A DNA stretch of 64,000 bases. It comes from Candidatus Lernaella stagnicola (GTDB lineage Bacteria > Lernaellota > Lernaellaia > Lernaellales > Lernaellaceae). Under the pieces are notes generated by a model. That model searched no databases, was not told where the DNA came from, and was given only the letters and a program-made list of their open reading frames with translations. Every line of letters begins with the position of its first letter. The stretch's first letter is position 1. The DNA is taken from the NCBI GenBank assembly GCA_030765525.1, contig JAVCCK010000010.1, positions 450,441 through 514,440 of the forward strand. The letters run 5' to 3'. Of the stretch, positions 1-64,000 are shown in pieces. Position numbers and translations under genes: made by a program.

Positions 1-630
1 TTTGAAACCCTCATCGATTGGACGGGCGATTGCTCCGACACTTCGGTGTTGCTGGCCTCGATCATTCATTCCATGGGATACGGCGCCGTCTTGGTGGGTT
101 ACCCCACGCATTTAGCGGTCGGCATCAAGTGCTCGCCGGAGTACGTCAGCCGGATGACCCCCGGGAAAACCGTCACCTATTTCGATCACAAAGGCGGCAA
201 ATACTATTTGTGCGAGACCACGGGAATGTGGTTCCAAATCGGCGAGAAACCGCCCAACCACCCCGACGTTGCCGAGATCACGTCCGTGCCGAGAAGCGCG
301 CCGCCCTACGCCGCGCAAAGCGGCACCGCAACGTTCAACATCAGAAGCAGATACGCCTATAAGGTGTTCGTCGAATTTTGCTCGGCAAACCAATCACCCT
401 ATAGCTACCATTGGCCGGAGCACGACAAACTGTGGGTCATAGCCGACAACGAATGGCACGAATACCGGCTCGATTGCACAATGGGCGACCTGATTTGCTT
501 CGGCGCCAGGAATTCAAGCGACGCATCGCGCGTGACTTCGTCATGGGGCAGCGGCGCGGGCTGCAAAAAGTTATGCCAAAAATGCTGCATACCCTGCGGC
601 GGATCGTACCGAACCAATCTTACACCGTGA
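1..630 (+). CDS. transglutaminase-like (papain-fold) cysteine protease domain protein, 5' end outside window
   Basis: Frame 1 is open from nt 1. Translation ...DWTGDCSDTSVLLASIIHSMGYGAVLVGYPTHLAVGI...YYLCETTG shows the Cys...His core typical of transglutaminase-like domains. Stop at 628-630. Confidence 0.55.
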   Translation, partial: FETLIDWTGDCSDTSVLLASIIHSMGYGAVLVGYPTHLAVGIKCSPEYVSRMTPGKTVTYFDHKGGKYYLCETTGMWFQIGEKPPNHPDVAEITSVPRSAPPYAAQSGTATFNIRSRYAYKVFVEFCSANQSPYSYHWPEHDKLWVIADNEWHEYRLDCTMGDLICFGARNSSDASRVTSSWGSGAGCKKLCQKCCIPCGGSYRTNLTP

Positions 631-738
631 GCGCGGCGGCCGATCCGGCATATTAAGCAGTGTTTCTTAGGAACCCGGCTGGGACCGGTATACTCTAAAA
701 GAATAAGATTGGTTTCTATTTAAACGGGAGGTGTTGAA

Positions 739-969
739 ATGGCCATGAGTCGAGTTCACGTACAGCATCGAGACGGTTCGCCCGCGCGCCACGTGCGGGT
801 AGTGCTGGGATTTTCCGGAATCGCCGGCGGGATGACCAAACCCGCGTTTACCGACGGCAGCGGCGACGCTGTCGTGGAACACTCGTCCACCGGCCGCGCG
901 ACGGTATATGTCTCCGGAAGCGACTGCGGCTCGTTCCACGCGCCCGGCACTTACGCCGCGACCGTGTGA
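739..969 (+). CDS. hypothetical small protein (76 aa)
   Basis: ATG preceded by GGGAGG RBS (aaacgggaggtgttgaaATG). High-GC codon usage consistent with neighbours. No recognisable domain. Confidence 0.4.
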   Translation: MAMSRVHVQHRDGSPARHVRVVLGFSGIAGGMTKPAFTDGSGDAVVEHSSTGRATVYVSGSDCGSFHAPGTYAATV

Positions 970-1129
970 AAGCAACCGGACCTCCGCCGGAGTTGATCGC
1001 TGCGAACAGCCGGGTTACGGTATTGTCCAAGAAGTGACGAGTGTAGCTAGTCCCGGCCGGTAAAGATTGGTTCTTTACGGGTGAAGACTATCGAAAAGCC
1101 AAACACATCGTTCGCAAGGGGGAAACCGT

Positions 1130-1669
1130 ATGCCTTTCGTAAAACACGCGTTATGGGCCTTCCTGGCTATTTTTCTGGTAAGCGCCATGTTTGTTGCTTG
1201 CGGCGGCGATGACGAGGATGAAGAAACCGGCACGGACGACGACGCCGACGATGATGATGACGCCGCTGATTGCGCCACGATGCCGGACATGGTCGTGGAC
1301 CGCTTCACGTTTTACGACACCAGCGGCTTTTTCGGCACGGACTTTTCTTTCACCGAGATCGTGATCTGTAACGTCGGCGGCGCGGCGGCGCCCGCGAATT
1401 CCGTTTTCGGGTTTTATCTGGTAGCCAATGCCGACTTCACCGGCGATTACTACATCGTTGCGAAATCCAGCCCGCTGGTGGGCTTCGTCCCCGGCGACTG
1501 CCTCACGTTCACCCTAAACGCCACCTCGAGCGAAGTGGCTGAAGGGTACTACTACGTGTACATCGTCGCCGACAGCCAGGACGACATCTCCGAGTGCAAC
1601 GAATCCAACAACTGGGCCCGCTCCGAGGAAGCCATCTACGCCAAACCCGACGAGACAGAACCGGTTTGA
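1130..1669 (+). CDS. lipoprotein with poly-Asp/Glu linker and CARDB-like beta-sandwich domain
   Basis: Signal peptide with lipobox (LVSAMFVAC). Acidic linker GGDDEDEETGTDDDADDDDD. CARDB-like C-terminal motifs (YYYVYIVADSQDDISECNESNN). Confidence 0.6.
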   Translation: MPFVKHALWAFLAIFLVSAMFVACGGDDEDEETGTDDDADDDDDAADCATMPDMVVDRFTFYDTSGFFGTDFSFTEIVICNVGGAAAPANSVFGFYLVANADFTGDYYIVAKSSPLVGFVPGDCLTFTLNATSSEVAEGYYYVYIVADSQDDISECNESNNWARSEEAIYAKPDETEPV

Positions 1670-1698
1670 GCTCGCGGTCGACCGCGAGCTCTATCTTT
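1668..1698 (+). terminator. intrinsic terminator candidate (24-bp perfect palindrome gagctcgcggtcgaccgcgagctc followed by tatcttt)
   Basis: Perfect GC-rich palindrome immediately after the TGA of the CARDB lipoprotein gene. Weak T tract. Confidence 0.4.
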
Positions 1699-1904
1699 CC
1701 AGCGACCGTCTAGTTAGCGGCGTTGCGATTATTTCGATATTGTGACCGCCACCGGCCAAAAGACCATGGAAATTTTCAAGCGTTACGACACGGTGTCGAA
1801 GAAAGACCTCAAAACCCTCACCGCCGCCGAAGAAAAAGGCGAAGTTGATCCATAGTCAGGTAAAGGACTATAAAACAAGGAAAACCTACCGCGAGGCGAA
1901 GGAC

Positions 1905-4900
1905 ATGCCGGGAGTTGAATTGAATCGCAGTTTTATTGACATCACGGATTCACATCAGGAACCCGACGTCCGGATGATGGCGAGTATCCTGCAGCAGCTG
2001 GACCGCGCTCTGAATTGGACTGGCGTGTTACAACACAAGTACGCTGTCATTCTTGGTGAAGCCCTATCCGGAAAGACGTGGGAGTTTCGGAGACAAACCG
2101 AGCGGATTAACAGTAACGGCGGTGACGCATTCTTTTTCCTTCTCCGATCTTTGGCAAACGGCGACTACGAAGTTGCCTTGAGCGGCCCAGAGGAAGGCGA
2201 AAAATTGGAGAAGTGGAAAAGCTCAAATGGCGAAGCTTATTTTTTCTTGGATTCGCTTGATGAAACGAAAATTGCAGGAAAGAGCCTGGACCTCGCATTA
2301 CGCCACTTCGAGAACCGACTCGGCGCCAGCATCAATCGAGCACGTGTCTACATTTCGAGTCGATTTTCGGATTGGAGGCCTAACGCCGATCTCGAAATAC
2401 TGAACGAATTTATAGAAAAAGTGGACAAAAAGAGTGACGGAATTGAAAACGACCAACATCAAAACGGCAACAGAGAATTCACCGCCCGAGTATTTCATCT
2501 TGGATGGTTGAACAATGAACAGATCCGGACAGTGGCTGAGTTCGAGACAAAGCGAGACGCGACAGGCTTCGCTGCGGCTGTGTACCGGGAAGGGGTTTCT
2601 GAACTCGTTGCCAGACCCGGGGACGTGCGATGGGCTGTACGCTTTTGGACAGAAAAAGGGCGCTTCGGCAGATATTCAGAAATAATTGAACACAATATCC
2701 AGCAGCGTCTTCAGGAACGAAGAGAGTTGGTTGAAAGCCTTTCGCCGCAAGAGTGTCAGGCGGCAGTCGAAGACTTAGCGCTCTTCGCGACTATGACGGG
2801 CTCCTTTTCTTTTCAAGTTCCTGATCATGGATCTTTTGCGGGAGAAATCGGGCAGCCGGTCAATGCGAGTGACATACTACAGTCTTGGAACAACGAAAAA
2901 ATTGGCCGGTTGTTGAGGCTGGCAATATTTGACGTGGCAACATACGGACAGGTGAAGTTCCACGTGCGTCCGGTTCAAGAGTATCTCGCGGCCATGTCGC
3001 TGAAGGCGAAGTTCTCCGATGGTGTGGGTCAGAAAGAGATCGAACGTCTTTTCTTCGTCCAGAGTTTTGGAGCGACCGTAGTGCCGCGGCACCTTCACGA
3101 AACAGCAGCTTGGTTGGCAATAAAGATCGATTGGTTTCGAGAGCAGCTGGCGGATATTGCACCGGAAATTTTGATTGACCTGGGAGACCCGTCTTCACTT
3201 CCGATAGATACAAAAAGAAAGCTCCTCCGAAAGTGGAATTTGAAAATGCGGGAGCGCCCATACCAATGGCAGTGGTTCGGCGTCCACTCGTTGCGCCGGT
3301 TTGCTTCCGAAGAACTCGTGCCGGAAATCAACGAAATGCTCCTTTCCGAGGAAACTCATCATCTTGCGAAACGAACCCTGTTGTCGTTGGCGGACGACGG
3401 TGGGCTTCAAGGAGCAGTGAAATCGTGCCTCGCATTGTTGAAAAACCGTCGTGAAAGGGAAATGCTAGGGGATTTGGCTTGTGACGCCGTTTGCGCCAAT
3501 GGAAGCCGCTCGGAGAAGAGGGAGCTTGTGGAAACCGTCCTCGGGTTCCAAAACGTGCAATATGCAATTTCAAACAGTGTTGCAAAGCGGTTATTTCCGG
3601 AAGTTCTGAAGCGAGAAGAATTGGTCGAAGTGATTAAAAAGACACGGCCTTTTCCGGATGAGAACACAACGACGTATTTCGAATTGTTTTTGGAAAACCA
3701 ACTCCCTGAAAAATGCGACGTAGAAACGGCTAAGTTTATCCTCAGGGAGTTCGTGTTCAAGGCCAAAGCCGATGCGGGAACTAATGAGCGATGGAGGCTA
3801 TGCCAGGAAGCGACAAGATGGACTGAGCGCATTGTGACTGGCTTGCTGGTAAAATTACTTGAAAACACAGAAAACACGGAGGAAATCGAAAACGCTCTGA
3901 TCGCATTTAGAAACGAAGACACGCACGTGAGTTCGAGAAGACAGGCCTTGTTCAAACGTGTGGCGGAGGCATTGAAAGCGAATGCCGGGTGCAGGAGAGC
4001 GTTGTTTTGGCGGAACGTCGCTCAGGTACCAGAATCTGAAAGGAGCGGCCCGCCATACTACCGCAATTTGAATTACCCGTTCAGAATCTTCCATTTGGAT
4101 GAGTGGGACACCGATTGGTTGCTAGAGGATGCGGCAAGAAAAGAAAAGCGTTTAGATCGCCTTGTGGCATTCGAACTTGCATTGTGTTTTCTCGGACGTG
4201 TCAAAAACCTGAAGGCCGACCCCCGCGTCGAGGAATTAAGAAGGCAACACGTGGAACTAGATGCGCGGTTTATGCGTTTTACGAACCCAAAGCCGTCTAA
4301 TAGTTTCATGAAGACGCCCAGTCAGCGAAAAATTGAAATGTACGAAAGGAGAGATAAGGCAAAGCGTGAGGCAATGAAGAGCAGAACTGCGGAAATCGAA
4401 AAAGCCGCCGATGAGGAAGCTCTCCAGGAGCTCTATATCTATTGCCTCCAGAGAGTCATAAAAACGCAACTTGGCATCTCCAATCTGCGTCCGGTCATCG
4501 AGGAATACGGCGAAGAAACAGCAAACGCCGTCAAAGAGGGCGCTAAACGTTTCTGGAGGAAGCACCCCGTTCAAAAATTGACGTGCGGTAGTGTCGGATT
4601 GGCGTTGACGGGCTTGCTGTTCGAATTCCTTGGCGGATTGGATTTCGCGAGCATGCCGGAACCGGATGTGGCCATTGCGACAGAGTTAGCTTTGGAAGAG
4701 AAAAACGAGTTCCCACCTTGGTTCGAGAATTTACTTGAAACAAGACCGGGAATCGTGAAACCGCTTGTATCGAGAAGCTTGGAGGAGGAATTCACCAAAC
4801 CCGAAGAAAGCCGCCCCCGGCGCCCAAATATCGAGAAAGTGCGTAAAGCTAGTTCAACCGTCCGATCAGTTTTTGAGGAGCAGATTTTCAATTTGTTGAA

Positions 4901-6044
4901 AACATCGGCGCCGCTTTCAACCGAAACACTGCAAAATGTCCTCGGAATCCTGGTTGATTCGGTTGAAGTGGACTGCGAAGACCTTTCAGCGAGGATTATT
5001 GTGCTTGCGAATGAATTCAGGCATTCACGAGATTCCTTTGTTCCTTTGTGGTGTGTGTTGTTTTGCGTAAGACCAAGTCATGCGATTGAAATGTGGGAAA
5101 GCATTAACTCAACTACCAGTGACGACGAAATCGACGATCTTAAACACGAAATATGTAAATTCCTGAGTTTCTGGTCCAATGGACTTTGGCCGACTGAGTT
5201 TCCCAGAAACGATGCGAAACAATTGGGGTTTCTGATTGCGGGGTTGCACCCCGATGATAAATCCACGAATGACGACTACTACGCGCGCCACTTTTTAAAC
5301 GACGTGGAAAAGTGGCTTTGGAACACGAATTCGGAAACGACTGTCGCAGTATTCCGCGAATTGTCGGAAAAGCCGTTGTTTCAGCATCGGAAGTATGAAT
5401 TCCTCAGGAGTGCAGAAACGAAAGCACGGGAAGTTGGGAGTTGTCGGCCGTTCAGCATGGCACAGGTGAGAGATTGGTTGGGCAAAAAGAGTTTCGAACC
5501 ACTTTTACCAGGCCAGCTTTTCCGAATCGCGAAGTGGCGAATAGAAGAGGCAAAAGCTGCAATTGAGAAAAACAGGTTCAGCCTTCGCAATGAACTCAGG
5601 GAAGGCGATGAAGCCGGATTCCAACGATGGTTGGCAAACGCCCTTGAAACGAACAGCCACGGCCATTTCTCTGTTGTGCGCGAAGAAGAGGTCGACCAGA
5701 GGAAGAAACCAGACATCCGCCTTCATTCGACCAGTTTCATGTCGCCGATCGGTATCGAAATGAAAATCGCGGACAATTGGACTGGGCCCAAATTGGCGGA
5801 GCGCCTAAGAAACCAACTAGTTGGTCAATATCTTTCTACACATGATGCTTTCTATGCGCTGTTCGTCGTCGCCTTCTTCGGACGGGGGAAAGAACGGTGG
5901 CAGATTAAAAGGGGGCACAATCTCGATTTCAGCGAACTGGTTGATGAACTCCGGGCGATCGCATCCGACATCGCAAAAGGAAATCCAGAAGTGTACGGTC
6001 TCGAGGTAATCGGAATCAATTTCCGGGATCCAAAAAAAGGTTAG
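1905..6044 (+). CDS. NACHT-type STAND NTPase (~1380 aa) with long alpha-helical middle region and C-terminal PD-(D/E)xK-like nuclease module
   Basis: Walker A AVILGEALSGKT. Walker B AYFFLDSLDE (NACHT-style DxxDE). Sensor RVYISSR. C-terminus carries ...EEEVDQRKKPDIRLHS-(12 aa)-IGIEMKIAD, i.e. PD...(D/E)xK spacing. Region 1700-6100 is markedly lower in GC than the flanks. ORF opens at TTG 1845; ATG 1905 (preceded by gaaggac) is taken as the start, which is uncertain. Confidence 0.7.
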   Translation: MPGVELNRSFIDITDSHQEPDVRMMASILQQLDRALNWTGVLQHKYAVILGEALSGKTWEFRRQTERINSNGGDAFFFLLRSLANGDYEVALSGPEEGEKLEKWKSSNGEAYFFLDSLDETKIAGKSLDLALRHFENRLGASINRARVYISSRFSDWRPNADLEILNEFIEKVDKKSDGIENDQHQNGNREFTARVFHLGWLNNEQIRTVAEFETKRDATGFAAAVYREGVSELVARPGDVRWAVRFWTEKGRFGRYSEIIEHNIQQRLQERRELVESLSPQECQAAVEDLALFATMTGSFSFQVPDHGSFAGEIGQPVNASDILQSWNNEKIGRLLRLAIFDVATYGQVKFHVRPVQEYLAAMSLKAKFSDGVGQKEIERLFFVQSFGATVVPRHLHETAAWLAIKIDWFREQLADIAPEILIDLGDPSSLPIDTKRKLLRKWNLKMRERPYQWQWFGVHSLRRFASEELVPEINEMLLSEETHHLAKRTLLSLADDGGLQGAVKSCLALLKNRREREMLGDLACDAVCANGSRSEKRELVETVLGFQNVQYAISNSVAKRLFPEVLKREELVEVIKKTRPFPDENTTTYFELFLENQLPEKCDVETAKFILREFVFKAKADAGTNERWRLCQEATRWTERIVTGLLVKLLENTENTEEIENALIAFRNEDTHVSSRRQALFKRVAEALKANAGCRRALFWRNVAQVPESERSGPPYYRNLNYPFRIFHLDEWDTDWLLEDAARKEKRLDRLVAFELALCFLGRVKNLKADPRVEELRRQHVELDARFMRFTNPKPSNSFMKTPSQRKIEMYERRDKAKREAMKSRTAEIEKAADEEALQELYIYCLQRVIKTQLGISNLRPVIEEYGEETANAVKEGAKRFWRKHPVQKLTCGSVGLALTGLLFEFLGGLDFASMPEPDVAIATELALEEKNEFPPWFENLLETRPGIVKPLVSRSLEEEFTKPEESRPRRPNIEKVRKASSTVRSVFEEQIFNLLKTSAPLSTETLQNVLGILVDSVEVDCEDLSARIIVLANEFRHSRDSFVPLWCVLFCVRPSHAIEMWESINSTTSDDEIDDLKHEICKFLSFWSNGLWPTEFPRNDAKQLGFLIAGLHPDDKSTNDDYYARHFLNDVEKWLWNTNSETTVAVFRELSEKPLFQHRKYEFLRSAETKAREVGSCRPFSMAQVRDWLGKKSFEPLLPGQLFRIAKWRIEEAKAAIEKNRFSLRNELREGDEAGFQRWLANALETNSHGHFSVVREEEVDQRKKPDIRLHSTSFMSPIGIEMKIADNWTGPKLAERLRNQLVGQYLSTHDAFYALFVVAFFGRGKERWQIKRGHNLDFSELVDELRAIASDIAKGNPEVYGLEVIGINFRDPKKG

Positions 6045-6145
6045 CCGCGCCTAAGAAAAACAGTGGACATCTATATGAACACCGGGGATTTTTCGGCACG
6101 AAAAAAGGGATCAGACCGAATCGCCTAACCCCTTGAAATCATTTG

Positions 6146-6230
6146 TGCCGGAGGTCGGAATCGAACCGACACGAGCGCAAGGCTCGCGGGATTTTGAGTC
6201 CCGTGCGTCTACCAATTTCACCACTCCGGC
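6146..6230 (-). tRNA. tRNA-Leu (anticodon CAA)
   Basis: Reverse complement GCCGGAGTGGTGAAATTGGTAGACGCACGGGACTCAAAATCCCGCGAGCCTTGCGCTCGTGTCGGTTCGATTCCGACCTCCGGCA folds as a class II tRNA with long variable arm. Anticodon loop CTCAAAA. CCA not encoded. Confidence 0.85.
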
Positions 6231-6283
6231 GAGATAAAAAAGAGCGAATGTGCAAACTGGCGAGTCATGCGCCTCATACAACT

Positions 6284-6356
<73 letters not shown>

Positions 6357-6429
6357 GAAACGGACGTTCTCTTTACCAAACTTCGCGTCAACTCGTCAAG
6401 CGTCAAACACCGGTGTTTCGCCTGTGTCC

Positions 6430-8409
6430 TCAGCCGTTTTGACCGCCGGCGCGACGCGACTTGGAGCGTTCACTAAGCGCGCGAATCACCTCTTCGTTGC
6501 GCTCGACCGGAATCGACTTCTGCGCCTGTTCGATCCAGGCCTGCAAGGTTAGGTCGGCCTTTTCGCCAACCAACTCATCGCGCAACTCATCGCGCTTGAC
6601 GCGGTATGCCGCGGGCGAAGGCTCGACGCGTTCTTTGAGCACTGCCACCACCACGCCGCTGCCCGCTTGGTAGGGCTTCTCGACCACGGGGCTGCCCGAG
6701 GTCAGCGCGAAGGCGGCGACTTGCAGTTCGGGCGCGGCGCCGACTTTCGGCACGGCGGTTTGCTGCCGCGCGAACAGACCGGTTTCTTGGATGTCCAAGC
6801 CGCGGGCGGTTGCGACGGCGTCGAATTTTTGGCCCGCGTTGAGCGCGGCGATGATCTGTTCACCCTTGGTTTGCAGGGCTTGTTGTTCAAGTTCTTTGCG
6901 TAGTTCTTCGCGCACCTTTTCGGCCACGTCGGCGAATTCCGGAATGTGTGATTCGACGATGTTGGTCAGCTTGAACAAGAATATCTGGTCGCCGGTCACG
7001 AAGGGCTCGCTGATGTCGCCGGTTTGAAGCTGGAACAGATCGATAGCGGCGCGACGGCCGTTGCGGATACCGGGCACGCCTTCGTCCTTCGTGAAGGTTG
7101 AGGTGGAGACAACTTTCAAGCCGCGGTCGTTTCCGAAGCGAAGGATATCGGCGCCGGGAGTGAGTTCGGCTTTGGCGGCGTCGGCGTCGGCTTTCGCCAT
7201 ACGTCGGGCCTCAAGTGTTTTCACCCGGCGTTCGATACGCGCCTTCACATCTTCCAGGGCCAGGATACTTTCCGCGCGCTTTTCCAGCGTTTCGATGATG
7301 TGGAAACCGTAGGGCGACTCGACCACGCCCGAGCGCTTACCCGGCTCGAGGCTGAAGGCGGTTTCTTCAAAAACCTTGACCATGCGGCCGCGACCGAAGA
7401 AGCCCAGGTCGCCGCCCTTGTCCTTGGTGCCAGGATCTTCGCTGTATTTCTTGGCGAGTTCGGCAAAGTCGCCGCCGTCTTTGAGTTGGTCAAGAATATC
7501 TTCGGCTTTAATGCGCGCCGCCTCTTTGAGGGCGGTGTCGGCGTCGGCGTCGACGTTGATCAGAATGTGGCGGGCGTGCGCTTGTTCGGGTTGCTTGAAT
7601 TCCCGGTCGCGGTTCGCCTCATAGTATTGCGTAATTTGCGCCTCGGAGATCACGACGTCTTCGACGTAGCTGGAAGCGTCGAATACGGCATATTCTGCCT
7701 TGCGCTTTTCGGGCATCTTGAAGCGCTCTTTATCTTTTTCGAAGAAAGCGTTGGCGCTCTCGTCGGTGACCTTAACCTCGCCTTTCACCTTGTCGGGCTC
7801 GAGTTTGACGAAGCGCAAGTTGACCTTCAGTTCGCGGTTATCGAATTCTTCCTGCACTTCGGATTCGGCAACCTTGACCGAGGAAAGTACGAGAGAGCGC
7901 AGTTTCTGCCCGAGCAGTTGGCGGCGCAAATCGGTTTCGTAATCCGTGGGGCTGACTTTCTGCCGGCGCAGGATTTGGATGTAGCGCTCGCGGTTGAAAC
8001 GCCCGTTCTGATAAAAGACGGGGTTCTTAACGATGGTGTTGCCGAGCTCCGCGTCGGTGACCGTCAGGCCCATTTGCAGGGCGAGGCTTTGAATGACGCG
8101 CTCGGTGATCAGCTTGTTCAGGGCGATGCCGGTCATGTCCATGTTCGCCAAGAAACTGTCGGCCGATTCGCCGAATCGATCGCGGTACATCTTGGCAATG
8201 CTTTGTTCGGTATTGACCAGTACGCGCGCGCCGATAGGCACACCGTCAACCTGGGCCACCCAAGCTTGCTTGTTTTGACCGCCACGACCGGCCGTGCGGC
8301 CGACGTACGACATGGCGCCGAAACCAATAATAAAGCTAAGCGCAACCGCGCCGAGGAGGATCTTGACAAGCAGCGACTGCTTGGATCGCCTTAAGATACT
8401 GAGAGCCAT
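6430..8409 (-). CDS. ppiD: periplasmic chaperone / peptidyl-prolyl isomerase PpiD (SurA-like N-domain plus parvulin PPIase)
   Basis: N-terminal membrane anchor. Parvulin motif HARHILINV...GGDLGFFGRGRMVKVFEETAFSLEPGKRSGVVESPYGFHIIE. 659 aa, typical PpiD size. Confidence 0.75.
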   Translation of the reverse strand: MALSILRRSKQSLLVKILLGAVALSFIIGFGAMSYVGRTAGRGGQNKQAWVAQVDGVPIGARVLVNTEQSIAKMYRDRFGESADSFLANMDMTGIALNKLITERVIQSLALQMGLTVTDAELGNTIVKNPVFYQNGRFNRERYIQILRRQKVSPTDYETDLRRQLLGQKLRSLVLSSVKVAESEVQEEFDNRELKVNLRFVKLEPDKVKGEVKVTDESANAFFEKDKERFKMPEKRKAEYAVFDASSYVEDVVISEAQITQYYEANRDREFKQPEQAHARHILINVDADADTALKEAARIKAEDILDQLKDGGDFAELAKKYSEDPGTKDKGGDLGFFGRGRMVKVFEETAFSLEPGKRSGVVESPYGFHIIETLEKRAESILALEDVKARIERRVKTLEARRMAKADADAAKAELTPGADILRFGNDRGLKVVSTSTFTKDEGVPGIRNGRRAAIDLFQLQTGDISEPFVTGDQIFLFKLTNIVESHIPEFADVAEKVREELRKELEQQALQTKGEQIIAALNAGQKFDAVATARGLDIQETGLFARQQTAVPKVGAAPELQVAAFALTSGSPVVEKPYQAGSGVVVAVLKERVEPSPAAYRVKRDELRDELVGEKADLTLQAWIEQAQKSIPVERNEEVIRALSERSKSRRAGGQNG

Positions 8410-8473
8410 GCAAAAAACCCCTGTTAATTCAAGCTCACGGAACGTGGAAAGCTACAACAGCGGTGTGTAAAAA

Positions 8474-9982
8474 TCAACCGCTCTGATCTGAGGTCGAACT
8501 CTCGTCGAATTCTGGCTCCGTGGCGTCGGATTCGGTTGTGTTTTGTTGCGCCGTCGAGACGAGGCGTTCGGCGTATTCGCGCTCGTCGGCACCCTGATAA
8601 ATTGTCGTCAGTACTTCGGGAATCAGCGGCATATAGCGGGCGAAGTGTTTCGTTAAATGTAAGTCCACCGCCTCCAGAAGTTGCTCGGGTGAAGTGAAGC
8701 CGCTGACGATTTCCCGTTTGCGTTTTTTCCAATAGTTGTACTCGTCGTCTTCCAGAAAGCGAATCACGCCCGCCCAGAAAAGCAGTTTTTGGATGGCGTA
8801 GATGGTTTTCTGGGTCAGTTCGTAATGCGGCAAACCGGCCTTAGCCAGAAACTCTTCCGCGTAGGGTCCGAGTAGGTATTCCTCCAACTCGTATTGACTC
8901 ATGGGGTTGCCGGGGCCGTTGATCCGGCAGATTTCGGAAATCACGGGCTTGGCGATTTCGCGGTTATACAAGTAGATACGCGGCGACCACAACGTTCGCA
9001 AATAATCCCCCCGCCGGATGTCTTTCGGATCCTGCGGGTAATCTTGCGGGTCGTCGTGTTGGAAAGCAAAATTCGAGGGTTGATCGTGGTCGCGGTCCGT
9101 GATGGTGACAATGGAGTCGTCGCCGCTCTGGCCGTCATGGCCGGGAACGTGCCCGTCTTCGGTGGCGGCCGGTCGCTCCGCGCTCTCAGCCCCGGCCTTT
9201 AGCCCTTGGCCGGCAAGCAGTTCGATTTTCATTTCCTGGAAACGATCGTCGTAGGTCAGGCGCACCACATCCTTGCAGGCTTCGAGAAACTCGCGGAAGT
9301 TGGCGAAACCCAAGTCGGCCTCATCAAACGATGGAGCCAACTGGATCATCTGCCAACGCAGCCATCGGCCGACGGCCGGGCGATCGGTGAAGCGGTGGCG
9401 TTGCATGGCGCGGGCGAGCAGATCCTTGGCCTCCTGCATATCCATGTCGCCGACGGTTTCGCGCAGCAGGTGCGGATTTTCCGTGGCGATGGTGCGATAG
9501 AAGCGGAATAGGTTGCAGGCGCGCACGAGGTGATCGCTGGTGTGTTGGCGCGTGCCGATCCCCACGACTTTCTTGCCGTATTTGCGCAAATTGAGAATAA
9601 GGCCGGTATAGTCCGAGTCCGACGCGACGATCACGTAGGTTGTGATGGCCGGAAACGTAAATAGCGTTTCCATCGAGTCGGCGGTCAGACGGATATCAGC
9701 CGCATTTTTGCGCTGGGTGCCGCGTGTATAAATTTGGACGAGGTCGACGTTGTTCCCCAATAGATTGTACATATGAGGATTCACATAATGCCAGTTGGAG
9801 TAGGCTTTTTTGATGGCGACCCGTCCAATGTTTTGGTCGACGTACTCAAGAACCTTGCCGATTTGAAAGGGTTCTTCACCGGTCTCTTCGACGGTCAACC
9901 GCATGTTCTCAAAATCGATGAACACGGCAGCAGTTTCCTTGCCAGGGTTGAAGAGCAAAGGAGCCTCGGTGTCGTTAAACAT
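8474..9982 (-). CDS. NYN (LabA-like) ribonuclease-domain protein with C-terminal OST-HTH/LOTUS-like region
   Basis: NYN motifs VFIDFENM, KNAADIRLTADSMETL, VIVASDSDYTGL, GKKVVGIG. Basic/acidic C-terminal extension. Confidence 0.6.
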   Translation of the reverse strand: MFNDTEAPLLFNPGKETAAVFIDFENMRLTVEETGEEPFQIGKVLEYVDQNIGRVAIKKAYSNWHYVNPHMYNLLGNNVDLVQIYTRGTQRKNAADIRLTADSMETLFTFPAITTYVIVASDSDYTGLILNLRKYGKKVVGIGTRQHTSDHLVRACNLFRFYRTIATENPHLLRETVGDMDMQEAKDLLARAMQRHRFTDRPAVGRWLRWQMIQLAPSFDEADLGFANFREFLEACKDVVRLTYDDRFQEMKIELLAGQGLKAGAESAERPAATEDGHVPGHDGQSGDDSIVTITDRDHDQPSNFAFQHDDPQDYPQDPKDIRRGDYLRTLWSPRIYLYNREIAKPVISEICRINGPGNPMSQYELEEYLLGPYAEEFLAKAGLPHYELTQKTIYAIQKLLFWAGVIRFLEDDEYNYWKKRKREIVSGFTSPEQLLEAVDLHLTKHFARYMPLIPEVLTTIYQGADEREYAERLVSTAQQNTTESDATEPEFDESSTSDQSG

Positions 9983-10332
9983 GATTTCCTCTCCTTAAAA
10001 AATATTTAGAAAGAACAGATGCCCCGTGCCCTAACCTAAGACAAAACGAGAATCTGTCAATCCGATAAAAGCTCTTTTCGACAAGTTAGCGGAGGCCGGA
10101 GGAAAAGATCGGGAGGCGTCTTTTTTGTTTGTTTCTTATAGGTTACCGGTCAACGAGCGATAACCGGCGGCCCGAAAAGAGTATAAAGATAACTTCTCAA
10201 AGCCCGATGGGTGCACGAATAAGACGACGCATCGGCGATTAAATCTCACCGGACGATGGGGCAGGCACACTTCCTCAGCGAAGCGCAATAGGTCAATAAT
10301 AGCATAGAATATACCACTAATGAAATAATGCG

Positions 10333-10362
10333 TTGACAAATACCCCATTACTGAAATATAAG
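10333..10362 (+). promoter_or_regulatory. sigma70-like promoter candidate (TTGACA-18-TATAAG) upstream of the ABC transporter operon
   Basis: cgTTGACAaataccccattactgaaaTATAAGc lies ~50 nt upstream of the permease start. Confidence 0.35.
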
Positions 10363-10410
10363 CATGCATGTAGTGAATGTTACCCTCTGTTTTTAACATC
10401 GAAGGGCGGG

Positions 10411-11208
10411 ATGCGTTTGCAGCTTGTAAGAACAGCGGGACGTCGGGCGATCGGCTATTTCGTTGCCGCCGCCGCCCTTGGATTTTTCGTGTTGATCTCC
10501 GAGGTCGCGCTCAAGTATTTCGAAGTACCAGTCTACCTGCTGCCGCGACCCAGCCAAGTAATCAACGAAATCATTCAACATTTCGGTTACTACCTGACGC
10601 AGACCAGCGTTACGATGCTCGAGGCTGCCTCCGGCTTCCTGGTTGGCAATACAATCGCGTACGGTTTGGCGCTGTTTTTTGTACGCTTTCCCTCTGTGGA
10701 GAAAATGGGGCTGGCGGCGGCGGTCGCGGTGAAATCGACGCCCATCGTCGTTCTGGCGCCGCTGTTTATCATCTGGTTCGGCAACGGCTTGTTCGGCAAA
10801 TGCCTGATGGCTGCACTGATCTGCTTCTTTCCCATGCTGGTGAACTCCACGGTCGGATTGCGCTCGGTCGACCCGGATATTCTGAATTACCTGCGCAGTT
10901 TGGGTGCGACACCAACGCAGACTTTGCTCAAGGTGCGTATCCAAACCTCGTTGCCCTATGCGCTTGCCGCGGCCAAAGCCTCATCGACGATCTCGATAGT
11001 CGGGGCGATTGTCGCCGAATTGGCCGGGTCCGACGCCGGGGTCGGCTACATTTTCCTCATGTCTATCTATCGCCTGGAAACGGAAAAAATGTTCGCGGCC
11101 ATTGCCTTCGTGGCGATAGCCGGCGTTTTGTTTTACAGCTTGGTCAGTTTGCCGACACGAGTCTTGAGCCGACACGGTTGGGGTGATTACACAGCACGAA
11201 TGAGTTAA
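10411..11208 (+). CDS. ABC transporter permease, NitT/TauT (SsuC/TauC-like) family
   Basis: Six predicted TM segments. BPD_transp_1-like EAA-type loop (AASGFLVGNTIAYGLALFF...). ATG 10411 with GAAGGGCGGG upstream. Longer upstream ORF frame discounted. Confidence 0.7.
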   Translation: MRLQLVRTAGRRAIGYFVAAAALGFFVLISEVALKYFEVPVYLLPRPSQVINEIIQHFGYYLTQTSVTMLEAASGFLVGNTIAYGLALFFVRFPSVEKMGLAAAVAVKSTPIVVLAPLFIIWFGNGLFGKCLMAALICFFPMLVNSTVGLRSVDPDILNYLRSLGATPTQTLLKVRIQTSLPYALAAAKASSTISIVGAIVAELAGSDAGVGYIFLMSIYRLETEKMFAAIAFVAIAGVLFYSLVSLPTRVLSRHGWGDYTARMS

Positions 11209-11310
11209 CGGCGGGACCCGGGTCCGGGGAGTGCATTGGGCACGTATGGTTATTTAATGGGAAGCGATTCTTGAAGCAAGCATCGGTAATCTAGACGAAG
11301 GGGAAAGACA

Positions 11311-12390
11311 ATGGCGAGAAAAATGATGCAATCGGCCCTGGTTTTATTGTTGGCGTTTGCCGTGGTAGCGGCTCTCGGCGGCTGCAGCAAAGACAAGCCG
11401 GGCGCCACCCCGAAACCCGCGGTTGGTAAAGCGGCGCCCCAAGCTGCCGCCCCGGCCGAGAAGGCGTCGATCCGGTTGAAGTGGTTTGCTTACGGCAACT
11501 ACGTGGGCTCCTACGTCGCGAGAGACAGCGGCATTTGGAAGAACCTCGGGCTCGATGTCACCGTACATGAGGGCGGCCCGCAACTGGATTCGTGTACGAT
11601 GGTCGTCACCGATTCAGACCAATTCGGTATTGCGAGCCCCGATCAACTTTTGATCGCGCGGTCGAAGGGCCAGCCGGTTGTCGCCGTGGCGGCGCTGATG
11701 CAGAAAACGCCGATAGGCTTTTTGGTGCATGCCGACAGCGGCATCAAAGAGCCCAAGGATTTACTCGGCAAGCGCATGCGGTTCATCCCCGGGCACAACA
11801 GCGTGCACGAATACATGGCGATGATGAAATTGCACGGCCTGGATCGTTCGAAGGTGCGGGAGATCATCAACACGACCACTTTGCAGCTTTTCCTGAACCA
11901 CGAAGTCGACTTGGAACCCATCTACGTCAACTACCAGCCGCTCATCATGAAGAAGAGGGGCATTCCGGTAGATGTGTTCAAACCCTCGGATTTCGGCATC
12001 GACAGCTACGGCAATATCTTGGTCGCTTCCGAGAAGCTCGTGCGTGAGAACCCGAAACTCGTGACCCGCTTTATCAAGGGCTTGCTGGACGGTTGGCGCA
12101 AAACCCACGCCGATCCCGCGATGGCCGCGAGCCTTCTGGTCAAGCTGAAACCGAACTTGGACCCTGAAATCGAAGCCGGTATCGCGGCGGGCACTAAGGA
12201 ATTCATGGAGCGGGAAGACGGCCGCATGGGTTGGATGACCGAAGAAAAATGGAGCCACGTCATCGATCTGTTCCAACAAGGCGGCGTGATCGAGAAAAAA
12301 CCCGATCCGAAAACCGTGTTTACCAATCGCTTTATGGAAGAAATTTACGGCGCAGCCCCGACCGCCCCTGCAGCGCCGCCCAAACCGTAG
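11311..12390 (+). CDS. ABC transporter substrate-binding lipoprotein, NMT1/THI5-SsuA-like
   Basis: Lipobox LGGCSKD with Pro/Ala-rich linker. NMT1/THI5-like periplasmic binding fold (IRLKWFAYGNYVG...). Cognate to the flanking permease and ATPase. Confidence 0.7.
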   Translation: MARKMMQSALVLLLAFAVVAALGGCSKDKPGATPKPAVGKAAPQAAAPAEKASIRLKWFAYGNYVGSYVARDSGIWKNLGLDVTVHEGGPQLDSCTMVVTDSDQFGIASPDQLLIARSKGQPVVAVAALMQKTPIGFLVHADSGIKEPKDLLGKRMRFIPGHNSVHEYMAMMKLHGLDRSKVREIINTTTLQLFLNHEVDLEPIYVNYQPLIMKKRGIPVDVFKPSDFGIDSYGNILVASEKLVRENPKLVTRFIKGLLDGWRKTHADPAMAASLLVKLKPNLDPEIEAGIAAGTKEFMEREDGRMGWMTEEKWSHVIDLFQQGGVIEKKPDPKTVFTNRFMEEIYGAAPTAPAAPPKP

Positions 12391-12417
12391 CCCGAAGCCG
12401 GCGAACAAGGCGGAGAG

Positions 12418-13248
12418 TTGCAGACTGCAACAAGACATACGCGCAGCAGCGCGATCGACGTCGCTGATCTGGTCGTGGATTATCCCGGCCTCAACGGCGA
12501 AGCCTTACGGGCCGTGGAACGCGTCGAATTCGCCGCGACTCCCGGTCGCCGGATCGCGTTGGTGGGCCCCTCAGGTTGCGGTAAATCGACAATTCTCAAG
12601 GCAATGGCCGGATTGCTGCGGCCCACCGGCGGCCGGATTCTCTTCGACGGTCTGGTGCCGCAAGCGGCCCGAGAGCAGAAGCTGTTCGGGTTGGTGCCGC
12701 AGCATCCGGCGTTATTGAAATGGCGCGTCGCGCGTGACAACGTCGCGCTTCCGTTGGAATTGAGCGGCGCGCGCAACGCCGCATCGCTGCGCCGGGTCGA
12801 CGAATTGTTGGAACTGTTCGGCTTAGACTCCTTCGCCAGATATTACCCGAACCAATTATCCGGCGGCATGCAATCGCGCGTGGCGATCGCGCGGGCGCTG
12901 GCGCTGGAGCCGGGCGCGCTGCTGCTCGACGAGTGTTTCGGCAGCTTGGATGAATTGACGCGGGAACGCCTCTACTGCGAACTCTCGCCCATGTGGCACG
13001 AACTGGGAACGACGTTGGTGCTCGTTACTCACTCACTAGCCGAGGCCATCTACCTGTCCGACGAGATCGTTGTGCTCACGTCTTTGCCGGCGCGGGTAGC
13101 CGGACGGGTGATTGTCGGCGCGCCGCAACCCCGGTCGGAAGAGTTCATTCAGAGCGAGGAATTCCTGGCGGCGATGTCGCGGGCCCGCGCTCTTCTGGGA
13201 TTGAGCGGCGACCCAGCAACTAAAAATTTATCGGAGGCGGTACCATGA
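12418..13248 (+). CDS. ABC transporter ATP-binding protein (SsuB/TauB-like)
   Basis: Walker A GPSGCGKST. Signature LSGGMQSRVAIARAL. Walker B LLLDECFGSLD. D-loop/ALTR-like ELTRERL. TTG start assumed. Confidence 0.7.
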   Translation: MQTATRHTRSSAIDVADLVVDYPGLNGEALRAVERVEFAATPGRRIALVGPSGCGKSTILKAMAGLLRPTGGRILFDGLVPQAAREQKLFGLVPQHPALLKWRVARDNVALPLELSGARNAASLRRVDELLELFGLDSFARYYPNQLSGGMQSRVAIARALALEPGALLLDECFGSLDELTRERLYCELSPMWHELGTTLVLVTHSLAEAIYLSDEIVVLTSLPARVAGRVIVGAPQPRSEEFIQSEEFLAAMSRARALLGLSGDPATKNLSEAVP

Positions 13249-14480
13249 TGGCCTCACAAAACCGGACGTTGGATCCTCGCGTTGCCGTCAAACATATTTT
13301 GGTCGAGCGGCAGGCGCAGCAAGAGTACTTGTCGCGGGTCGGAGGCGTCCTCGATCAGTTTCCCGGGCGGAAACCGACGTACGTCGACGACTTCGAAGCG
13401 ACGACGATCGCACGTGTTTTCCGCGAGCAGCTGGGTGAAGATCGCCCCCTGGCGGATGATTCGTCCGAAGCGGTGGGCATAGGCAAACGCGTACTGGCGA
13501 TCGGCGCCCGGCGCGACGGGCGGATCGTCGAAAAGTTTACCGATGAAAAGGGAATGATCTGCCACGGATTTCACTATCTGCACGTCATGGCCAACGGCTG
13601 CGTGTTCAATTGCCAATACTGTTTTCTGCACGGCTCCATCTGGGCGCGGTCGGTGCCCACGATCATCAAGCTGAACATCAACTACGAGGACATCTCCACG
13701 CGGATGCGAGAGATCGCAGCCGACAATTTACGTCAGGGCAAGTGCACGCGCTTCAACATGGGCGTAATGATGGATTCGTTCGCGTTCGAGCCGACGATCG
13801 GTTTTCTGCGATATATCATTCCGCTGCTGGGCCACGACGACTTCGCGGCGACCACGCTGATCCTGCTCTCCAAAAGCAACGAGATCACGGAGTTGCTCAA
13901 CGCGGCACGCCGCTATCCGTGGGCCACCAAACGAGTGCTACCCGGTTTCAGTGTGAATTCCGTAACGGCAGCCACGCGCTTTGAAGGCGGTACGGCCGGA
14001 ACGCATGCGCGCCTGGCGGCAGCGCGACAACTGCAATCCGCCGGCTATGCGGTTCGCTTGCGTATCGACCCCGTAATTCCCATCGGAGATTGGGCGACCG
14101 AATACAAGCACCTCGTCGATCTTATTTACCGGGAGTACGAAATCGACCCGCAACCCTTGCTCGTGGCATCGTTACGCTTTGACGACCCGCAGCCGATTAA
14201 CAGGGCGCGGGGGCGTTTTCCCTTCTCCCCCCTCTTTGATCTACCGCTTACCTTGGATGACGGCGCGAAATGGCGGCTGCCCTTCGATTTCCGGCGCGAA
14301 ATTTTCGCGACGATCATCGATTACATCCGTCGCATTGCGCCACAGCAACGGCTCGGCCTGTGCAAGGAAAAAGCCGCGACGTGGAAGACCCTGGGCCTGG
14401 ACCCTCGCCCCACCTGCGGGGCTTCCGATTGCTTGGAGCCCCCGTCCGGCGCCGCGGTCGTCGAGCCCGACCAACCGTAA
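13245..14480 (+). CDS. radical SAM enzyme, SplB-like (spore-photoproduct-lyase / COG1533 family)
   Basis: CxxxCxxC radical SAM motif in MANGCVFNCQYCFLHG. ATG overlaps the upstream ATPase stop (ATGA), implying translational coupling. Confidence 0.6.
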   Translation: MMASQNRTLDPRVAVKHILVERQAQQEYLSRVGGVLDQFPGRKPTYVDDFEATTIARVFREQLGEDRPLADDSSEAVGIGKRVLAIGARRDGRIVEKFTDEKGMICHGFHYLHVMANGCVFNCQYCFLHGSIWARSVPTIIKLNINYEDISTRMREIAADNLRQGKCTRFNMGVMMDSFAFEPTIGFLRYIIPLLGHDDFAATTLILLSKSNEITELLNAARRYPWATKRVLPGFSVNSVTAATRFEGGTAGTHARLAAARQLQSAGYAVRLRIDPVIPIGDWATEYKHLVDLIYREYEIDPQPLLVASLRFDDPQPINRARGRFPFSPLFDLPLTLDDGAKWRLPFDFRREIFATIIDYIRRIAPQQRLGLCKEKAATWKTLGLDPRPTCGASDCLEPPSGAAVVEPDQP

Positions 14481-14496
14481 TCGAAAGGAGACGACA

Positions 14497-14793
14497 ATGA
14501 TTGTCAAACTAGAGATCGCTTATTTGCCGGAGTATTCGCCGGAAATGGGCAAACGGTTCAAACAGGAAATCCAGTGGCCTGCGGGCGTCGTCATGCGCGG
14601 CCCCTATCTTTACCCCGTTATCAGCGAGGGTAAGCGTGCCCTGTTCCTGTTCGAATTCGACAAAGCGCGCATGGGCGAGGCGATGGACGCCATTCGCGTA
14701 TACCCGCTTCGCTTTTACGGAATGCCGGGCTTCAGCTACTCGCTGCAAATCTGTATCGAGGCTGTCAGCGAAGCGCGGGATTTCATGCCCTGA
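14497..14793 (+). CDS. hypothetical small protein (98 aa)
   Basis: Perfect RBS AAAGGAG 7 nt before ATG. MIVKLEIAYLPEYSPEMGKRFKQEIQWPAGVVMRGPYLYPVISEG... No recognised domain. Confidence 0.5.
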   Translation: MIVKLEIAYLPEYSPEMGKRFKQEIQWPAGVVMRGPYLYPVISEGKRALFLFEFDKARMGEAMDAIRVYPLRFYGMPGFSYSLQICIEAVSEARDFMP

Positions 14794-14834
14794 CAACGGT
14801 CGCAGTCGACCGAATCAGCAAGCGCGAGGTAACG

Positions 14835-16277
14835 ATGAACGAGACAATTGCCACGTTGTTTATCAACGGCGAATGGCGGCGGACCGACCGCGTCTTCATG
14901 GTGGACGACCCCGCCACGTCCGAACCGTTTGCCGCGGCTTCCGATGCCGCTTCCGATGACGTGCGTGCGGCGATTGCCGCGGCGTACGATGCGTTTCCGG
15001 AGTGGTCGCAAACCACGCCGCAGAAGCGGGCCGACATTCTGCTCGAAATCGCGCGCCGGATGCGGGCGAACAAAGAAACGCTGGCGACCATCTTGACCCG
15101 CGAAAACGGCAAGCCATTGGCCGAATCCCGAGCGGAAATCGATTTCGGCATCGGGTTCTTCATCTGGTTCGCCGAAGAGGCTAAGCGAGCCCGCGGCGAA
15201 ATTGTTCCCAGCAATGCGCCCGGTAAAAGACGGCTAGTGATTCGCCAACCGCTGGGAGTGATCGCGGCGATTACCCCGTGGAACCTGCCCGTTGCCATCC
15301 TGGCCCGCAAAGTCGCGCCGATTCTCGCCGCCGGTTGCACCGCGGTCGTTAAACCCGCCGAGCAAACCCCGTGTACCGCGATTGAGATGTTTAAAATTTT
15401 CGCGGCCGCCGGCCTACCTGCGGGCGTGGCGAATTTAATTACCGTCGCCGACCCGTCGCCGGTGGGTAAGGAGTTCGTTGCCAATTCCCGCGTGGCGAAG
15501 ATCACGTTCACCGGTTCCACGGCGGTGGGGCGGGAACTAGCGGCCGGGGCGGGGCGCCAACTCAAGCGCGTTTCTCTGGAATTAGGCGGGCACGCGCCGT
15601 TTATCGTTTTCGCCGACGCCGATGTGGATCACGCCGTGCGCCAATTGGTTGTCTCGAAATTCCGCAACAGCGGCCAAACCTGCCTATGCGCGAACCGCAT
15701 TTTCGTTCACGAAGAAATACTGGACTCGTTTTGCCGCAAGCTCGTGGCCGCCGTGCAAGATCTTCGCGTTGGGGGCGGTCTGTCGCCGGAGACGGATATC
15801 GGCCCCATGATCGATCGCGACGGATTCGACAAGGTGCGGCGGCATGTCGAGGACGCCATCCAAGCCGGGGCCGAGTGCCTCGCGGGCGGCCGCCCCGTCG
15901 AGGTTCCCGGCTGGGAACGCGGGCTCTTCTACGCGCCGACCGTGTTGAAATGCGCCACCGAGGACCTAGTCGTCTGCCGGGAAGAAACCTTCGGCCCCGT
16001 GGCGCCGATTTTGGGCTTTACGGAGGAAGAGGCTGTGGTTCGGGCGGCGAATGATTCGGTATACGGATTGTCCGGCTACGTGTTCACCCGCGATTTGGGG
16101 CGCGCCGTGCGGGTGGCCGAGGCGTTGGAGTGCGGTGTCATCGGCGTGAACGACGGTTTGACGCCGGTACCCGAGTGTCCCTTCGGTGGCTTCAAGCAAA
16201 GCGGCATCGGCCGTGAGGGCGGCTGGCAGGGGTTGGACGAATGTCTGGAAACCAAATACATCACCGTCGCGTACTGA
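14835..16277 (+). CDS. NAD(P)-dependent aldehyde dehydrogenase (succinate-semialdehyde dehydrogenase-like)
   Basis: ALDH motifs ITPWNLPVAI, ELGGHAPFIV, catalytic Cys region NSGQTCLCANRIFVHE. 480 aa. Confidence 0.8.
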   Translation: MNETIATLFINGEWRRTDRVFMVDDPATSEPFAAASDAASDDVRAAIAAAYDAFPEWSQTTPQKRADILLEIARRMRANKETLATILTRENGKPLAESRAEIDFGIGFFIWFAEEAKRARGEIVPSNAPGKRRLVIRQPLGVIAAITPWNLPVAILARKVAPILAAGCTAVVKPAEQTPCTAIEMFKIFAAAGLPAGVANLITVADPSPVGKEFVANSRVAKITFTGSTAVGRELAAGAGRQLKRVSLELGGHAPFIVFADADVDHAVRQLVVSKFRNSGQTCLCANRIFVHEEILDSFCRKLVAAVQDLRVGGGLSPETDIGPMIDRDGFDKVRRHVEDAIQAGAECLAGGRPVEVPGWERGLFYAPTVLKCATEDLVVCREETFGPVAPILGFTEEEAVVRAANDSVYGLSGYVFTRDLGRAVRVAEALECGVIGVNDGLTPVPECPFGGFKQSGIGREGGWQGLDECLETKYITVAY

Positions 16278-16316
16278 TGCCGCAATAAGGCGTCGAATAA
16301 TTTGCCGGAAATGTTC

Positions 16317-17555
16317 TTACATCAAATGCGCGGTCAGGGTCACGTTGCCGATGCGTAGGCGGTCGCCGTTGTGCAATTGGACCTTCTTTGCCCGTTTGTC
16401 GTTGACGTACGTGCCGCCGCCCAGATCCTTGAGATAGAACGTCCCTTTTCGGTCGACCTTGATCCACGCGTGCTTCGGGGCGACGTCGGGGTAGGGTAGG
16501 TAGACGTCGCAGTCTTCCTGCGAGCCAATCATGGTGCGGCCGCCGGCGAAAGTGCCGGTGAGCACGAGGTTGTGAACCCGCGTACCCCCGTCGGGCTTTT
16601 CCTCAATGAGGCACGGATTGATCGTCGTGCTGATCAGGCGGCGATCGCGGACGTCGGCGTCGTGGAAGAAGCCCTGTTCCACCTCGTCCTCGAAGATTTC
16701 TTCCACTTCGGTAACGAGGGGTTCACCGTCTTCGCCGTATTCGATTTCTTCCTCGGCGACGATGCGGCCGCCGGCGAAGTCTTCTTCGGATACCGGCTCG
16801 TAGACTTCTTCCTCTTCGGCTGCGGCTTCGGCCGCTTCGGCTACCAATTCCTGCTCGACCTCTTCCCCGTATTTTTCCACGAGCTGGTCGGCGAAAACGG
16901 GCATTTGCAGGGTGTCGAGTTCCTGTAATTGAATTTCGACTTGTTCGATATCTTCGGCGGCGACGGTCACTTCTTTTTGAGCCGTTTCGATTTTTTGCCG
17001 GGCGCCGTCTTTGAGGCTTTCGTACTCGGCTTCGTTATCTTCGAACTCGCCGATTTCGGCGCGGAGGTCGATCTCTTCCAGTTCCGAATTGGCGGCTTCG
17101 ATTTCCTTTTCGAAGGCAGCACGTTGATTGCCCCGCGCGACGATGTAATCCTCGCATTCGGCCCTTTTGTCCGCGACCTGCTTCTGCCAATCGGTTTGGG
17201 CGACTTCGAGTTCGGCCGCGTATTTCTGTACGACTCGGTCGCGCACCGTTTCGGGTGTGACTAGATGGTGTGCGGCGTCTTCGGCGCGACGTTGGGCTTC
17301 TTCCTCGGCCTGGCGGCGGGCTTCTTCCTCCGCGGCGCGTCGCTCCGCTTCTTCACGTTCACGCTCTTCCTCGATGCGGCGCTGTACGTCGGCGATGCGG
17401 GCTTCCACGTCGATGGTCTTCTCGTCGATTTCGCCACGCAGCTTTTCGTACAGCTCGGGACGCACCTTGTCACGGCGCGCCTCGAGTTTCTGCATACGTT
17501 CGAGGTAGCTCTCCTTCTCCTGTTGGAGAGTCGCGAGTTCGTCCTGCAGACTCAT
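16317..17555 (-). CDS. FHA-domain protein with long Glu/Arg/Ala-rich coiled-coil N-terminal region
   Basis: C-terminal FHA-like GRTMIGSQEDCDVYL...HAWIKVDRKGTFYLKDLGGGTYVNDKRAKKVQLHNGDRLRIGNV. N-terminal REEAERRAAEEEARRQAEEEAQRRAE repeats. Confidence 0.6.
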   Translation of the reverse strand: MSLQDELATLQQEKESYLERMQKLEARRDKVRPELYEKLRGEIDEKTIDVEARIADVQRRIEEEREREEAERRAAEEEARRQAEEEAQRRAEDAAHHLVTPETVRDRVVQKYAAELEVAQTDWQKQVADKRAECEDYIVARGNQRAAFEKEIEAANSELEEIDLRAEIGEFEDNEAEYESLKDGARQKIETAQKEVTVAAEDIEQVEIQLQELDTLQMPVFADQLVEKYGEEVEQELVAEAAEAAAEEEEVYEPVSEEDFAGGRIVAEEEIEYGEDGEPLVTEVEEIFEDEVEQGFFHDADVRDRRLISTTINPCLIEEKPDGGTRVHNLVLTGTFAGGRTMIGSQEDCDVYLPYPDVAPKHAWIKVDRKGTFYLKDLGGGTYVNDKRAKKVQLHNGDRLRIGNVTLTAHLM

Positions 17556-18439
17556 TCCGTACCTCCGCCGGCACCCTGAGCGCCGGTACCGTTACTGTCT
17601 CCTAAAGCATCCGGGGGGAAAGCCACCCCCACCAACGTCAAGCCGTGCGCCGGCGCGGTAGGACCCGCGCAGCTACGGTCTCGCAACGCCAGGATATCCG
17701 CAAATTCCCCCGGTGTCACCTTCCCCCGGCCGACGAGCGCAAGCGTACCAACAATCGCCCGAACCTGGTGCTTCAGAAAAGCCGTGCCGCTGATTGTAAA
17801 ACAAAGCAGGCCCCCTTCCACACTGCCGGCGAAAGGCCACCAATCGGCGTGCCGTTCCCACGCGCCAACGGTAACCATATCGTGAACAGTGGCCGTCACG
17901 ATGCGCCTGACCGGGTGTGCGGCTTCACAACTGGCAGCACGAAATGCAGAGAAATCGTGCTCACCAACAAGTGAAACCATGGCCTGCTGCATAGAGATTA
18001 TATCCAGTTCGTCGGTAATATGCCAGCTATAACGCGACAAAAACGGGCTCGGGAAAGGACGATTCAATACGACATAACGGTAGTGGCGCCGGTGGGCGCG
18101 ATGCCGGGCCGAAAAGCCCTCGGGTACGCGCCGGATGTCGTGGATCGTGATGTCCGGCGGCGTGACCGCATTCCACGCTGTGAGCAGGCGGGGTAGGTCC
18201 AAGTCGAATGGCAACGTAAAATCAGCTGGCAAATCCAGGGCGTGTACACCGGCGTCGGTGCGGCCGGCGCCGCGTAGGCGCACGGGCTGTTGGGTGACTT
18301 TTTCGAAGGAGGTTTCCAGAGCTTCCTGGACGCTCAACCCGTTGGGTTGGTACTGCCAGCCCACGTACGCCGTGCCGTCGAATGCCGCGCGCACCAAGTA
18401 CGAACGGTTGCAATCGGCGGGGGCGGCAATGCGGCTCAA
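17552..18439 (-). CDS. truA: tRNA pseudouridine(38-40) synthase
   Basis: YVGWQYQPNG...RLRGAGRTDAGVHA catalytic Asp motif. Typical length. Stop overlaps FHA start by 4 nt. Confidence 0.75.
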   Translation of the reverse strand: MSRIAAPADCNRSYLVRAAFDGTAYVGWQYQPNGLSVQEALETSFEKVTQQPVRLRGAGRTDAGVHALDLPADFTLPFDLDLPRLLTAWNAVTPPDITIHDIRRVPEGFSARHRAHRRHYRYVVLNRPFPSPFLSRYSWHITDELDIISMQQAMVSLVGEHDFSAFRAASCEAAHPVRRIVTATVHDMVTVGAWERHADWWPFAGSVEGGLLCFTISGTAFLKHQVRAIVGTLALVGRGKVTPGEFADILALRDRSCAGPTAPAHGLTLVGVAFPPDALGDSNGTGAQGAGGGTE

Positions 18440-19116
18440 AATTCGAACAGAATTCCCAACGAGTGGAATTGACTCGACAGGTCGACGATGTTTTCTTCGC
18501 CGAAGTTGTCGAGATTCGTGTACCGAAATTCATAGAAAAGGTAAGTGTTGTTGATGCCCCACTCGGCTTCTAGGGCGCCGCTGGCGCGTTTTTCCAGGTT
18601 GTCGAGAAGGAACATCAAGCCGCCGTACGCCTGGGCGCCGTAATTGTACGAGCGGCGTTTCCAACTGCTGTCGAGCTTTTCCTCAAACCAGTACGACAAA
18701 ACGCCCGAGGCCCCGGCGTAGGGCACCACGGGCTGATCGAGGCCGAAATTGAATCGATACAACAACCCCAGACCGCCCGGTGCGATATGCAGTTTGTATT
18801 TTTCGGCGGTCTTGGATTGATCCTGCGGCGAAATGCCGTGACCTTCCGCAAAGCCATAGCTGATGTTACCGACCAACTCCAGGTGATGAACGATCTTCCA
18901 ACTGGCGGCCATCTGGTAAAACGCCACACCCTTTTCACCGTAAACGTCTGCGTAACCGTCATCGTCAAAGAAGAGCATGCCGATGTTGAAGCCAAAAGTC
19001 CCCCAAAACGGACTCTCCTGCCAATGGCGATCCTGTCGTTCCGGCTCTTGAGCCCAGGCGGTGCCGGCGACCAGCAGCGCGGCGATAAGCACGACTAACA
19101 GAAAGCTTCGTTTCAT
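18436..19116 (-). CDS. outer-membrane beta-barrel protein (OmpW/OmpA-like small barrel)
   Basis: Signal peptide MKRSFLLVVLIAALLVAGTAWA. Alternating amphipathic strands. C-terminal ...LGILFEF aromatic terminus. Overlaps both neighbours by 4 nt. Confidence 0.55.
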   Translation of the reverse strand: MKRSFLLVVLIAALLVAGTAWAQEPERQDRHWQESPFWGTFGFNIGMLFFDDDGYADVYGEKGVAFYQMAASWKIVHHLELVGNISYGFAEGHGISPQDQSKTAEKYKLHIAPGGLGLLYRFNFGLDQPVVPYAGASGVLSYWFEEKLDSSWKRRSYNYGAQAYGGLMFLLDNLEKRASGALEAEWGINNTYLFYEFRYTNLDNFGEENIVDLSSQFHSLGILFEF

Positions 19117-20171
19117 CGACTGACCCCCCGGCGGCGCAACATCACAAACGCCAACGACAGACCCATTAGGAGCGGCAGCAAAGCCAGCCCGGGCCGACGG
19201 GCTTCCAGACCGGCCGCCGCGGCCACCGGTGTCAACAGAGTGCGGACCGCGGCTCGAGCGCCCGGGTGCGACGCCAAACGACGGGCCAGCGGCGGGCTCG
19301 CCCGGTAGTACGCCTGCACCAGCGCGCGGCCGACCGAAGAATGAGCCAGCACGTGATCGCGGAAAAGCCGCAACTCCACGACCAAGGGGTGGTCGTAGTC
19401 GCCCCAGGCGGCGGTTGCAATGAAACAGCCACCCTCGTCACCGGAAAGCTCCGAGAAGCCGACGGTTTCAGTCGGCGTGCCGCCGCCTTCTTCCGACAGT
19501 TCGCCCTCGGTACCGCTTTCGTCAACGGCCGACACCCGCACGTAGTAGGTTTTTTCGTTTTCCAGACCGGAAAGCTGGAATTCATCCACGTTGTCCACAT
19601 CAATCGGGCTGACCCCCTCGGAGGCGTCGATGCCGTCGTAGTCGAAAGCGTCCACACCTGAGGAAGTGCCGTAATAGACGAGATAATAAGACAAGTCGGA
19701 GGCATCCACCGGATCCCACGAGAGGAAGAGTTTGCCGTCGCCGCGGCCGACCGACAAACCGGAAACGCGGTCGGGCGGCGTGTCCAGCGAGATAGCGGTC
19801 GAAGCGTAAGCGGTTTCGGTGCCGGAAGTGGCGATAACGTATATCGTATAGGAACCGTCGCCTTCGCCGAAATCGTTGTCGGCGCTGATCGTCGTGCTTG
19901 ACGTCAAGGTTCCGGTGAACGACCCCGTGCCGTCGGAAGCGGCGACCGAATCGCCCGAGCCCTCGGTGCCGTCACCGCCGATTTCCAGGGAGAACGTGCC
20001 CGAACCGTCGGACTCGATGCGCCAAAATACTTTGGCGGTTTCGCCTTCGCCAATGGAGCCGTCGGTCGGCTGGGTGCTGATAATGTCTACGGTCAGTTCG
20101 GCCTGGGCCAAACCGGCCGCCATCAACACCACAAAGACGACCGCACAGCCTAAAACGGCCTGTTTGATCAT
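19113..20171 (-). CDS. secreted surface protein: FN3-like domain plus Cys-containing CFIATAAWG...LRLFRDHVL module, C-terminal TM helix and basic tail
   Basis: Signal peptide. Gly/Ser/Thr/Asp-rich beta region. FN3-like SGLSVGRGDGKLFLSWDPVDASDLSYYLVYYG. Then GGCFIATAAWGDYDHPLVVELRLFRDHVL...YYRASPPLARRLA, hydrophobic LALLPLLMGLSLAFVML and RRRGVSR tail. Confidence 0.55.
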   Translation of the reverse strand: MIKQAVLGCAVVFVVLMAAGLAQAELTVDIISTQPTDGSIGEGETAKVFWRIESDGSGTFSLEIGGDGTEGSGDSVAASDGTGSFTGTLTSSTTISADNDFGEGDGSYTIYVIATSGTETAYASTAISLDTPPDRVSGLSVGRGDGKLFLSWDPVDASDLSYYLVYYGTSSGVDAFDYDGIDASEGVSPIDVDNVDEFQLSGLENEKTYYVRVSAVDESGTEGELSEEGGGTPTETVGFSELSGDEGGCFIATAAWGDYDHPLVVELRLFRDHVLAHSSVGRALVQAYYRASPPLARRLASHPGARAAVRTLLTPVAAAAGLEARRPGLALLPLLMGLSLAFVMLRRRGVSR

Positions 20172-20285
20172 ATTCCTGCTCCCGTGTCGGGATTCACCCT
20201 TCCAGATGTTCCACCGTATCCTACTTGCAGCCTATAGCGCGGTCAAGCACGCTCGGGCCTTGGACCCATCGAACTGCTGGAAAGT

Positions 20286-21446
20286 TCAAAGTTTCACGAG
20301 GCGATCCATCGCTTCGACCAGCCGGCTTTTTTCCTGACAAAGCGCGATCCGGGCGTAGCCCTCGCCCGCGGCGCCAAACCCGACCCCCGGCGTGACCACA
20401 ACCCCGGTTTTTTGGAGCAAATCGTCCGCGAACGCCGCGCTGTCGCCGCCGGGGACCGGGAACCAAACGTAAAAGGTCGCCTTGAGGTCGGGCACGTCGA
20501 AACCCGCTTGCCGCAATCCGGCCAGCACCAGGTCGCGCCGCTCGCGGTAGACCTCGACGATGGCGTGCCGGATAGCGGGATCCATGTTAAGCGCGGCAAC
20601 AGCCGCTTGCTGCACGGCTTCGAACGCGCCGGAGTCAACATTGGTTTTGACGCGTCCGATGGCCTGCACGATCTCCGCATTGCCGGCTACGAAGCCGACG
20701 CGCCAGCCGGTCATATTGAAGGTTTTCGAAAAACTGTGGAATTCGGCGGCCCGTTCCATGGCGCCGGGCGCTTGCAGCACACTGGGCGCGCGGTAGTCGC
20801 CAAACCCCATTTCAGCGTAGGCGGCGTCGTGCAACAGCGTGATGTTGTATTGCGCGGCAAAAGCGAGGGCTTCGGCGAAGAAATCCAGGTTGGCGGTCGC
20901 GCCGGTCGGGTTATTCGGATAGTTCAGATGCATCACCGTCGCGCGCGAGGCGACGGCTTTAGGAATCCCGGAAAAGTCGGGTAGGAAGCTGTTTTCGGCC
21001 GCGAGCGGCATATCCACCGGGTTGCCGCCGGCGAAAATCGTGCCGGCCCGGTAGACGGGGTAGCCGGGGCTGGGGATCAACACGGTGTCGTCGATTTCGA
21101 CCAACGCCAGCGCGGCGTGGGCGATGCCTTCCTTGGAGCCGATCAGAGCGCAGATTTCGGTTTCGGGATCAAGTTCGACGCCGAAACGTCGCTTCATGTA
21201 CCCGGCGCAAGCTTCGCGAAAGGGGCGCATGCCCTGGTATGACGGGTAGCGATGCGTGGCCGGATTCCGCACGGCTTCGATCAAGGCCGACACGATGGGT
21301 TCCGGGGTGGGCCGGTCCGGGTCGCCGACGCCCAAGTCAATGATATCCACGCCGCGCGCCGCGACGAGCTCTTTTTGGCGGTCCAGTTCGGCAAACAGGT
21401 ACGGCGGCAAGCTCGTGAGGCGTTGGGTTTGGATCGAGCGACGCAT
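20286..21446 (-). CDS. class I/II aminotransferase, LL-diaminopimelate aminotransferase-like
   Basis: PLP fold. SFSKTFNMTGWRVGF Lys motif. Start taken at internal ATG 21444-21446, preceded by AGGAG, rather than the upstream ORF start. Confidence 0.65.
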   Translation of the reverse strand: MRRSIQTQRLTSLPPYLFAELDRQKELVAARGVDIIDLGVGDPDRPTPEPIVSALIEAVRNPATHRYPSYQGMRPFREACAGYMKRRFGVELDPETEICALIGSKEGIAHAALALVEIDDTVLIPSPGYPVYRAGTIFAGGNPVDMPLAAENSFLPDFSGIPKAVASRATVMHLNYPNNPTGATANLDFFAEALAFAAQYNITLLHDAAYAEMGFGDYRAPSVLQAPGAMERAAEFHSFSKTFNMTGWRVGFVAGNAEIVQAIGRVKTNVDSGAFEAVQQAAVAALNMDPAIRHAIVEVYRERRDLVLAGLRQAGFDVPDLKATFYVWFPVPGGDSAAFADDLLQKTGVVVTPGVGFGAAGEGYARIALCQEKSRLVEAMDRLVKL

Positions 21447-21592
21447 CTTTTCTCCTGTTTTTCTTTTTGTTGCGTGAAGTTGGGTCCTATCATACGACGC
21501 GAGGCAACGCAATTGCCGCCCCGCCTTTGCTTGCCCGAGAACGTGGCGGTTGCTACAGTGGCGGCGTTCGGAAAAGGGGAGACGAAACGCGC

Positions 21593-21916
21593 GTGCGGAA
21601 GATCTTGGACGAAATGCACAATTTTTTGGTCAGCGGTTTTTCCGGCGATCTGGGAACCGTTTTGGGCCAAGTGTTTTTTGTCGTCATCGGCGTGTTGCTT
21701 TTCTTCGCCCTCTACACCATCGTGCGGTTTTTCACCGACCCGATTACCCTAAAGGTATTGCGCGTACGCGACAGATCACCGTTGCCGAACCTCGTGGCGC
21801 TCTTCGTATCGGCGATTCTTTTCGTGTATATGCTGATCGGCGCCTATCGCCACATACCAGCCACGCGGCAAACCGTGTTGGGCCAGGCCGGGCAATGGTT
21901 GGATCGCTTTTTGTGA
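21593..21916 (+). CDS. hypothetical small membrane protein (2 TM)
   Basis: Hydrophobic segments VLGQVFFVVIGVLLFFALYTIV and LVALFVSAILFVYMLIGA. GGGGAG upstream of a candidate GTG start. Start uncertain. Confidence 0.3.
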   Translation: MRKILDEMHNFLVSGFSGDLGTVLGQVFFVVIGVLLFFALYTIVRFFTDPITLKVLRVRDRSPLPNLVALFVSAILFVYMLIGAYRHIPATRQTVLGQAGQWLDRFL

Positions 21917-21917
21917 T

Positions 21918-22880
21918 TTATTGACGCGGCCGCAGGCGAAAGGTCAACACCTGGGCGTCATCGCTGATCACCTCGCCGAAACCGTCGACGTAGCGCTGCG
22001 TCGCCCAATGGAATTCCTGCCGCGTTTCGATGGGCAGGCCGAGTTCGAGATCGAACCGTGCCTGGTACGACGCGTTTTGAAAGCGTAGCGCGATCGTCAC
22101 GTCGCCCAGTTGCACCAACCCGAAGGGCGATTTCGCCGACTCCTTGCCGACTTTCCGAAACGTTCCGCCCAGAAACAAATGCGACCCTTCACGCTTCGCG
22201 ATGCGCCAAACCCATTCCAGCGGTATCAAGCCGGTCATCGGTGGGGGCGGGGCGAGTTCGAAAGGCAGCGACCACTCAGGCTGCTTGCGCCAGTTGGTCG
22301 GGAGGTACGCCCCCATCAAGGTCGGAATCGTCTGCTTCATTTCCCGGCGCGGGTAGATCGTTAGGCCCGCCGGGGGCTGCGACCATTGTTCGCGGCTGAG
22401 AAAATCGGCCGGCGGTGGGCCGCCGCGAAAATCGCGTTGCCATCGGCCCGTTGCGTCGACGAGGGCATGCAGGCCGTAGTCGCCGATATCGCGCAGGTAG
22501 CGCACGCCGGGCGATAAGTCGAAACGGTCGCGGCCGCGGTCGACGACACCCGCCTGCACGATCGGCGGCCGGTCGCCTTCGGTGACGGTGTAGCGCGACT
22601 CGGTCGGCACAAAATGCAGGTGAGCCGCGCCGCGTTTGTCGACCTCCACCACGCGCATATCGAGGCGCACGTAGGTGGAATGGGTGCTGGGCGCTTCGGC
22701 ATCGGTGCGCGGCGTGTGGGTGAGTCGCTCGGCGAAATCGACGACGAAAACATCCCCGGCGGTGAAGTGGTAAGCGGGGTCGCCGCCGGATGTATTTGTG
22801 TCCGACGGGGGCGGCGGTCCGCCGCAGGCGACGAGCAACAACACAAGACACGGCAGAAAGTATATGTAACGCATGGGCAT
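21918..22880 (-). CDS. hypothetical lipoprotein
   Basis: Lipobox LLLVACGGPPPP. 320 aa. No recognised domain. Confidence 0.45.
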   Translation of the reverse strand: MPMRYIYFLPCLVLLLVACGGPPPPSDTNTSGGDPAYHFTAGDVFVVDFAERLTHTPRTDAEAPSTHSTYVRLDMRVVEVDKRGAAHLHFVPTESRYTVTEGDRPPIVQAGVVDRGRDRFDLSPGVRYLRDIGDYGLHALVDATGRWQRDFRGGPPPADFLSREQWSQPPAGLTIYPRREMKQTIPTLMGAYLPTNWRKQPEWSLPFELAPPPPMTGLIPLEWVWRIAKREGSHLFLGGTFRKVGKESAKSPFGLVQLGDVTIALRFQNASYQARFDLELGLPIETRQEFHWATQRYVDGFGEVISDDAQVLTFRLRPRQ

Positions 22881-23012
22881 GTTTTAACACGAAGCAAGGC
22901 CAGTCGCAACGAAAGCGGAACCTTTTGTTGCGTGGCCGGTCCATTTTTTTTACGTTTAAACTTGCTCGAAACCGGGAGCGTATCTATCTTGACTGTGCTA
23001 CCTGGAGGCCGT

Positions 23013-23417
23013 GTGAAAAAGACCATTGTCCTGATTGGGTTGGCGTTGGTATCGGCATGTGTCTATGCCGCCGCGGCGCAGGGACTAAGTGTAGTCGATG
23101 TTACCTTCTGCCAGCGCGTCGTCGATCGCGAACCCATCGATACCGGGACGACGTTCCCCGCCGACATCGGCTGGCTTTACTGCCACACGACGATCAGCAA
23201 CCCTGGTGAACCGGCGGAGATTCATCACGACTGGTACTACCAAGACGCCTTCATCAGCCGGTTGACGCTCACCGCCGGGACGTCGCCGAAGTGGCGCACG
23301 TTTTCCGCCAAGCAGATGAGCCCGGCGTGGTTGGGCAAATGGGAAGTGGTCGTAAAAACCGACTCCGGCCGGGAACTAGCCCGCAAATCTTTTGAACTGA
23401 CCGCCCCCGCCGAGTAA
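23013..23417 (+). CDS. small secreted protein of unknown function
   Basis: GTG start after GGAGG. Signal peptide VKKTIVLIGLALVSACVYAAAA. Trp-rich conserved-looking core (HHDWYY...WLGKWEVVVKTDSGRELARKSFELT). Confidence 0.45.
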   Translation: MKKTIVLIGLALVSACVYAAAAQGLSVVDVTFCQRVVDREPIDTGTTFPADIGWLYCHTTISNPGEPAEIHHDWYYQDAFISRLTLTAGTSPKWRTFSAKQMSPAWLGKWEVVVKTDSGRELARKSFELTAPAE

Positions 23418-23466
23418 CGGCCTTGGCAACCTGGGAATAAGCCGGGCACAATAAGCACTTCACACG

Positions 23467-25818
23467 ATGAGGAATCCGTTGACGCCGGAGAAGCACGCCG
23501 TGCCCGAGCCATTGGCCAATCGTCGCTTGATCCTCGCCGTTCACGCGGCGGCGCTGGCGATGATACTTACTTTTTTCACGTGGCATGCGCTGGGGCACGC
23601 GGTGCCCACCGGTTTGGCCGGGCCGCAATGCGACAACCTCACCCAGGCCTTACCGAAACTAGCTTTTTATGCTCGCGAACTGCGCGCCGGTCGCCTGCCG
23701 ACCTGGGACCCCTATGCGGGAACCGGCGCGGCGGACTACCCGATTCGCAGTCACGTCATGTATCCCACGACGTTACTGACGACCGTGTTGCTGCCGCCCT
23801 GGCTCGCCTTGCTGGCCGATTACTTTCTGGCCTTCGTGATCGCCTATTTCCTGGCTTTCCTCTTTTTCCGGCGCTCGCGCGCCCCGGCCCCTCTGGCGGC
23901 TGCGGCCGCGTTGGCGGTGGTCTTTGGCGGGCTGAATTTGCGCTACGTGTTCTACCCCTACTTCAGCCAGACCGCCGCTTGGATCCCGCTGGTTTTCCTG
24001 GCTGTCGACGGTCTCTTCACGGGGCGGCGACCGGCCCGTGCCATCGCGTGGGGTGGCTTGGCGTTGGGAATGATGATCCTGGCCGGCATGCTCAATTACG
24101 TGATCTACACCCTGGTTTTCGGCGGCCTCTATGTTCTGTGGCTCACCGGGCAAAAGCGCCCGGAGGGCGACGGGGCCGCGCCGTGGTGGCGGTTTTGGCT
24201 GGCGGCGGCGGCAATCGTCGTTGTCGGCTTCGCGCTCGGCGCCGCGCGTCTGGCGCCCCTGCTCGAGCAACTCGAACGGCTGCGCGGCGGCTACGGAAAG
24301 TGGGAAGCGTTCCGCGGCTTGCTGCAAACGCCCTCGCTACTTGTCGCCTCGCTCGCACCGGGAGCGTTCGGCGAGTATCGTTTTCGTCTCTTGTCCACGA
24401 CGCTCGCGTACGGAATGTTGGCCTGGGCGCCGGCGGTCGCATTTGTGTTCGGGGCGCGCAAGGCGCGGATCGATTGGTTCTGGATCGGCGTGGTCGGCGT
24501 CGGCTTGGTCACGGTCGTGTACAGCCCCTTGACGCGGCTTTTATTCCACGTTCTGCCCGGCTACGCGGGTTTCGAACCGACGCGAATCTGGTCGGTGGCG
24601 GGCCTCGGTCTGCTTTGGCTGGCCCTGCGGGGACTGAATGAAATCGCCGGCGGCGAACGAGGTTCGCGCGTGTTGGCGATTGCCGCGGTGATCGCCGGCC
24701 TATGGTTGGCCGCTTTCCTTGCTCTGGCGCTACGCACGTCGCCAATCAATGCGTGGCACCTGCTGCCGTTGGCCGTCGGCGTGACGGGTCTGGTCGCCGC
24801 GTGGCCGCTGCGCCGGTGGGCCGGACGCGAGAAGGCCGCGCTGATGCTGGCGGCGTTGTTGGCGCTGGAAGTGTTTGCCCGCGCCGGGGTTTCGGCTGAA
24901 CGAATCGACACCCGTCGTCTCTACCGCGAAACGCCCATCACCACCACGTTACGGAACGCGTCGCCACCGGCCCGCGTGCTGCGCGTGGGGGGCCGGTGGG
25001 GCTGGATTCGCGACGGCCGCCTCTACACCCAGGAGTCACTGAAATTCGACGGCGTCGAGGATCTGCATGCGTACAGTTCCATGATCGACCCTTCGTTGCG
25101 GCGCGTGTTCGATGCCTACCGGGCGCGGCGTGATTTCGGCCTCTCGCCCTTCGACGAAGGCGCCGCGATTCAACCCTTCCTCACCGGCGCACCGGCGGAA
25201 AACGGCTTTGCCGATTCGATCGGCGCCAACTTCATTTTGTCGCAAGAGCCCTTGCCCGGCGCGGACATCGACTCGATGCTGCAGGAAAAGGCGCGGCACG
25301 GTGGGCTGATTCTGTATCAGAACAAGGACGCGTTGCCGCGGGCGTTTTGGACAGCGGTCGGTTGGGTCGCTCGCAACGATGACGAGATGATTGCGGAACT
25401 GGGCCGACAGAGTGATTGGTCGCGCGGCGTCTGGCTCGACCGGATAGCGCCGAGCGCGGCGCAAAACGACGAGGTTGTCGCGGGGCTCGTTCGCCCACTC
25501 CTGCGCCGGCCGACCTATGAAAAATACGAAGTCACCACGCCGGGCGGCGGTTATTTGGTGGTGACCGAGTTGTACGACAAACACTGGACCGCCACGGTCA
25601 ACGGGCAAAGCGCGCCGGTGCGACGGGCGAACCTGGCCTTTCGCGGCGTGGCGGTGAAGGACACGAAGAGCGTCGTCGAGTTCCGCTACGAACCCTGGCC
25701 CTTCTACCTCGGATTGGCGTTCTCCCATTTGGGAGCTTGGGCGGTCGTGCTGTTGCTGTGGCTCGGGCGGCTTAGGGAACCAACTCGAAAAGAAGCACGT
25801 CCTGACCCGGTACCGTGA
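23467..25818 (+). CDS. YfhO-family polytopic membrane protein (glycosyl-transfer associated)
   Basis: ~13 N-terminal TM helices followed by a ~300-aa extracytoplasmic C-terminal domain and final TM. Architecture and size (783 aa) typical of YfhO. Confidence 0.5.
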   Translation: MRNPLTPEKHAVPEPLANRRLILAVHAAALAMILTFFTWHALGHAVPTGLAGPQCDNLTQALPKLAFYARELRAGRLPTWDPYAGTGAADYPIRSHVMYPTTLLTTVLLPPWLALLADYFLAFVIAYFLAFLFFRRSRAPAPLAAAAALAVVFGGLNLRYVFYPYFSQTAAWIPLVFLAVDGLFTGRRPARAIAWGGLALGMMILAGMLNYVIYTLVFGGLYVLWLTGQKRPEGDGAAPWWRFWLAAAAIVVVGFALGAARLAPLLEQLERLRGGYGKWEAFRGLLQTPSLLVASLAPGAFGEYRFRLLSTTLAYGMLAWAPAVAFVFGARKARIDWFWIGVVGVGLVTVVYSPLTRLLFHVLPGYAGFEPTRIWSVAGLGLLWLALRGLNEIAGGERGSRVLAIAAVIAGLWLAAFLALALRTSPINAWHLLPLAVGVTGLVAAWPLRRWAGREKAALMLAALLALEVFARAGVSAERIDTRRLYRETPITTTLRNASPPARVLRVGGRWGWIRDGRLYTQESLKFDGVEDLHAYSSMIDPSLRRVFDAYRARRDFGLSPFDEGAAIQPFLTGAPAENGFADSIGANFILSQEPLPGADIDSMLQEKARHGGLILYQNKDALPRAFWTAVGWVARNDDEMIAELGRQSDWSRGVWLDRIAPSAAQNDEVVAGLVRPLLRRPTYEKYEVTTPGGGYLVVTELYDKHWTATVNGQSAPVRRANLAFRGVAVKDTKSVVEFRYEPWPFYLGLAFSHLGAWAVVLLLWLGRLREPTRKEARPDPVP

Positions 25819-28483
25819 GGTCCATCATGCGCGGCGCGGTGAGACATCCGAGGCTTTCCCGCTCGCCGACGGTTCCCTCCCAGGTGACCGACCATAATTC
25901 CGCGGCCGCGTAGCCATAGACGGCCGGGTCGATTTCCACGCCCACCGACAGTGGCGCATCGGTCGCGTTGCCCACAAGAATCGCCACACGATCGTCGTAT
26001 GGATGCCGCCAGGCGGTGATGTGCAACGGCTTTGCGGACCATTGGCCCGAGTGGCAGTAAGGGGGCCCGCTAATCGAGAAATAGAAATCGTAGTCGAAGG
26101 CCACCAGCGGCAGCGGATTGGGCACGCGAGGGGCGGTTTCCATGCGGCCGAGAGTCAGATAGGGCGCGGCGGGCGAGTTGATGCGCAGGTCGATCATCCG
26201 CCGCAGAAAGGCGAGTTTCTCAGGATCCGCTTGGCGGACCTCGTCGTCGTAGTACCAGCCCCGGGTGCTTTCCGGGTTGTCGGGTTGGTAAATCCAACCG
26301 GTTTGAAAACCGCAGAGGTCGTTGCTGCCGCGGCAGACGACGCTCGGGTCAAGATCGGGCAACCAATCGACCGGCGTGTTGAAGTAGATAAGTTCGACGA
26401 CGCCGCCCGAGAGGTATTCGGCCAGGGCGACCCAGTAGAACACGTTGCCCAGTTCGTAGCTGGCGGTCATTTTACCGCCGGTGCGTGTGCCGCCGTTGTG
26501 ATGGTGCAGGTAGGCCAGCAAGGGCACTTCTCGCGCCGTACCCTCCACAAACCATCGCTGCGGAACGCGGAAGGACGGCGGATCGGAATTGCCGGCTCGG
26601 TTACGCAGCGGCCCGACGCCCATGCCGCCCAGGTGGTAGAAGTCGACGAGATCAAAATAGGGCTCAGTGGTGTTTTCGGCTCCGTAGCGAAAGCCGCGCG
26701 GCGTGGGTTGACCACGGGACTGGTCGAGGGTATCGCGTACGGCCTGCACGAACCATCCGCCGGAACCGGAGGGCTGACCCTCGTCGTGGCCCGCCAGGAT
26801 GTCGTAGTTGCCGCGCTCGATCAAGGGAAAGCCGAGGTCGAAATACAGAGCGTCGAGGGGAACGGCGGCTTCATCAACGACCAACCGGTCGCGCCACAGC
26901 CAGAAGTCCGCGACGTAGGGATCGGCGGGGTTCATCGCGTAGATCATGCCGAAATTGATTACATCAAACATCGAAAACCCGCCGAAGGAACCTCGAGGAT
27001 TGACCAACAAGTAATCGAAGTACGACGATGTTCCCGGTGATTCGGGATAAAACCCGTCCCACCCCGGCACGCGTGTGCCCACCAGCAGGTCGTAATAGAA
27101 CAACGAAGTCATGTCACCTTGCGTCGCAATCGCGCCCAAATTGGTCTGGGTGGAGGGATAAAACGGGCGCCAGAAGCGCTCGTCCCAACCGGCCTGTGCT
27201 ATGGCGAAGTACGCTTCCGGATCGGGGTCGCCCATCGGATGAAAGTCCCAGCCCTGCACGAACAATAGGCGGGCCGCGCCGTTGTCGGCGACCAATTCGT
27301 CGTGAAAAGCGTTTATCCAAGCGGTTTGATCGTACCGCGAGGTCAGCCCGAACACGCTGGCGCCGAGGGTTTCGAAAAAGGCGCGCTCCTCGGGTTCACG
27401 CTCGGCCAGCGGGCGGCCGGCCCAGATTTGCTTATCGGACCATTCACGGTAGATCGTCGCCGCCTCCTGCCAGTCGCCGGAATCCAGAAAACGCAGGATC
27501 ACCGGGTAGTCGAGAGCGAAGTCGGCGGCTCCGATCCGAGGATTGAGATGGGCGATATGAAACTGGGGCAATGCCGGAAGGTCGGGTTTCTCCGGATTAT
27601 CGTCGAGATCGTGATGGTCGCACAGCGAAAAGGTCTTCGCGTTGAATTCCGGGTCGGCGGTGTAAATCAGCAGGCCGCCGACCGTATCGTTTAGGTACGC
27701 GACCAACTGCGCCATCGCTCCGTGGCCCATGGGATAACGATGATGGCACAGGATGTCGGCATTGTCTTCAACCTCCTCGGCCAAGCGCGCCAGAGGATCC
27801 TGCAACATCGCGCCGCCCTCCAAGCTCATCAGGTACCGGTCGTCCGCACCATGGCCCGCCAACGGCGCCAGCGGCGCCAGCACCGGATAGCGAAAGCGGT
27901 GGATCAAGAACTCTCCCGCACCGGTTACGCGGGCGGTGGCTCGCAATTCCGGCTTGTCGCGGGCGACCTCCCACACCGCCTCAAAAGAAATCGGGGAAGT
28001 GAAGTGTTCCCAGGTGATCGTCAGCCGGTTGTCGCGGCAAACGAAGCGGGGCGGCATGGCGAACAAGTTCATGTCCACAAGTTTGTACGTGCCGAAAAAA
28101 CCCGGCTCGATGGAGAACAAATCGAAGGGCGGCACCCAGGTTGCCGCCGCGTTGCCGATCATTTTCAGACCGCGGCGGCGATCGGTGAGCTGAAGGATGC
28201 GTCCGGTCGGACGGCCGAAGGTGATAGCGACTTGATCGTTGCCGAAATCGTAGTGGTTGGTGGCTTGGTCGAATCGACAATAAGAACGGCTGTTTCGTGG
28301 CGGCGCGGAATCGAAACCCAAGCTATCGCCGTCGTCATCGTCATCGTTGTCGTCGTCATCGTCCGGTGTCGTTTCCGGAGAGGGTGAAGAGTCGTCGTCG
28401 TCTCCTGCCAGTTCTCCGCCACCTGCGCAACCGAAACATAGTAAAGCGATAAGGATAACCCATCCATAGCTTCGCTTCATCAT
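25772..28483 (-). CDS. large lipoprotein (903 aa) with poly-Asp linker; possible glycoside-hydrolase-like fold
   Basis: Lipobox LLCFGCAGGG. Linker DDDDSSPSPETTPDDDDDNDDDDDGD. Long aromatic-rich (W/Y/F) globular region. 3' end overlaps YfhO 3' end convergently by 47 nt. Confidence 0.5.
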   Translation of the reverse strand: MMKRSYGWVILIALLCFGCAGGGELAGDDDDSSPSPETTPDDDDDNDDDDDGDSLGFDSAPPRNSRSYCRFDQATNHYDFGNDQVAITFGRPTGRILQLTDRRRGLKMIGNAAATWVPPFDLFSIEPGFFGTYKLVDMNLFAMPPRFVCRDNRLTITWEHFTSPISFEAVWEVARDKPELRATARVTGAGEFLIHRFRYPVLAPLAPLAGHGADDRYLMSLEGGAMLQDPLARLAEEVEDNADILCHHRYPMGHGAMAQLVAYLNDTVGGLLIYTADPEFNAKTFSLCDHHDLDDNPEKPDLPALPQFHIAHLNPRIGAADFALDYPVILRFLDSGDWQEAATIYREWSDKQIWAGRPLAEREPEERAFFETLGASVFGLTSRYDQTAWINAFHDELVADNGAARLLFVQGWDFHPMGDPDPEAYFAIAQAGWDERFWRPFYPSTQTNLGAIATQGDMTSLFYYDLLVGTRVPGWDGFYPESPGTSSYFDYLLVNPRGSFGGFSMFDVINFGMIYAMNPADPYVADFWLWRDRLVVDEAAVPLDALYFDLGFPLIERGNYDILAGHDEGQPSGSGGWFVQAVRDTLDQSRGQPTPRGFRYGAENTTEPYFDLVDFYHLGGMGVGPLRNRAGNSDPPSFRVPQRWFVEGTAREVPLLAYLHHHNGGTRTGGKMTASYELGNVFYWVALAEYLSGGVVELIYFNTPVDWLPDLDPSVVCRGSNDLCGFQTGWIYQPDNPESTRGWYYDDEVRQADPEKLAFLRRMIDLRINSPAAPYLTLGRMETAPRVPNPLPLVAFDYDFYFSISGPPYCHSGQWSAKPLHITAWRHPYDDRVAILVGNATDAPLSVGVEIDPAVYGYAAAELWSVTWEGTVGERESLGCLTAPRMMDLTVPGQDVLLFELVP

Positions 28484-28577
28484 ATACTAGACCTTTCTGC
28501 TTCCCCACACCGAGTGTAAGAGAAGAAAACGATTTTGTCACGCGATATCTTAGGGTTACCAAAAATAAACAAAAAAC

Positions 28578-28650
28578 TGACCGCGCGGTCATATTATTCT
28601 TGACAACCACTTTTATGAGCAGTATATAACTGACCGACCGCACGGTCAGT
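28578..28650 (+). promoter_or_regulatory. near-consensus sigma70 promoter (TTGACA-17-TATATA) bracketed by two palindromic operators (probable TetR binding sites)
   Basis: Op1 TGACCGCGCGGTCA (28578-28591). -35 TTGACA 28600-28605. -10 TATATA 28623-28628. Op2 ACTGACCG-ACCGCA-CGGTCAGT (28629-28650) overlaps the predicted TSS. TetR GTG start at 28667. Confidence 0.6.
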
Positions 28651-28666
28651 ATTATGTAGGTGAAAG

Positions 28667-29275
28667 GTGAGTGAACAACAACACGACGGCCGCAAGCTGC
28701 GCGGGGAAAAAACCCGACGCGCGATTTTGATGGCGGCGATCCAAGTGCTTTCCGAACACGGCAAGGCGGGCTTTTCGGCGCGAACGGTGGCCGAGCAGGC
28801 CGGTATTAGCAAGGCGGCCCTTTTCCATCATTTTGCCAACATGGACGAAATCATTCGATCCTTATTTTTCGTCATTATGTCGGAAAGCGATTCCGAGCCG
28901 CGCATCGAGGCCGGGCAAAACCTGAAGCAGTATATCGAAACACGCCTGACCCGTATGGTGGACTTCATGGAGCGCTACGGCGGTACCGTGTCGGGGTATA
29001 TGCATGTTGTCGAAATCATGCGTTCGCATCCGGTGATGGGGCCGGAGTTGCAAAGCGTGCTGAAGGAGTACCAGGAGGAAATCGCCAAGCACATCTCCGC
29101 CCTGGCCGGGCCCGACGGCGACGCGACGCGCATTCGTCGCGCGTTGGATACCTTGGCGGCCATCTTGGAAGGCATCGGCGTGCTGTTGGCCTATTACAAC
29201 GAGCCGGACGATTTTCGCGACGCCATTCCGGACGTCGCCCGAATGTTTGCCAAATACATAAGGGGCGAAATATGA
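28667..29275 (+). CDS. TetR/AcrR-family transcriptional regulator
   Basis: N-terminal HTH RRAILMAAIQVLSEHGKAGFSARTVAEQAGISKAALFHHF. 202 aa. Confidence 0.8.
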   Translation: MSEQQHDGRKLRGEKTRRAILMAAIQVLSEHGKAGFSARTVAEQAGISKAALFHHFANMDEIIRSLFFVIMSESDSEPRIEAGQNLKQYIETRLTRMVDFMERYGGTVSGYMHVVEIMRSHPVMGPELQSVLKEYQEEIAKHISALAGPDGDATRIRRALDTLAAILEGIGVLLAYYNEPDDFRDAIPDVARMFAKYIRGEI

Positions 29276-30036
29276 AAACGAAATGCTTGATTGCGGCGAC
29301 GATACTCGTGCTGATAGCCGCGTCACTCGGCCTCACCGAGGAGATGGCGGCCAGGCAAATCATCGAGAAGGCCGACGACTTGATGCGCGGCGCGACAAGC
29401 TACTCGGAATTGACGATGAAGGTTCACTCGAAGCACTTCGACCGCGCCGTCGGCATGAAGGTGTGGACCCAGGACCGCGACAAGGCCTTTATTCTCGTGA
29501 TGTCCCCGGCCAAGGATCGCGGCGTGGCATTCTTGAAGCAAGACCGCGAAATGTGGAATTACCTGCCCAATGTCGAGCGTACGATCAAAATTCCGCCCTC
29601 GATGATGTCCCAAAGCTGGATGGGCTCGGACTTCACCAACAACGACTTGTCGCGGGCCGACACGATGATCGTGGATTACGATCACCATCTGGCCGGCACC
29701 GAAACCATCGACGGCGCGGAGTGTTGGAAGCTGGAGTTGATCACCAAACCCGACGCGCCGGTCGTGTGGAGCAAGATCGTCACTTGGGTTCAGAAGGACA
29801 ACATGGTGATGCGCAAAACCGAATACTATGACGAAGACGGCAGGGTAGCGCGGACCATGGAGACGAGCAAAATCGTCAAAACCAAAGACGGCAAGCTTGT
29901 CGCCTCCTACTGGAAAATGATCAACCACAAAAAACCCGGCAACTATACCGAAATGATTTATGACGAAGTCGAATTCGACGTGGCGATCCCGGCCGGGACG
30001 TTCACCAAACGCAACTTGACCAGGGGAGTGCGGTAA
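29272..30036 (+). CDS. LolA-like outer-membrane lipoprotein-sorting family protein (periplasmic)
   Basis: Signal peptide. Size and composition typical of the LolA-like carrier proteins that accompany FtsX/MacB-type ABC exporters. Start overlaps TetR stop. Confidence 0.55.
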   Translation: MKTKCLIAATILVLIAASLGLTEEMAARQIIEKADDLMRGATSYSELTMKVHSKHFDRAVGMKVWTQDRDKAFILVMSPAKDRGVAFLKQDREMWNYLPNVERTIKIPPSMMSQSWMGSDFTNNDLSRADTMIVDYDHHLAGTETIDGAECWKLELITKPDAPVVWSKIVTWVQKDNMVMRKTEYYDEDGRVARTMETSKIVKTKDGKLVASYWKMINHKKPGNYTEMIYDEVEFDVAIPAGTFTKRNLTRGVR

Positions 30037-30037
30037 A

Positions 30038-31273
30038 GTGCGAATCCTACTCGTAATGGCCTGGCGAAACCTGGGCCGCAACCGCAGGCGCACGGCGATC
30101 AACTTGTGCGCCATCGCCTTCGCGACGCTGACGATGGTCTTCATGAGCGCCATGCAGCGCGGCTCTTACGACCAGATGATCGACAGCGCCGTGAAAATGC
30201 AGACCGGACACCTGCAAATCCAGGCCGAGGGCTACCTCGAAGACCACGACATTCAATTGATGGTGCGCGATCTGGACAAGGTGTACCAGGCCGTCGACAC
30301 AACCCCCGGCGTCGTGGGCGCGGTGGGCCGCATCCGCGCCGGATTCCTGGTTGCCAAGGAAGAGGAATCGTTTGTTTCGCTGGTTACCGGCACCGACGCA
30401 AAGCGTGAGCGAGAAATTTCCAACCTGCCCAATTGGGTGAAACAAGGTGACTTTCTGGACCCGGCCGACCCGAAAGGCGCTGTGGTCGGCATCCGGTTGG
30501 CCAAAAACCTCGAGGCGGAAATCGGCGATGAACTCGTGCTCGTAGGGCAAGCGGTCGACGGCTCGGTGGCGGCGGAGAAGGTGCACATTCGCGGCTTGCT
30601 CGACACGGGCGTACCCGATTTGGACCGCATGGCGGTGTTCGTTAACTTGGAGCCGCTGCAACAGATCATGATGATGGACAACAGCGCCAGCGCCGTGGCG
30701 ATCTTGCTGGAGGGTCATCAGCAAGTTGCGGCGACGCAGGCGGCGTTGCAGCAGAAGGCGCAAGAGATTAACGACACGCTCGTGGCGCTGACGTGGAAGC
30801 AAGTCGAACCGGGCATCGACCAAAGCATCCAACTCGATAACGCCTCGGGTAAGGTGATGGTCTACATGCTGCTGCTCGTGGTCGCCTTCGGAATCCTGAA
30901 TACTTTTCTGATGAGCGCGTTCGAGCGATTCCGCGAATTCGGGGTACTCATGGCCATCGGCGTCAAACCGCGCACCTGCGCCTCTCTTCTGTTGATCGAA
31001 AGCCAGATCCTCGTGGTCGTCGGCTTCGTGATCGGTTTGATCGTCGGCGGTGGTATGGCGCTCTACTTTGCCGGCGCGGGAATCCCCCTCGGCGAGGCGG
31101 CCGGCGAGTTGATGAAGCAGTACGGCCTGTCCGACCGCATCTTCCCGACAATGAACCTCGGCATCGCCTGGCTCGTTTTCCTGCAGGTATGGCTGACCAC
31201 CCTGGTTGTCGCGCTGTACCCGGCGTTCAAGATCACCCGCTTCCGGCCGCTAGAAGCGCTTCGCTATCAATGA
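30038..31273 (+). CDS. ABC transporter permease, FtsX/MacB-like
   Basis: N-terminal TM, large periplasmic domain, C-terminal 3 TM with FtsX signature (LLLVVAFGILNTFLMSAFERFREFGVLMAIG). Confidence 0.7.
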   Translation: MRILLVMAWRNLGRNRRRTAINLCAIAFATLTMVFMSAMQRGSYDQMIDSAVKMQTGHLQIQAEGYLEDHDIQLMVRDLDKVYQAVDTTPGVVGAVGRIRAGFLVAKEEESFVSLVTGTDAKREREISNLPNWVKQGDFLDPADPKGAVVGIRLAKNLEAEIGDELVLVGQAVDGSVAAEKVHIRGLLDTGVPDLDRMAVFVNLEPLQQIMMMDNSASAVAILLEGHQQVAATQAALQQKAQEINDTLVALTWKQVEPGIDQSIQLDNASGKVMVYMLLLVVAFGILNTFLMSAFERFREFGVLMAIGVKPRTCASLLLIESQILVVVGFVIGLIVGGGMALYFAGAGIPLGEAAGELMKQYGLSDRIFPTMNLGIAWLVFLQVWLTTLVVALYPAFKITRFRPLEALRYQ

Positions 31274-31281
31274 GGTGAACC

Positions 31282-32517
31282 GTGTTGCTTTCCAAAATGC
31301 TGTGGCTGACCGCATGGCGGAACCTGTGGCGTAATAAACGCCGCACGCTTATTCTGCTTGCCGCTATCGTTGTCGGTTTGCTCGGGGTGATTTTTTACAT
31401 CGCCCTGGTCAACGCCTGGTGGGGGCAGTCGGTCGAAAACGCCGTGGCGATCCTCACCGGCCACGTGCAGGTGCAGGCGCCGGGCTACCACGAAAATCCG
31501 CAACTGAAGCGGAACATCGCCATCGATCCCGCCCTGCGGCCGAAAATCATGAACATCGACCACGTCGCCGGCGCCGCGGCCCGCATCAAAACGATGATTC
31601 TGGTTTCTAACTCTGAGAAATCCGAAATGGCGCAGCTTATCGCCACCGAGCCCGGCCACGAACCGCAAGTTTCGATGATCCCGAATTCGATCGTCGAGGG
31701 GCGATGGCTCACCAGTAAGGACGAACGCAAGATCGTCATCGGCCGGACGATGGCCGAACGCTTCAAAACTAAACTCAACCGGCGGATGATCGTGCGCGCC
31801 ACGGCGCCCAGCGGCGAGGTCGTCGACCAAGTCTTTCGTATCGTAGGCATCTACGACACGGGCCTAAAGAGCTTCGACAAAAGCGCGGTGTACGTGCGCC
31901 TGAACGATGCTCAAACGATGTTCGGCATGGAAAACCGCGCCACCGAATGGGTCGTGGCCACCCAACTGCCCGATCACGCCGTAGAGGTGGCCGCCTTGGT
32001 CGGCGGGCTCGTGCCCCCGAAAGAAACCGTCGTAACCACCTGGATGGACCTGAACCCGCTGGTGGTCAAAACCATGGAGCTATCCCAGTTCTTCATGTGG
32101 TTCTTCAACATGTTCTTCTACCTGGCCATGGCGTTCGGCGTGGCAAACACGATGCTGATGAGCGTGCTGGAGCGCACCAAGGAAATCGGCATGATGCTCG
32201 CGCTGGGAGTGAAGCGCTCGATGATCCTCACCGTGATTCTTCTCGAAGCCCTTTTACTGGCGTGTGTGGCGGGCATCGTCGGCGGCGCGCTGGGCGGCGG
32301 TTTGGTCGGGTGGGCGAGCGAACGCGGCCTGGATCTCTCGGCGTGGGTCGATGGGATGAGCTATGCGGGCATGCGCGGCGTACTGCATCCATACGTGCGA
32401 GTCACCGACATGATTCTGGCCATCGCCGTCACCGCCGTCGTGGCGGTCTTGATGGCCATCTACCCGGCATGGAAAGCGAGTCGAATGAATCCAACCACCG
32501 CCCTGCGGCATGTGTGA
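31282..32517 (+). CDS. ABC transporter permease, FtsX/MacB-like (second copy)
   Basis: Same architecture (MFFYLAMAFGVANTMLMSVLERTKEIGMMLALG). Preceded by the same tgaggtgaac context seen before the ATPase gene. Confidence 0.7.
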   Translation: MLLSKMLWLTAWRNLWRNKRRTLILLAAIVVGLLGVIFYIALVNAWWGQSVENAVAILTGHVQVQAPGYHENPQLKRNIAIDPALRPKIMNIDHVAGAAARIKTMILVSNSEKSEMAQLIATEPGHEPQVSMIPNSIVEGRWLTSKDERKIVIGRTMAERFKTKLNRRMIVRATAPSGEVVDQVFRIVGIYDTGLKSFDKSAVYVRLNDAQTMFGMENRATEWVVATQLPDHAVEVAALVGGLVPPKETVVTTWMDLNPLVVKTMELSQFFMWFFNMFFYLAMAFGVANTMLMSVLERTKEIGMMLALGVKRSMILTVILLEALLLACVAGIVGGALGGGLVGWASERGLDLSAWVDGMSYAGMRGVLHPYVRVTDMILAIAVTAVVAVLMAIYPAWKASRMNPTTALRHV

Positions 32518-32527
32518 GGTGAACGAA

Positions 32528-33220
32528 ATGGCTATTGTGGTTTGCGAAAACGTGAAGAAAACCTACGAAGTGGGCAAAGTGCTGGTGCCGGCGTTGCGCG
32601 GCGTAAACCTGACGATCAACGAGGGCGAGTTTACGGCGATAGCCGGCCCTTCCGGATCGGGCAAGTCGACGTTGCTGAACATGATCGGCGCGCTGGACGT
32701 GCCTACCGCGGGCAAGGTGACGGTGGCCGGGATGGATTTGCGCACGAAATCGGCGACCGAACTCAGTTGCCTGCGGCGCGACCGAATCGGCTTCGTTTTT
32801 CAGGCCTACAACTTGATACCGGTACTGACCGCGGTGGAAAACGTCGAGTTCATTTTGATGATTCGTGGCGTGTCCGCCGGCGAACGGCGTGCCCGTTCTT
32901 TGGCGATACTCAAGCGGGTCGGTCTGGCCGACATGGCCCACCGGCGGCCGAACGAACTCTCGGGTGGGCAGCAGCAGCGCGTGGCCGTGGCGCGGGCGAT
33001 CGTCAGCCGGCCGCAGTTGATCCTGGCCGACGAGCCCACCGCGAACCTGGACAGCAAGACCTCGGCGGGATTGATCGACCTGATGCTCGAACTCAACGAA
33101 AGCGAAAAGATGACTTTTGTCTTTTCAAGCCACGACCAACTCGTTATGAAGCGCAGCCACCGGTTGCTGATTCTCAAAGACGGCCAAATCGTGGAGGACA
33201 ACCAACAAAATGCCGCGTAG
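32528..33220 (+). CDS. ABC transporter ATP-binding protein (MacB/LolD-like)
   Basis: Walker A GPSGSGKST. Q-loop. Signature LSGGQQQRVAVARA. Walker B LILADEPT. Start at ATG 32528 after GAGGTGAA. Confidence 0.8.
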   Translation: MAIVVCENVKKTYEVGKVLVPALRGVNLTINEGEFTAIAGPSGSGKSTLLNMIGALDVPTAGKVTVAGMDLRTKSATELSCLRRDRIGFVFQAYNLIPVLTAVENVEFILMIRGVSAGERRARSLAILKRVGLADMAHRRPNELSGGQQQRVAVARAIVSRPQLILADEPTANLDSKTSAGLIDLMLELNESEKMTFVFSSHDQLVMKRSHRLLILKDGQIVEDNQQNAA

Positions 33221-34523
33221 GTTCTGCTTGATCGTTGTCCTTTTCGTCCTTTGGGCGACGCCCGTTCTGGCGCTGCCGGGCGTCGAGGCCGGGCCCTTTA
33301 CCTGGCGGCTGTCGGGCTATTTGAAATCCCTGGGTTCGGTAACTCAGGGGGCGGGATACTACCAAGCCGCCGAACTGACGGAACGCGAAACCTTCTGGAA
33401 CAACGCGTCGCGCGTGCGCTTGAAATCCGACATGTACTTGGGCGATCCCTTGGAGTTCGTGGTCAACTACGAACTGTTCGCCAACGCCGGCGACGACCAA
33501 CGTTTGCGCCGCGCCGCCGCGGAAAAATACGGCGACTCGGCCTTGGGACGGCAAGTGCTGGAGAGCATATTCCCGGACATCCAAACGCCGCAGTACATGG
33601 CCCTGGATCATCGCATCGACGAAAACGACGACTACCGCCTCGACCATCGTCTCGACCGCTTGTACCTGCGTATGCACGCCGGGCCGTGGGACATCACACT
33701 CGGGCGGCAGGCGCTGACGTGGGGACCCGGCCGGTTGTGGAATCCGACCGATTACCTGGCGTCGTTCTCGCCCACCGAAATCGACAAAGAGGAAAAGCGC
33801 GGTGTCGACCTGCTGCATACGCGTATTTCGGCCCACCCGAATTTGACTCTCGAAGCGTACGCGGCGCCCGTGCGTAAGGGCGACGACGACGTCGACGGCG
33901 ATCAGTCGGCCGCGGCGGGTCGGGCGGCGGCGCGCTTTCTCGATGCGGAAATGGCGCTGTCCGGCGGGTGGTTGTACGACCGGGCCAAGGTCGGCCTGTC
34001 GTTTGATGGCTTGCTGTGGGATGCGGGTTTTCGCTGGGCGGTGACACGGACGACCGTCGAGGGCGTGCCCAATGAGGTGTTCTACCAGGGCGTCGTAAAT
34101 GTCGACTATGCCTGGGGCGTGCGGTGGAATCCGTATTTGCTCGTGGAGTACTACCATAACGGTTTCGGCAAGGACGACCCCGACGAGTATGCCGATCTGC
34201 TCCAAGAACCGGCCTACGTGGGGGCCTACCAGCGGGGCGAGGTGTTCAACGTGGGCCGCAATTACGCGGGCGCGGTGCTGAGCCTCCAACCCCACGCGCT
34301 GGTGATGCTCGGCGAAACGCTGATCGTAAACCTGGGCGACAGCAGCCTGTTCAACAACCTCGTCGTGACATGGTCGGTCGTGCAAAACCTCGACGTGCTG
34401 CTCGGCGCGCAGCATTCCTTTGGATCGGTACCCAGCGAATACGGCGGTGTCGAAAACCCGCTGGGCGGCGACGACATCACGGTGCCCGATTTCTATTACA
34501 CGTATTTGAAATACTATTTCTAA
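33210..34523 (+). CDS. outer-membrane beta-barrel protein (putative channel partner of the ABC exporter)
   Basis: Signal peptide LFVLWATPVLALPGVEA. Alternating strand pattern. C-terminal ...YTYLKYYF aromatic terminus. Confidence 0.5.
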   Translation: MPRRFCLIVVLFVLWATPVLALPGVEAGPFTWRLSGYLKSLGSVTQGAGYYQAAELTERETFWNNASRVRLKSDMYLGDPLEFVVNYELFANAGDDQRLRRAAAEKYGDSALGRQVLESIFPDIQTPQYMALDHRIDENDDYRLDHRLDRLYLRMHAGPWDITLGRQALTWGPGRLWNPTDYLASFSPTEIDKEEKRGVDLLHTRISAHPNLTLEAYAAPVRKGDDDVDGDQSAAAGRAAARFLDAEMALSGGWLYDRAKVGLSFDGLLWDAGFRWAVTRTTVEGVPNEVFYQGVVNVDYAWGVRWNPYLLVEYYHNGFGKDDPDEYADLLQEPAYVGAYQRGEVFNVGRNYAGAVLSLQPHALVMLGETLIVNLGDSSLFNNLVVTWSVVQNLDVLLGAQHSFGSVPSEYGGVENPLGGDDITVPDFYYTYLKYYF

Positions 34524-34543
34524 TTTCGGCGAGGGTGAAAAAA

Positions 34544-35704
34544 GTGCGCCTGACTTATCTGCGGTTGTTGGTCCTCGTGGTCGCCGTGTTGTTCGTGGCG
34601 ACCTGCGGCTCCGGCGGTGAGGACAATTCAACCTTGCGCGGTGATACCGACGGCGACGACGACGATGATGTCGGCGACGATGACGTCGGCAGCGACGACG
34701 ACGACGATGACGACGACAACACACCGCCGCCCGGCGATTGCGTCGTGCCGACCGACGGCATGTGGATACTAGAAGACACCGTGTTGTGCCCGAGCGACGA
34801 ACCTTACGAACTGGAAGGCTCGGAATCGGGCGCGTTGTTTATCGCCTCATCCGACGTGACGCTAACCGCTTACGGTGTCACGTTGCAGGGCGTCGGCACC
34901 GGAGTCGGCGTTAGCCTCTACACGGACGGTTTGAGCGACGTGGAAATTGCCGGGCTCACGCTGGTGAACTACGACAGAGGCGTGGCGGGGTACGGCTCGT
35001 TCACCAACATCACGCTGCGCGAGCTTACGATTGCCGATTCGGGCGACGCGCACGTCTTTATCGGCCCACCGGGCAAGGCTGCGGGCGTCTGCCGGAACAT
35101 CCGCTTTTTGGACTTGGCGGTTCGCGACAGCTACAACACCGGAGTCGTGTGCGCGGAATGCACAGAATCGCTTATGCGCGGCATCACCTCGACCAACGAG
35201 CGCGAAGGCGTTATCGAGTCCAACCTCGTACTACTCGGCGGTTCGAGTAACACCATCGAAGACAACACGATTACTACCCGCAATTCCGCGGGCTGCAACG
35301 CCATCTGGTTGTCCGGAGTTTCCGAGACCCTGGTACAGAACAACCACGTCGACGTCGGCTACAAAGACGGTAGCCACCAGCACGGCAGTTCGTGGAATGT
35401 GTTCGCCGGCAACGAGTTCCGCGTGGGATTTTCCGCTGCTTACAACGTGCGGGTGCTGGATTTGGATACCGGCGCCGACAAAGCGGACCGCTGCCACGTC
35501 TATCCCAAAGGCTACGTACCTCCGACCACCAAGGAAATCATCCCCTCCACCGACAACACGTATTACGGAAACTCCTTTGCGACGGGGCTCTTCAAAGACG
35601 AATCGGATCGGGGCACGTTCTGCGTGGATGGCAGCGGTAACGACTATATCGACGGCGCGAGCTATCAGGGCCCGGACGAAAACGGTGGCACCTGCCCAGA
35701 CTAA
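34544..35704 (+). CDS. lipoprotein with poly-Asp linker and right-handed parallel beta-helix (pectate-lyase-like) domain
   Basis: Lipobox VATCGSG. Linker DTDGDDDDDVGDDDVGSDDDDDDDDNTPPPGD. Repeated N/G/V-rich rungs (NITLRELTIADSG, NTIEDNTITTRNSAGCNAIWLSG). Confidence 0.5.
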   Translation: MRLTYLRLLVLVVAVLFVATCGSGGEDNSTLRGDTDGDDDDDVGDDDVGSDDDDDDDDNTPPPGDCVVPTDGMWILEDTVLCPSDEPYELEGSESGALFIASSDVTLTAYGVTLQGVGTGVGVSLYTDGLSDVEIAGLTLVNYDRGVAGYGSFTNITLRELTIADSGDAHVFIGPPGKAAGVCRNIRFLDLAVRDSYNTGVVCAECTESLMRGITSTNEREGVIESNLVLLGGSSNTIEDNTITTRNSAGCNAIWLSGVSETLVQNNHVDVGYKDGSHQHGSSWNVFAGNEFRVGFSAAYNVRVLDLDTGADKADRCHVYPKGYVPPTTKEIIPSTDNTYYGNSFATGLFKDESDRGTFCVDGSGNDYIDGASYQGPDENGGTCPD

Positions 35705-35796
35705 TTGCGCCGCGGCCGCGGTGAAACCCTTGACACAATGATTATGGTACGAATGAACGAGGAAACACCCCCCAACCTGTTTCGAAGGAGAAAACG

Positions 35797-36384
35797 ATGT
35801 TTGCTAAGCGAATTCTTGTCACGCTTTCGATCACGGCCGCGATCATGCTGGCGCTGATGATGGTGCCCCAGAGTTCAACGGCACAGGGAAAACCGAGCCT
35901 CGACCAGAAAACGCAAGACGCGCTGGCGGCTTCGATCAACGACGAATACAAAGCGCAGGCGCTGTATGCGAAAATCATGGAGAAATTCGGCCCGCAACGG
36001 CCGTTTGCCAACATCATCCAGGGCGAATCCCGACATATCGAGATGCTCAAGCCGCTTTTTACCCGCTACGGTGTGGAAGTACCCGCCGATGATTGGGCAA
36101 GCAAGTTGGAAGCTCCAGGCACGATGCTCGAGGCTTGCAAAGAGGGCGTGACCGCCGAAAAAGAAAACGTGGCGATGTACGATGGATTCCTATCCTTCGT
36201 CAAGGAAAACGACATTCGCGAGGTCTTTACCTATTTGCGTGACGCTTCGCAGAACAATCACTTACCCGCCTTCGAACGTTGCGTGGCCCGTGGCGGCGAA
36301 ATGGGTCCCGGCAGAGGCATGGGCCGCGGCCAAAAAGACGGGATGGGCCAAGGACGCGGCGGTGGCCAAGGACGAGGCAGGTAG
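35797..36384 (+). CDS. DUF2202-like ferritin-like secreted protein with Gly/Arg-rich tail
   Basis: Signal peptide. INDEYKAQALYAKIMEKFGPQRPFANIIQGESRHIEMLKPL matches the DUF2202 ferritin-like helix pair. C-terminal GRGMGRGQKDGMGQGRGGGQGRGR. Confidence 0.55.
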   Translation: MFAKRILVTLSITAAIMLALMMVPQSSTAQGKPSLDQKTQDALAASINDEYKAQALYAKIMEKFGPQRPFANIIQGESRHIEMLKPLFTRYGVEVPADDWASKLEAPGTMLEACKEGVTAEKENVAMYDGFLSFVKENDIREVFTYLRDASQNNHLPAFERCVARGGEMGPGRGMGRGQKDGMGQGRGGGQGRGR

Positions 36385-36407
36385 GAGAGCAATTCAACTT
36401 ACACGAG

Positions 36408-36430
36408 GCCGGCCTTCGAGCCGGCTTTTT
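36408..36430 (+). terminator. intrinsic terminator (6-bp GC stem gccggc/gccggc, loop cttcga, T5)
   Basis: gccggccttcgagccggcttttt lies 24 nt after the DUF2202 gene stop. Confidence 0.5.
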
Positions 36431-36458
36431 GTTTAGCAGGAGGGTGGCGAAACGATCA

Positions 36459-37727
36459 TCACGGCGTCAGACAGCACCGAAACCCGTCGTCGGCGTGGGC
36501 GTCGTCAGGCGGATGGTGGTGCAGCGAGGCCACCGATTCACCGTAGCCGATAAAGCGCCAACCGAAAAAAGGCAGCAGGGCCTGCCCATTGATGGGATTC
36601 ACGTTGAACGAGCCGCCGCGCAGCGCGCGGTCGGGCCAGCCGTCTTGCCAAAGCTCGTCGGTCCATTCGCTGACGTTGCCGGTCATGTCGTAGGCGCCGT
36701 ACGGGCTTTTGCACTTTGGGAAGCGGCCGGTCGGCGCCAGGGGGCGCGCGCCGATTTCCCGCGTGAAGGTGTTGCACACGCCGGAGTCGAACTCCCAGCC
36801 GTTGGGATACAACAGGCCGGCCGGGCCGCCGGCGGCCTTTTGCCATTCTGCGCCGGTGCACAGACGCTTACCGACCCGCTCGCAGGCCGCTTTCGCCTGG
36901 GACCAGCGGACCAATGTCCAGGGCACGACGCCCGCGCGGCTCGTGGCGGCCTTGTCGTGACCGCCATCCGGACTGGTCGCCGTGGCTTCGGGTCGCGAAC
37001 CCTCGTAGCGGTCAATGCAAAAGTCGCCGACTTCCACGACGCGGTCTTGTTCGCCGGAGAAAATATAGCGCTGCCCGCTGACGCGAAACACCGCCGGGCC
37101 CGCCGGCACGCGCACCATATCGCGGGGGCAACGAAAACGAGCGCGCGGCAAACGCTTGGGGGCGTCCGCCCAGCGAAAGCGGTTCTGGTCACCGATGGAA
37201 AAAGTGGGGTAACCAGGATGGTTTTCAGGTGGTCGCCCGGCCGCGTTATGCGCGGCCGTATGCGCGTTGATTAGTCGTCGGGAATCCCACAACGTGGCGT
37301 CCAACCGCCAATGATCGCCGCTACGCTGCCACTGGGTCGGGAACTCAAGGGCGTATGCGTAGCCGCCCAGCACGATCGACATGCGGACGGTAGCCAGGGC
37401 GCCCTCGCCATCGGCATCGACGGCGACCAGGTCGATCGAGCGCACCATGTCGCGGTAGGTTGTCGTCATGCCTTCGATCAGCCGGCGGTGAGGGTCGGGT
37501 TTGGACCCGCGCGCGGCAAACGCACTCTCCAAGCCTCGCAACCACCATTGGCGCTTGGCGTTTTCGGTCAGGTAGCCGCCGGCGGCGGTGAAGTCGTCGG
37601 CGACGATGGCGTCGCGCAAGTGCCGCAAGTCGCGGGCGATCTCACGCCGCGGCGAAGAGAAGAGGCCGCCGAGTAAAAGCAGCGCGCCCAGTACGAGGCC
37701 GCCGGTGAGGATTAGGCGATTTCGCAT
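36459..37727 (-). CDS. membrane-anchored periplasmic FGE-sulfatase (SUMF1/EgtB/PvdO) domain protein
   Basis: N-terminal TM. C-terminal FGE-domain hallmarks GAEWQKAAGG...YDMTGNVSEWTDE...RALRGGSF. Confidence 0.65.
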   Translation of the reverse strand: MRNRLILTGGLVLGALLLLGGLFSSPRREIARDLRHLRDAIVADDFTAAGGYLTENAKRQWWLRGLESAFAARGSKPDPHRRLIEGMTTTYRDMVRSIDLVAVDADGEGALATVRMSIVLGGYAYALEFPTQWQRSGDHWRLDATLWDSRRLINAHTAAHNAAGRPPENHPGYPTFSIGDQNRFRWADAPKRLPRARFRCPRDMVRVPAGPAVFRVSGQRYIFSGEQDRVVEVGDFCIDRYEGSRPEATATSPDGGHDKAATSRAGVVPWTLVRWSQAKAACERVGKRLCTGAEWQKAAGGPAGLLYPNGWEFDSGVCNTFTREIGARPLAPTGRFPKCKSPYGAYDMTGNVSEWTDELWQDGWPDRALRGGSFNVNPINGQALLPFFGWRFIGYGESVASLHHHPPDDAHADDGFRCCLTP

Positions 37728-37728
37728 G

Positions 37729-39081
37729 TCACTGGCCTCGCAAGTTCCATTCGCCTTGGCAATAGATGCGGCGGTCGCGCTCGATGTTCGCCGTGGCGCC
37801 CGAATCGTGGTGGCCGATATCGACGGCGATGTCGCCCTTGCCGCAGTTGCGGGCCACGGCCTCGTCCCAAATCAAGCCGTCGCAAGCGGTGATGAAGCCG
37901 ATCAACACATTGCGGCGCGGGATACGCGAGAGGTCGAAACCAAACCACAGGCGAAGTTGCAGCGCCACCGCATCCCACATGAAGCGTAACGCGGCCGGGC
38001 GTAAGAAATGCGGTACGAGACGCAGGCCGAATTTGAGAGCGGGCCACCAGCGCCGCCGTCCGCCGCGGGTGTCGCGACGGAAGTCTTCTAATTTGCGGTC
38101 GAGGCCGTCCTTTTTGATGATCTCGAAAATCGTGCGGTAGCCGCCTCGGCCGTCGCGCACCAGTAAGTAATGTTGATTGTAAAAGCACTTGCGCAAACGG
38201 GTGATGTAGAGCAACGCGAAATAGAGCTTTTGAAAAACGCGAATGTCGTCGCGGTTGATGCGGCCGCCGGTTTGCTCCTCGAGCAGGTCGATCAACTCGT
38301 CGGGCGCCAGCACTTGGTCCTGATCGCCGTCGCGCTGGCGACCGAGCATGCGGCAGCCGAGGAAAAAGATTTCGCGCACAAAGGAATGCCGCACGCCGTA
38401 ATCGAACACTTCACCAAGGGCATGGTCATTGACGCCGCGACAAATCGTGCACTTGAGGTCGGTGGCCACGTCGAGCTTTTCCAGGTTGGCCAACCCCTTG
38501 CGCTTATTCTCCACCAGCGGCTGACCGCGAATGGCCGTGTAGATTTCGTCGGTGAAGCCGTCGAGACCGTAGTGGACTTCCGACAAGCCGGCCTCTTTGA
38601 GTACGCGCAAATATTCGTAGTCGGCGAGTTTGACGCCGTTGGTGTGCAACGAAGCGTAGTTGCCGCTTTCGGCAACGATGCGGATCATTTCCGGCAGGTC
38701 GTCGCGCACGGTGGGCTCGCAGCCCATCAGGTCGATCTTGTGTCGGCGGCGCGTGCGGACGAAATCGCGCAGTTGCTGCATCGGCAAATCGGGCAGGGCG
38801 CGATCATTGGCGCTGGCCAGGCAGATGGGACATTCGAGGTTGCAGCGGTCGGTGGTGCGCAGGATGAAATCGCGCTGCGGGAAGGATTCGTGCATCAGGT
38901 CGAAGTAGAAGCGGTGAAGGTCGGCCATGTAATCGGCGTGGCGCGAAAGCAAGGCTGAAACGAAGCCGTGATCGGGGCACGTTCGCTCGATGCGGAATTC
39001 GCCGTCGCGCACAACAATCTCGCCCGGCATCGGTTTGAGGCACGTGGGGCAGGTCGTGGTTGTATGTCGTAACACTTTCAT
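37729..39081 (-). CDS. radical SAM protein with N-terminal 4-Cys zinc-ribbon
   Basis: CPTC...CPDHG ribbon. Radical SAM cluster motif DRCNLECPIC (CxxxCxxC). TIM-barrel-like GCEPT / LHTNG elements. Stop 1 nt from FGE-protein start. Confidence 0.6.
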   Translation of the reverse strand: MKVLRHTTTTCPTCLKPMPGEIVVRDGEFRIERTCPDHGFVSALLSRHADYMADLHRFYFDLMHESFPQRDFILRTTDRCNLECPICLASANDRALPDLPMQQLRDFVRTRRRHKIDLMGCEPTVRDDLPEMIRIVAESGNYASLHTNGVKLADYEYLRVLKEAGLSEVHYGLDGFTDEIYTAIRGQPLVENKRKGLANLEKLDVATDLKCTICRGVNDHALGEVFDYGVRHSFVREIFFLGCRMLGRQRDGDQDQVLAPDELIDLLEEQTGGRINRDDIRVFQKLYFALLYITRLRKCFYNQHYLLVRDGRGGYRTIFEIIKKDGLDRKLEDFRRDTRGGRRRWWPALKFGLRLVPHFLRPAALRFMWDAVALQLRLWFGFDLSRIPRRNVLIGFITACDGLIWDEAVARNCGKGDIAVDIGHHDSGATANIERDRRIYCQGEWNLRGQ

Positions 39082-39123
39082 TTTGGCGATCTTAACACAA
39101 ACCGGGGCGACGCACAGGCATGT

Positions 39124-40116
39124 CTAATTGACGGGCGCGTTCGGTTCGGACGTGGGGTCCAAAGTGTCTTCGTCGTCCGGCGGTGGGATCTGACGCCGGT
39201 CGATCATGTAATTTGAACCGTCTTTTTGTTTGACCTTTTTTTTGATTTCGTTCGCCGCCGCGGAGAACTGGCCGAAATGGTCGTAGTCGTTGCGCGTGGA
39301 ATCAATACCGGCGATGGAGAGGCTGATCAGCGGAAAACGCCGTGAATTACCCTGGCGATCGACAGATTCGATGTAACCGCGCATGCGGTCTTCATCGTCG
39401 TAGAAGGTCGCCGCCAGCATGTCGTAGTGGACGAGGACTTGCTGGAAAATCGGCTCGCACACCGCCGGATTGACGATCAACACGAAATCGTCGCCCCCGA
39501 TGTGCCCAACGAAACCCTGGCTGTTGGGAAAGTTGCGCACGGTGTTAACCAATACACGTGCCGTCATGCGAATGACTTCATCGCCGCGGGAAAAACCGTA
39601 ACGATCGTTGAAGGGTTTGAAATTGTCGATGTCCACGTGTGCGAAACAAAACGGCATGCGTTGATCGATACGATTCTGTAGCGTCTTAATAATCGTAAAA
39701 TTGCCCGGTAGGCGAGACAAGGGATTGGCGTCCAGATACCGGCCAGACTTGTCCATCGCCAAGCGCACGCGCAGCCGCAGGTCTTCCAAATCAATCGGCA
39801 AGGCCGTGTAATCGTCGATGGGAATGTCGGTGAACGAGGTCTCCGGACGAAGCTGCGCCGGCTCGAAAAGGCACAACACGGCAAGATGGCCGAATACGGT
39901 GTCGTTCTTCAACGTGTTTAAAAACATTTTCCAGTTCTCGCCCTGGGCCGCCAGAATGATCAAATCGGGAGGATCGTTGTATATTTGGCTGAGCGCCATA
40001 TTCGGCGAGGAAAAGAGGTAGCCGAAGTAATCTTCGGTTACCAACATCGCGACGATTTCTTGTCCGCGGTCTTCGTTTGGATCAACCACCAGAATTCGTT
40101 TGCGGACGCGTTCCAT
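39124..40116 (-). CDS. response-regulator receiver fused to GGDEF diguanylate-cyclase domain (motif GGDDF)
   Basis: REC-like N-terminus (RILVVDPNEDRG...DLIILAAQ). GGDEF-domain core DIDNFKPFNDRYGFSRGDEVI ... VGHIGGDDFVLIV. Confidence 0.65.
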   Translation of the reverse strand: MERVRKRILVVDPNEDRGQEIVAMLVTEDYFGYLFSSPNMALSQIYNDPPDLIILAAQGENWKMFLNTLKNDTVFGHLAVLCLFEPAQLRPETSFTDIPIDDYTALPIDLEDLRLRVRLAMDKSGRYLDANPLSRLPGNFTIIKTLQNRIDQRMPFCFAHVDIDNFKPFNDRYGFSRGDEVIRMTARVLVNTVRNFPNSQGFVGHIGGDDFVLIVNPAVCEPIFQQVLVHYDMLAATFYDDEDRMRGYIESVDRQGNSRRFPLISLSIAGIDSTRNDYDHFGQFSAAANEIKKKVKQKDGSNYMIDRRQIPPPDDEDTLDPTSEPNAPVN

Positions 40117-40144
40117 GGCAGGCCCCTTCCGCCGCTGCGGTCAA

Positions 40145-40969
40145 CTATTCGCCCAGTGACTCCAGCTCCGGCTCGAGCTTCTCGACAATGGCGACAAGTT
40201 GCTCGCGGCTGATGGATACGCGTTCGGTGACGGCCGGATTGATTTTTTCGACGGGTGCGTTCGGTTCGGCACCCTGGCCCATGGCTTTGACCATGTTGTC
40301 GCCGATGAACACTACGGCGGTCGCCAACTCAGCGTAAGTGGCCAGTTCCGGCGTATGGTGGAAACTCATTGGCGCGGCAAGGCGCTGCGGTAGGTTCCAT
40401 CGTTCGCACAACCAGAGCGCTACATCCGAGTGCGTAAACCCGATCATGGATTGCTCGGCAATGACGATGGGGCGACCTTTTTTCGATGCCGCCTGAATCA
40501 CCGTCTGGTAGACCTCGGGTTCCATGATCATTAGGACGACCTTGCCGATATCGTGCAGCAACCCGGCCATGCCGATTTCTTCGGCGTTGGGAAGGTTCAT
40601 TTGTTTACATATGATACCCGTGGCCTTGGAAACGGCCAGCGAGTGCTTCCATAACGGACGCCATTTGTCGGCCATGACGTCGAAGACGCTGGCCGATAGA
40701 ATCAATCCCTTGACAACATCGTAGCCGAGCAACACCAAAGCGTGGGTTACCGTCGATATACGTCCCGGAAAGCCGTAAAAGGCGCTGTTGACCAGCTTGA
40801 GGATCTTCATTGCCAGCATCTGGTCTTTGCCGATGGTGTCGCCGATTTGACTCATCGAGATGCGAGGATCCGTGGCCATCTCGTTGAATTTGTCGAGAAT
40901 GCCCGGAAAGGCCGGCAAGTTCTGAAGATTGTCCAGGCGGCTACGAAATGCTTTTTCATCGATGAGCAT
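40145..40969 (-). CDS. HDOD-domain signalling protein
   Basis: HDOD motifs KILKLVNSAFYGFPGRISTVTHALVLLG...AGLLHDIGKVVL. Confidence 0.65.
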   Translation of the reverse strand: MLIDEKAFRSRLDNLQNLPAFPGILDKFNEMATDPRISMSQIGDTIGKDQMLAMKILKLVNSAFYGFPGRISTVTHALVLLGYDVVKGLILSASVFDVMADKWRPLWKHSLAVSKATGIICKQMNLPNAEEIGMAGLLHDIGKVVLMIMEPEVYQTVIQAASKKGRPIVIAEQSMIGFTHSDVALWLCERWNLPQRLAAPMSFHHTPELATYAELATAVVFIGDNMVKAMGQGAEPNAPVEKINPAVTERVSISREQLVAIVEKLEPELESLGE

Positions 40970-40970
40970 G

Positions 40971-41357
40971 CTATTTCACCCGCTGATCTACGCGTTCGAG
41001 AAGAAGCTCTTTCAAATCCTGCCAGAGGGTGGATTTGCCGGCCCGGGCAAAGCGAGCCTCGATCTTTTTCTTCATTTGCTCCGCTAGCGCCTTGTCAACG
41101 GGGTCGTCGGATTCGATCCAGACGACTTCGATTTCCATCTTTTCGAACCTGCGCAGCAAGCGCTCGGTCAATTCCGAGCCCACCGCGGCGAGAGTAACAC
41201 CGGTTTCATTAACGACCGGCTGCGCCAGCACCATGCCGGCCCCAGCCTGGGTCAAGGGTATTTTCCGCAAAGCTGTTCCCCTTAACAAAGAAGCTCCGAT
41301 TCGGTCGCGTGGGTGAGGGAAAAGCAATCGCTTTTCGCGACGAATCGCCGATGACAA
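40971..41357 (-). CDS. hypothetical small protein upstream of HDOD gene (start uncertain)
   Basis: ORF ends 2 nt before the HDOD start. No canonical ATG at the 5' end; internal Met (MVLAQPVVNETG...) possible. No domain recognised. Confidence 0.3.
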   Translation of the reverse strand: MSSAIRREKRLLFPHPRDRIGASLLRGTALRKIPLTQAGAGMVLAQPVVNETGVTLAAVGSELTERLLRRFEKMEIEVVWIESDDPVDKALAEQMKKKIEARFARAGKSTLWQDLKELLLERVDQRVK

Positions 41358-41818
41358 TACCGTTTCCCGGATCGATTTTCAAACCCATTCTTTCGATTTC
41401 GACCCACCAATGTAATACCGCACACCACGACCCTTTCCGATGAGATCGCTAGTATTTATTAAGCGAAGCGATATGTAGCACAAAGCCGCCGCGTTGAAAA
41501 CTCGCGATTTGAACCGAAGCTAAAACACCGCGACCGGTAGAGCGGCAGTTACCACACACATCGCCGGTCCAAACGGTTTGACTCTCCGCCGCGAGCGGCG
41601 CTTCACGCGATAATACCGGCGATACCACCACACCCTTTCTTGACGATGAAAGACGAACGCGGGCCGGGATGCCGGCCGGAAACACCGCCCGGCTTGCTCG
41701 GTTTCCGACCTTCTGGTAGACAGAAGCGACATTTTTGCGGTCGGAGTGTATTCTTTGAACCCGCGGGCGAGGCCCCGGGTCGAAAAGGTTGCCGTAAAAA
41801 CTGAAGGTTAGGGTCTGT

Positions 41819-43552
41819 ATGGCACACCGCATTCTGGGAATCGACATTGGGCACACGGAAATCAAAGCCGTGCTGGCCGAAGTAACGTGGCGCGCCACGA
41901 CCGTCTTGGGCGCGTACGTGGAGCGCGTTCCGTCTGCTGAAGAAGTTCAACATCGCCTGTTACCCACCGAACTTGAACCCGAGACCGAGCCCGCCACGGA
42001 CGACGAAAGTGAAGGCGAAAATTCCGTACGCGACGGAGAAACCGACGCGCCGAGTGAACCGCCGCCACCGTGGGTGTACGCCGTCGGCGACATGCTCAAG
42101 AAACATCGGCTGGAGTTCAACGAAGTCCACGTAACCATGCCGGGCACCGCGGTGACGACGCGGATCATGACGCTGCCCTTTTCCAACCGGCGGCGCCTAG
42201 AGCAGGTTCTGCCCTTCGAATTGGAAAACCACGTCCCCTTCGACTTGGACGAAATGCACGTATCCTTCGAGGTTCTGGATAAGGACCCGCAGGGCGGTTT
42301 CCGCGTGCTGGTTGTGCTGACGCCCAACACGGAGTTGGCGCGGTATGTCGGCCACATCGCCGCGGCGGGGATTGATCCGAAAGTCATCGACGTGAGCCCC
42401 TACACCCTCTTCACCGCCGCCAAGTTGGCGTTGCCGGACGAAATGGGGGCGATCGCGCTCGTGGATTTGGGCGCCACGCACACCGACGTGGCCATTCTCA
42501 ACGAAGGCGAACTTGTGGATTTGCGGTCGATTCCCATCGGCTCGCAACGATTCGATCACGAGTTGGCGCGGGCGATGAAGAAAGACCTGAGCGAAGCGGA
42601 AAAAACGAAAATCGAAAAAGCCGACCTCACTGCCGGCGGCAGCGGGAACGATGTCTTGCGCCGGGCGACGGGGTCCTTAATCAGCCGGTTGCGACAGACC
42701 CTACAGGGCGTGCGCACCGAAACCGGCGTTGAAGTCACCCGTATATATCTAACCGGTCGCGGATCGCTACTCTTGGGTTTGCCTCACTTTCTCGGCGAGC
42801 AACTCACGGTGGAAGTCGACCGGCTCAACGCGTTGGCGAGCGATTTGCCGGTTTCGATCGACGCGAAAGACCCGGCCGACCAGGGGCGTTACGCGGCCCC
42901 CTTGGCGCTGGTCAGTCGCGGCCTCGGCGAGTTGCGCGACATCAAGCTCAACCTGCGGCATGGCCCATTCGTGTATCAACGACAGCAACTCGCGCTGCAG
43001 TCGTCGATTCGCAGCATCGCGATCGTTGCCGGTATCGTGCTGGTGTTGTTGCTCTACAACGTTGTCGCAGGCCACTTACAGAAAAAGCGGCAACACGAAG
43101 CGTTGCAGCAGCAAGTCGTTGCGCTGTACCTCAAAGCGTTCCCGGGCAGCGTGCCGCCGGTGCGACCGCTCGAGCAGTTCAAGGGACAGATCAGCAAGAC
43201 CGTGGCCAAGCACAAAACCGTCGGATTCCTGGGCGAAGATAATTTGCGCGCCATCGACATCCTCAAAGCCATGAGCGAGCACATTCCGCCCGGCGTGACG
43301 GTCGATATCAAGAAATTCGACTTGACGCCCGAGGCGATCAAGATTGAGGGAGAGGTGCCGTCCTTTCCCGATGTGGACCGCATCGAGGAATCGCTGAAGA
43401 AGTTCAGCGGATTCAAAAGCGTGAAGAAAGAAACCAGCAGCACGGTGTCGGAAAAAGTGAAATTCAAGTTCCACATCGGGCTCGTACAGAAAAAGGGCGG
43501 GAAAAGCAAAACGAAAAAGCCCGCCATGACCACGCCGGTGGTGACGCCATGA
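41819..43552 (+). CDS. GspL-like / PilM-PilN fusion-type protein (cytoplasmic actin-like domain, TM, periplasmic domain)
   Basis: N-terminal ILGIDIGHTEIKAVL (PilM/GspL-like). Acidic insertion. TM IRSIAIVAGIVLVLLLYNVVAG. Periplasmic coiled-coil/ferredoxin-like tail with Lys-rich end. Confidence 0.5.
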   Translation: MAHRILGIDIGHTEIKAVLAEVTWRATTVLGAYVERVPSAEEVQHRLLPTELEPETEPATDDESEGENSVRDGETDAPSEPPPPWVYAVGDMLKKHRLEFNEVHVTMPGTAVTTRIMTLPFSNRRRLEQVLPFELENHVPFDLDEMHVSFEVLDKDPQGGFRVLVVLTPNTELARYVGHIAAAGIDPKVIDVSPYTLFTAAKLALPDEMGAIALVDLGATHTDVAILNEGELVDLRSIPIGSQRFDHELARAMKKDLSEAEKTKIEKADLTAGGSGNDVLRRATGSLISRLRQTLQGVRTETGVEVTRIYLTGRGSLLLGLPHFLGEQLTVEVDRLNALASDLPVSIDAKDPADQGRYAAPLALVSRGLGELRDIKLNLRHGPFVYQRQQLALQSSIRSIAIVAGIVLVLLLYNVVAGHLQKKRQHEALQQQVVALYLKAFPGSVPPVRPLEQFKGQISKTVAKHKTVGFLGEDNLRAIDILKAMSEHIPPGVTVDIKKFDLTPEAIKIEGEVPSFPDVDRIEESLKKFSGFKSVKKETSSTVSEKVKFKFHIGLVQKKGGKSKTKKPAMTTPVVTP

Positions 43553-44085
43553 GTTTCAACCTGAACCTGGATGATCGGCAACGTAAGATCGCGCTTTTCG
43601 GCGGCGCGGGCGTGGCGGTGTTGTTGTTCGTGTGGATCGTTGTACTGCCCAAGTTCGGCGTCGGCGGCCTGGATTCAACAATCGACACGAAGGAAAGCGA
43701 GCTGCGCGAGATGGTGCGGCTCTATCAGAATTTCGAGCAGATCAAAAGCGACGTGACGCTCATCGAAAAGAAGATCGCCCGCAATGAGAGTATGTCGCTG
43801 CTTTCGGAATTGTCGGCCATCGCCGACAAAGTGGGCATCACCCAGGGCATCGACTCGATGGTCTCGAAGCAGAGACCGAAAAACGATTTCTACAAAGAAG
43901 AAGCGGTCGAGATACGGTTGCAGAAAATCAACTTGGAAGAGTTGGGCCGTCTCTTGTACGAGATCGAACATTCCACCCAATTGCTACGGGTTCGAAAACT
44001 GCACGTCGAAAGCCGCTTTGACGACAACAGCTTGCTTAACGTGACTGTCGAGGTCTCGACCTTCAAGGAGCGCGAGGAAGAGTAA
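43549..44085 (+). CDS. GspM / PilO-like bitopic periplasmic protein
   Basis: Start overlaps upstream stop (ATGA). N-terminal TM IALFGGAGVAVLLFVWIVVL. Periplasmic coiled-coil plus alpha/beta domain. Confidence 0.45.
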   Translation: MSFNLNLDDRQRKIALFGGAGVAVLLFVWIVVLPKFGVGGLDSTIDTKESELREMVRLYQNFEQIKSDVTLIEKKIARNESMSLLSELSAIADKVGITQGIDSMVSKQRPKNDFYKEEAVEIRLQKINLEELGRLLYEIEHSTQLLRVRKLHVESRFDDNSLLNVTVEVSTFKEREEE

Positions 44086-44112
44086 CTCTTTCAGCGCCAC
44101 CTCGAACGCCCG

Positions 44113-44646
44113 CTAAAACTGAAAACCGAATTGGGCGTAAACCCCTTTGTTCCGCGGCGTGATATAAAGAATCGGCTCGACGCCGTATTTCTCCTGCAAG
44201 TATTTCTTGTACCGTTTTTCCGCGCCGCTGGGCCAACCTGTGAAATACACGCCCGGGGCGATCAACCCCGCGCCGATCACCAGGCCGCCCGCCATGATGT
44301 AATCGCCGGTCTCATCGTTGTACAGACCGATGGCCCCTTGAAAAATGCCCGCCGCCAAACCACCGCCGAAAAGAACGGCGCCCGGAATGAACAACGCCAG
44401 CCCCAGCGTCTTGCGGCGCTTTTTCGCTGCGGCCGCCTGGTTGTACAGGCGCAGCATCTCCAAATCGTTTTCCATCTGGTTCCGGACACCTTCTGGGTAG
44501 TGCCACATGATCGGGCCCTGTCGCTTCGCCATTTGGGTCACGCCGACGTGGGCGTCGGTATCCGGAGAGTCAGCCGCCAGAACGCGAGGCGCGACCGGCG
44601 CGACCAACCAGCAAACAACGAGCAACAACGAGACAGTCCGACGCAT
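44113..44646 (-). CDS. hypothetical secreted/outer-membrane small protein
   Basis: Start taken at internal Met with signal peptide MRRTVSLLLVVCWLVAPVAPRVLA. Gly-rich hydrophobic segment. Ends ...AQFGFQF. Confidence 0.4.
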   Translation of the reverse strand: MRRTVSLLLVVCWLVAPVAPRVLAADSPDTDAHVGVTQMAKRQGPIMWHYPEGVRNQMENDLEMLRLYNQAAAAKKRRKTLGLALFIPGAVLFGGGLAAGIFQGAIGLYNDETGDYIMAGGLVIGAGLIAPGVYFTGWPSGAEKRYKKYLQEKYGVEPILYITPRNKGVYAQFGFQF

Positions 44647-44665
44647 CAACAGGCCTCCGATCGGC

Positions 44666-45580
44666 TTATCGACCGAGCCCTTCGCCCGGCCGAATGGTTT
44701 CGTTCCACTTTGCATAAATCAATTCGGACATCAAACGGTGCCCCGCGACGCCCATGTGCATGCCATCGGCTAAATATAACGTCGCCCCGTGCGGATACGC
44801 AGCCACGGCGGGGTACGTGTCGACAACGACCACGCCGAATCGCTCCGCGGCGCGCCGGAGGCCGTCCAAACGACGGGCGAATTCCTCAGCCTGCAACTCC
44901 GGCCAGATTTTTGCGTGAAAGCCGAAAATGCCCGCGTGAATCGGGTGGCACGTGAACACCATCGTCGGCACGTCAGCCTCCTGCAACGCGGCAAACATCT
45001 CGGTGAGGGCGGCGAGAAAATCAGCCTCATCGACCATCACCCGCGGTCGGTTTTGCGCGTCGACATGAAAAATGCGCCCATCGTTAATCAAGTAGCCGAT
45101 GATGACCAATTGCGGTTTCAGAGACAAAACATCGCGCGCCAGCCTTCGGCGCCCATCTGGGGCGATTTCGCCCGGATTGCCGGCATTAACAACGCGCACT
45201 TCGCCTTCGATTCGAGGGCGCAGGGCTTGTTCGAACAAATGGGGCCAAGCGGTATCGGGTGGAATCATCACGCCGGCCGTCGTCGAATCGCCCAACGCGA
45301 CGACCAGGTAATCCACCCGCGCACCGCGAGCTTGGAAAGAACGTAAATCCGGCGGCGGATCATCACGACGCAGCATGCTCATCCATCCCCGGGCCAGTTT
45401 CCACGTCGGCGGCCAATCGCGAAGTCCCTCGGGCAGGCCCTGAAAAAGCCCCAGAGTCACCATCCCCGCGGCTTGCGGGAAGCGGAAGGAGACCGCCGCC
45501 AACAAAGCGGTCGCGAGCGCGGCGATCACCAGCACGGTTATCAACGCGGCGATCGCCAGACGTCGGAGCCGTCGAGGCAC
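44666..45580 (-). CDS. SGNH/GDSL-family hydrolase (membrane-anchored)
   Basis: N-terminal TM. Block I VVALGDSTTAG. Block III GNPG. Block V DGMHM. Confidence 0.6.
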   Translation of the reverse strand: MPRRLRRLAIAALITVLVIAALATALLAAVSFRFPQAAGMVTLGLFQGLPEGLRDWPPTWKLARGWMSMLRRDDPPPDLRSFQARGARVDYLVVALGDSTTAGVMIPPDTAWPHLFEQALRPRIEGEVRVVNAGNPGEIAPDGRRRLARDVLSLKPQLVIIGYLINDGRIFHVDAQNRPRVMVDEADFLAALTEMFAALQEADVPTMVFTCHPIHAGIFGFHAKIWPELQAEEFARRLDGLRRAAERFGVVVVDTYPAVAAYPHGATLYLADGMHMGVAGHRLMSELIYAKWNETIRPGEGLGR

Positions 45581-45583
45581 GGG

Positions 45584-47707
45584 TCACTCCACTTGAAAAG
45601 TATAGATGTTAACCGACTCCTCGTCGCCGTCGATGCTGATGGTCACGGTGTAGGTGCCGGGGGATTCCGGCGATTCGTCGATCGTGGCCAGGTGGATCGC
45701 CGGGCTGTCGGGGCCCACGTTGGCGGAAAAATGATGCTCGGCGACGTGCGAGCCGCTCGCGTCGGTGACAGTCAACGTCAGCCCCAGCGCGCCCAAATCT
45801 TCCAGCGTATCGTTCACGACGTAGGCCTCGATTTGCAGCGGCTTGCCGTGCGTTTTGCGAATCGGGCGATCCATCGCCACAAACGCGTAGACCGGTCGCA
45901 TCGCCTTCTGCAACGCGAAATAGCTCTTTTTGGGCTTGCGCCAGTAGTCGAGCACCGACCACTGAATCGCCGGGTTCGGGTCCGTGAACATAAAGGGCAT
46001 CACGCCGCCGTTGGGCGCGTATTTCACCCGCCGAAAGCGGTCGATATAGTGCCGGGTCATTTCACTTTGATAGTTCTGGCTTTTCTCGATCAACGTGGCC
46101 AGGTCGGGCTGTTTGAGACCGACCCAATGATCCAGCAACGCCTTTTGCAGGCTGTGTCGATACTCTAGCTCCGCCCAGTCGACGTTTTCGATCTGCGCGG
46201 CCATGAATTTCTTGCAGCTTTCCAAGTTCGGCAGACTCTGCGCGCCGAATTCGGTGTTGAACACGAGGTTTTTCGGCAGCCTCTTGATCAGGCGGTCGAA
46301 CGCCCACATCGATCTGCCCTGCACCCGGTACCAGCCGAAATAGAAGTGGGTGTCGGTGCCCTTTTGCCACGGCAACCAGACCTTGCCGCTGTGTTCGTTG
46401 ACGAAACGGGTGGGATCCACCGCCGCCAGGGCATCTTTGAGCGCGGGATCGAGCACGTCGCGATTCCATCCCCATATCCCCAACGTGAACACGGTTTTGA
46501 AAATCTCGGAGGGGGTCTCGTCGTCGGTCTCAACAAGGTAAATCGGCTCGTTGTGGCAGCACCAAATGGCGATAGACGGGTGGTTGAACAGCCCGCGTCC
46601 CATATCGGCGATCATGCGCTGGGCGATCGGCAGGATCTCGCGGCGGTAACTCCATTGCAGCGGGAAGTCCTGCCATAGCAGCAACCCCTCGCGGTCAGCG
46701 GCGCGGTAGAAATCCGGATGGTCCACGTGGGCGTGGACGCGCAGGATGTTCAGATTGGCCTGTTTGGCCAGCCGAATGTCGCGTTCACAGTCTTCGTACG
46801 TGACCGTGGCCAGGCGCGTGTCGGTCGGGGGTTGGTTGTTGCCTTTAAGGTAAAGACGTTGGCCGTTCAGCGAAAAAATCCAGTTATCCCAATGTACGGT
46901 GCGAATACCGACCTCGGCTTCGTACACGTCGCTGACTTTGCGGCCTTGCTTGATCGTCACCTTCAGGGAATACAGATTCGGTCGGCCGCGGTCGTGGGTC
47001 CACCACAGGGACGGTTCTTCCAGAATATGGGAGTAGGCGAGGGTATTGTGGCCTTCGTCAAGTTCGATTTCATGCACGAAGGCGTAGCTTTTTCCTTCAA
47101 AATCAATCGGGATCAGCTCGACGTGGATTTTCACCGCCGCCTTTTCCTGCGCCACGATTTCCAGGCGGGTCGTGGTGTGGGCATCCTCGCCGTCCAGGTC
47201 GTCGGTTTGGAACAAGCAGAGGTCGATGTGAGCGCCGCCGGAGGTGTGAATTTCCGGGGCGAGCCAGATACCTCCCGGATTGGTCGTCGGGTCCAGGCAG
47301 TCCCAGTGAGAAAAAACGCCGGTAATCATGCGTTTGTTGTTGCGTTCCTTTTCATCGGGGCAATGGACCTCGATGACCAGCTCGTTGTCTTTGGCCAACA
47401 CGTCGGTGATGTCGTATCGCTGGGGCGTAAAATATCCTTCGTGGTCGCCGAGCCGCCGACCGTTCAAAAAGACGCTGGAATAATAGAAAATCCCGGGTAG
47501 CACCAGGTGGCTGCGGGCTCCTTTTTTGGCCTTATAAGAGAACCGTTTGCGGTACAACGTGAAACCGGCGTGGTTTCGTAATTCCGGATGCATTTGCCAG
47601 TGAGACGGCACGTCCATTTGCAGCCAATTCGACACTGACTCAGGGGGCGTTTGGCTGCGGCTGACAGGGGCGAGTTCCCAACTACCATGGAGCTTTTGGA
47701 CGATCAT
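45584..47707 (-). CDS. glycoside hydrolase family 2 (beta-mannosidase/beta-galactosidase-like)
   Basis: GH2 sugar-binding and TIM-barrel motifs (SVFLNGRRLGDHEGYFTP, NILRVHAHV, LLWQDFPLQW, WCCHNEP). 707 aa. Confidence 0.65.
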   Translation of the reverse strand: MIVQKLHGSWELAPVSRSQTPPESVSNWLQMDVPSHWQMHPELRNHAGFTLYRKRFSYKAKKGARSHLVLPGIFYYSSVFLNGRRLGDHEGYFTPQRYDITDVLAKDNELVIEVHCPDEKERNNKRMITGVFSHWDCLDPTTNPGGIWLAPEIHTSGGAHIDLCLFQTDDLDGEDAHTTTRLEIVAQEKAAVKIHVELIPIDFEGKSYAFVHEIELDEGHNTLAYSHILEEPSLWWTHDRGRPNLYSLKVTIKQGRKVSDVYEAEVGIRTVHWDNWIFSLNGQRLYLKGNNQPPTDTRLATVTYEDCERDIRLAKQANLNILRVHAHVDHPDFYRAADREGLLLWQDFPLQWSYRREILPIAQRMIADMGRGLFNHPSIAIWCCHNEPIYLVETDDETPSEIFKTVFTLGIWGWNRDVLDPALKDALAAVDPTRFVNEHSGKVWLPWQKGTDTHFYFGWYRVQGRSMWAFDRLIKRLPKNLVFNTEFGAQSLPNLESCKKFMAAQIENVDWAELEYRHSLQKALLDHWVGLKQPDLATLIEKSQNYQSEMTRHYIDRFRRVKYAPNGGVMPFMFTDPNPAIQWSVLDYWRKPKKSYFALQKAMRPVYAFVAMDRPIRKTHGKPLQIEAYVVNDTLEDLGALGLTLTVTDASGSHVAEHHFSANVGPDSPAIHLATIDESPESPGTYTVTISIDGDEESVNIYTFQVE

Positions 47708-47935
47708 GATTTTTCCTTACGCCGGGATGAATCTTTCCGTTCGCGGAGATTAATCGGCGTATCCAGGCCTGTCAACATCTCATCGCCGCTGGCGTGAATC
47801 GCACACTACATAATAACCGCATTTCACGTCACGCGATACTTGTGCAATATCTTCGTTGTGATATGCTTAAGTGGTTCCGAGTTGGTATGGGGTTTCGTAC
47901 AGCAACGGCTTCAGTGGATGGGTGGGCGCGCAAAT

Positions 47936-48430
47936 ATGCGGAATTATTTGGTTATTCTTGTGCTCTGTGCGGCGTTCGGGCTGGTTCCGGCCGTCGCCTG
48001 GGCCGGGAAGTGCACGCGCGTGTTGCCGCAGGAAGTATTCGACTTTTTCGGCGACCAGCGTGAACCTTCCGTGTGCGGCGACTACGAATACAAGTTGCTC
48101 GATCTCAACGACGACGGCAAATTCGAACTTCACGTCACGAATTACCGCCGGTCCTGCGAAGATATTGGCTTCTGCAATGTCGAGTTTTTCAAACAAGACG
48201 GCGAAAAGTGGTTGCACATCGCCACCATCCCCGGCCGCATCCGCTTGCTCAAAACGACCACCGGAGGATACCACGACATCGCCACGTGGTTGTTGGGACA
48301 GCGCTACGTTTATATTTGGGACGGCAAAACCTATAAGGACAGTATGCAAGGCAACGACTCGCCGCCCGACAAGGAAAATGACGCAGAGACCCCCGACCCC
48401 GGCAAGAAGACAGTCACACCAACGCCATAA
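47936..48430 (+). CDS. hypothetical secreted protein
   Basis: Signal peptide MRNYLVILVLCAAFGLVPAVAWA. Four Cys. Lys/Asp-rich tail. Locally lower GC. Confidence 0.45.
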   Translation: MRNYLVILVLCAAFGLVPAVAWAGKCTRVLPQEVFDFFGDQREPSVCGDYEYKLLDLNDDGKFELHVTNYRRSCEDIGFCNVEFFKQDGEKWLHIATIPGRIRLLKTTTGGYHDIATWLLGQRYVYIWDGKTYKDSMQGNDSPPDKENDAETPDPGKKTVTPTP

Positions 48431-48800
48431 TTCGACACAAATCGTCCAATGACGGGTTATTTGTAAGTAATTATAGACGTTTACGAGGAAACACAGGCCT
48501 CGTTGAAAACCCCTTTTCGCGGGGAATGAGGGTTTACAATTCCGCGGGAAGTGTGTTATTTCCAGTTTTGTTCTTCGAGTGGTGACTCGAAAATGAAGTT
48601 TTTTTCCGGCTCTATGTCCCGGAAAATGTATTGAGGGAATGGCTAAATCCATAGCGCCGGAGAAGGGAGGAATGCTATCAAACAAGGGAATGAAAAACCC
48701 CGCCATGTAGGAACTGCTCGTTGATACTAAATGGCGGCGTGAATCCGATGACAATGTTATTGGCTAGGTTAACGAAACGATAGACAAGGAGATTGACACA

Positions 48801-50648
48801 ATGAGAAAGAGCGCTTTTTTTGCCGTGTTCACCATCGCGTTGTTAGTGGCCGGCGCAAGCCTGGCGACTGCCGCGACCGGCGGACCGGACGCCTACGGGT
48901 ATACGTGGGACGATACCGAAACCTACGTGTGGAATGACATTTCGGGTACCGGCACGTTGCTGGCCCTGGGTGACGACGACTATGAATATCTGGCCCCAGG
49001 CTTTGATTTTCTGTTCTATGGCAATGTCTATGACGAAGTCAGCATCACTTCGAACGGGCACATCGTGCCGGGCCTCGAAGGCTACTACGTCGGCGTAGAC
49101 TGCTCGATTTGGGCTGATTACGTCTCCCCGGTGTTCGGCGCCTGGGCTGACTTGAATCCGTCCTCGACCGGCGCGGTTTACTACGAAACGATCGGCTCTT
49201 CCCCCAACCGGAAATTCGTCGTGCAGTACGATGGCGTACCGCGCTACGGCGACGATACTGACACTACGACCTTCCAAATCGTGATGGAAGAAGCCACCAA
49301 AGACGTCGTGATCTATATGAACGATACGCTGGCCGGCACCAGCACAACCAGCGTGGCCATCGGCATTCACGGCGGCACCACTGACTTCAACCTGTTGAAC
49401 GAATGCGCCGTCGGCGCCGGTACGGCGAGCACCGCGTACCGCTTCGCGCATCCGGATGAGTACTTCCTGTTCACCGGTCCGACCGAAGCCGCCGGTAACC
49501 CCGACGACGTCGTGACCTACACCATGTCCATTGAAAACCAGACTGGCTCCAAGGGTACGTTCAACGTCGCGTTGACCGGCAACACCTGGACCACAACCGC
49601 TCCGGCGACGGTCGATATCGCTGACGGCGCCACCGGCACCTTCGACGTGGAAGTGACCGTTGCAACCACCGCTTTCTGTGGTGCTTCGGACGCCGTGACC
49701 GTCACCGTGGACAAAGGCACCATTTCGCAAGAGAAAGAGCTGACGACTTCGGTCGACTGCTTGGTCTTTGAGCTGGATGTCGAAACCGCCTCCGGCAACA
49801 ACTTGTGCCTCGGCGTTGAATATGTCGGGAACCACTTGTTCGTCACGGCCGCCGGTACGAGCGCGAATCCGCCGCATACGGTTTACGAGCTGGCTCTTGA
49901 CGGCACCCTGATCAACAGCTTCACGCAAGACGGCGTGAGTGACACTTGGGGTTGGCGCGACTTGGCTTGGGACGGCGACTATCTGTATGGTTCGGCCAAC
50001 GCCACCGTCCAGTGCTTCGAAACCGACGGTACGCTCTGTGGTTCCTTCACCGGACCGCAAACCCCGAACCGCGCGCTGGCGTACGACCCGGATACCGATC
50101 ACTTCTGGACGGCGAACTTCACGTCCGACATCTATGAATTTGATCGGACCGGCGCCATCATCAACCAGTACACCAATGCTTACTCCGCGTACGGCATGGC
50201 CTGGGATGCCGAGTCGGCGGGCGGCCCGTTCCTGTGGGTCTTTGAGCAAGACAACAACTACATTCGTCAGTTCGATCCGACGGTCGGTGACTACACCGGC
50301 GTGTTGATTCCGGTGACCGGCGATGCGGCCGGCGGCCTCGCCCTGGCCGAAAGCTTCGGCAAGGTCGGCGGCGCTCCGGTGCTGCTCGCTCTGATGCAGA
50401 TGACCCCGGATATGGTCTTCGGCTACGGCATCGGCGACGACCCAATCGGCGACGATGACGACGACGACGATGACAACGACGACAACGACACGACCGACGA
50501 TGACACCACGGGTGACGACGACACCACCGGTGACGACGACACTACGGGCGACGACGACGACGACGCGACCGACGACGATGCAACCGACGACGACACAGCC
50601 GTTGGCGGCGACGACGACGACGATGACGATAGTGGGTGTGGCTGCTAA
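48801..50648 (+). CDS. large secreted protein A: conserved N-module, beta-propeller-like core, poly-Asp tail ending DDDDDDDSGCGC
   Basis: Signal peptide. ATGGPDAYGYTWDDTETYVWNDISGTGT N-module. Repeated YD/FW blades (DTDHFWTANFTSDIYEFDRTGAI). Tail DDDDDDDNDDNDTTDDDTTGDDDTTGDDD...DSGCGC*. Confidence 0.65.
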   Translation: MRKSAFFAVFTIALLVAGASLATAATGGPDAYGYTWDDTETYVWNDISGTGTLLALGDDDYEYLAPGFDFLFYGNVYDEVSITSNGHIVPGLEGYYVGVDCSIWADYVSPVFGAWADLNPSSTGAVYYETIGSSPNRKFVVQYDGVPRYGDDTDTTTFQIVMEEATKDVVIYMNDTLAGTSTTSVAIGIHGGTTDFNLLNECAVGAGTASTAYRFAHPDEYFLFTGPTEAAGNPDDVVTYTMSIENQTGSKGTFNVALTGNTWTTTAPATVDIADGATGTFDVEVTVATTAFCGASDAVTVTVDKGTISQEKELTTSVDCLVFELDVETASGNNLCLGVEYVGNHLFVTAAGTSANPPHTVYELALDGTLINSFTQDGVSDTWGWRDLAWDGDYLYGSANATVQCFETDGTLCGSFTGPQTPNRALAYDPDTDHFWTANFTSDIYEFDRTGAIINQYTNAYSAYGMAWDAESAGGPFLWVFEQDNNYIRQFDPTVGDYTGVLIPVTGDAAGGLALAESFGKVGGAPVLLALMQMTPDMVFGYGIGDDPIGDDDDDDDDNDDNDTTDDDTTGDDDTTGDDDTTGDDDDDATDDDATDDDTAVGGDDDDDDDSGCGC

Positions 50649-50676
50649 GTAGTCCGCCTAGTTATTTGTCCATCAA

Positions 50677-50701
50677 AGAGGGCCTTCGGGCCCTCTTTTT
50701 T
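50677..50701 (+). terminator. intrinsic terminator (8-bp stem agagggcc/ggccctct, loop ttcg, T5)
   Basis: agagggccttcgggccctcttttt lies 28 nt after the stop of protein A. Confidence 0.6.
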
Positions 50702-50857
50702 CATCTCAATTCTCCTATGCGACACGGGGCAAGAGTCGATATTCGCGGGACCCATCACCCCCTTTTTTTTGAACCCCAGGCAAGGTATATTTCCAGTCAC
50801 AACGCGGCATTACACAACAGGCAAGCAGTCGGAAAACCAACCAAACGGGGGGAAACG

Positions 50858-53473
50858 ATGAGAGCGAAAGTCTTTCTGGTTTTCATGATATGTGTGTTTT
50901 TTACCGCCGGTGCGGTGACGGCACACGCGGCAACCGGCGGACCGGATGCCTACGGATATACGTGGGACGATACCGAAACCTACGTGTGGAATGACATCTC
51001 CGGAACGGGGACACCATTGACCCTGGGCGACGATGATTACGAATATCTCGCACTCGGCTTCGATATCCTTTTCTATGGTGTCAATTATACGGACGTCAGC
51101 GTAACTTCAAACGGCCATATCGTGCCGGGATTCGAAGGTTATTACGTCGGCGTCACCTGCTCCAGTTGGGCGACATACACGTCGCCGGAATGGGGCGCTT
51201 GGGCCGATCTGAACCCGTCGGCGGGCGGTTCGATCTACTACGAAACCGTGGGAACTTCGCCTAACCGCAAGTTCATCGTGCAGTACGACGAAGTGCCACG
51301 CTACGGCGACGCGGCGGACACCACGACCTTCCAACTCGTGTACGAAGAAGCGACCAAAGACGTCGTGATCTACATGAACGACACCTTGCTGGATACCAGC
51401 AGCACCAACATGGCCATCGGTATCCATGGAGGCACCGCAACCAACAACCTGCTGTATGAATGCGGCCCCGGGGCCGGCACGGCGGGCGGCGCGGTTCGCT
51501 TCGCACACCCGACTTCCTACTTCTTCGTCACGGGGGCGACATCCGGTGCGGGCCAACCTGGTGCCGTCGAGACTTACACCCTGACGGTCGATAACCATAC
51601 CGGTTCCAAAGGAACCTTCAACATCAGCCTAAGCGGCAATGCGTGGGCGACCTCCGCCCCGGCGACCGTCGATGTCGCTGATGGCGCCACCGGCACCTTC
51701 GATGTGGACGTAACGATCGATCCGACCGCTTTCTGCGGCGGTTCGGACGGCGTCACCGTCACCGTCGAAAAGGGCGGCGACTCCAAAACCCACGACATTA
51801 CAACCACCGTCGATTGCCTCATCTTTGAACTCGATGTCACGGCCGCGACCGGCGACATTCGCGTTCTCGGCGTAGAATACGTTCCTCCCTACTTGTACCT
51901 CACCGGTACCGGGGACAGCGCCACCGCGCCGCACACCGTATGGGAACTGGATCTGGCCGGGGCGGTGATCAACTCGTGGACGCAACCGGGCTCCGCCTCC
52001 TGGGGTTGGCGGGACATGGCCTACGACGGTGCTCACTTGTACGCGTCGGAAGGCTCTAACGTTGATTGTTTCGACACCGATGGCACGTCCTGCGGCTCCT
52101 TTACGGGTCCGCAAAGCCCGAACCGCGCGCTGGCGTACGACCCCGCGACGGATCACTTCTGGACGGCGAATTTCTCGTCCGACATTTACGAGTTCGACCG
52201 CGCCGGTGCGATCATCAACCAGTACACCAACGCCTACAGCGCCTACGGTATGGCTTGGGATGCCGAATCCGAAGGCGGACCCTTCCTGTGGGTCTACGAG
52301 CAAACCAACAATGCGATTCAGCAATTTAACCCCACAACCGGTGCTTACACCGGCGTGTTCATCCCGGTACCGGGCGACGGCACGGCTCTCGCCGGCGGCT
52401 TAGGCTTGGCGAGCACGTGGCCGGCTGAAGTCGGCGGCCCGCCGGTACTGTTGGCGATGGCGCAGCAAACATTCGACACCGTCTATGGCTACGGTATCGG
52501 TGACGCCGGCGACGACGATGACGACGACGATGACGACAACGACGATAACGATGACAACGACGATAACGATGACAACGACGACAATGATGACAACGACGAC
52601 AATGATGACAACGACGACAATGATGACAACGACGATAATGATGACAACGACGACAATGATGACAACGACGATAATGATGACAACGACGACAACGACACCG
52701 CCCCGGGCGATGTGGTCAAAGTCGGCTTCCAGTACGCGGGCAACGATGGTGCGTTCCACTTGTTCGATGATGTGACCATCACCGACAGCAACAAGGCGAC
52801 CGTCATCGATGAAAGCTTCGAAGGCGGGGCTGTGCCGGGCGACTGGTCACAAATCATCAACGTAGCCGGTTACACCTGGCAGGTCACCGACGGCGTCGGT
52901 GGCTCGGGCTTGGTGCCCCATACCGGAACGTACGAGGCTGAAATCGAGTGGCAGTCCACGACACCGCAGGATGAATGGCTCGTGACGCCCGCTCTGGGCG
53001 CAGCCGCCGACGGTCCCTTCGAAGTCAGTTTCTGGAATGCGGGCAGTGTGTACTGGTCGGGCAACGCGACGCTGCACGTCAGCTATACCTGCGACGACGG
53101 CGCCACTTGGACCGAGCTGTACGTCTTCCCCGGCACGGGCGAAACCGAGGACTTCACCTGGTACGAGAACACCATCCCCTTCGATTGCAGTGGCGGTGAC
53201 GACGACGACGACGACAACAACGACGATAATGACGACAATGACACGACCGATGACGACACGACCGATGACGACACAACCGATGACGACACGGGCGGCGACG
53301 ACGATACGACCGACGACGACACGACCGACGACGATACGACCGACGACGACACCGGCGCGGACGACGACGACGACGCCAGCGACGACGATGCCGGCGATGA
53401 CGACACCGGTGATGACGACACGATCGCAATCGGTGACGACGACGACGATGACGACAGCGGGTGCGGCTGTTAG
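50858..53473 (+). CDS. large secreted protein B (paralog of A) with 24x DDN repeat, extra beta-sandwich domain and the same DDDDDDDSGCGC terminus
   Basis: Same signal peptide/N-module (ATGGPDAYGYTWDDTETYVWNDISGTGT, ~90% nt identity to A over this stretch). DNDDNDDNDDN repeat block. Additional domain (VVKVGFQYAGNDGAFHLFDDVTITD...YTCDDGATWTELYVF). Second acidic tail and SGCGC*. Confidence 0.65.
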   Translation: MRAKVFLVFMICVFFTAGAVTAHAATGGPDAYGYTWDDTETYVWNDISGTGTPLTLGDDDYEYLALGFDILFYGVNYTDVSVTSNGHIVPGFEGYYVGVTCSSWATYTSPEWGAWADLNPSAGGSIYYETVGTSPNRKFIVQYDEVPRYGDAADTTTFQLVYEEATKDVVIYMNDTLLDTSSTNMAIGIHGGTATNNLLYECGPGAGTAGGAVRFAHPTSYFFVTGATSGAGQPGAVETYTLTVDNHTGSKGTFNISLSGNAWATSAPATVDVADGATGTFDVDVTIDPTAFCGGSDGVTVTVEKGGDSKTHDITTTVDCLIFELDVTAATGDIRVLGVEYVPPYLYLTGTGDSATAPHTVWELDLAGAVINSWTQPGSASWGWRDMAYDGAHLYASEGSNVDCFDTDGTSCGSFTGPQSPNRALAYDPATDHFWTANFSSDIYEFDRAGAIINQYTNAYSAYGMAWDAESEGGPFLWVYEQTNNAIQQFNPTTGAYTGVFIPVPGDGTALAGGLGLASTWPAEVGGPPVLLAMAQQTFDTVYGYGIGDAGDDDDDDDDDNDDNDDNDDNDDNDDNDDNDDNDDNDDNDDNDDNDDNDDNDDNDDNDDNDDNDTAPGDVVKVGFQYAGNDGAFHLFDDVTITDSNKATVIDESFEGGAVPGDWSQIINVAGYTWQVTDGVGGSGLVPHTGTYEAEIEWQSTTPQDEWLVTPALGAAADGPFEVSFWNAGSVYWSGNATLHVSYTCDDGATWTELYVFPGTGETEDFTWYENTIPFDCSGGDDDDDDNNDDNDDNDTTDDDTTDDDTTDDDTGGDDDTTDDDTTDDDTTDDDTGADDDDDASDDDAGDDDTGDDDTIAIGDDDDDDDSGCGC
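52510..52696 (+). repeat. in-frame tandem DNA repeat (~18-bp unit gacaacgacgacaatgat) encoding (DDN)n
   Basis: About 10 near-identical 18-bp units with synonymous gac/gat and aac/aat alternation, inside protein B. Confidence 0.7.
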
Positions 53474-53497
53474 CGACGCTCTGGCAAACAACAAACA

Positions 53498-53525
53498 GGC
53501 CGGGTCAAATTGACCCGGCCTTTTT
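53498..53525 (+). terminator. intrinsic terminator (10-bp stem ggccgggtca/tgacccggcc, loop aat, T5)
   Basis: ggccgggtcaaattgacccggccttttt lies 25 nt after the stop of protein B. Confidence 0.6.
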
Positions 53526-53571
53526 CTACGATACAATCGCCCACTGAATTTGGAAGCACGCGGAGGCAGCG

Positions 53572-55353
53572 GTGTTGCGAGACATAGGGCGACGCGCGGC
53601 AATCATCCTGGCCATTCTGGCGGCCCTGACCGTCACGGGGGGGTGTACGCCGAACAAGCCGCCGGAGTTGCGCAACGTGGTATTCGTCTCCCTCGACACT
53701 GTCCGCGCCGACCACTTGAGCTGTTATGGCTACCAACGCGCGACCAGCCCGCACATCGATGCGCTCGCCGCCGAGGGCATGTTGTTCGAAAACGCCATGG
53801 CGCAATCGTCATGGACGACGCCGTCGCATGCCTCGTTGTTTACGGGCTTGCTCAGTTCGGCCCATGGCGCGGCGCAACTCAATCAGCCGATCAAAAAGGA
53901 AGTACCGGTGCTCGCGGAGTACCTGCAGGACGCCGGCTTTCAAACCGGGGGCTTCGTAACCCACCTGTTCGTTGGCGACTACCTCGGCTTTGATCGCGGC
54001 TTCGATTCATTTTGGTACGAACAAACACCGCGCGCCAAAGGCCCGGTGGACGCCGCGCTCACCTGGCTTGAGGGGCGTAACGAGAAACCGTTCTTCTTGT
54101 TCCTGCACCTGTTTGATCCCCATCACCCCTATGCGCCGCCCGACAAATACGTGCGCCAATACGAGGGTGATTGCCGCCGCGAACCGGGCAATATGGCCTC
54201 CTTGGGCAAGTTGTTTGACCGCGATGCGACGGGCCGGGACCAGTTGCTGGCCTGCCTCATCCGTCGTTACGATGACGAAATCCACTACGCCGACGAACAA
54301 CTCGGGCGGCTGTTCGCGTACCTGAAAGAGAAAGCGTTGTGGGACCAAACGCTGGTCGTGTTCCTCTCCGACCACGGCGAGGAATTCCTCGACCACGGCA
54401 GCGTGCTGCACGCCATCACCCTGTATCAGGAACAACTACACGTCCCGCTGATCCTGGCCGGCGGGCCCCCGGGGCTGCTGCAAGCGGGGTCCCGTGTCAA
54501 AGGGCGCGTCGCGCTCTACGACATCATGCCCACGTTGTTGGACTTGTTCGACATTAAGCCCAAGGCGACGATGACCGCCCAAACGCTCCTGCCGCACCTG
54601 CGCGGAAAAACCCAGCCCGACCGCGACGTCATCGCCGAGACCAACGATGTCGGGCCCGACCGCATGACTCTGTTGTCCGGTCCGGCGAAATACCTTTATG
54701 CGCCCGATGCCCACGTGTTCCAGCAACATATGTCGGCGGAGTTTTATGACCTCGCCGGCGACCCGGGTGAAAAACATAACTTGCTGGATGAGCGGCCCCA
54801 AGAGGCCGCGCGCGTGCGGGCGCGGATGATCGAGCAGGGGCGCTACGCGACTCGCCAGGCGTGGCGGATCATGTGGGGCGGCGCCGGCAGCGAGAGAGCC
54901 GTGCGCGGCAGGTTGCAAACCGAGGGACGTTTCACCCACGCCTTCAAGTATCTCGGCTTCACACGGTTCGACGAAATCCCCGAAGACCTGCCGATCGATC
55001 AAGCATTGCGCCAAGCCGATTATCAAATCCACCGCGCGAGCCGGGTCATCAGTTTCAGCGCGGCCGACCACATTGTGGCCAACGGGTTTGCCGCCGTGCT
55101 TGCCCAAGCCGACGCCCCGCTGACCCTGACCGTCGACTGGCGAACTGAAACCGGCGACGGCAAACGCGAAACGCTCACGATAGCCGGCACGCCGACCCGT
55201 GATAAGCCTCTATTGGCCGCCGGCGGGCTCGTGCGCATCTTCACCGAAGATATCCTCACTTTTCCCGAAGCGCCGCCCGAACTCGAGATCAGCCGAAAAG
55301 AAAAATTGCCTGCGCCGCTGAAACAGAAATTGCGCACGCTGGGCTATTTCTAG
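53572..55353 (+). CDS. sulfatase-like (alkaline-phosphatase superfamily) lipoprotein with Thr/His in place of the FGly Cys/Arg
   Basis: Lipobox LTVTGGC. VFVSLDTVRADHL metal site. Signature region SSWTTPSHASLFTG (canonical C/S-x-P-x-R replaced by T-T-P-S-H). GTG start after GGAGG. Confidence 0.6.
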   Translation: MLRDIGRRAAIILAILAALTVTGGCTPNKPPELRNVVFVSLDTVRADHLSCYGYQRATSPHIDALAAEGMLFENAMAQSSWTTPSHASLFTGLLSSAHGAAQLNQPIKKEVPVLAEYLQDAGFQTGGFVTHLFVGDYLGFDRGFDSFWYEQTPRAKGPVDAALTWLEGRNEKPFFLFLHLFDPHHPYAPPDKYVRQYEGDCRREPGNMASLGKLFDRDATGRDQLLACLIRRYDDEIHYADEQLGRLFAYLKEKALWDQTLVVFLSDHGEEFLDHGSVLHAITLYQEQLHVPLILAGGPPGLLQAGSRVKGRVALYDIMPTLLDLFDIKPKATMTAQTLLPHLRGKTQPDRDVIAETNDVGPDRMTLLSGPAKYLYAPDAHVFQQHMSAEFYDLAGDPGEKHNLLDERPQEAARVRARMIEQGRYATRQAWRIMWGGAGSERAVRGRLQTEGRFTHAFKYLGFTRFDEIPEDLPIDQALRQADYQIHRASRVISFSAADHIVANGFAAVLAQADAPLTLTVDWRTETGDGKRETLTIAGTPTRDKPLLAAGGLVRIFTEDILTFPEAPPELEISRKEKLPAPLKQKLRTLGYF

Positions 55354-55363
55354 CGGAGAGGTT

Positions 55364-57127
55364 ATGAACAAACGCCGCCTCGCCATCGCCGTCTCCGGAG
55401 TCGTCCTGGGCGTTGCCGGATACTGGCTGCTGGATCGATGGTGGGGACCCTTCGCCGCGGCGCGCGTCTACGAAGCGCCGGAGCATTCCGTCTGGCGGGC
55501 CGTCATTTCCTTGGGGCATTGGCTGTGGTACGCGGCGCTGATCGCGGCGAGCCTCGGCGCCGGCGCCGCCATCGCGTTTTGGCCCGGCCGTGGGAAGACG
55601 ATCGCGGGAGAAAAACACGCCTGGCGGTGGGTCGCGGCGTTGGCTGTATTTGCGGCTGCGGCCGTCCTGCTGATACGGGCCGGAGCGTTGGGCGGCGCGC
55701 CCCTCTTTGACGACGAAATGATCTACCGCTTCCAGGCGCAGACGATCACCATGGGCCGACTGACCGCCGATCCGCCGCCGGATGCCGAACGCTTCAAGCA
55801 CATTTTCCTCGGCGTTTGGAAGGGGCGCTGGTTTGGGCAGTACAGCTTCGGCCACCCTGCGCTTTTGGCCCTTGGCGAGCTTCTGGGTCGGCCGGGTGTG
55901 GTAGGCGCAGCGGAAACAGCGCTGATGGTCCTGCTGTTGTTTTTGCTGGCCGACCGACTCTTCGACCGCCGCGCCGCGTTGTTAACCGCTTTCCTGGCCG
56001 CGGTTTCACCCTTTTTGCTGTGCACCGGCGCGACGCTCTTGTCGCAGAACTCCGCCACGCCGCTGGTGCTGCTGGGTATTCTGTTTACTTTGCGCGCGGC
56101 CGAGCATGGGCGCTTTGGCGACACCTTGGTTGCGGCGCTGGCATTAGGCGGCGCGTTTTGGTGCCGGCAAATGGAACCCGCCGTATTCGCCTTCGGCCCC
56201 CTCGTACTGCTGGCAATTCGCTTGATTCGCGGCAGGCGGCGGCTGCCGATTCTGGCCGGCGGATTGCTCGGCTCGCTGCTGGCAATCGGCCCACTCTTGT
56301 TGCTGCAGCGGTATCTGTGGGGCGACGCCTTCTGGACAAATTACCAAGCGTACTGGTGGGGCGTGCAGAAACTTCGCATCACCTCGCCCTTTGGTTTCGG
56401 CCTTGCGCCGCTGGCCAATCACACGCCCGCCAAGGGCTTGTTGTACACGCTGCGTAACTGGGTTCACCTTGATGTGTTCCTGCTCGGCCTGCCCGGCGCA
56501 ACGATTCTGGCCGCCGTCGGCTTCGCAGCCCATCGCAAGCAGAGCGAAGCGGTGGCCGTGTTCGCCGGCGTCGTACTCAGTTTTGTCATGTTGTTCTTTT
56601 ATTTTTGGCCCAGCCTCGCCGACACTGGCCCGCAGCTCTACCACACCGCCGGAGCCGTGTTGCTGCCCTTCGTTGCCGCCGGGCTGATCCGATGGCTCGA
56701 CTCCGCCAAAGTGCCGGCGCTTGCCGCCGCGACCATCTTGTTGGTGGCCGGCGCGACCTTCTGGCCGGTGCAACTGCAAGCCCTGCACCGCGCCTCGCAA
56801 GGCGCCACGGAATTGCAGCGCTTGGTCGCCGCGCGCGATATTCACCACGCCATCGTCTTCGCCCGGGCACGGCCCTGGCCGACCGGGTACGCCGTCTCAC
56901 CGGTCAATTCGCTGCCGGCGCCGCGGCCCGACTTTTCCGACGACGTGCTTTTCGCGCGCACCGGCGGCACGCCGGTCAACCGCGCTTTCGCTGAAAAGCA
57001 TTTCCCGGATCGAGCGCTGTATTACCTGCAATTTATCGACGGCAAAATCGCCTTGCTGCCACTCGACGAATACACCGGTCGGCAAAGCCTGCTCGAAGCG
57101 GCCGTGCCGCGCGATATCTCGAAGTGA
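55364..57127 (+). CDS. GT-C fold glycosyltransferase, ArnT/PMT (GT39/GT83-like) family
   Basis: Polytopic membrane protein with first-loop acidic motif PLFDDEMIYRF and ~12 TM helices. 587 aa. Confidence 0.55.
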   Translation: MNKRRLAIAVSGVVLGVAGYWLLDRWWGPFAAARVYEAPEHSVWRAVISLGHWLWYAALIAASLGAGAAIAFWPGRGKTIAGEKHAWRWVAALAVFAAAAVLLIRAGALGGAPLFDDEMIYRFQAQTITMGRLTADPPPDAERFKHIFLGVWKGRWFGQYSFGHPALLALGELLGRPGVVGAAETALMVLLLFLLADRLFDRRAALLTAFLAAVSPFLLCTGATLLSQNSATPLVLLGILFTLRAAEHGRFGDTLVAALALGGAFWCRQMEPAVFAFGPLVLLAIRLIRGRRRLPILAGGLLGSLLAIGPLLLLQRYLWGDAFWTNYQAYWWGVQKLRITSPFGFGLAPLANHTPAKGLLYTLRNWVHLDVFLLGLPGATILAAVGFAAHRKQSEAVAVFAGVVLSFVMLFFYFWPSLADTGPQLYHTAGAVLLPFVAAGLIRWLDSAKVPALAAATILLVAGATFWPVQLQALHRASQGATELQRLVAARDIHHAIVFARARPWPTGYAVSPVNSLPAPRPDFSDDVLFARTGGTPVNRAFAEKHFPDRALYYLQFIDGKIALLPLDEYTGRQSLLEAAVPRDISK

Positions 57128-57188
57128 CCACCGCCCTTTTGCGCGGTTGATAAGCGGTGTAAAAAAGCCGGAAGGAAAAGGAGACGAG

Positions 57189-58958
57189 TTGCGCCGTATC
57201 TTCGCCACTTTGGTCATGTTGAGCCTCGTGTTTTGCTTCGCCTGCGACGCGAAACGATACCGGCCCACCAAACTGCCCCCGGCGCGAAACGCCGTGCTGA
57301 TCAGCATCGACATGCTGCGCGCCGACCACCTGGGCACGTACGGGTATTCCAAACCGACCTCACCCAACCTCGACAAGCTGGCGAAAGAGGCCATTCGTTT
57401 CGACCGGGCCTATAGCAGTTCAAACTGGACCCTGCCCGGGCACGCGGGCATGCTCACCGGCCGCATGTCATCCTGGCACGGCGGCATTCAGCTACACGAC
57501 GCCATTCGCGAATCGGTGCCCCTGGTTTCCCAGGTCCTGCAAGCGCGCGGCGTGAGAACGGCGGCGCTGACAAGCCATATTTACGTATCCCCGCGCTATG
57601 GATTCGAGCGTGGCTTCGACTACTTCGAGTTCGAGCAAAATCGCGCCGCGCCGGTCATCACCGACAAGGCTGTGGCATGGCTGGAAACGCAGGGCGACGA
57701 ACCCTTCTTCCTGTTCTTGCATTACTTCGACGTACATAACCCCTTCGGCCAAGGGGGCGCGCCCGTAGGACGTTTTACCAGCGATCCGGAATGCCGCGGC
57801 CCCGTCACCGTGCACGAGGCCGTCGCCGCCGCCTACCAGGAAAACTGGGACGCCTTCGATTGCATCACCGCCTTGTACGATGCCGATATTGCGCTGGTCG
57901 ACCGCGAATTGGGCCGGTTGTTCGAATACCTGAAGCACCGCGGATTGCTGGAGGAAACCCTGCTGATCGTCACGTCGGATCACGGCGAACTACTCGGCAA
58001 GGGAGAGGGCGTTACCCACGGCCTGACGCTGCGCGAACCGGAAATCCGCGTGCCGCTCTTGATTCGTTTCCCCGGCGCCGCGGCGGGCAACACGGCCGTG
58101 CCGCACTTGGTCAGCAACATCCAACTGACGCCGACTATTCTCGAATCGATGGGCGCGCCCGCCTTCGACACCGACCTGCCGAGTCTCTTTCCGCTTTTGG
58201 CCGGCGGTGCGCCTCCCACGTGGCTGGGCGTCGAAACCGACAGCATTCGGTATCAACAAATCGGCATCGTGGGCGAGCGTTACAAGCTGATTCTGCCGCC
58301 CACCTACCACATCATGGACACCCGCCTGGCGCCGATGCTGATCGATATCAAAGGTTCGGAAGAAGAAAACCTGTGGGAGAAGCACCCCGAGCGCGTGCGC
58401 GACATGCTGGGCCGGGCCGAACAAAGCGGCTGGTACGGCCGCGGCACCTGCCACGAGTTCGTGCATCGTTTCGGGCCGGACGTGGGGCCGGTGAAGCTGC
58501 GTTTTTCGTTTCCCGAGGATCGTCCGCCGGTGTATGTGCGGCCGTGGCGGCGTGCGGTGCAGGTCAAGCCGGGCGGCTTCTTCGACGTTTGGCCGCATTT
58601 GCGACGGTCTCCCGGCACGATCGAGTTGCGCCTGAAACCCGGCGAGCACCCCATGGGCATCGTGTTCGTCATGCCCGAAGGCGTGCAGGCGCGGGCGGAA
58701 GTGTTCTTCTCGGGCGCTCAACGTCCGGCCGTATTGTGGGGCGAGGAGAAAACGGAGTGGGACGGCGCCTCGAAAGGGCTACCCACCGAGGCGGGTGCGT
58801 GGCAGGCCGTCACCCGGCCCGATGGGGCTTTCATACAGGCGCGCAGCTACCGCGTGCTGGATCTCGAACGACCCAACGGCGGGCGTTCGGGCGTGCCGGT
58901 CGATTTGACCAACGACGAGGAACGCGACCTGCGCACCCTCGGCTATCTGGGGATGTGA
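57189..58958 (+). CDS. sulfatase-like lipoprotein, second copy (Thr/His variant)
   Basis: TTG start after AAGGAG. Lipobox LVFCFAC. ISIDMLRADHL. Signature SSNWTLPGHAGMLTG (T...P.H). Confidence 0.55.
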   Translation: MRRIFATLVMLSLVFCFACDAKRYRPTKLPPARNAVLISIDMLRADHLGTYGYSKPTSPNLDKLAKEAIRFDRAYSSSNWTLPGHAGMLTGRMSSWHGGIQLHDAIRESVPLVSQVLQARGVRTAALTSHIYVSPRYGFERGFDYFEFEQNRAAPVITDKAVAWLETQGDEPFFLFLHYFDVHNPFGQGGAPVGRFTSDPECRGPVTVHEAVAAAYQENWDAFDCITALYDADIALVDRELGRLFEYLKHRGLLEETLLIVTSDHGELLGKGEGVTHGLTLREPEIRVPLLIRFPGAAAGNTAVPHLVSNIQLTPTILESMGAPAFDTDLPSLFPLLAGGAPPTWLGVETDSIRYQQIGIVGERYKLILPPTYHIMDTRLAPMLIDIKGSEEENLWEKHPERVRDMLGRAEQSGWYGRGTCHEFVHRFGPDVGPVKLRFSFPEDRPPVYVRPWRRAVQVKPGGFFDVWPHLRRSPGTIELRLKPGEHPMGIVFVMPEGVQARAEVFFSGAQRPAVLWGEEKTEWDGASKGLPTEAGAWQAVTRPDGAFIQARSYRVLDLERPNGGRSGVPVDLTNDEERDLRTLGYLGM

Positions 58959-60017
58959 TTAAATCTGCGACTCTTCGTAGAACGCCCGGCCTTCAATCTT
59001 TTTTCCGCCTCGCGTGCCGCTGACGAACGCTCCACCTTCGTAGATGGTTTCGTTCACTTCCATGTTCTCGCGGTCGGCGGTGACGGTCAGCGACGCGTCC
59101 AACTCGGAAATATCGATCCGCCAAACGGTCGCCCGGCGGCGGCCGGTGGCCTCGCTTTTCCACTCGCTCAGCGTCTGCGCGGTGCAGCTCAGGCTGGGCC
59201 GGTGCGTGCCGTCGGGCAGCACGGCGTCGCAATCGACATGCATCGTGTTGTCCTTGCGCACGAAGGCGAAAACCATGGCCTTGGTTCCGTCGGTCAGGTG
59301 AATCGAAAACCAGTGCCAACTGCGCAGTTTGCCGTAATTCCACAGCCCCCATTGGTGGTCCATCCATCCCAGGCCATGTAGGACCCGGCGCTTGTCGCCG
59401 ACGGCCACCGAGCCGTCCACGCGCATGGCCGGGATCAGGTAATACTCGCTGCGCCCGGTTTCGCCCATCGAGATCGTGCCGTCGCCGCTCACGGCAATCG
59501 GTGGCTGGATCGCCGTAAGGCGCAGTTTCATCTGCGCGGGTTCGCCCTCGAGTTCGAACTCATAATCCAGCCGACCGCGCTCGAGTTGCCGAATCGTTGC
59601 CACGCCCTTGGATGACGCCGACAGGGCTTTCCGGTCCACCTCGGTGTCGGTTTCTTTGTAGTACGGAATGAAAACGTCGTCGTCCGGCGAGTACAGCATG
59701 CCGTAGAACTGGTTGTCGGACAGGATCGCGAACATGAACGACCACCGTCGCCCCTCGGTGTCGAGGGTATGGGCGTTGAAATACCACCAGCCCAAGACAT
59801 TGCGAAAATGGATGCCCGCAAAATTGAAGGCGGCGAGGTTTTTCACCGGTATGTTCTCGGGGTTCACTTCCGGCGCGTCGACGGGTGGCATGAGTTGCTC
59901 GTAAGCGCGGCGGTCGGCGCTTGCATCGGGCGGCGTGTAAGATGGCGGGCTCTTCTTTTCGCATGCCGCCATGACCAGCATGATCGCGAGCAACACGTAG
60001 GGCAGGCCTTTTCGCAT
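58959..60017 (-). CDS. AttH/CrtC-like (lipocalin-like) lipoprotein
   Basis: Lipobox LVMAACEKK. WYFNAHTLDTEGRRWSFMFAI and LHGLGWMDHQWG motifs characteristic of the AttH/CrtC hydratase-like fold. Confidence 0.5.
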   Translation of the reverse strand: MRKGLPYVLLAIMLVMAACEKKSPPSYTPPDASADRRAYEQLMPPVDAPEVNPENIPVKNLAAFNFAGIHFRNVLGWWYFNAHTLDTEGRRWSFMFAILSDNQFYGMLYSPDDDVFIPYYKETDTEVDRKALSASSKGVATIRQLERGRLDYEFELEGEPAQMKLRLTAIQPPIAVSGDGTISMGETGRSEYYLIPAMRVDGSVAVGDKRRVLHGLGWMDHQWGLWNYGKLRSWHWFSIHLTDGTKAMVFAFVRKDNTMHVDCDAVLPDGTHRPSLSCTAQTLSEWKSEATGRRRATVWRIDISELDASLTVTADRENMEVNETIYEGGAFVSGTRGGKKIEGRAFYEESQI

Positions 60018-61604
60018 CTAATACCCCGGCGGTTTGTAGCGCCGTCCCGCTCCGAAGGGGAAGAAGCGGTCGGTTAGCGGGTCGATTTCTTCCGGCGGTA
60101 CCACGACACGCACGCGTTCGTTCCGGCGCGCGTCGAGGTTCACTTGACGCAGGGTCGTAAGAACGATGCCGTAGGTCAAGTCGCCGTAGCGGATCGGATT
60201 GCGCTTCAGCATCGGATCGTAAAACGGCTCGACGGCCAACCGCCGCATCAAGCCGCCGCTGGCGACGAACTCCGTGCGGTCGTTGCAGTGCAGCACTAGC
60301 AGGCGATCGGTGAGTTCTGGGCGGTAGAATTTGACCGCGGTGTCCAAGGCGTGATCGTGCGGCCGGGCGCAATAATAGAGCACGGTGCCCGGCTCGGCAT
60401 CCCCGTGGTCGCGCGCGATATTGTCGGCGGTTTGTTGCAACGACTCAGCCCGCCGCGTTTGCCAACGCGAGAAATTCCAGCCCAACACGGCGCTGTTAAC
60501 GGCAAGCAGAATCGCCAATCCGGCAAGCAACAACCGTGCGACACGCCCTGGACGACCCGCCAAACCCGCCGCCGCGGCCAGCAACAACCCGGCGCCGAAT
60601 CCGCCGAGATAGAAAAAGCGTAGCGGAAACCATAGCGCCATAACCGGGTTCTTCAGGTTTACGGCCATCGGCGCCATCGCCAAAACGAAAAGCGCCAAGC
60701 CCATCAGCGCCAGGCGTGGTGCGCCCGTGCGGCGACCCCAGATGAGCAGCGCGAGGATCCCCACCGCCAACGGCGGCAGCAACCATGGCAACACGGGGAA
60801 GTAGTCGGCAATGAGTTTGGGGATCACCGGCAAAATAACGTCGAGCGGCGGCGCGCCGGGCAGCGGGTCGTATCCGCCGAAGCCGCCCAAAAACAACCAA
60901 CGCCACACGAAATACAAGGACGCCGCCAGCACCCAAGGCCAAGCGGTCAGCAGCGTAAGACCGGCGGCGCGTCGGCGGCTTTCGCCGCGTTGCCGATGGA
61001 AAGAGAAAGCAAGAGGAAATACCAGCAGCGCCACGACGATTTGATTTTCCTTGCACAACATGGCCGCGAGCGCCGCGAGCAGCGAGGCGGTCAGCCACAA
61101 TCGGCGGCGGCCGTCCATCCACCGCCAAAACGCGATCAGCGAGACAACCAGAAAGAAGGCGCCAAGCACGTCGGGCGTGTTGAACACAAAATGCGCCCCC
61201 ATGGTCGTCGCGGGAGAAACGGCAAACAGCGCCGCCGTCCAAAACGCCACGGGAATCGAGCCGAACCAACGCCGCCCAAGTTCGAACAGCAAGCATGTCG
61301 TGGCGGCTACGAGCGCTAAATTCACCGCGAGATAGCCCACGGCATGCGCGCCGAACAGCCCATACAAAGGCTTGAAGAAGAAGTAGAACGCCGGTCGGTA
61401 GTACAAACCGAACCACAAATCCTGGGTGAAAAACGCCCAAACCGGCGCGCCGGCGCGGGCCAGATGCAGATAGAAATAATCGTCCAGGTAGAAATCGCCC
61501 CACAAAATCGCGCCCTGCGTCAGCAAGGCGGCTAACGCCAACGCCGCGCGATAAGCGTTCAAACCGGAATCTTTTAGGGGCGCTGCGGTGCTATGTTCCG
61601 ACAC
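60018..61604 (-). CDS. GT-C fold glycosyltransferase, ArnT/PMT-like (second)
   Basis: First-loop motif GDFYLDDYFYLH. ~12 TM helices. 528 aa. Abuts AttH-like gene with no gap. Confidence 0.55.
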   Translation of the reverse strand: MSEHSTAAPLKDSGLNAYRAALALAALLTQGAILWGDFYLDDYFYLHLARAGAPVWAFFTQDLWFGLYYRPAFYFFFKPLYGLFGAHAVGYLAVNLALVAATTCLLFELGRRWFGSIPVAFWTAALFAVSPATTMGAHFVFNTPDVLGAFFLVVSLIAFWRWMDGRRRLWLTASLLAALAAMLCKENQIVVALLVFPLAFSFHRQRGESRRRAAGLTLLTAWPWVLAASLYFVWRWLFLGGFGGYDPLPGAPPLDVILPVIPKLIADYFPVLPWLLPPLAVGILALLIWGRRTGAPRLALMGLALFVLAMAPMAVNLKNPVMALWFPLRFFYLGGFGAGLLLAAAAGLAGRPGRVARLLLAGLAILLAVNSAVLGWNFSRWQTRRAESLQQTADNIARDHGDAEPGTVLYYCARPHDHALDTAVKFYRPELTDRLLVLHCNDRTEFVASGGLMRRLAVEPFYDPMLKRNPIRYGDLTYGIVLTTLRQVNLDARRNERVRVVVPPEEIDPLTDRFFPFGAGRRYKPPGY

Positions 61605-61766
61605 GATTGCATCCGTTTGTTGCTAAGAGGAAGTCGTCGGCCAGCTTACGTAGCCGGTCGATTTCTGTCAACGAATCGCCGCCGCGTCCGCCGTCGGACG
61701 ATCGATCCTGGCAATAACCGCGCGATTGTATTACAAGTTTAATACCGACAAAGGTGGGGGATTCGC

Positions 61767-62906
61767 TTGGACGGCATCTACTTGGACTACAACGCCACGA
61801 CGCCCATTGCGCCCGAAGTGCGCGAAGCGATGCAACCCTATCTGGAAAACCACTTCGGAAACCCATCCTCTACGCACTCCTACGGACGCGCGGCGCAGGC
61901 CGGCATCGCCAAAGCCCGCAACCAGATGGCGCTGCTGCTGGGGGCTTCGCCCGAGGAGATCGTCTTCACCAGCGGCGGCACCGAGGCGAACAACCTGGCG
62001 ATCCGCGGCGCGGCCGTGGCGTTGCGCGACAAGGGCCGGCATTTGGTTACGACGACCGTCGAGCATCCGGCCGTCACGCAAGTGATGGCGCATCTGGAGA
62101 GCGAGGGGTGGGACGTAAGTTACGTGCCGGTCGACGAGCGCGGGCAGGTGGACCCCGAGGCGGTCGAGGCCGCGCTGCGTCCGGACACGGTGCTGGTGTC
62201 GGTCATGCACGCCAATAACGAGTTGGGTACGATCATGCCCGTGGCCGACATCGCCGCCCGCGCTCACGCCAAGGGCGTGCTGGTCCATACCGATGCGGCG
62301 CAATCGGTCGGGAAAATCCCGGCGCGCGTGTGGGATTTGGGCGTCGATTTGCTCTCGGTCGCCGGGCACAAGTTCTACGCGCCCAAGGGCGTGGGTGCGC
62401 TGTTCGTCAAGCGCGGCACGCCGCTGGCTCCGGTGTTGTTCGGCGCGGCGCAGGAAGAGGGACGGCGGCCGGGCACGGAAAACACGCCGTATCTGGTCGG
62501 CCTGGGCCGGGCGGCGGAATTGGCGATACGCGAGCAGAAAAAACTCGCGCCGCAATGGGCCGCTTTGCGGGATCGTCTGCAGGACGAACTTGTCTCGTCC
62601 TTACCGGCGGATCAGGTACGCGTAAACGGCGATTTGGAACACCACCTGCCCAACACGTTGAGCATCAGCTTCCGCGGTATACAGGGCGACGCCCTGCTCA
62701 ACGGGTTGCCGGAGATCGCCGCAAGCACCGGTGCCGCCTGCCACGCGGACGCGGTATCGCTATCGACGGTGCTCGAAGCAATCGATTTACCGCTGGAATT
62801 CGCGAAGGGCACAGTACGGTTGTCCATCGGGCGATATACGACGGCAGAGGACGTGGATCGCGCGGCGAAATTAATCGTCGCCAAAGTCAAGGAAATGAGG
62901 CGATAG
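61767..62906 (+). CDS. cysteine desulfurase (NifS/IscS-like, class V aminotransferase)
   Basis: PLP-lysine region SVAGHKFYAPKGVGALFVK. TSGGTEANN. Active-site Cys ASTGAACHAD. TTG start after GGTGGGGGA. Confidence 0.75.
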   Translation: MDGIYLDYNATTPIAPEVREAMQPYLENHFGNPSSTHSYGRAAQAGIAKARNQMALLLGASPEEIVFTSGGTEANNLAIRGAAVALRDKGRHLVTTTVEHPAVTQVMAHLESEGWDVSYVPVDERGQVDPEAVEAALRPDTVLVSVMHANNELGTIMPVADIAARAHAKGVLVHTDAAQSVGKIPARVWDLGVDLLSVAGHKFYAPKGVGALFVKRGTPLAPVLFGAAQEEGRRPGTENTPYLVGLGRAAELAIREQKKLAPQWAALRDRLQDELVSSLPADQVRVNGDLEHHLPNTLSISFRGIQGDALLNGLPEIAASTGAACHADAVSLSTVLEAIDLPLEFAKGTVRLSIGRYTTAEDVDRAAKLIVAKVKEMRR

Positions 62907-64000
62907 ATGGACGAGGCAAAACGACCAATTCATCGGTATGTGTTGGCCGGACTGCTGGCGGCGTTGGTGGTGTTTCACGTTGTCTACTTTATGTCGGACG
63001 CTCGTTTGATCGTGGATCACGACGACTATTACCTCGGAATGTTCGCGCGCGATTTCGACGCCGGGCTTGTGCATCATCTTCAGGTCGCGGTAAGCGGCGC
63101 GGAAAAATATCCGCTGGTCAATTGGATGCTGTCGCTCTCGTACACAATCCTGCCGGACCATTCGGCGGTGTTTTTGGCCGTACCGTTGTTGTTCTACCTC
63201 TTGCTCATTTTGGGCATGTATCTGCTCGCCCGCGAACTTTCCGACACCGATACGGGCTTGCTGATCGCCTTTTTGATTGCCGTGGTGCCCATCGTCGATA
63301 ATCACAGCCGCAAGTTCTTCCTGCAGCATTTCGCCACCGCGCTGCTGCCCTGGAGCTTCTGGTTTCTCATGCGTATCCGCGCCTCCGGCGGCCGCGCGGC
63401 CGACTACATCGCCTTGGGCGCGACGATTCTGCTGGCGAACCTGACGCACCCCTTGGCCCACCTCAACTCGGTACCGATTTACGTACTGCTGTTTTTTCTG
63501 CCGCGCTTGACCGGCGAGAAGACACCCCTCAATCGCCGAACTCACTTGCGAAACAGCGTGATCGTTCTCGCGGGCGTCTCGGCGCTGTCGCTTGTCTTCT
63601 TCCGAGACTTCGCGGGCTATTTCTCACCCGACGAAGGGTTCATGCAACTGCTCTCGAAGGATGCGGCGTCGGTAGGGGCCGGTCTGACGTTCGAAACGTA
63701 TTCCAAGGAATTCTGGAGCACGCCCTTTGCCGTGTTGTACGTGGTACTCGGCGGCTTGTCGCTGCTCTTACCGCGCCTCCTGTTGCCCTTGAAAGCCCGC
63801 GCGGTCGGCGCCGGTTTGGTCCTTTGGTATTTTCTGGTGGCTGTCTTCTTCCACCTTCGCGGATTTTCGCTCATCGGTTTCACGCCCGCCTACGTGCTCT
63901 TGCCGCTGCTGGCCATCGTACCCCTGGTGCGGCGTCTGCCGTTGGAAGAGCTCGAGCCGCCGCGCCGGCCGAAGCTGAGCCTGGTTCTTGTGGGCTTGCT
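62906..64000 (+). CDS. GT-C fold glycosyltransferase, ArnT/PMT-like (third; 3' end outside window)
   Basis: ATG overlaps the desulfurase TAG. First-loop motif LIVDHDDYYLGMF. Multiple TM helices. Open to window end. Confidence 0.5.

What the first reader, a model, noticed from the sequence alone, without database searches (positions are those of the whole stretch)
1700..6145. Single-gene low-GC island encoding an NLR-like NACHT NTPase with a C-terminal PD-(D/E)xK nuclease-like module
A ~4.4 kb block of clearly lower GC sits between high-GC housekeeping genes and two tRNA genes, and carries one ~1380-aa protein. The N-terminus carries all core NACHT motifs (GEALSGKT, FFLDSLDE, ISSR). It is followed by ~1000 aa of helical sensor-like sequence, and ends with a PD...(D/E)xK-patterned segment (KKPDIRLHS...IGIEMKIAD). 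The order NTPase, sensor, C-terminal nuclease is the reverse of the common effector-NTPase-sensor layout of Avs/bNACHT defence proteins. The layout fits a compositionally foreign, self-contained NLR-like antiphage or abortive-infection module of an uncommon architecture.
Basis: partly seen in the sequence, partly recalled or inferred. Interest (0 to 1): 0.85.

Follow-up and report, generated by a model that had tools for sequence, protein, structure and literature searches.

The report
Divergent Hypnos/Avs10 antiphage NLR-like nuclease
This low-GC, single-gene island encodes a bacterial NLR-like immune protein (NACHT ATPase, helical sensor, C-terminal DNA-cutting domain), but it belongs to an antiphage family already described as Hypnos/Erebus/bNACHT64 (Avs10), so it is a new distant member, not a new kind of system.

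Summary
One intact 1379-aa ORF (1905-6044, +) fills the lowest-GC 4.1 kb of the window: 49.5% GC against 59.8% elsewhere, and GC3 of 54% against 69-75% in neighbouring genes. It lies between a CARDB-domain gene and tRNA-Leu/tRNA-Ala.

The domain calls also hold.
- Residues 1-440 carry the invariant Walker A, the NACHT-specific D[GAS]hDE Walker B and the sensor-1 arginine. The AlphaFold2 model (pLDDT 87.8) matches animal NLR NACHT modules first.
- Residues 1231-1379 fold (pLDDT 88.4) as a restriction-endonuclease-like core with an invariant E...D...ExK...Q set.
- The roughly 700 residues between them are the least conserved part (15-18% identity), as expected for a sensor.

The architecture is not new. 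NCBIfam's "NACHT domain-containing antiphage protein HyoA" model matches end to end (E=1e-237), although below its equivalog cut-off. I read HyoA as Hypnos and EruA as Erebus. A 2026 Nature paper groups Erebus/Hypnos/bNACHT64 as Avs10, a STAND family triggered by phage major capsid protein. The family is large: 516 loci across many phyla, and at least 1365 clusters at 50% identity.

Verdict: a divergent new member (28% identity or less to any relative) of a known family, in the candidate phylum Lernaellota. Interest is low.

The parts
1668..1691 (+). Terminator-like perfect palindrome straight after the stop of the upstream CARDB gene. It marks the left edge of the low-GC block.
   Evidence: (I14)
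1692..1904 (+). Upstream non-coding leader of the island. GC is already falling here. No convincing sigma-70 promoter was found. GAGG lies 8 nt before the ATG.
1905..6044 (+). Single CDS of 1379 aa plus stop: a HyoA (Hypnos)/Avs10-family NLR-like antiphage protein.
1905..3224 (+). NACHT module (aa 1-440): short N-terminal signature (R8, F10, W38), NBD, helical and winged-helix subdomains. There is no N-terminal effector domain.
   Evidence: AF2 pLDDT 87.8, pTM 0.85. Foldseek against PDB: NOD2 at 1.8e-9, then NLRP2, NLRC4, NLRP3 and NAIP5, then Avs4 at 1.7e-5.
2055..2078 (+). Walker A / P-loop GEALSGKT (aa 51-58). G56 and K57 are invariant in the family.
2241..2264 (+). Walker B FFLDSLDE (aa 113-120). 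D-S-L-D-E matches the NACHT-specific D[GAS]hDE signature. D116 and E120 are invariant.
2352..2363 (+). ISSR (aa 150-153). The sensor-1-like arginine R153 is invariant.
3225..5321 (+). Middle region (aa 441-1139), the presumed helical-repeat (HEAT/TPR-like) sensor. It is the least conserved part: 15-18% identity to homologues, against 28-32% for the NTPase and the nuclease.
   Evidence: Weak HEAT_2 hits in 3 of 31 homologues. Weak TOG/HEAT match with the family profile. The structure was not modelled here, so this is an inference.
5322..5594 (+). Helical linker preceding the nuclease (aa 1140-1230).
   Evidence: AF2 model, helices 5-91 of the 240-residue model
5595..6041 (+). C-terminal PD-(D/E)xK nuclease domain (aa 1231-1379) with alpha-beta-beta-beta-alpha-beta core. 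E1236, E1260, D1270, E1285, K1287, Q1304 and Y1309 are invariant.
5703..5729 (+). 'PD' motif KKPDIRLHS (aa 1267-1275). D1270 lies at the start of core strand 2.
5748..5774 (+). 'ExK' motif IGIEMKIAD (aa 1282-1290). E1285 and K1287 lie on core strand 3.
6105..6134 (-). Terminator-like hairpin plus T-run after the 3' end of tRNA-Leu. It marks the right edge of the foreign block.
6145..6230 (-). tRNA-Leu(CAA), convergent with the CDS. Its 3' end lies 100 nt from the stop codon.
6284..6356 (-). tRNA-Ala(GGC).

Best explanation
The block is a horizontally acquired single-gene antiphage system: a divergent member of the Hypnos (HyoA) / Erebus / bNACHT64 family, now called Avs10.

Proposed mechanism:
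1. The protein rests as an autoinhibited monomer.
2. Its roughly 700-residue helical middle region binds a phage protein. In characterised family members this is the HK97-fold major capsid protein.
3. Binding releases the N-terminal NACHT NTPase, which binds ATP and oligomerises.
4. Oligomerisation brings the C-terminal PD-(D/E)xK domains together into an active nuclease.
5. The nuclease degrades DNA and aborts the infection.

Shown here: the domain identities and their order, conservation of all NTPase and nuclease catalytic residues, full-length homology to the HyoA family, foreign base composition, and the absence of partner genes.

Taken from the literature on relatives: antiphage activity, the capsid-protein trigger, and dependence on the effector domain.

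Inferred: that this distant member keeps the same trigger, and that activation works by oligomerisation.
For: - Family match. NCBIfam NF058534 'NACHT domain-containing antiphage protein HyoA' matches at E=1.1e-237 (792 bits), aligned over aa 6-1374 to model positions 1-1428 of 1430. The sibling EruA model matches at 2e-40. Homologues P0021, P0042 and P0051 pass the HyoA cut-off.
- Conservation. Walker A, Walker B, R153 and E/D/ExK/Q are all invariant in 31 homologues.
- N-terminal fold. The N-terminal model (pLDDT 87.8) hits NOD2, NLRC4 and NLRP3 NACHT modules first.
- C-terminal fold. The C-terminal model (pLDDT 88.4) hits restriction endonucleases and other PD-(D/E)xK nucleases.
- Sensor-like divergence. 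The middle region is 15-18% identical, against about 30% for the enzymatic domains.
- Literature. PMC13581612 and PMC12803255 state that Avs10 (Erebus/Hypnos/bNACHT64) senses the major capsid protein, binds its A-domain, and that effector mutations abolish cell death. Hypnos and Erebus are used as defence-system names, and a phage inhibitor of Hypnos is reported.
- Context. The E. coli homologue sits in a tRNA-Asn integrase island next to a Gabija-like gene pair (an ATP-dependent nuclease with OLD-type TOPRIM domain, then a UvrD helicase) and a JetD/MukBE (Wadjet-like) cluster.
- Composition. GC is 49.5% against 59.8%. Homologues have lower GC than their flanks in 47 of 51 loci.
- Intactness. 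The same 1379-aa gene call occurs in an independent assembly.
Against: - The score (792 bits) is below NCBIfam's equivalog cut-off of 1200, and the best relative among 5.8 billion proteins is only 27-28% identical. Functional equivalence, especially of the trigger, is therefore not assured.
- The sensor region is the most diverged part.
- The window protein gave no hit in Pfam, PADLOC 2023 or PDB sequences. PADLOC also misses bona fide HyoA, so that negative result carries no weight.
- Equating HyoA with Hypnos and EruA with Erebus is my inference from the names and the shared description. The naming paper (van den Berg 2024) and Kibby 2023 were not readable here.
- There is no experiment on this protein.
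- The middle region was not modelled.
Confidence: 0.8

Rival explanations
1. Same family and same effector logic, but a different trigger. This deep-branching protein senses something other than the HK97-fold capsid protein, such as another phage protein or a host perturbation.
For: The sensor region is only 15-18% identical to the family. The score is below the HyoA equivalog cut-off. The host is from a candidate phylum whose phages are unknown. Other bNACHT and Avs proteins use varied triggers (abstracts listed).
Against: [quoted passage not shown] The protein is collinear with HyoA along its whole length, including the middle.
Confidence: 0.25
2. An NTP-dependent restriction-like enzyme, in the manner of McrBC or Mrr. 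The nuclease domain itself recognises foreign or modified DNA and the NTPase powers cleavage, with no protein sensing.
For: The C-terminal fold resembles type II, IIS and ISP restriction nucleases and McrC. One homologue gives a weak HSDR_N hit.
Against: The NTPase is a NACHT/STAND switch rather than a translocase or GTPase motor. Family members are triggered by expression of a phage protein alone. No methyltransferase or specificity partner lies nearby.
Confidence: 0.05
3. A decaying or inactive relic of a horizontally acquired gene with no current function.
For: The island has no mobility genes or att repeats. No convincing promoter was found.
Against: The 4.1-kb ORF is intact. All 29 family-invariant positions are retained. 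An identical copy occurs in a second assembly. Both models are confident.
Confidence: 0.05
4. A non-immune STAND protein, such as a signalling or transcription regulator, that happens to carry a nuclease-like domain.
For: STAND NTPases include regulators. Here the neighbours are ordinary chromosomal genes and this is not a defence island.
Against: The catalytic nuclease residues are strictly conserved. The protein has full-length homology to a named antiphage family. Homologues sit in defence islands. Foreign composition is seen across the family.
Confidence: 0.03

Closest known systems
Hypnos (HyoA; NCBIfam NF058534), part of Avs10 (Erebus/Hypnos/bNACHT64). Sources: van den Berg et al. 2024 Cell Host Microbe 32:1427; Kibby et al. 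2023 Cell 186:2410; PMC13581612 (Nature 2026).
   Same: Collinear over the full length (aa 6-1374 against model positions 1-1428 of 1430). Same order: NACHT, long helical region, C-terminal PD-(D/E)xK. All invariant residues are kept. It is a single-gene system with low GC relative to its flanks.
   Different: Only 18-28% identical to any member. The 792 bits fall below the 1200-bit equivalog cut-off. It is about 50-100 aa shorter than typical members (1379 against 1420-1480 aa). The host belongs to the candidate phylum Lernaellota. The trigger is untested.
Erebus (EruA; NCBIfam NF058535)
   Same: Sibling NACHT antiphage family that cross-hits the same proteins. It is grouped with Hypnos as Avs10.
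   Different: A much weaker match: 139 bits against a cut-off of 1000, covering aa 111-1315. The window protein is on the Hypnos side.
Canonical Avs1-5/Avs7 and most bNACHT proteins (N-terminal effector, central STAND NTPase, C-terminal sensor)
   Same: STAND NTPase switch, helical-repeat sensor, often a PD-(D/E)xK (Cap4/Mrr-type) nuclease effector, and protein-fold sensing that leads to abortive infection.
   Different: The effector is at the C-terminus, after the sensor, and nothing precedes the NACHT apart from about 40 residues. The NTPase is NACHT-clade: animal NLRs score E of about 1e-9, against Avs4 at 1.7e-5.
Animal NLRs (NOD2, NLRC4, NLRP3, NAIP5)
   Same: These are the best structural matches for the NACHT module. 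They share the D[GAS]hDE Walker B and the sensor-1 arginine.
   Different: No CARD, PYD or BIR domain and no LRR. The effector is an in-cis nuclease rather than an adaptor domain. Sequence identity is 12-17%.
PD-(D/E)xK nucleases (BamHI/BglII/OkrAI-like type II enzymes, CdiA-CT EC869 DNase, Can2/Card1, NucS, SfsA)
   Same: Shared core fold and the E...D...ExK catalytic pattern.

Membership tests
Hypnos/HyoA (NCBIfam NF058534) = Avs10 | Significant, end-to-end match to the family HMM | tested here: met
   E=1.1e-237. Aa 6-1374 align to model positions 1-1428 of 1430.
Hypnos/HyoA (NCBIfam NF058534) = Avs10 | Score at or above the curated equivalog cut-off (1200 bits) | tested here: not met
   792 bits. 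Homologues P0021, P0042 and P0051 pass it, while P0002, P0016 and P0035 do not. The protein is therefore a family homologue, not a certified equivalog.
Hypnos/HyoA (NCBIfam NF058534) = Avs10 | Architecture: N-terminal NACHT, long helical region, C-terminal PD-(D/E)xK nuclease, in a single gene | tested here: met
   No partner genes.
Hypnos/HyoA (NCBIfam NF058534) = Avs10 | Protects against phage; cell death depends on the effector | not testable with these tools
   Known only for relatives.
Hypnos/HyoA (NCBIfam NF058534) = Avs10 | Triggered by the HK97-fold major capsid protein | not testable with these tools
   Reported for tested Avs10 homologues. No complex modelling was available here, and the sensor is only 15-18% identical.
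Erebus/EruA (NCBIfam NF058535) | Score at or above the curated cut-off (1000 bits) | tested here: not met
   138.8 bits.
NACHT clade of STAND NTPases | Walker A GxxxxGK[ST] | tested here: met
   GEALSGKT at aa 51-58. G56 and K57 are invariant.
NACHT clade of STAND NTPases | D[GAS]hDE Walker B signature (Koonin & Aravind 2000, as quoted by Kibby et al.) | tested here: met
   D116-S-L-D-E120. The family shows DS[VLI]DE or DAVDE.
NACHT clade of STAND NTPases | NBD, helical and winged-helix fold closest to known NACHT modules | tested here: met
   The Foldseek top 37 hits are NOD2, NLRP, NLRC4 and NAIP (E 1.8e-9 to 1e-5), ahead of Avs4, ORC/Cdc6 and a plant NLR.
NACHT clade of STAND NTPases | Match to Pfam NACHT (PF05729) | tested here: not met
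   No Pfam hit for the window protein at E<=1. Only 5 of 31 homologues give weak NACHT hits (best 1e-4), and 7 of 31 hit nSTAND3 or nSTAND5.
PD-(D/E)xK nuclease superfamily | alpha-beta-beta-beta-alpha-beta core fold | tested here: met
PD-(D/E)xK nuclease superfamily | Conserved acidic/Lys catalytic set on strands 2 and 3 | tested here: met
   D1270, E1285 and K1287 are invariant in 31 sequences, as are E1236, E1260 and Q1304. The 3D geometry of the side chains was not measured.
Canonical Avs/bNACHT layout (N-terminal effector) | Effector domain N-terminal to the NTPase | tested here: not met
   Only about 40 residues precede the P-loop strand. The nuclease is C-terminal.
tRNA-targeted integrative island | Integrase plus direct repeat of the tRNA 3' end | tested here: not met
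   No integrase and no repeat of 13 nt or more of the tRNA-Leu 3' part.

The most novel reading that the evidence does not exclude
This protein represents a deep, separate lineage of the Hypnos/Avs10 family. It is 28% identical or less to any of about 5.8 billion proteins, scores below the equivalog cut-off, and comes from the candidate phylum Lernaellota. Its strongly diverged sensor may recognise a different phage component than the HK97 capsid protein, which would extend the trigger range of the NACHT-sensor-nuclease architecture.
Probability: 0.2. Interest if true: 0.4.

Novelty: new member of a known kind. Interest (0 to 1): 0.2.

Why it matters
Little changes for the field. The case shows that a reader working from raw sequence alone can correctly call an NLR-like defence gene and its catalytic motifs. 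It also adds a very divergent Avs10/Hypnos homologue from an uncultured candidate phylum (Lernaellota).

The sequence could be useful as an outgroup for studying how the capsid-sensing region evolves, and for annotation, since the gene is currently labelled 'hypothetical protein'. It does not reveal a new architecture or mechanism.

Tried and rejected
- Direct scans of the window protein against Pfam, PADLOC-DB 2023 and PDB sequences returned nothing. The PADLOC negative is uninformative, because bona fide HyoA (P0051) also gives no hit.
- Family-profile searches against PDB sequences gave only chance-level hits.
- Literature searches for 'HyoA', 'EruA', 'Hyo' and 'Eru' found nothing relevant. 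The link emerged only after I read the symbols as Hypnos and Erebus.
- Kibby 2023 (PMC10294775) and van den Berg 2024 could not be opened. The 2022 bNACHT preprint does not mention bNACHT64. DefensePredictor does not name the family. No supplementary tables were held.
- A classic tRNA-integrated element was rejected: there is no integrase and no att-like repeat. The 14-nt imperfect repeat flanking the ORF (1825-1838 and 6048-6061, 86%) is probably chance.
- The search for an 'empty site' in relatives was inconclusive. The only syntenic metagenome contig (L085) keeps NYN-SurA-tRNA-Ala and then diverges, with just 1 kb of sequence left.
- A phage-borne origin is unsupported: only 4 relatives were found in 2.9 million viral contigs.
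- The antisense ORFs inside the gene are treated as by-products of the long ORF.

Full report

Yes. The mechanical ORF runs 1845-6044 on the + strand. Its first ATG is at 1905 and gives a 1379-aa product. An independent ENA metagenome contig carries an identical 1379-aa gene call, and homologue alignments begin at residues 4-6.

GC over 1905-6044 is 49.5%, against 59.8% for the rest of the window. No other 4.14-kb stretch of the 64 kb is lower (0.25th percentile, about 3 SD below the mean). Third-position GC is 54%, against 69-75% in the four neighbouring genes.

The block is bracketed by two terminator-like hairpins:
- on the left, a perfect 24-nt palindrome directly after the stop of a CARDB-domain gene (1668-1691);
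- on the right, a hairpin at 6134-6105 that follows the 3' end of tRNA-Leu(CAA) (6145-6230, minus strand). tRNA-Ala(GGC) lies at 6284-6356.

Beyond these lie ordinary chromosomal genes: a SurA-like PPIase, a NYN/LOTUS protein, an NMT1-like binding protein, an ABC ATPase, an aldehyde dehydrogenase and TruA. None of the five nearest neighbouring ORFs tested hits a PADLOC defence model. The 'single-gene low-GC island' description is therefore accurate.

**2. What is the protein?**

Direct scans against Pfam, PADLOC-DB 2023 and PDB sequences gave nothing. NCBIfam gave a full-length match to NF058534, 'NACHT domain-containing antiphage protein HyoA'. The match has E=1.1e-237 and 792 bits, with aa 6-1374 aligned to model positions 1-1428 of 1430. 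A weaker match went to the sibling model NF058535, EruA. The score is below the 1200-bit equivalog cut-off.

A search of 5.8 billion proteins found the exact sequence once. It is annotated 'hypothetical protein' in a MAG of Candidatus Lernaella stagnicola, candidate phylum Lernaellota. It also found 65 relatives, mostly 1420-1480 aa long, none more than 27% identical over the full length. Some of these pass the HyoA cut-off: P0021 from Bradyrhizobium, P0042, and P0051 from a Rhodanobacteraceae bacterium.

**3. Domain tests**

I aligned the window protein with 30 relatives that are 18-27% identical to it. Twenty-nine columns are invariant. They include:
- G56 and K57 (Walker A, GEALSGKT);
- D116 and E120 (Walker B, FFLDSLDE);
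- R153 (ISSR);
- at the C-terminus, E1236, E1260, D1270 (KKPDIRL), E1285 and K1287 (IEMK), Q1304 and Y1309.

D-S-L-D-E fits the D[GAS]hDE signature that separates NACHT from other STAND NTPases, as quoted in the bNACHT preprint.

N-terminus. An AlphaFold2 model of residues 1-480 reached mean pLDDT 87.8 and pTM 0.85. Its 37 best Foldseek hits in the PDB are all animal NLR NACHT modules: NOD2 at 1.8e-9, then NLRP2, NLRC4, NLRP3 and NAIP5. Avs4, ORC/Cdc6 and a plant NLR come only afterwards. Only about 40 residues precede the P-loop strand, so there is no N-terminal effector domain.

Middle. This region is the least conserved part, at 15-18% identity to relatives against 28-32% for the NTPase and 30% for the nuclease. 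It is rich in Leu, Glu, Arg and Ala. There are only weak HEAT signals: Pfam HEAT_2 in 3 of 31 relatives, and a TOG-domain match at E=0.09. Calling it a helical-repeat sensor is therefore an inference. It agrees with the published description of TPR-like Avs sensors.

**4. What is known about the family?**

Searching for the gene symbols found nothing. I read HyoA as Hypnos and EruA as Erebus, and that search found the link. A 2026 preprint and its Nature version (PMC12803255, PMC13581612) define 'Avs10 (Erebus/Hypnos/bNACHT64)'. According to these papers:
- Avs10 is one of three STAND families that sense the phage major capsid protein;
- it is modelled as binding the penton- and hexon-forming interface of the capsid A-domain;

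The equations HyoA = Hypnos and EruA = Erebus remain my inference, though a strong one. They rest on three points. Both NCBIfam models are described as NACHT antiphage proteins, they cross-hit the same proteins, and the literature groups Hypnos and Erebus into one family.

**5. How large and how mobile is the family?**

A single back-translated pattern recovered 516 loci among species-representative genomes. They span Desulfobacterota, Myxococcota, Planctomycetota, Alpha- and Gammaproteobacteria, Cyanobacteria, Bacteroidota, Acidobacteriota, Nitrospinota and others.

A profile of the C-terminal region found 1365 clusters at 50% identity with E<=1e-30 and 2000 with E<=1e-10. The domain always sits at the C-terminal end of proteins of about 1420-1480 aa, or of shorter proteins, many probably fragments. 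Only 4 relatives occur in 2.9 million viral contigs.

In 47 of 51 loci with long flanks the gene has lower GC than its surroundings, by a median of 5.4 points. The compositional anomaly seen here is therefore a property of the whole family.

The E. coli homologue (P0035) lies in a tRNA-Asn integrase island. Its neighbours are a RelE/HTH toxin-antitoxin pair, a Gabija-like pair (an ATP-dependent nuclease with OLD-type TOPRIM domain, then a UvrD helicase) and a JetD/MukBE (Wadjet-like) cluster. It is still annotated 'hypothetical protein'.

In the window there is no integrase and no att-like repeat. The one syntenic metagenome relative keeps NYN-SurA-tRNA-Ala and then diverges, but too little sequence remains to define an empty site.

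**6. Mechanism**

The best-supported model has five steps:
1. The monomer is autoinhibited.
2. The helical middle region binds a phage protein, the major capsid protein by analogy with relatives.
3. The NACHT module binds ATP and oligomerises.
4. The C-terminal PD-(D/E)xK domains are brought together and become active.
5. DNA is degraded and the infection aborts.

Shown here: domain identity and order, catalytic-residue conservation, family membership at the homology level, foreign composition and single-gene organisation. Imported from relatives: antiphage activity, the capsid trigger and effector dependence. Inferred: that this 28%-or-less-identical member keeps the same trigger, and the oligomerisation step.

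The rivals, from most to least likely, are the same architecture with a different trigger, a restriction-like DNA-sensing enzyme, an inactive relic, and a non-immune STAND protein.

**7. Verdict**

The architecture it flagged as uncommon, however, is the defining layout of a named, validated and widespread family that has an NCBIfam model. This is a divergent new member of a known kind. Its modest value lies in annotation and in evolutionary sampling of the sensor region. Interest is 0.2.

Noticed in passing
L015 12367-12442, L019 12483-12571, L077 12398-12485, L051 12932-13007; window 6145-6230: In 4 of 51 homologue loci a tRNA gene on the opposite strand lies 82-713 nt downstream of the stop codon with its 3' end facing the gene, exactly as in the window (100 nt). 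No repeat of the tRNA 3' end (13 nt or more) is present in any of them. This looks enriched over chance, by a rough estimate of about 1% expected, but no mobility mechanism is visible.
   Followed up: partly
51 loci (L004-L082): Hypnos-family genes have lower GC than their 8-kb flanks in 47 of 51 genomes (median -5.4 points, down to -20). This holds across hosts whose GC ranges from 39% to 71%.
   Followed up: partly
L001 / L003 (E. coli DETEC-P881, NZ_CP116100.1 154158-176826): The E. coli homologue sits in a tRNA-Asn integrase island with a RelE/HTH toxin-antitoxin pair, a Gabija-like pair (ATP-dependent nuclease with OLD-type TOPRIM domain plus UvrD helicase) and a JetD/MukBE (Wadjet-like) cluster. 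RefSeq still calls it 'hypothetical protein'.
   Followed up: partly
window 8474-9982 (-) and 9750-10500: A 502-aa NYN ribonuclease-domain protein with an OST-HTH/LOTUS domain lies next to the SurA-like gene. A second low-GC dip (46-47%) covers its 5' end and the upstream intergenic region. The NYN-SurA-tRNA-Ala order is conserved in a distant metagenome relative (L085: 62% and 51% aa identity).
   Followed up: partly
window 1668-1691: A perfect 12+12-nt palindrome (GAGCTCGCGGTC/GACCGCGAGCTC) overlaps the stop codon of the CARDB gene (the last two bases of the TGA at 1667-1669 begin the palindrome) and is followed by a T-rich tail. It is probably the terminator of that gene and the left border of the foreign DNA.
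   Followed up: partly
window 1766-1855 (+): A 29-codon ATG ORF (MEIFKRYDTVSKKDLKTLTAAEEKGEVDP) lies in the leader upstream of the main gene, in a different frame. It was not tested properly: my one tblastn attempt used the wrong frame.
   Followed up: no
window 1825-1838 and 6048-6061: An imperfect 14-nt direct repeat (CGCCGAAGAAAAAG / CGCCTAAGAAAAAC, 86%) lies on either side of the ORF. It is probably chance.
   Followed up: no
PADLOC-DB v2.0.0: The 2023 PADLOC model set has no model for this family. Even proteins passing NCBIfam's HyoA cut-off give no hit, so PADLOC-based screens of that version would miss Hypnos/Avs10 genes.
   Followed up: yes
Genome-contig scan and L084: No 100%-identical locus was returned from the species-representative genome collection, so the source MAG (or this gene) is not in that set. 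The identical gene and its neighbours do occur on a 9-kb ENA metagenome contig (ERZ27315835).
   Followed up: partly

Follow-up and report, generated by a model that had tools for sequence, protein, structure and literature searches.

In six unrelated uncultured bacteria, among them Candidatus Lernaella stagnicola, an importer with its binding protein, a radical SAM enzyme with the fold of spore photoproduct lyase (SPL), a small protein and an aldehyde dehydrogenase (ALDH) are inherited together. In the window that we analysed, a 64,000-nucleotide stretch of Lernaella DNA, this set occupies positions 10411-16277 of the + strand as six co-directional ORFs, with boundaries as first annotated. 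We propose that these genes form an operon for an undescribed and rare import-coupled pathway, in which an imported anion would undergo a radical lyase-type step and the resulting acidic aldehyde would be oxidised to an acid, and we put the chances of this tentative reading a little short of even. The conserved gene set gives good support to a functional link of the SPL-fold enzyme with the uptake of a small molecule and the oxidation of an aldehyde, and this part of the interpretation offered by the first-pass annotation therefore stands; the 'sulfonate or pyrimidine-like' imported substrate named there is a guess.

Five of the six ORFs have significant family matches in Pfam or NCBIfam, the exception being a 98-aa ORF. 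The predicted importer of permease, THI5/SsuA-like binding lipoprotein and ATPase was recovered as a permease gene (10411-11208, +; BPD_transp_1, E 9e-21), for which an in-frame TTG upstream at 10333 represents an alternative start, a gene for a substrate-binding lipoprotein of the NMT1/THI5/ThiY/SsuA fold (11311-12390, +; PF09084, E 2e-47; lipobox LGGC), and an ABC ATPase gene with a TTG start (12418-13248, +; ABC_tran, E 2e-29). The ATPase stop codon overlaps the start codon of the radical SAM gene (13245-14480, +) in an ATGA at 13245-13248, a coupling that had been claimed and was read directly in the sequence, and GGAGG lies 7 nt 5' of the radical SAM ATG. Also as described before, the 98-aa ORF (14497-14793, +), which is preceded by the ribosome-binding site AAGGAG, and the gene for an NAD(P)+ ALDH that resembles succinate-semialdehyde dehydrogenase (SSADH) (14835-16277, +; Aldedh, E 1e-165) follow on the same strand at short distances; the intergenic gaps other than the overlap are, in gene order, 102, 27, 16 and 41 nt. 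Terminator-like sites within the cluster are not commoner than in shuffled sequence. Upstream lies a 428-nt intergenic region (9983-10410, +), the presumed promoter and leader, which holds no ORF of significance and matches no Rfam family at E <= 1; comparison of upstream regions revealed no leader clearly shared with other loci. Every flanking gene runs on the opposite strand (upstream, those for PpiD-like and NYN/LOTUS proteins; downstream, those for an FHA protein and for TruA), which makes the cluster a transcription unit of its own.

The association of these genes goes far beyond chance, because the same set recurs in five further independent metagenomic loci, with radical SAM identities of 42-48%. 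Binding protein, radical SAM enzyme, small protein and ALDH are present in all six loci, a methyltransferase in five of six and a QueG/RdhA-like protein in three. Locus L001/L002 carries a permease, an NMT1 binding protein, an ATPase, two SPL-like genes, two 99-aa genes, a methyltransferase and an ALDH; L004-L007 has the same complement in a different order, with the small proteins as a 218-aa a-b fusion; the set is likewise found in L009/L010, L012 and L013. Six loci that encode radical SAM relatives at <=32% identity have none of the partner genes. The first-pass annotation had staked its reading on conservation of the gene order elsewhere, and the presence of the set in five further loci, together with its absence around distant relatives, bears that expectation out. 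The clade is nonetheless very rare, with one match among 185,579 species genomes.

The radical SAM enzyme belongs to the SPL superfamily (PF20903, E 1e-18; 67.8 bits against a Pfam gathering threshold of 27) and carries the cluster motif C119-x3-C123-x2-C126 (CX3CX2C). Its AF2 model (pLDDT 87) has SPL 4FHC as best PDB match by Foldseek (E 4e-20; TM 0.80 normalised to the target). One alternative is an ordinary DNA-repair SPL-type enzyme that lies by chance beside a transporter and an ALDH; in its favour, SPL is the only strong structural and sequence relative and the overall architecture is retained. With the SplB equivalog model TIGR04070, however, the protein reaches 77.8 bits, about one fifth of the curated whole-protein cut-off of 400, over profile positions 56-255 only, and the other members of the clade score 69-90; scores for other SPL-related families are also below cut-off (TIGR03886 lyase_spl_fam, 32.4 against 437.55; NF038135 Rv2578c family, 17 against 430; NF033668 PA0069 family, 12.9 against 360), and identity to the solved SPL is 20%. 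In SPL, for which residue roles have been assigned, the hydrogen donor is Cys140 in G. thermodenitrificans and Cys141 in B. subtilis (PMC3467042). The Cys140 position is Val174 in the Lernaella enzyme and V, I or E in its clade relatives, and the Tyr98 position is Phe127 here and Phe in nearly the whole clade, so that the hydrogen-return and SAM-regeneration relay of SPL is missing; the best-scoring PDB chain for the alignment is in fact the Y98F mutant 4K9R. Canonical SplB identity was rejected on these grounds, and the enzyme, as had been made a condition of the original reading, does not group with canonical SPL. Together with the overlap of its start codon with the ATPase stop, a neighbourhood kept in six loci across lineages, and a clade pI of 5.0-8.4, acidic to neutral where a DNA binder might be expected to be basic throughout, these features have already largely refuted the ordinary-repair explanation, to which we assign only a very slight probability.

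The enzyme keeps the SAM- and cluster-binding core of SPL: Y96, K174 and S195 of SPL correspond to Y125, K210 and S236, and R311 is, by profile alignment only, the probable equivalent of Arg273. Three further cysteines, C106, C373 and C391, are invariant and new relative to SPL. Of these, Cys106 is placed close to where clostridial enzymes have an alternative cysteine, Cys77, and is a candidate equivalent of it. DNA is very probably not the substrate; for the SPL lesion in DNA, 5-thyminyl-5,6-dihydrothymine, the indirect evidence is the conserved linkage to importer and ALDH and the pI range of the clade. As the model retains the SPL-family architecture, with a beta-hairpin predicted at residues 336-344, a nucleotide or a nucleic-acid-like molecule might still be conceivable as substrate.

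The 98-aa ORF is a genuine gene, the founding member of a ferredoxin-like family that has not been described before. While its product has no Pfam or NCBIfam match, each of the five other clusters encodes homologues with 34-42% identity, either as a/b pairs of genes or with a and b fused, an arrangement that implies a small-protein dimer, and a profile search yielded 315 cluster representatives for the family. The AF2 model (pLDDT 88.7) has a predicted beta-alpha-beta-beta-alpha-beta fold and no significant match in the PDB (TM <= 0.53, E >= 0.007). In the six clusters, the radical SAM enzyme is always accompanied by the small protein; distant family members occur without any radical SAM, among genes of the dimeric alpha+beta-barrel type, so the small protein need not be a dedicated subunit. 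An alternative is that the radical SAM enzyme acts on the small protein itself, which would either undergo a protein modification, perhaps RiPP-like, or serve as a carrier, with transporter and ALDH only loosely connected. The small genes always follow directly after the radical SAM gene or genes, and the copy numbers of radical SAM and small protein match in the window (1:1), in L001 (2:2) and, as fusions, in L004 and L013 (2:2). The numbers do not match in L012 (one radical SAM, two small proteins) or L009 (three and two), however, and the small protein is confidently predicted to fold into a compact domain, conserved end to end, with no leader/core organisation, from a family that is widespread without any radical SAM, whereas the transporter is a binding-protein-dependent importer rather than an exporter. 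We thus consider a substrate role for the small protein improbable. A RiPP-type radical SAM peptide-modification system was rejected for the same reasons, namely a folded, conserved small protein where a precursor with leader and variable core would be expected, and an importer instead of an exporter.

With regard to the importer, a BPD_transp_1 permease, an NMT1/SsuA-fold binding protein and a single ATPase, encoded together, identify the NitT/TauT type. Among solved structures, the binding protein is most similar to 4NMY (E 9e-25) and to the formylaminopyrimidine-binding ThiY 3IX1 (E 4e-17), followed by THI5; it is closest to pyrimidine-binding ThiY-type proteins and not to solved sulfonate binders. 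This ranking raises the possibility that a ThiY-like protein imports a base or vitamin precursor (pyrimidine, thiamine-pyrimidine-like or 7-deazapurine-like), that the SPL-like enzyme cuts or rearranges its side chain, and that the ALDH removes an aldehyde fragment. The QueG/reductive-dehalogenase-like protein of the fuller clusters would be in keeping with salvage or breakdown of such a heterocycle, as would the parallel of queuine lyase QueL, a radical SAM enzyme whose substrate is a modified base in free form. SPL itself acts on thymine rings (PMC3467042). Against this, the binding proteins of all clusters, which are 43-46% identical to the Lernaella protein, have an invariant R.KW..YGNY in place of the ThiY motif DW.PN..H; an Rfam search identified no TPP riboswitch, NMT1-motif RNA or other riboswitch upstream of the operon; none of the loci contains thiamine, queuosine or pyrimidine pathway genes; and a conserved arginine pair in the ALDH points to an acidic aldehyde. 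Import and processing of a heterocycle is thus, in our judgement, unlikely, while still a reading to be kept in view. Identification of the importer as SsuABC, TauABC or ThiXYZ was rejected, given scores far below the equivalog cut-offs (e.g., 49 against 163 for SsuA_fam and 18 against 304 for the taurine binding protein), the replaced ThiY motif and the lack of a TPP riboswitch.

The arginine pair is found in an ALDH whose nearest solved structures are SSADHs and which scores 554.3 bits with TIGR01780 (SSADH), under the subfamily cut-off of 646. N150 is followed by R158 eight residues later, and R277 lies six residues before C283 in a C283-x-C285 pair; R158 and R277 correspond to R213 and R334 of human SSADH and to R171 and R289 of the sulfolactaldehyde dehydrogenase RlGabD. 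All six cluster ALDHs retain this pair, which in SSADH and sulfolactaldehyde dehydrogenase holds the distal carboxylate or sulfonate; with 58-81% identity among themselves, they form their own orthologous group tied to the cluster. The pocket is thus predicted to favour an aldehyde with a distal acid group, which suits a sulfonate, carboxylate or phosphonate better than a plain pyrimidine.

Lernaella has a reduced, minimal form of a cluster that is larger elsewhere. Additions in other lineages are a class I methyltransferase, a QueG/RdhA-like Fe-S protein together with a partner of ~100 aa, extra radical SAM paralogues and a porin; methyltransferase, reductase-like protein and porin are absent from Lernaella, where the core is kept. 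A further alternative is that the cluster processes a compound of Se, Te or As, or a halogenated one (an organometal(loid) or organohalide). The central reactions would then fall to the methyltransferase, the radical SAM enzyme and the B12-type reductase-like protein, and the carbon skeleton would be left to the ALDH. The porin of L004 matches the selenite/tellurite-operon porin ExtI (E 4e-20), the methyltransferase has weak matches to CpaM and TehB, and the QueG/RdhA-like protein, with epoxyqueuosine reductase QueG and reductive dehalogenases as best matches, is 71-77% conserved across the three loci that encode it; SaoP is the top NCBIfam match of the permease, ahead of SsuC, TauC and NtrB, and SaoX and SaoA are also among the matches. 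However, the permease matches are all far under the cut-offs, as are the others that point in this direction, and they are generic for their superfamilies, while Lernaella keeps the core without methyltransferase, reductase-like protein or porin, so these accessories are not essential to the core chemistry. Such processing therefore seems to us rather improbable.

Import of an anion coupled to a lyase-type step is our preferred reading. A small organic anion would enter through the NitT/TauT-type importer, and the radical SAM enzyme would abstract a hydrogen atom and drive a lyase-type step, either beta-scission or 1,2-elimination, by analogy with C-C scission by SPL and with radical dehydratases and deaminases. 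The dimeric small protein would probably take part in this step or in the one directly after it, perhaps as a subunit of the enzyme or as a helper of the isomerase/tautomerase kind. The product would be an aldehyde of ~3-4 carbons with a terminal carboxylate, sulfonate or phosphonate, and the ALDH would oxidise it to an acid, e.g., succinate or 3-sulfopropionate; the radical SAM enzyme as source of the aldehyde and the order of the steps are assumed. A precedent is HpfG, which turns DHPS into 3-sulfopropionaldehyde that is then converted to 3-sulfopropionate (PMC11489063). Import, lyase and ALDH in simple sequence do not account for two proteins of the fuller clusters, the methyltransferase and the B12-type reductase-like one.

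Compared with known systems, the radical SAM enzyme shares with SPL (SplB, 4FHC) the whole-length fold, CX3CX2C and the equivalents of Tyr96 and of the SAM-binding Lys174 and Ser195; unlike SPL, it has its translation coupled to that of an importer and never occurs in these loci without an ALDH and a small partner protein, and its host is no known spore former. QueL, which may be another SPL-related radical SAM enzyme with a small-molecule substrate and a place in a salvage operon with a transporter, differs in its ECF-type transporter, and an ALDH or small partner protein has not been reported for it. The importer has the three-component architecture and NMT1/THI5 fold of ThiXYZ/ThiY (formylaminopyrimidine) and of SsuABC/TauABC, but falls under every equivalog cut-off for these systems. 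The small protein resembles dimeric alpha+beta-barrel proteins (DUF3303, muconolactone isomerase, ABM and Dabb) in its predicted fold; unlike these families, it matches no Pfam model and has no significant PDB match, and hhalign gave a weak match to a DUF3303 protein (probability 31%) and no similarity to MIase or Dabb. The ALDH has GabD and SlaB/RlGabD as best sequence matches and shares with them the catalytic Cys, the oxyanion Asn and both distal-acid arginines, and with human SSADH also the CxC pair, but it belongs to a separate, cluster-linked orthologous group below the SSADH subfamily cut-off. Finally, HpfG is a glycyl-radical DHPS dehydratase, whereas the enzyme here is an SPL-fold radical SAM protein paired with a non-acylating, SSADH-like ALDH; the analogy, a functional one only, lies in the proposed logic, in which an organic anion, imported or derived, undergoes a radical elimination and the aldehyde is then oxidised (PMC11489063).

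Six open reading frames (ORFs), arranged head to tail and all on the + strand, encode a permease (10411-11208; BPD_transp_1, E 9e-21), a binding lipoprotein (11311-12390; NMT1/THI5-like, E 2e-47, with the lipobox LGGC), an ATPase (12418-13248; ABC_tran, E 2e-29), a radical SAM enzyme (13245-14480; PF20903 SPL, E 1e-18, with the motif C119-x3-C123-x2-C126), a 98-aa protein with no match in Pfam or NCBIfam (14497-14793), and an aldehyde dehydrogenase (ALDH; 14835-16277; Aldedh, E 1e-165). These ORFs and family matches bear out the six-gene unit that the first-pass annotation had placed at 10411-16277, and two further details that it had proposed were read directly from the sequence, namely the ATGA at 13245-13248 in which the ATPase stop overlaps the radical SAM start (with GGAGG 7 nt upstream) and the ribosome binding site, AAGGAG, in front of the 98-aa ORF. 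The upstream neighbours (genes for a PpiD-like rotamase and a NYN/LOTUS protein) and the downstream neighbours (genes for an FHA protein and TruA) all lie on the opposite strand, and the six genes thus form a self-contained unit. Terminator-like sites within the cluster did not exceed their frequency in shuffled sequence, and an Rfam search of 9900-16400 identified no family at E <= 1 and no riboswitch.

Several other features were observed in this region. When the upstream regions of five loci were aligned, only a weak short motif emerged, TAGTGAATG / TTATGRGTAAA, ahead of the first cluster gene (at ~10355-10375 in the window, ~7150 in L001, ~4130 in L004 and ~7450 in L013, the last three being loci with the same gene set), which could represent an operator, a promoter element or chance. 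A 1399-aa ORF without a Pfam match (1845-6044) has a GC content of 0.49-0.50, as compared to ~0.59 for the whole window, and two tRNA genes on the - strand (6146-6230 and 6284-6356) separate it from the PpiD-like gene. The gene for the FHA-domain protein (16317-17555, - strand) runs convergently towards the end of the ALDH gene, and the N-terminal part of its product is a long Glu/Ala/Arg-rich acidic coiled coil.

Proteins of the spore photoproduct lyase (SPL, or SplB) family (COG1533) are routinely annotated as DNA-repair photolyases. The radical SAM enzyme encoded in the window scored 77.8 bits against the SplB model TIGR04070, for which the cut-off is 400, and also fell far below the cut-offs of other curated SPL-related families; the grouping with canonical SPL that would have spoken against the first-pass reading was thus tested and not found. 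Structurally, a confident AlphaFold2 model (19 input sequences; pLDDT 87, pTM 0.89) showed a single strong match, to the SPL of G. thermodenitrificans (E 4e-20; TM 0.80 normalised to SPL; 20% identity), while the next match was SuiB, at E 5e-5. Residue correspondences were obtained from profile and pairwise alignments to SPL chains, with residue roles taken from PMC3467042. Tyr96 of SPL is retained as Y125, the SAM-binding residues Lys174 and Ser195 are retained as K210 and S236, and Arg273, by the profile alignment alone, is probably retained as R311; by contrast, Cys140, the hydrogen donor in SPL (PMC3467042), is replaced by Val174 and Tyr98 by Phe127. The best-scoring PDB chain is an SPL Y98F mutant. 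The enzyme is hence an SPL fold without the SPL hydrogen-return relay. Three cysteines outside the CX3CX2C motif (C106, C373 and C391) vary little or not at all within the clade formed by this enzyme and its orthologues; C106 lies 13 residues ahead of the cluster motif, near the position of the alternative donor cysteine of clostridial SPLs. These residues could serve as a hydrogen-atom donor, as ligands of a second cluster, or in a disulfide. Members of the clade have pI values of 5.0-8.4. A canonical SplB was rejected given the TIGR04070 score, the absence of Cys140 and Tyr98, and the conserved linkage to importer and ALDH genes. Plain DNA repair, which the SPL fold might bring to mind, is accordingly extremely improbable as the function of this enzyme, and the annotation "DNA repair photolyase" is likely a mis-annotation for this clade.

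The linkage to importer and ALDH genes recurs in five additional independent loci, identified among the contigs that carry radical SAM relatives and small-protein homologues; gene order was therefore not found to be unconserved elsewhere, the other outcome that would have counted against the first-pass proposal. L001/L002 encodes a permease, NMT1 binding protein, ATPase, two SPL-like proteins, two 99-aa proteins, a methyltransferase and an ALDH. In L004-L007, two SPL-like genes and a porin gene accompany genes for a permease, NMT1 binding protein, ATPase, 218-aa protein, methyltransferase, ALDH, Fe-S protein and 96-aa protein, while L012 carries genes for a permease, NMT1 binding protein, ATPase, one SPL-like protein, 103-aa and 100-aa proteins, a methyltransferase, ALDH, Fe-S protein and 107-aa protein. 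L009/L010 combines the common core, including three SPL-like genes, with an inserted second ABC importer, and L013 likewise contains the cluster gene set. Identities between the window and these loci are 42-48% for the radical SAM enzyme, 43-46% for the binding protein, 58-64% for the ALDH and 34-42% for the small protein, and GC contents of 0.52-0.68 indicate that the loci belong to different lineages. No partner genes were found around radical SAM relatives at 26-32% identity in the loci examined; conservation of the gene set is limited to this clade. As a separate observation, the insertion in L009 (2631-7479) comprises two BPD_transp_2 permeases, a double ATPase and a Peripla_BP_6 binding protein as well as a 114-aa PAS_4 protein, and a third SPL-like paralogue is also present in this locus.

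The clade is rare. A search of 5.8 billion proteins retrieved 21 radical SAM relatives, none with an informative name and only ~7 at >=38% identity, and L013 was the sole match among 185,579 species-representative genomes; otherwise, the clade is known from a handful of metagenomic contigs. When metagenomes were scanned with the radical SAM profile, the only matches were the Lernaella population and relatives at 26-32% identity, the latter without the partner genes. The host, Candidatus Lernaella stagnicola, is a member of the phylum Lernaellota from Ace Lake (anoxic zone). Its MAG encodes a hypothetical protein, P9L99_06320, to which the 98-aa protein is identical; the cluster goes unmentioned in the Lernaella genome paper.

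The 98-aa ORF is a real gene and the founder of a new family. Each of the other five loci encodes homologues, which divide into an a and a b orthologous type; the two are encoded next to each other or, in L004 (218 aa) and L013 (209 aa), fused into one a-b protein. These fusions argue that a and b may form a dimer, and the single Lernaella protein, which is slightly closer to type a, would be a homodimer. The AlphaFold2 model (pLDDT 88.7) shows a ferredoxin-like fold (beta-alpha-beta-beta-alpha-beta). Pfam and NCBIfam models matched neither this protein nor ten distant relatives, and a Foldseek search against the PDB gave no significant match, only generic ferredoxin-like folds, the best plausible ones being IsdG, MhuD, LsrG and methylmuconolactone isomerase (TM ~0.45-0.5). 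A profile search of 1.84 billion representatives identified 315 family members at E <= 0.001. Two distant relatives (P0205 and P0203, clustered with P0040 and P0041, which themselves scored E ~1e-26 to 1e-27) are encoded among ABM, Dabb, MIase and DUF3303 genes with no radical SAM gene found beside them, and the family as a whole is thus not a dedicated radical SAM partner. With hhalign, the small protein gave a weak in-register match to a DUF3303 protein (probability 31%) and nothing to the MIase and Dabb neighbours. We tentatively read the small protein as a divergent dimeric alpha+beta-barrel protein, one subfamily of which is dedicated to the cluster. A role as substrate of the radical SAM enzyme, whose gene it follows, is very improbable for such a folded domain, and a RiPP system was rejected, as the protein lacks a leader and core and the transporter is an importer. 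Near distant homologues of the 98-aa protein, L018 (2450-5296), L019 (1714-4560) and L015 (9456-11283) carry five to seven small genes in tandem, each of ~100 aa (muconolactone-isomerase-like, DUF3303, ABM, Dabb and unassigned); they resemble arrays of paralogues that encode small alpha+beta-barrel proteins.

Clues to the substrate come from the ALDH and the binding protein. The ALDH resembles succinate-semialdehyde dehydrogenase (SSADH), with a score of 554 (cut-off 646), and SSADHs are also the solved structures nearest to it. A study of sulfolactaldehyde dehydrogenase described two arginines, one 8 residues past the oxyanion Asn and one 6 residues ahead of the catalytic Cys; in human SSADH this pair binds the distal carboxylate, and in the sulfolactaldehyde dehydrogenase RlGabD it is proposed to bind the sulfonate. 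Both arginines are present in all six cluster ALDHs (N150/R158 and R277/C283 in the window), a sequence pattern that points to a short aldehyde bearing a terminal acid group as the probable substrate. The nearest solved relatives of the binding protein are 4NMY and ThiY, which binds formylaminopyrimidine, rather than sulfonate binders, as would suit salvage of a heterocycle; the DW.PN..H motif of ThiY is, however, replaced by an invariant R.KW..YGNY in the cluster proteins, and we consider heterocycle salvage rather unlikely. Thiamine-pyrimidine salvage specifically was rejected on this replacement and on the lack of an upstream riboswitch. Our best guess for the imported ligand is an organic anion.

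The fuller clusters carry additional genes. A ~300-aa class I methyltransferase occurs in five loci and has no specific relatives; profile searches against PDB and NCBIfam gave generic class I matches only. Three loci encode a ~300-aa Fe-S protein (L004 13669-14565, L012 12830-13699, L013 11222-12163), whose conservation (71-77% identity between loci) exceeds that of the radical SAM enzyme and whose only, remote, relatives are the epoxyqueuosine reductase QueG and reductive dehalogenases. It always occurs with a ~100-aa partner (L004 14584-14874, L012 13711-14034, L013 12175-12501) that matches no family and shows 57-77% identity between loci. L004 also encodes an ExtI-like porin. Homologues of the methyltransferase, the QueG/RdhA-like protein, its partner and the porin were not found in the 64-kb window, and the Lernaella operon thus represents a minimal core. 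Processing of an organometal(loid) or organohalide, for which one might look to the dehalogenase relatives, is very unlikely; neither this nor any other scheme, including the one we favour, explains the methyltransferase and the reductase-like protein well.

In the scheme that we favour, an organic anion would be imported and attacked by the 5'-deoxyadenosyl radical, after which a lyase-type step (beta-scission, the SPL mode, or 1,2-elimination, the mode of radical dehydratases) would form an acidic aldehyde for oxidation by the ALDH. We hold this general scheme tentatively, as somewhat short of probable, and a modest share of the probability lies outside all schemes named here. No descriptions of the cluster, the radical SAM clade or the small-protein family were found in the literature. 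Here, an SPL-family clade is hard-wired into an operon for nutrient import, together with a conserved ALDH and a small-protein family not recognised before, and this holds for at least six uncultured lineages of anoxic waters. If the chemistry is worked out, the radical SAM superfamily would gain a new reaction type, a function would be assigned to a new domain family of ~100 aa (315 cluster representatives), a systematic mis-annotation would be corrected, and a hitherto unknown anaerobic sink for an acidic metabolite might be revealed. The rarity of the cluster limits its ecological weight and wider importance; the system is compact, as three soluble proteins and the binding protein suffice for laboratory expression and testing, and it constitutes a solid, testable lead in radical SAM enzymology.

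With regard to known systems, a search for SPL-like enzymes in small-molecule operons found nothing relevant in the literature; the parts of the cluster come from known superfamilies, and the logic of importer, radical enzyme and ALDH is familiar. A functional precedent is the glycyl-radical route that converts DHPS via 3-sulfopropionaldehyde to 3-sulfopropionate (PMC11489063). It is possible, while distinctly less than probable, that the SPL-like enzyme forms, with its ferredoxin-like a/b partner, a new type of radical SAM lyase complex, which would provide an O2-independent route for an abundant environmental organic anion (for instance DHPS or another C3/C4 organosulfonate or phosphonate) in place of the glycyl-radical or B12 enzymes of other anaerobes, such that the "DNA repair photolyase" superfamily COG1533/PF20903 would include small-molecule catabolic enzymes.

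Follow-up and report, generated by a model that had tools for sequence, protein, structure and literature searches.

A poly-aspartate-GCGC C-terminus on exported proteins of Lernaellota, likely a MYXO-CTERM cysteine motif without its transmembrane helix and arginine cluster

The MYXO-CTERM signal (TIGR03901) has been described as a GCGC signature motif followed by a transmembrane (TM) helix and an arginine cluster, and its described range is Myxococcota or Bradymonadales. Myxosortase (MrtX/MrtC/MrtP) cuts distal to the MYXO-CTERM cysteine and the T2SS carries the protein to the surface; the cysteine is presumed to be lipidated, a modification that is only predicted and whose enzyme is unknown. 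TraA that lacks its MYXO-CTERM goes into the medium via the T2SS. In Bacteroidota, acidic residues beside the lipid-bearing cysteine of lipoproteins have been found to drive surface exposure. Eukaryotic CaaX proteins are prenylated and then cleaved by Rce1, and the -XCXC ends of Rab proteins are doubly geranylgeranylated without proteolysis.

The window analyzed here (the whole stretch of DNA, 64,000 nucleotides long) is from Candidatus Lernaella stagnicola, of the phylum Lernaellota (formerly FEN-1099). It contains two paralogous genes on the forward strand (as are all features given below), called A (48801-50648, 615 aa) and B (50858-53473, 871 aa), whose products are 69% identical over their first 550 amino acids, ATGGPDAYGYTWDDTETYVWNDISGTGT included, and have the common C-terminus DDDDDDDSGCGC directly before the stop codon. 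The leaders of both genes are AT-richer than the genes themselves (about 60% GC): that of A (48431-48800) has 44% GC, an AAGGAGA Shine-Dalgarno-like site just 5' of the ATG and no Rfam family match, and that of B (50702-50857) has 52% GC. The reading frame of B opens at 50636, but the ATG at 50858 (MRAKVF...), with its Shine-Dalgarno-like site, is the true start. An intrinsic terminator-like hairpin with a 10-bp stem and a T run follows A (50675-50698), and a bidirectional terminator-like hairpin with an 11-bp stem follows B (53497-53521).

Both products begin with a Sec signal peptide, MRKSAFFAVFTIALLVAGASLATA in A (48801-48872; a reading of the sequence) and MRAKVFLVFMICVFFTAGAVTAHA in B (50858-50929), each cut before an alanine at an AxA-type SPI cleavage site and neither containing a lipobox ([LVI][ASTVI][GAS]C). 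In A this is followed by an all-beta, NIDO-like N-module of about 200 aa (48870-49478), which rests on homologs, profile comparison and an AF2 model (pLDDT 89). The window copies of this module have no Pfam match to NIDO (PF06119) at E ≤ 1; among its 7,161 representative homologs, NIDO is matched by 10 of 17 that were trimmed to the module (best E = 1.2e-8), and the family profile finds RemA (PDB 8gl6_D, E = 8e-18). An Ig-like domain (aa ~227-318) with a weak FixG_C match and a beta-propeller (aa ~320-545) come next (49479-50435; AF2 pLDDT above 90); the best compact fold match of the propeller is the 5-bladed glutaminyl cyclase propeller 2iwa (TM score 0.67). Conserved paired cysteines are present in the globular domains. 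The remainder of A is a 66-aa acidic spacer of DDDTT/DDDAT pentads ending in D7-S (50436-50633), encoded by a GAC-rich imperfect tandem repeat, and the terminal G-C-G-C with its TAA stop (50634-50648). The N-module, Ig-like domain and propeller of B (50930-52501) are assigned by their 69% identity to A. They are followed by an internal acidic linker, (DDN)n (52502-52693; at 52521-52692 it is encoded by 9.6 copies of an 18-bp unit), an inserted Cleaved_Adhesin-type domain that lies between two acidic tracts (52694-53197; PF07675 at 25.0 bits, above the gathering score of 21.4 bits, E = 2.1e-5), an 87-aa C-terminal spacer of DDDTT pentads, also ending in D7-S (53198-53458), and the terminal G-C-G-C with a TAG stop (53459-53473). 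Aspartate accounts for 87 of the 615 residues of A and for 154 of the 871 of B. Judged from sequence alone, A and B should be exported, adhesin-like surface proteins.

The last 12 codons of A and B contain four synonymous differences in addition to the unlike stop codons, TAA and TAG; thus, the identity of the two termini has been kept at the protein level. A and B are the only open reading frames (ORFs) in the window with a GCGC end or an Asp-rich tail, their tails match nothing in Pfam (E ≤ 1) or NCBIfam, and no prior description of such a tag was found in the literature searched. The first-pass annotation, which was made without database searches, had called A and B a pair of paralogous secreted proteins with identical SGCGC ends after poly-Asp, with a propeller-like core, AT-richer leaders and a terminator for each gene, and all of this is confirmed. 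Its word "giant" overstates proteins of 615 and 871 aa, and its single architecture for both needs the addition of the Cleaved_Adhesin domain in B.

The tag is used across Lernaellota proteomes, well beyond these two paralogs. A DNA-pattern scan over 185,579 species genomes returned at least 120 loci, and within that scan real polyAsp-GCGC-stop tails were confined to 10 MAGs, of which at least two bear the name FEN-1099 or FEN-2; what matched in other taxa were very short ORFs due to chance. Altogether 143 distinct tagged ORFs from 10-11 genomes were collected, with at least 28 in the MAG that gave the most. The form of the tag is a disordered poly-Asp spacer and then D(5-13)-[S/G]0-2-G-C-G-C-COOH, with acidic tails of median length about 60 aa and a maximum of 235 aa. 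Exact GCGC-stop occurs in 121 of the 143 tails, and in these positions -4 to -1 are invariant while glycine is written with all four of its codons, cysteine with both of its own and the stop with all three; an invariant GCGC with such synonymous coding shows that the tag is under protein-level selection. The converse count agrees: 930 kb from related genomes contain 141 ORFs whose tails are rich in Asp, and in 119 of these the protein stops precisely at GCGC. A cysteine lies within the last six residues of 137, leaving only four without a terminal Cys, so that a GCGC terminus on Asp-rich tails far exceeds chance. Variants include ends with a single cysteine (GCGR, GGCA, GGCS) and ends with one to three residues past the cysteine (GCGCQV, GCGCMIA, GGCA). 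The cysteines are kept in four homologs (P0001-P0004), one of which (P0003) is a syntenic positional ortholog at 45% identity. The tail DNA consists of GAC-rich tandem repeats, which are prone to slippage.

The tagged ORFs fall into at least 30 unrelated clusters, and Pfam domains among their products include PKD, Kelch, BNR, peptidases of families S8, C25, M14 and C1, and purple acid phosphatase. Sec signal peptides are present in at least 64 of 74 tagged proteins, and the lipobox is depleted among tagged exported proteins (odds ratio 0.24, p = 6e-4); this mutual exclusivity of tag and lipobox fits release of the tagged proteins as well as it fits their anchoring. The N-terminal lipoproteins of the phylum have what amounts to a mirror image of the tag, in that an acidic linker of the form C-G-G-D(n) follows 18 of 36 lipobox N-termini; three such Cys-Gly-polyAsp lipoproteins lie within the window. 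The window also encodes T2SS components, a GspL (86 bits, cutoff 65) and then a GspM-like gene.

Like MYXO-CTERM, the tag occupies the extreme C-terminus of diverse Sec-exported surface or secreted proteins, dozens per genome, and consists of the identical G-C-G-C signature with invariant cysteines after a disordered linker, in organisms that have T2SS genes. It differs in that the tagged proteins stop at the second cysteine, with neither TM helix nor arginine cluster, in that a long poly-Asp tract precedes the GCGC, and in its host phylum, which lies outside the described range. Since no TM helix follows the GCGC, an intramembrane CPBP protease would have nothing to cut in the tagged proteins. 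The tails of A and B do not match TIGR03901 even at E ≤ 10 (cutoff 20 bits), but eight metagenomic tails in which D5-GCGC is followed by a TM helix and arginines, some of them from relatives of Lernaellota, score 20.2-30.6 bits on TIGR03901.2 against that cutoff. On contigs of these relatives, which carry syntenic orthologs at 50-70% identity, the tripartite form occurs alongside both GCGC-stop and GCGCQ[VA]-stop; a single 21-kb stretch has all the tail forms and an adjoining GspD secretin. The short form conceals no extension past the stop: a TM and arginine segment in frame was found in none of 115 genes, and the other two frames yielded one case each, which is background. It is likely, although inferred from sequence alone, that the tag is the MYXO-CTERM cysteine motif minus the TM helix and arginine cluster, and GCGC-COOH equals the C-terminus proposed for a MYXO-CTERM protein once myxosortase has cut. 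The roughly 1 Mb of DNA sampled, which does not represent whole genomes, yielded no CPBP/myxosortase gene (Rce1-family, NF040914 core), and the neighborhoods of tagged genes gave no candidate modifying enzyme or conserved partner gene.

The core idea of the first-pass annotation, that GCGC is the Cys-containing part of a MYXO-CTERM-type signal without TM/Arg and hence a distinct C-terminal signal, is supported by every test run, including the TIGR03901 comparison that it had proposed. It would have been refuted had no other protein shared the terminus and had the cysteines not been conserved in orthologs, and neither is the case. It treated as a trait of two paralogs what is a phylum-wide tag, which was too narrow, and its suggestions of lipid or thioether attachment, of cation or mineral binding and of a cognate enzyme remain proposals without experimental data.

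Two other kinds of cysteine anchor resemble the tag in part. By analogy, MYXO-CTERM would parallel eukaryotic CaaX, with an Rce1-family protease acting after cysteine modification, and the -GCGC end of the tag would parallel the -CXC ends of Rab proteins and would need no protease; unlike eukaryotic prenylation substrates, which are modified in the cytosol, the tagged proteins are Sec-exported. Bacteroidota LES lipoproteins (C-x-K-(D/E)2, SDDDD) likewise have a cysteine anchor directly beside an acidic run, and the C-G-G-D(n) of Lernaellota lipoproteins can be set against the D(n)-G-C-G-C of the tag. However, the tag is C-terminal and has no lipobox or signal-peptidase II context, and the Lernaellota acidic tracts run to tens of residues, against 2-4 in the LES.

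The best reading of these observations, which we would hold no more firmly than its negation, is that the tag is a protease-independent MYXO-CTERM derivative in which an acidic spacer and a modified, probably lipidated, terminal cysteine serve surface display; both the chemistry and the enzyme are inferred. Sec export and removal of the signal peptide are evident from the sequences. One or both terminal cysteine thiols would then receive a covalent modification in the periplasm, most likely an S-linked lipid added by the unknown enzyme postulated for MYXO-CTERM, a step that would need no intramembrane protease. The protein would finally be transferred to the cell surface, probably via the T2SS, and would hang from the outer membrane on its acidic spacer. 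The poly-Asp tract would be an extended, membrane-repelled tether and, by analogy with the acidic signal beside the lipid-bearing cysteine of Bacteroidota lipoproteins, may also be a determinant of surface export. Several caveats apply. Lipidation is inferred by analogy with MYXO-CTERM and no modification has been observed; without a TM helix it is not obvious what would keep the C-terminus close enough to the inner membrane for a transferase that is membrane-bound; given the TraA precedent, a tail-less tag could signal release; and a Cys-Gly-Cys end beside a long Asp run could possibly bind metals or form disulfides.

Non-covalent retention by cations is an unlikely alternative to this lipidated-tether reading. 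Poly-Asp would bind Ca2+ or Mg2+ and bridge to LPS, exopolymer or mineral, with Cys-Gly-Cys as a soft-metal or thiol contact and no lipid. The extreme acidity and length of the tails (median 60 aa, maximum 235 aa) and the failure to find a lipidating enzyme in the DNA sampled are in its favor, but it accounts neither for the constancy of GCGC at the very end of 121 genes whose codons drift synonymously nor for the same motif running into genuine MYXO-CTERM in relatives; moreover, the same acidic linkers adjoin the lipid-bearing cysteine of N-terminal lipoproteins, as spacers beside a covalent anchor. It also seems improbable that loss of the TM helix and arginines has made a free-secretion signal (with the T2SS as one possible route) out of an anchoring MYXO-CTERM, in which GCGC would serve for recognition or quality control and poly-Asp would be a solubility tail. 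In support of such a release tag, TraA without its MYXO-CTERM is secreted to the medium by the T2SS, T2SS genes are present, much of the cargo is degradative (peptidases, phosphatases), and the tag is depleted among lipoproteins. On the other hand, free enzymes normally need no 60-aa tether with two invariant end cysteines, adhesin-like proteins (NIDO, cleaved-adhesin, PKD) that would be expected at the cell surface are among the cargo as well, and the mirror-image lipoprotein linkers favor a tether role.

A disulfide tether or redox motif, in which the terminal CXC would bond to an outer-membrane or S-layer partner or join tagged proteins into a matrix, is very unlikely. CXC is a redox-active arrangement, and the paired conserved cysteines in the globular domains suggest an oxidizing folding compartment, but this organism and its relatives come from digesters, fens, the anoxic zone of Ace Lake and the like, habitats that are anoxic, sulfidic or fermentative and in which exposed disulfides would be expected to be unstable; single-Cys variants occur, and the gene neighborhoods gave no conserved partner. 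That the tails have no function, being decayed, truncated MYXO-CTERMs or low-complexity GAC-repeat growth fixed by drift, is suggested only by the slippage-prone repeats of the tail DNA. It can be all but ruled out by GCGC-stop in 121 of 143 tails with every synonymous and stop codon in use, by retention of the tag in a syntenic ortholog that is 45% identical, and by the absence of a terminal Cys from just four of 141 Asp-rich tails.

In other phyla, homologs of the NIDO-like and propeller modules carry a T9SS C-terminal domain (Por_Secre_tail, PF18962) or PEP-CTERM as anchors at the position equivalent to that of the tag. The polyAsp-GCGC tail has no sequence similarity to either (Por_Secre_tail gave no Pfam match at E ≤ 1), and unlike the tag the T9SS domain is a folded beta-sandwich of about 80 aa and PEP-CTERM a tripartite TM signal. 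This swapping of anchors among homologs of the NIDO-like and propeller modules is "choice-of-anchor" behavior.

The paralogous genes A and B lie next to one another on the forward strand, gene A at 48801–50648 (a 615-aa ORF) and gene B from its real ATG start at 50858 to 53473 (871 aa; the ORF opens at 50636). Their products are 69% identical across the first 550 residues, carry AxA-type Sec signal peptides, and share the C-terminus DDDDDDDSGCGC directly before the stop codon, an acidic poly-Asp spacer closed by Gly-Cys-Gly-Cys that is called the tag here. The last 12 codons of the two genes differ by four synonymous substitutions, and their stops are TAA and TAG, respectively. The DNA encoding the tails is made up of imperfect, GAC-rich tandem repeats, which in gene B include an 18-bp unit present 9.6 times that encodes (DDN)n. 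Terminator-like hairpins follow gene A (50675–50698) and gene B (53497–53521), and the two leaders have GC contents of 44% and 52%, compared with ~60% within the genes; these ORFs, hairpins and GC figures bear out the first-pass annotation, which had reported identical protein ends, separate terminators and AT-richer leaders. A riboswitch or sRNA in the leaders was rejected, as Rfam gave no family and its only hits, on the GAC repeats, were spurious and below threshold. No other ORF in the whole window was found to have a GCGC end or an Asp-rich tail. A small exported ORF with no family match (47840–48430, +; 164–196 aa) lies immediately upstream of gene A, and its position is kept (7991–8557 of locus L123) in the syntenic locus of the positional ortholog P0003.

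Candidatus Lernaella stagnicola is a member of Lernaellota, a candidate phylum previously called FEN-1099. A TruA protein encoded in the window matches one of this species, on a 597-kb NCBI contig, at 100% identity. The paper describing the species, which makes no mention of sorting signals, places it in the anoxic zone of Ace Lake (Antarctica) and portrays it as breaking down polysaccharides and proteins. Four homologs of the window proteins (P0001–P0004) are 45–48% identical to them and differ in their middle domains; an acidic (DDDTV)n tail is retained in each and closes with SGCGC, SGGCGC or GGGGCSGC. The P0003 locus is syntenic (GDSL lipase, GH2, small ORF, tagged gene, second gene). A scan with the degenerate DNA pattern D4-x(1-3)-GCGC-stop in one genome from each of 185,579 species returned at least 120 loci; the window sequence is not among these sampled loci (no overlap by blastn). 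Of 116 matches, about 105 fall in long ORFs whose tails are rich in Asp, and all of these lie within 10 MAGs, two of which are labelled FR-FEN-1099-1 and HK-STAS-FEN-2. Matches outside the 10 MAGs fall in ORFs of a mere 6–24 aa and are not real tails.

After de-duplication the sampled loci give at least 143 tagged ORFs, with as many as 28 from a single MAG, and 121 of the 143 have the exact GCGC end. Counting from the C-terminus, tag positions −4 to −1 are invariant G-C-G-C, position −5 is Asp, Ser or Gly, and positions −6 to −11 are at least 83% Asp; the acidic tails have a median length of 60 aa and a maximum of 235 aa. Across these ORFs the tag is written with all four Gly and both Cys codons and is followed by any of the three stop codons. 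Other Cys endings, for example GCGR, GGCA, GCCGC, GCGGC, GGCS and GCCGL, occur in 18 of 141 ORFs with Asp-rich tails, and a terminal Cys is absent from only four of the 141, which leaves polyAsp-G-C-X(0-3)-COOH as the conserved core. At least 30 unrelated clusters are represented among the carriers, which include PKD, Kelch and TIG domain proteins, BNR/sortilin propellers, subtilases, C25, M14 and C1 peptidases, and purple acid phosphatases. Of 74 complete carriers, 64 or more begin with a classical Sec signal peptide. This carrier range and these Sec signals are the profile of a C-terminal sorting signal and not a peculiarity of two paralogs. The tagged proteins are Sec-exported, and the tag is terminal, restricted to one lineage, spread over many families and under selection at the protein level.

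The closest described signal is MYXO-CTERM, which consists of a motif with an invariant Cys (the "generic GCGC motif"), an uncharged TM helix and an Arg cluster. Lipid is presumed to be attached to its Cys by an enzyme that is not known, the myxosortase MrtX (CPBP/Rce1 family) cuts distal to this Cys, and the T2SS then carries the protein to the surface (PMC11980579; Haft, bioRxiv 10.1101/2023.06.07.544157). MYXO-CTERM has been reported from Myxococcota and Bradymonadales only, and the literature searched does not mention a truncated form. The two window tails do not match the MYXO-CTERM model TIGR03901.2 even at E ≤ 10, and no GCGC tail with TM helix and Arg cluster is present in the window or in ~930 kb of the 10 MAGs. 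Restoration of these segments by read-through or frameshifting was rejected (0 of 115 cases in frame, one of 115 in each other frame).

When metagenomes were scanned for D5-GCGC with a sense codon after it, two relevant classes emerged alongside junk. The first comprises long proteins ending in polyAsp-GCGCQV or polyAsp-GCGCQA, nearly all from metagenome Ga0272444, and the second comprises genuine tripartite tails in which D5-GCGC is followed by a spacer of 8–15 aa, a TM helix and RRRR or RKK. Each of the eight tripartite tails tested passes TIGR03901.2 (20.2–30.6 bits, cutoff 20). The Ga0272444 contigs are from relatives of the Lernaellota (syntenic orthologs at 50–70% identity) and combine GCGC-stop, GCGCQ[VA]-stop and tripartite tails; one of them holds both the truncated and the tripartite form. 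Within 21 kb of a 98.8-kb contig lie three C-G-D(n) lipoproteins, one D10-GCGC+TM+RK tail, two polyAsp-GCGC-stop proteins and a GspD secretin. A homology search for truncated-tail orthologs of the tripartite protein L135 returned only L135 itself. The GCGCQV and GCGCQA endings (loci L126–L173 of Ga0272444, and L158) appear in a sister lineage with two extra residues past the motif, and one protein of this set ends in GCGCMIA, which is CaaX-box-like.

Thus, the tag shares the GCGC motif with MYXO-CTERM and is continuous with bona fide MYXO-CTERM tails, but it has neither TM helix nor Arg cluster, scores below the HMM cutoff and occurs outside the described taxa. Because these three defining features are unmet and the host lies outside the described range, we do not file it as a member of MYXO-CTERM and regard it as a variant, lacking the tail, of C-terminal sorting signals of the Cys type; no earlier description of it was found in the searchable literature. 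It is very probably a phylum-wide sorting or attachment tag that is derived from, or sister to, MYXO-CTERM.

The sole tripartite tail in the 10-MAG samples and the window belongs to a different family, a CFI-box-CTERM protein at 19113–20171, and the organism therefore uses one or more C-terminal signals of the classical tripartite, Cys-containing kind. This protein (NF041770, 84 bits, cutoff 40; ...GGCFIATAAWGDY...TM...RRRGVSR) shows partial similarity to the MXAN_2561 "MYXO-CTERM-anchored" family, and with an MXAN_2562-family outer-membrane beta-barrel protein (110 bits, cutoff 100) it forms a gene pair typical of Myxococcota (18436–20171, −).

Searches for a cognate enzyme were negative. No untagged neighbour recurs among 765 clustered genes from the 120 loci and the window, and motif and HMM searches of the ~1 Mb sampled, which does not amount to whole Lernaellota genomes, gave no convincing CPBP/myxosortase candidate. 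An EEIVFR-containing protein (L109:3–1019) was considered for this role and has no match in Pfam or NCBIfam. The first-pass annotation had read the GCGC end as the Cys part of a MYXO-CTERM-type signal lacking the TM/Arg segment, and this holds as far as it is testable, since the window tails miss the HMM and the extended D5-GCGC tails pass it. Its framing around two paralogs was too narrow: the further GCGC-ending ORFs that it suggested looking for are many, and the tag spans the proteomes of the lineage. The sortase-like protease that it envisaged was found neither in the neighbourhoods nor by motif and HMM in the ~1 Mb.

Full-length A and B proteins match almost nothing in Pfam and NCBIfam. 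The first full-length homology search may have been partially swamped by poly-Asp words, because only 8,000 candidates were scored. For the N-terminal module of ~200 aa there are 7,161 representative homologs, counted as clusters at 50% identity; the module is often repeated, with up to 14 copies in proteins of 2,000–5,000 aa. Pfam NIDO is matched by 10 of 17 trimmed homologs, and the window copies escape that model. With E = 8e-18, the family profile hits the N-terminal part of RemA (PDB 8gl6_D); RemA, a T9SS cargo, serves Flavobacterium as its mobile adhesin for gliding. The AlphaFold2 model of the module is confidently all-beta (pLDDT 89), and Foldseek found no significant fold match for it in the PDB. 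Residues 220–545 are confidently modelled as an Ig-like domain and a beta-propeller, for which the five-bladed plant glutaminyl cyclase is the best compact fold match, and gene B has an insert, flanked by two acidic tracts, that scores over the cutoff as a Cleaved_Adhesin domain (PF07675). From the RemA match, the Ig/propeller core and this insert we therefore infer that genes A and B encode adhesin-like surface proteins. Few of the unannotated adhesin repeats of bacteria seen in this analysis are as widespread as the NIDO-like module (P0168–P0315).

A mirror image of the tag is found in lipoproteins. In related MAGs an acidic DDDxx linker directly follows a lipobox-type N-terminus in 18 of 36 cases (for example ...AC-GGG-DDDDDD...), and three window lipoproteins, at 1130–1669 (+), 25772–28483 (−) and 34370–35704 (+), have a lipobox Cys immediately ahead of a poly-Asp or poly-Glu linker (ACGGDDEDEE..., GCAGGGELAGDDDD... 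and ATCGSGGEDN...DDDDDVGDDD...) and carry CARDB, DUF6259 and right-handed beta-helix domains. A lipobox is present in six of 73 tagged and 46 of 169 untagged exported proteins (odds ratio 0.24, p = 6e-4), and five of the six coincidences look like false positives. In Bacteroidota, acidic residues adjoining the lipid-bearing Cys have been proven to direct surface export (PMC5080379). A LolC/E-like permease pair and a LolD-like ATPase (30038–33220, +, and 33210–34523, +), all under their equivalog cutoffs, lie immediately upstream of a putative outer-membrane protein of 437 aa and a poly-Asp lipoprotein.

In the mechanism we propose, the functional group would be the terminal Cys or Cys pair, which is inferred to be S-lipidated as postulated for MYXO-CTERM; there is no proteomic evidence for this. 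An intramembrane protease would not be needed, because the gene already stops where myxosortase would cut. The poly-Asp tract would act as a tether and may also be a surface-export determinant, and export to the surface would probably run through the T2SS. The window encodes a GspL (TIGR01709, 86 bits, cutoff 65) with a PilM-like N-terminal half. This gene and a weak GspM-like gene after it (41819–44085, +) represent the T2SS inner-membrane platform and lie ~5 kb upstream of the tagged genes.

Lipidation specifically is held with less confidence than the existence of the tag, and the balance tips slightly against it. The tag might instead retain proteins at the surface through cations, signal their release, or tether them by a disulfide, and each of these is possible though less likely. 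Functionless decay, by which the tag would be a mere remnant, is all but excluded because the conservation data speak against it. Lipidation also underlies a bolder reading, which is no more than possible, that the tag is a C-terminal lipid anchor assembled outside the cytoplasm without the need for a protease, a bacterial counterpart of the Rab-type CXC, and that its S-lipid transferase is the unidentified enzyme acting on the invariant Cys of MYXO-CTERM, JDVT-CTERM, Synerg-CTERM and CGP-CTERM. CaaX requires cleavage by Rce1 whereas Rab-type -CXC requires none, and by analogy only this is a formal parallel to MYXO-CTERM and the tag.

LPXTG, PEP-CTERM, GlyGly-CTERM, MYXO-CTERM and other such signals have all been described as a motif, a TM helix and a basic cluster served by a dedicated protease. 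The Lernaellota appear to use the motif alone, placed as the last residues of over 100 exported enzymes and adhesins. They are polymer degraders of anoxic lakes, fens and digesters, and the tag, which Pfam and NCBIfam annotation at present misses, offers a simple rule by which their surface and secreted proteome can be predicted. If the Cys is modified, the tag would be a minimal C-terminal anchor without a protease and would open a comparative-genomic and biochemical route to the enzyme acting on the invariant Cys of MYXO-CTERM-type signals, which recent myxosortase papers explicitly state to be unknown. Should the bolder reading be true, Lernaellota would be a natural uncoupling of Cys modification from myxosortase cleavage, and comparison of tag-bearing with tag-free genomes could reveal the transferase.

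Elsewhere in the window, a 1,399-aa ORF (1845–6044, +) lies in a segment of low GC content (49–50%, window mean 59%) and adjoins tRNA-Leu (6145–6230) and tRNA-Ala (6284–6356) genes. It has no match in PADLOC or Pfam, and aligns end-to-end with NF058534 ("NACHT domain-containing antiphage protein HyoA"; 792 bits, E = 1e-237), under the 1200-bit equivalog cutoff; it is probably a defence gene gained by horizontal transfer. An FGE-sulfatase-domain protein and a radical-SAM protein are encoded at 36459–39081 (−), the latter most similar in NCBIfam to TrsS and Tes-type rSAMs, well under cutoff. Two sulfatase genes (53572–55353 and ~57200–58958, +) flank PMT_2-type glycosyltransferases, and with the FGE-sulfatase and radical-SAM genes they could form a neighbourhood for sulfatase maturation and sulfated-glycan utilisation.
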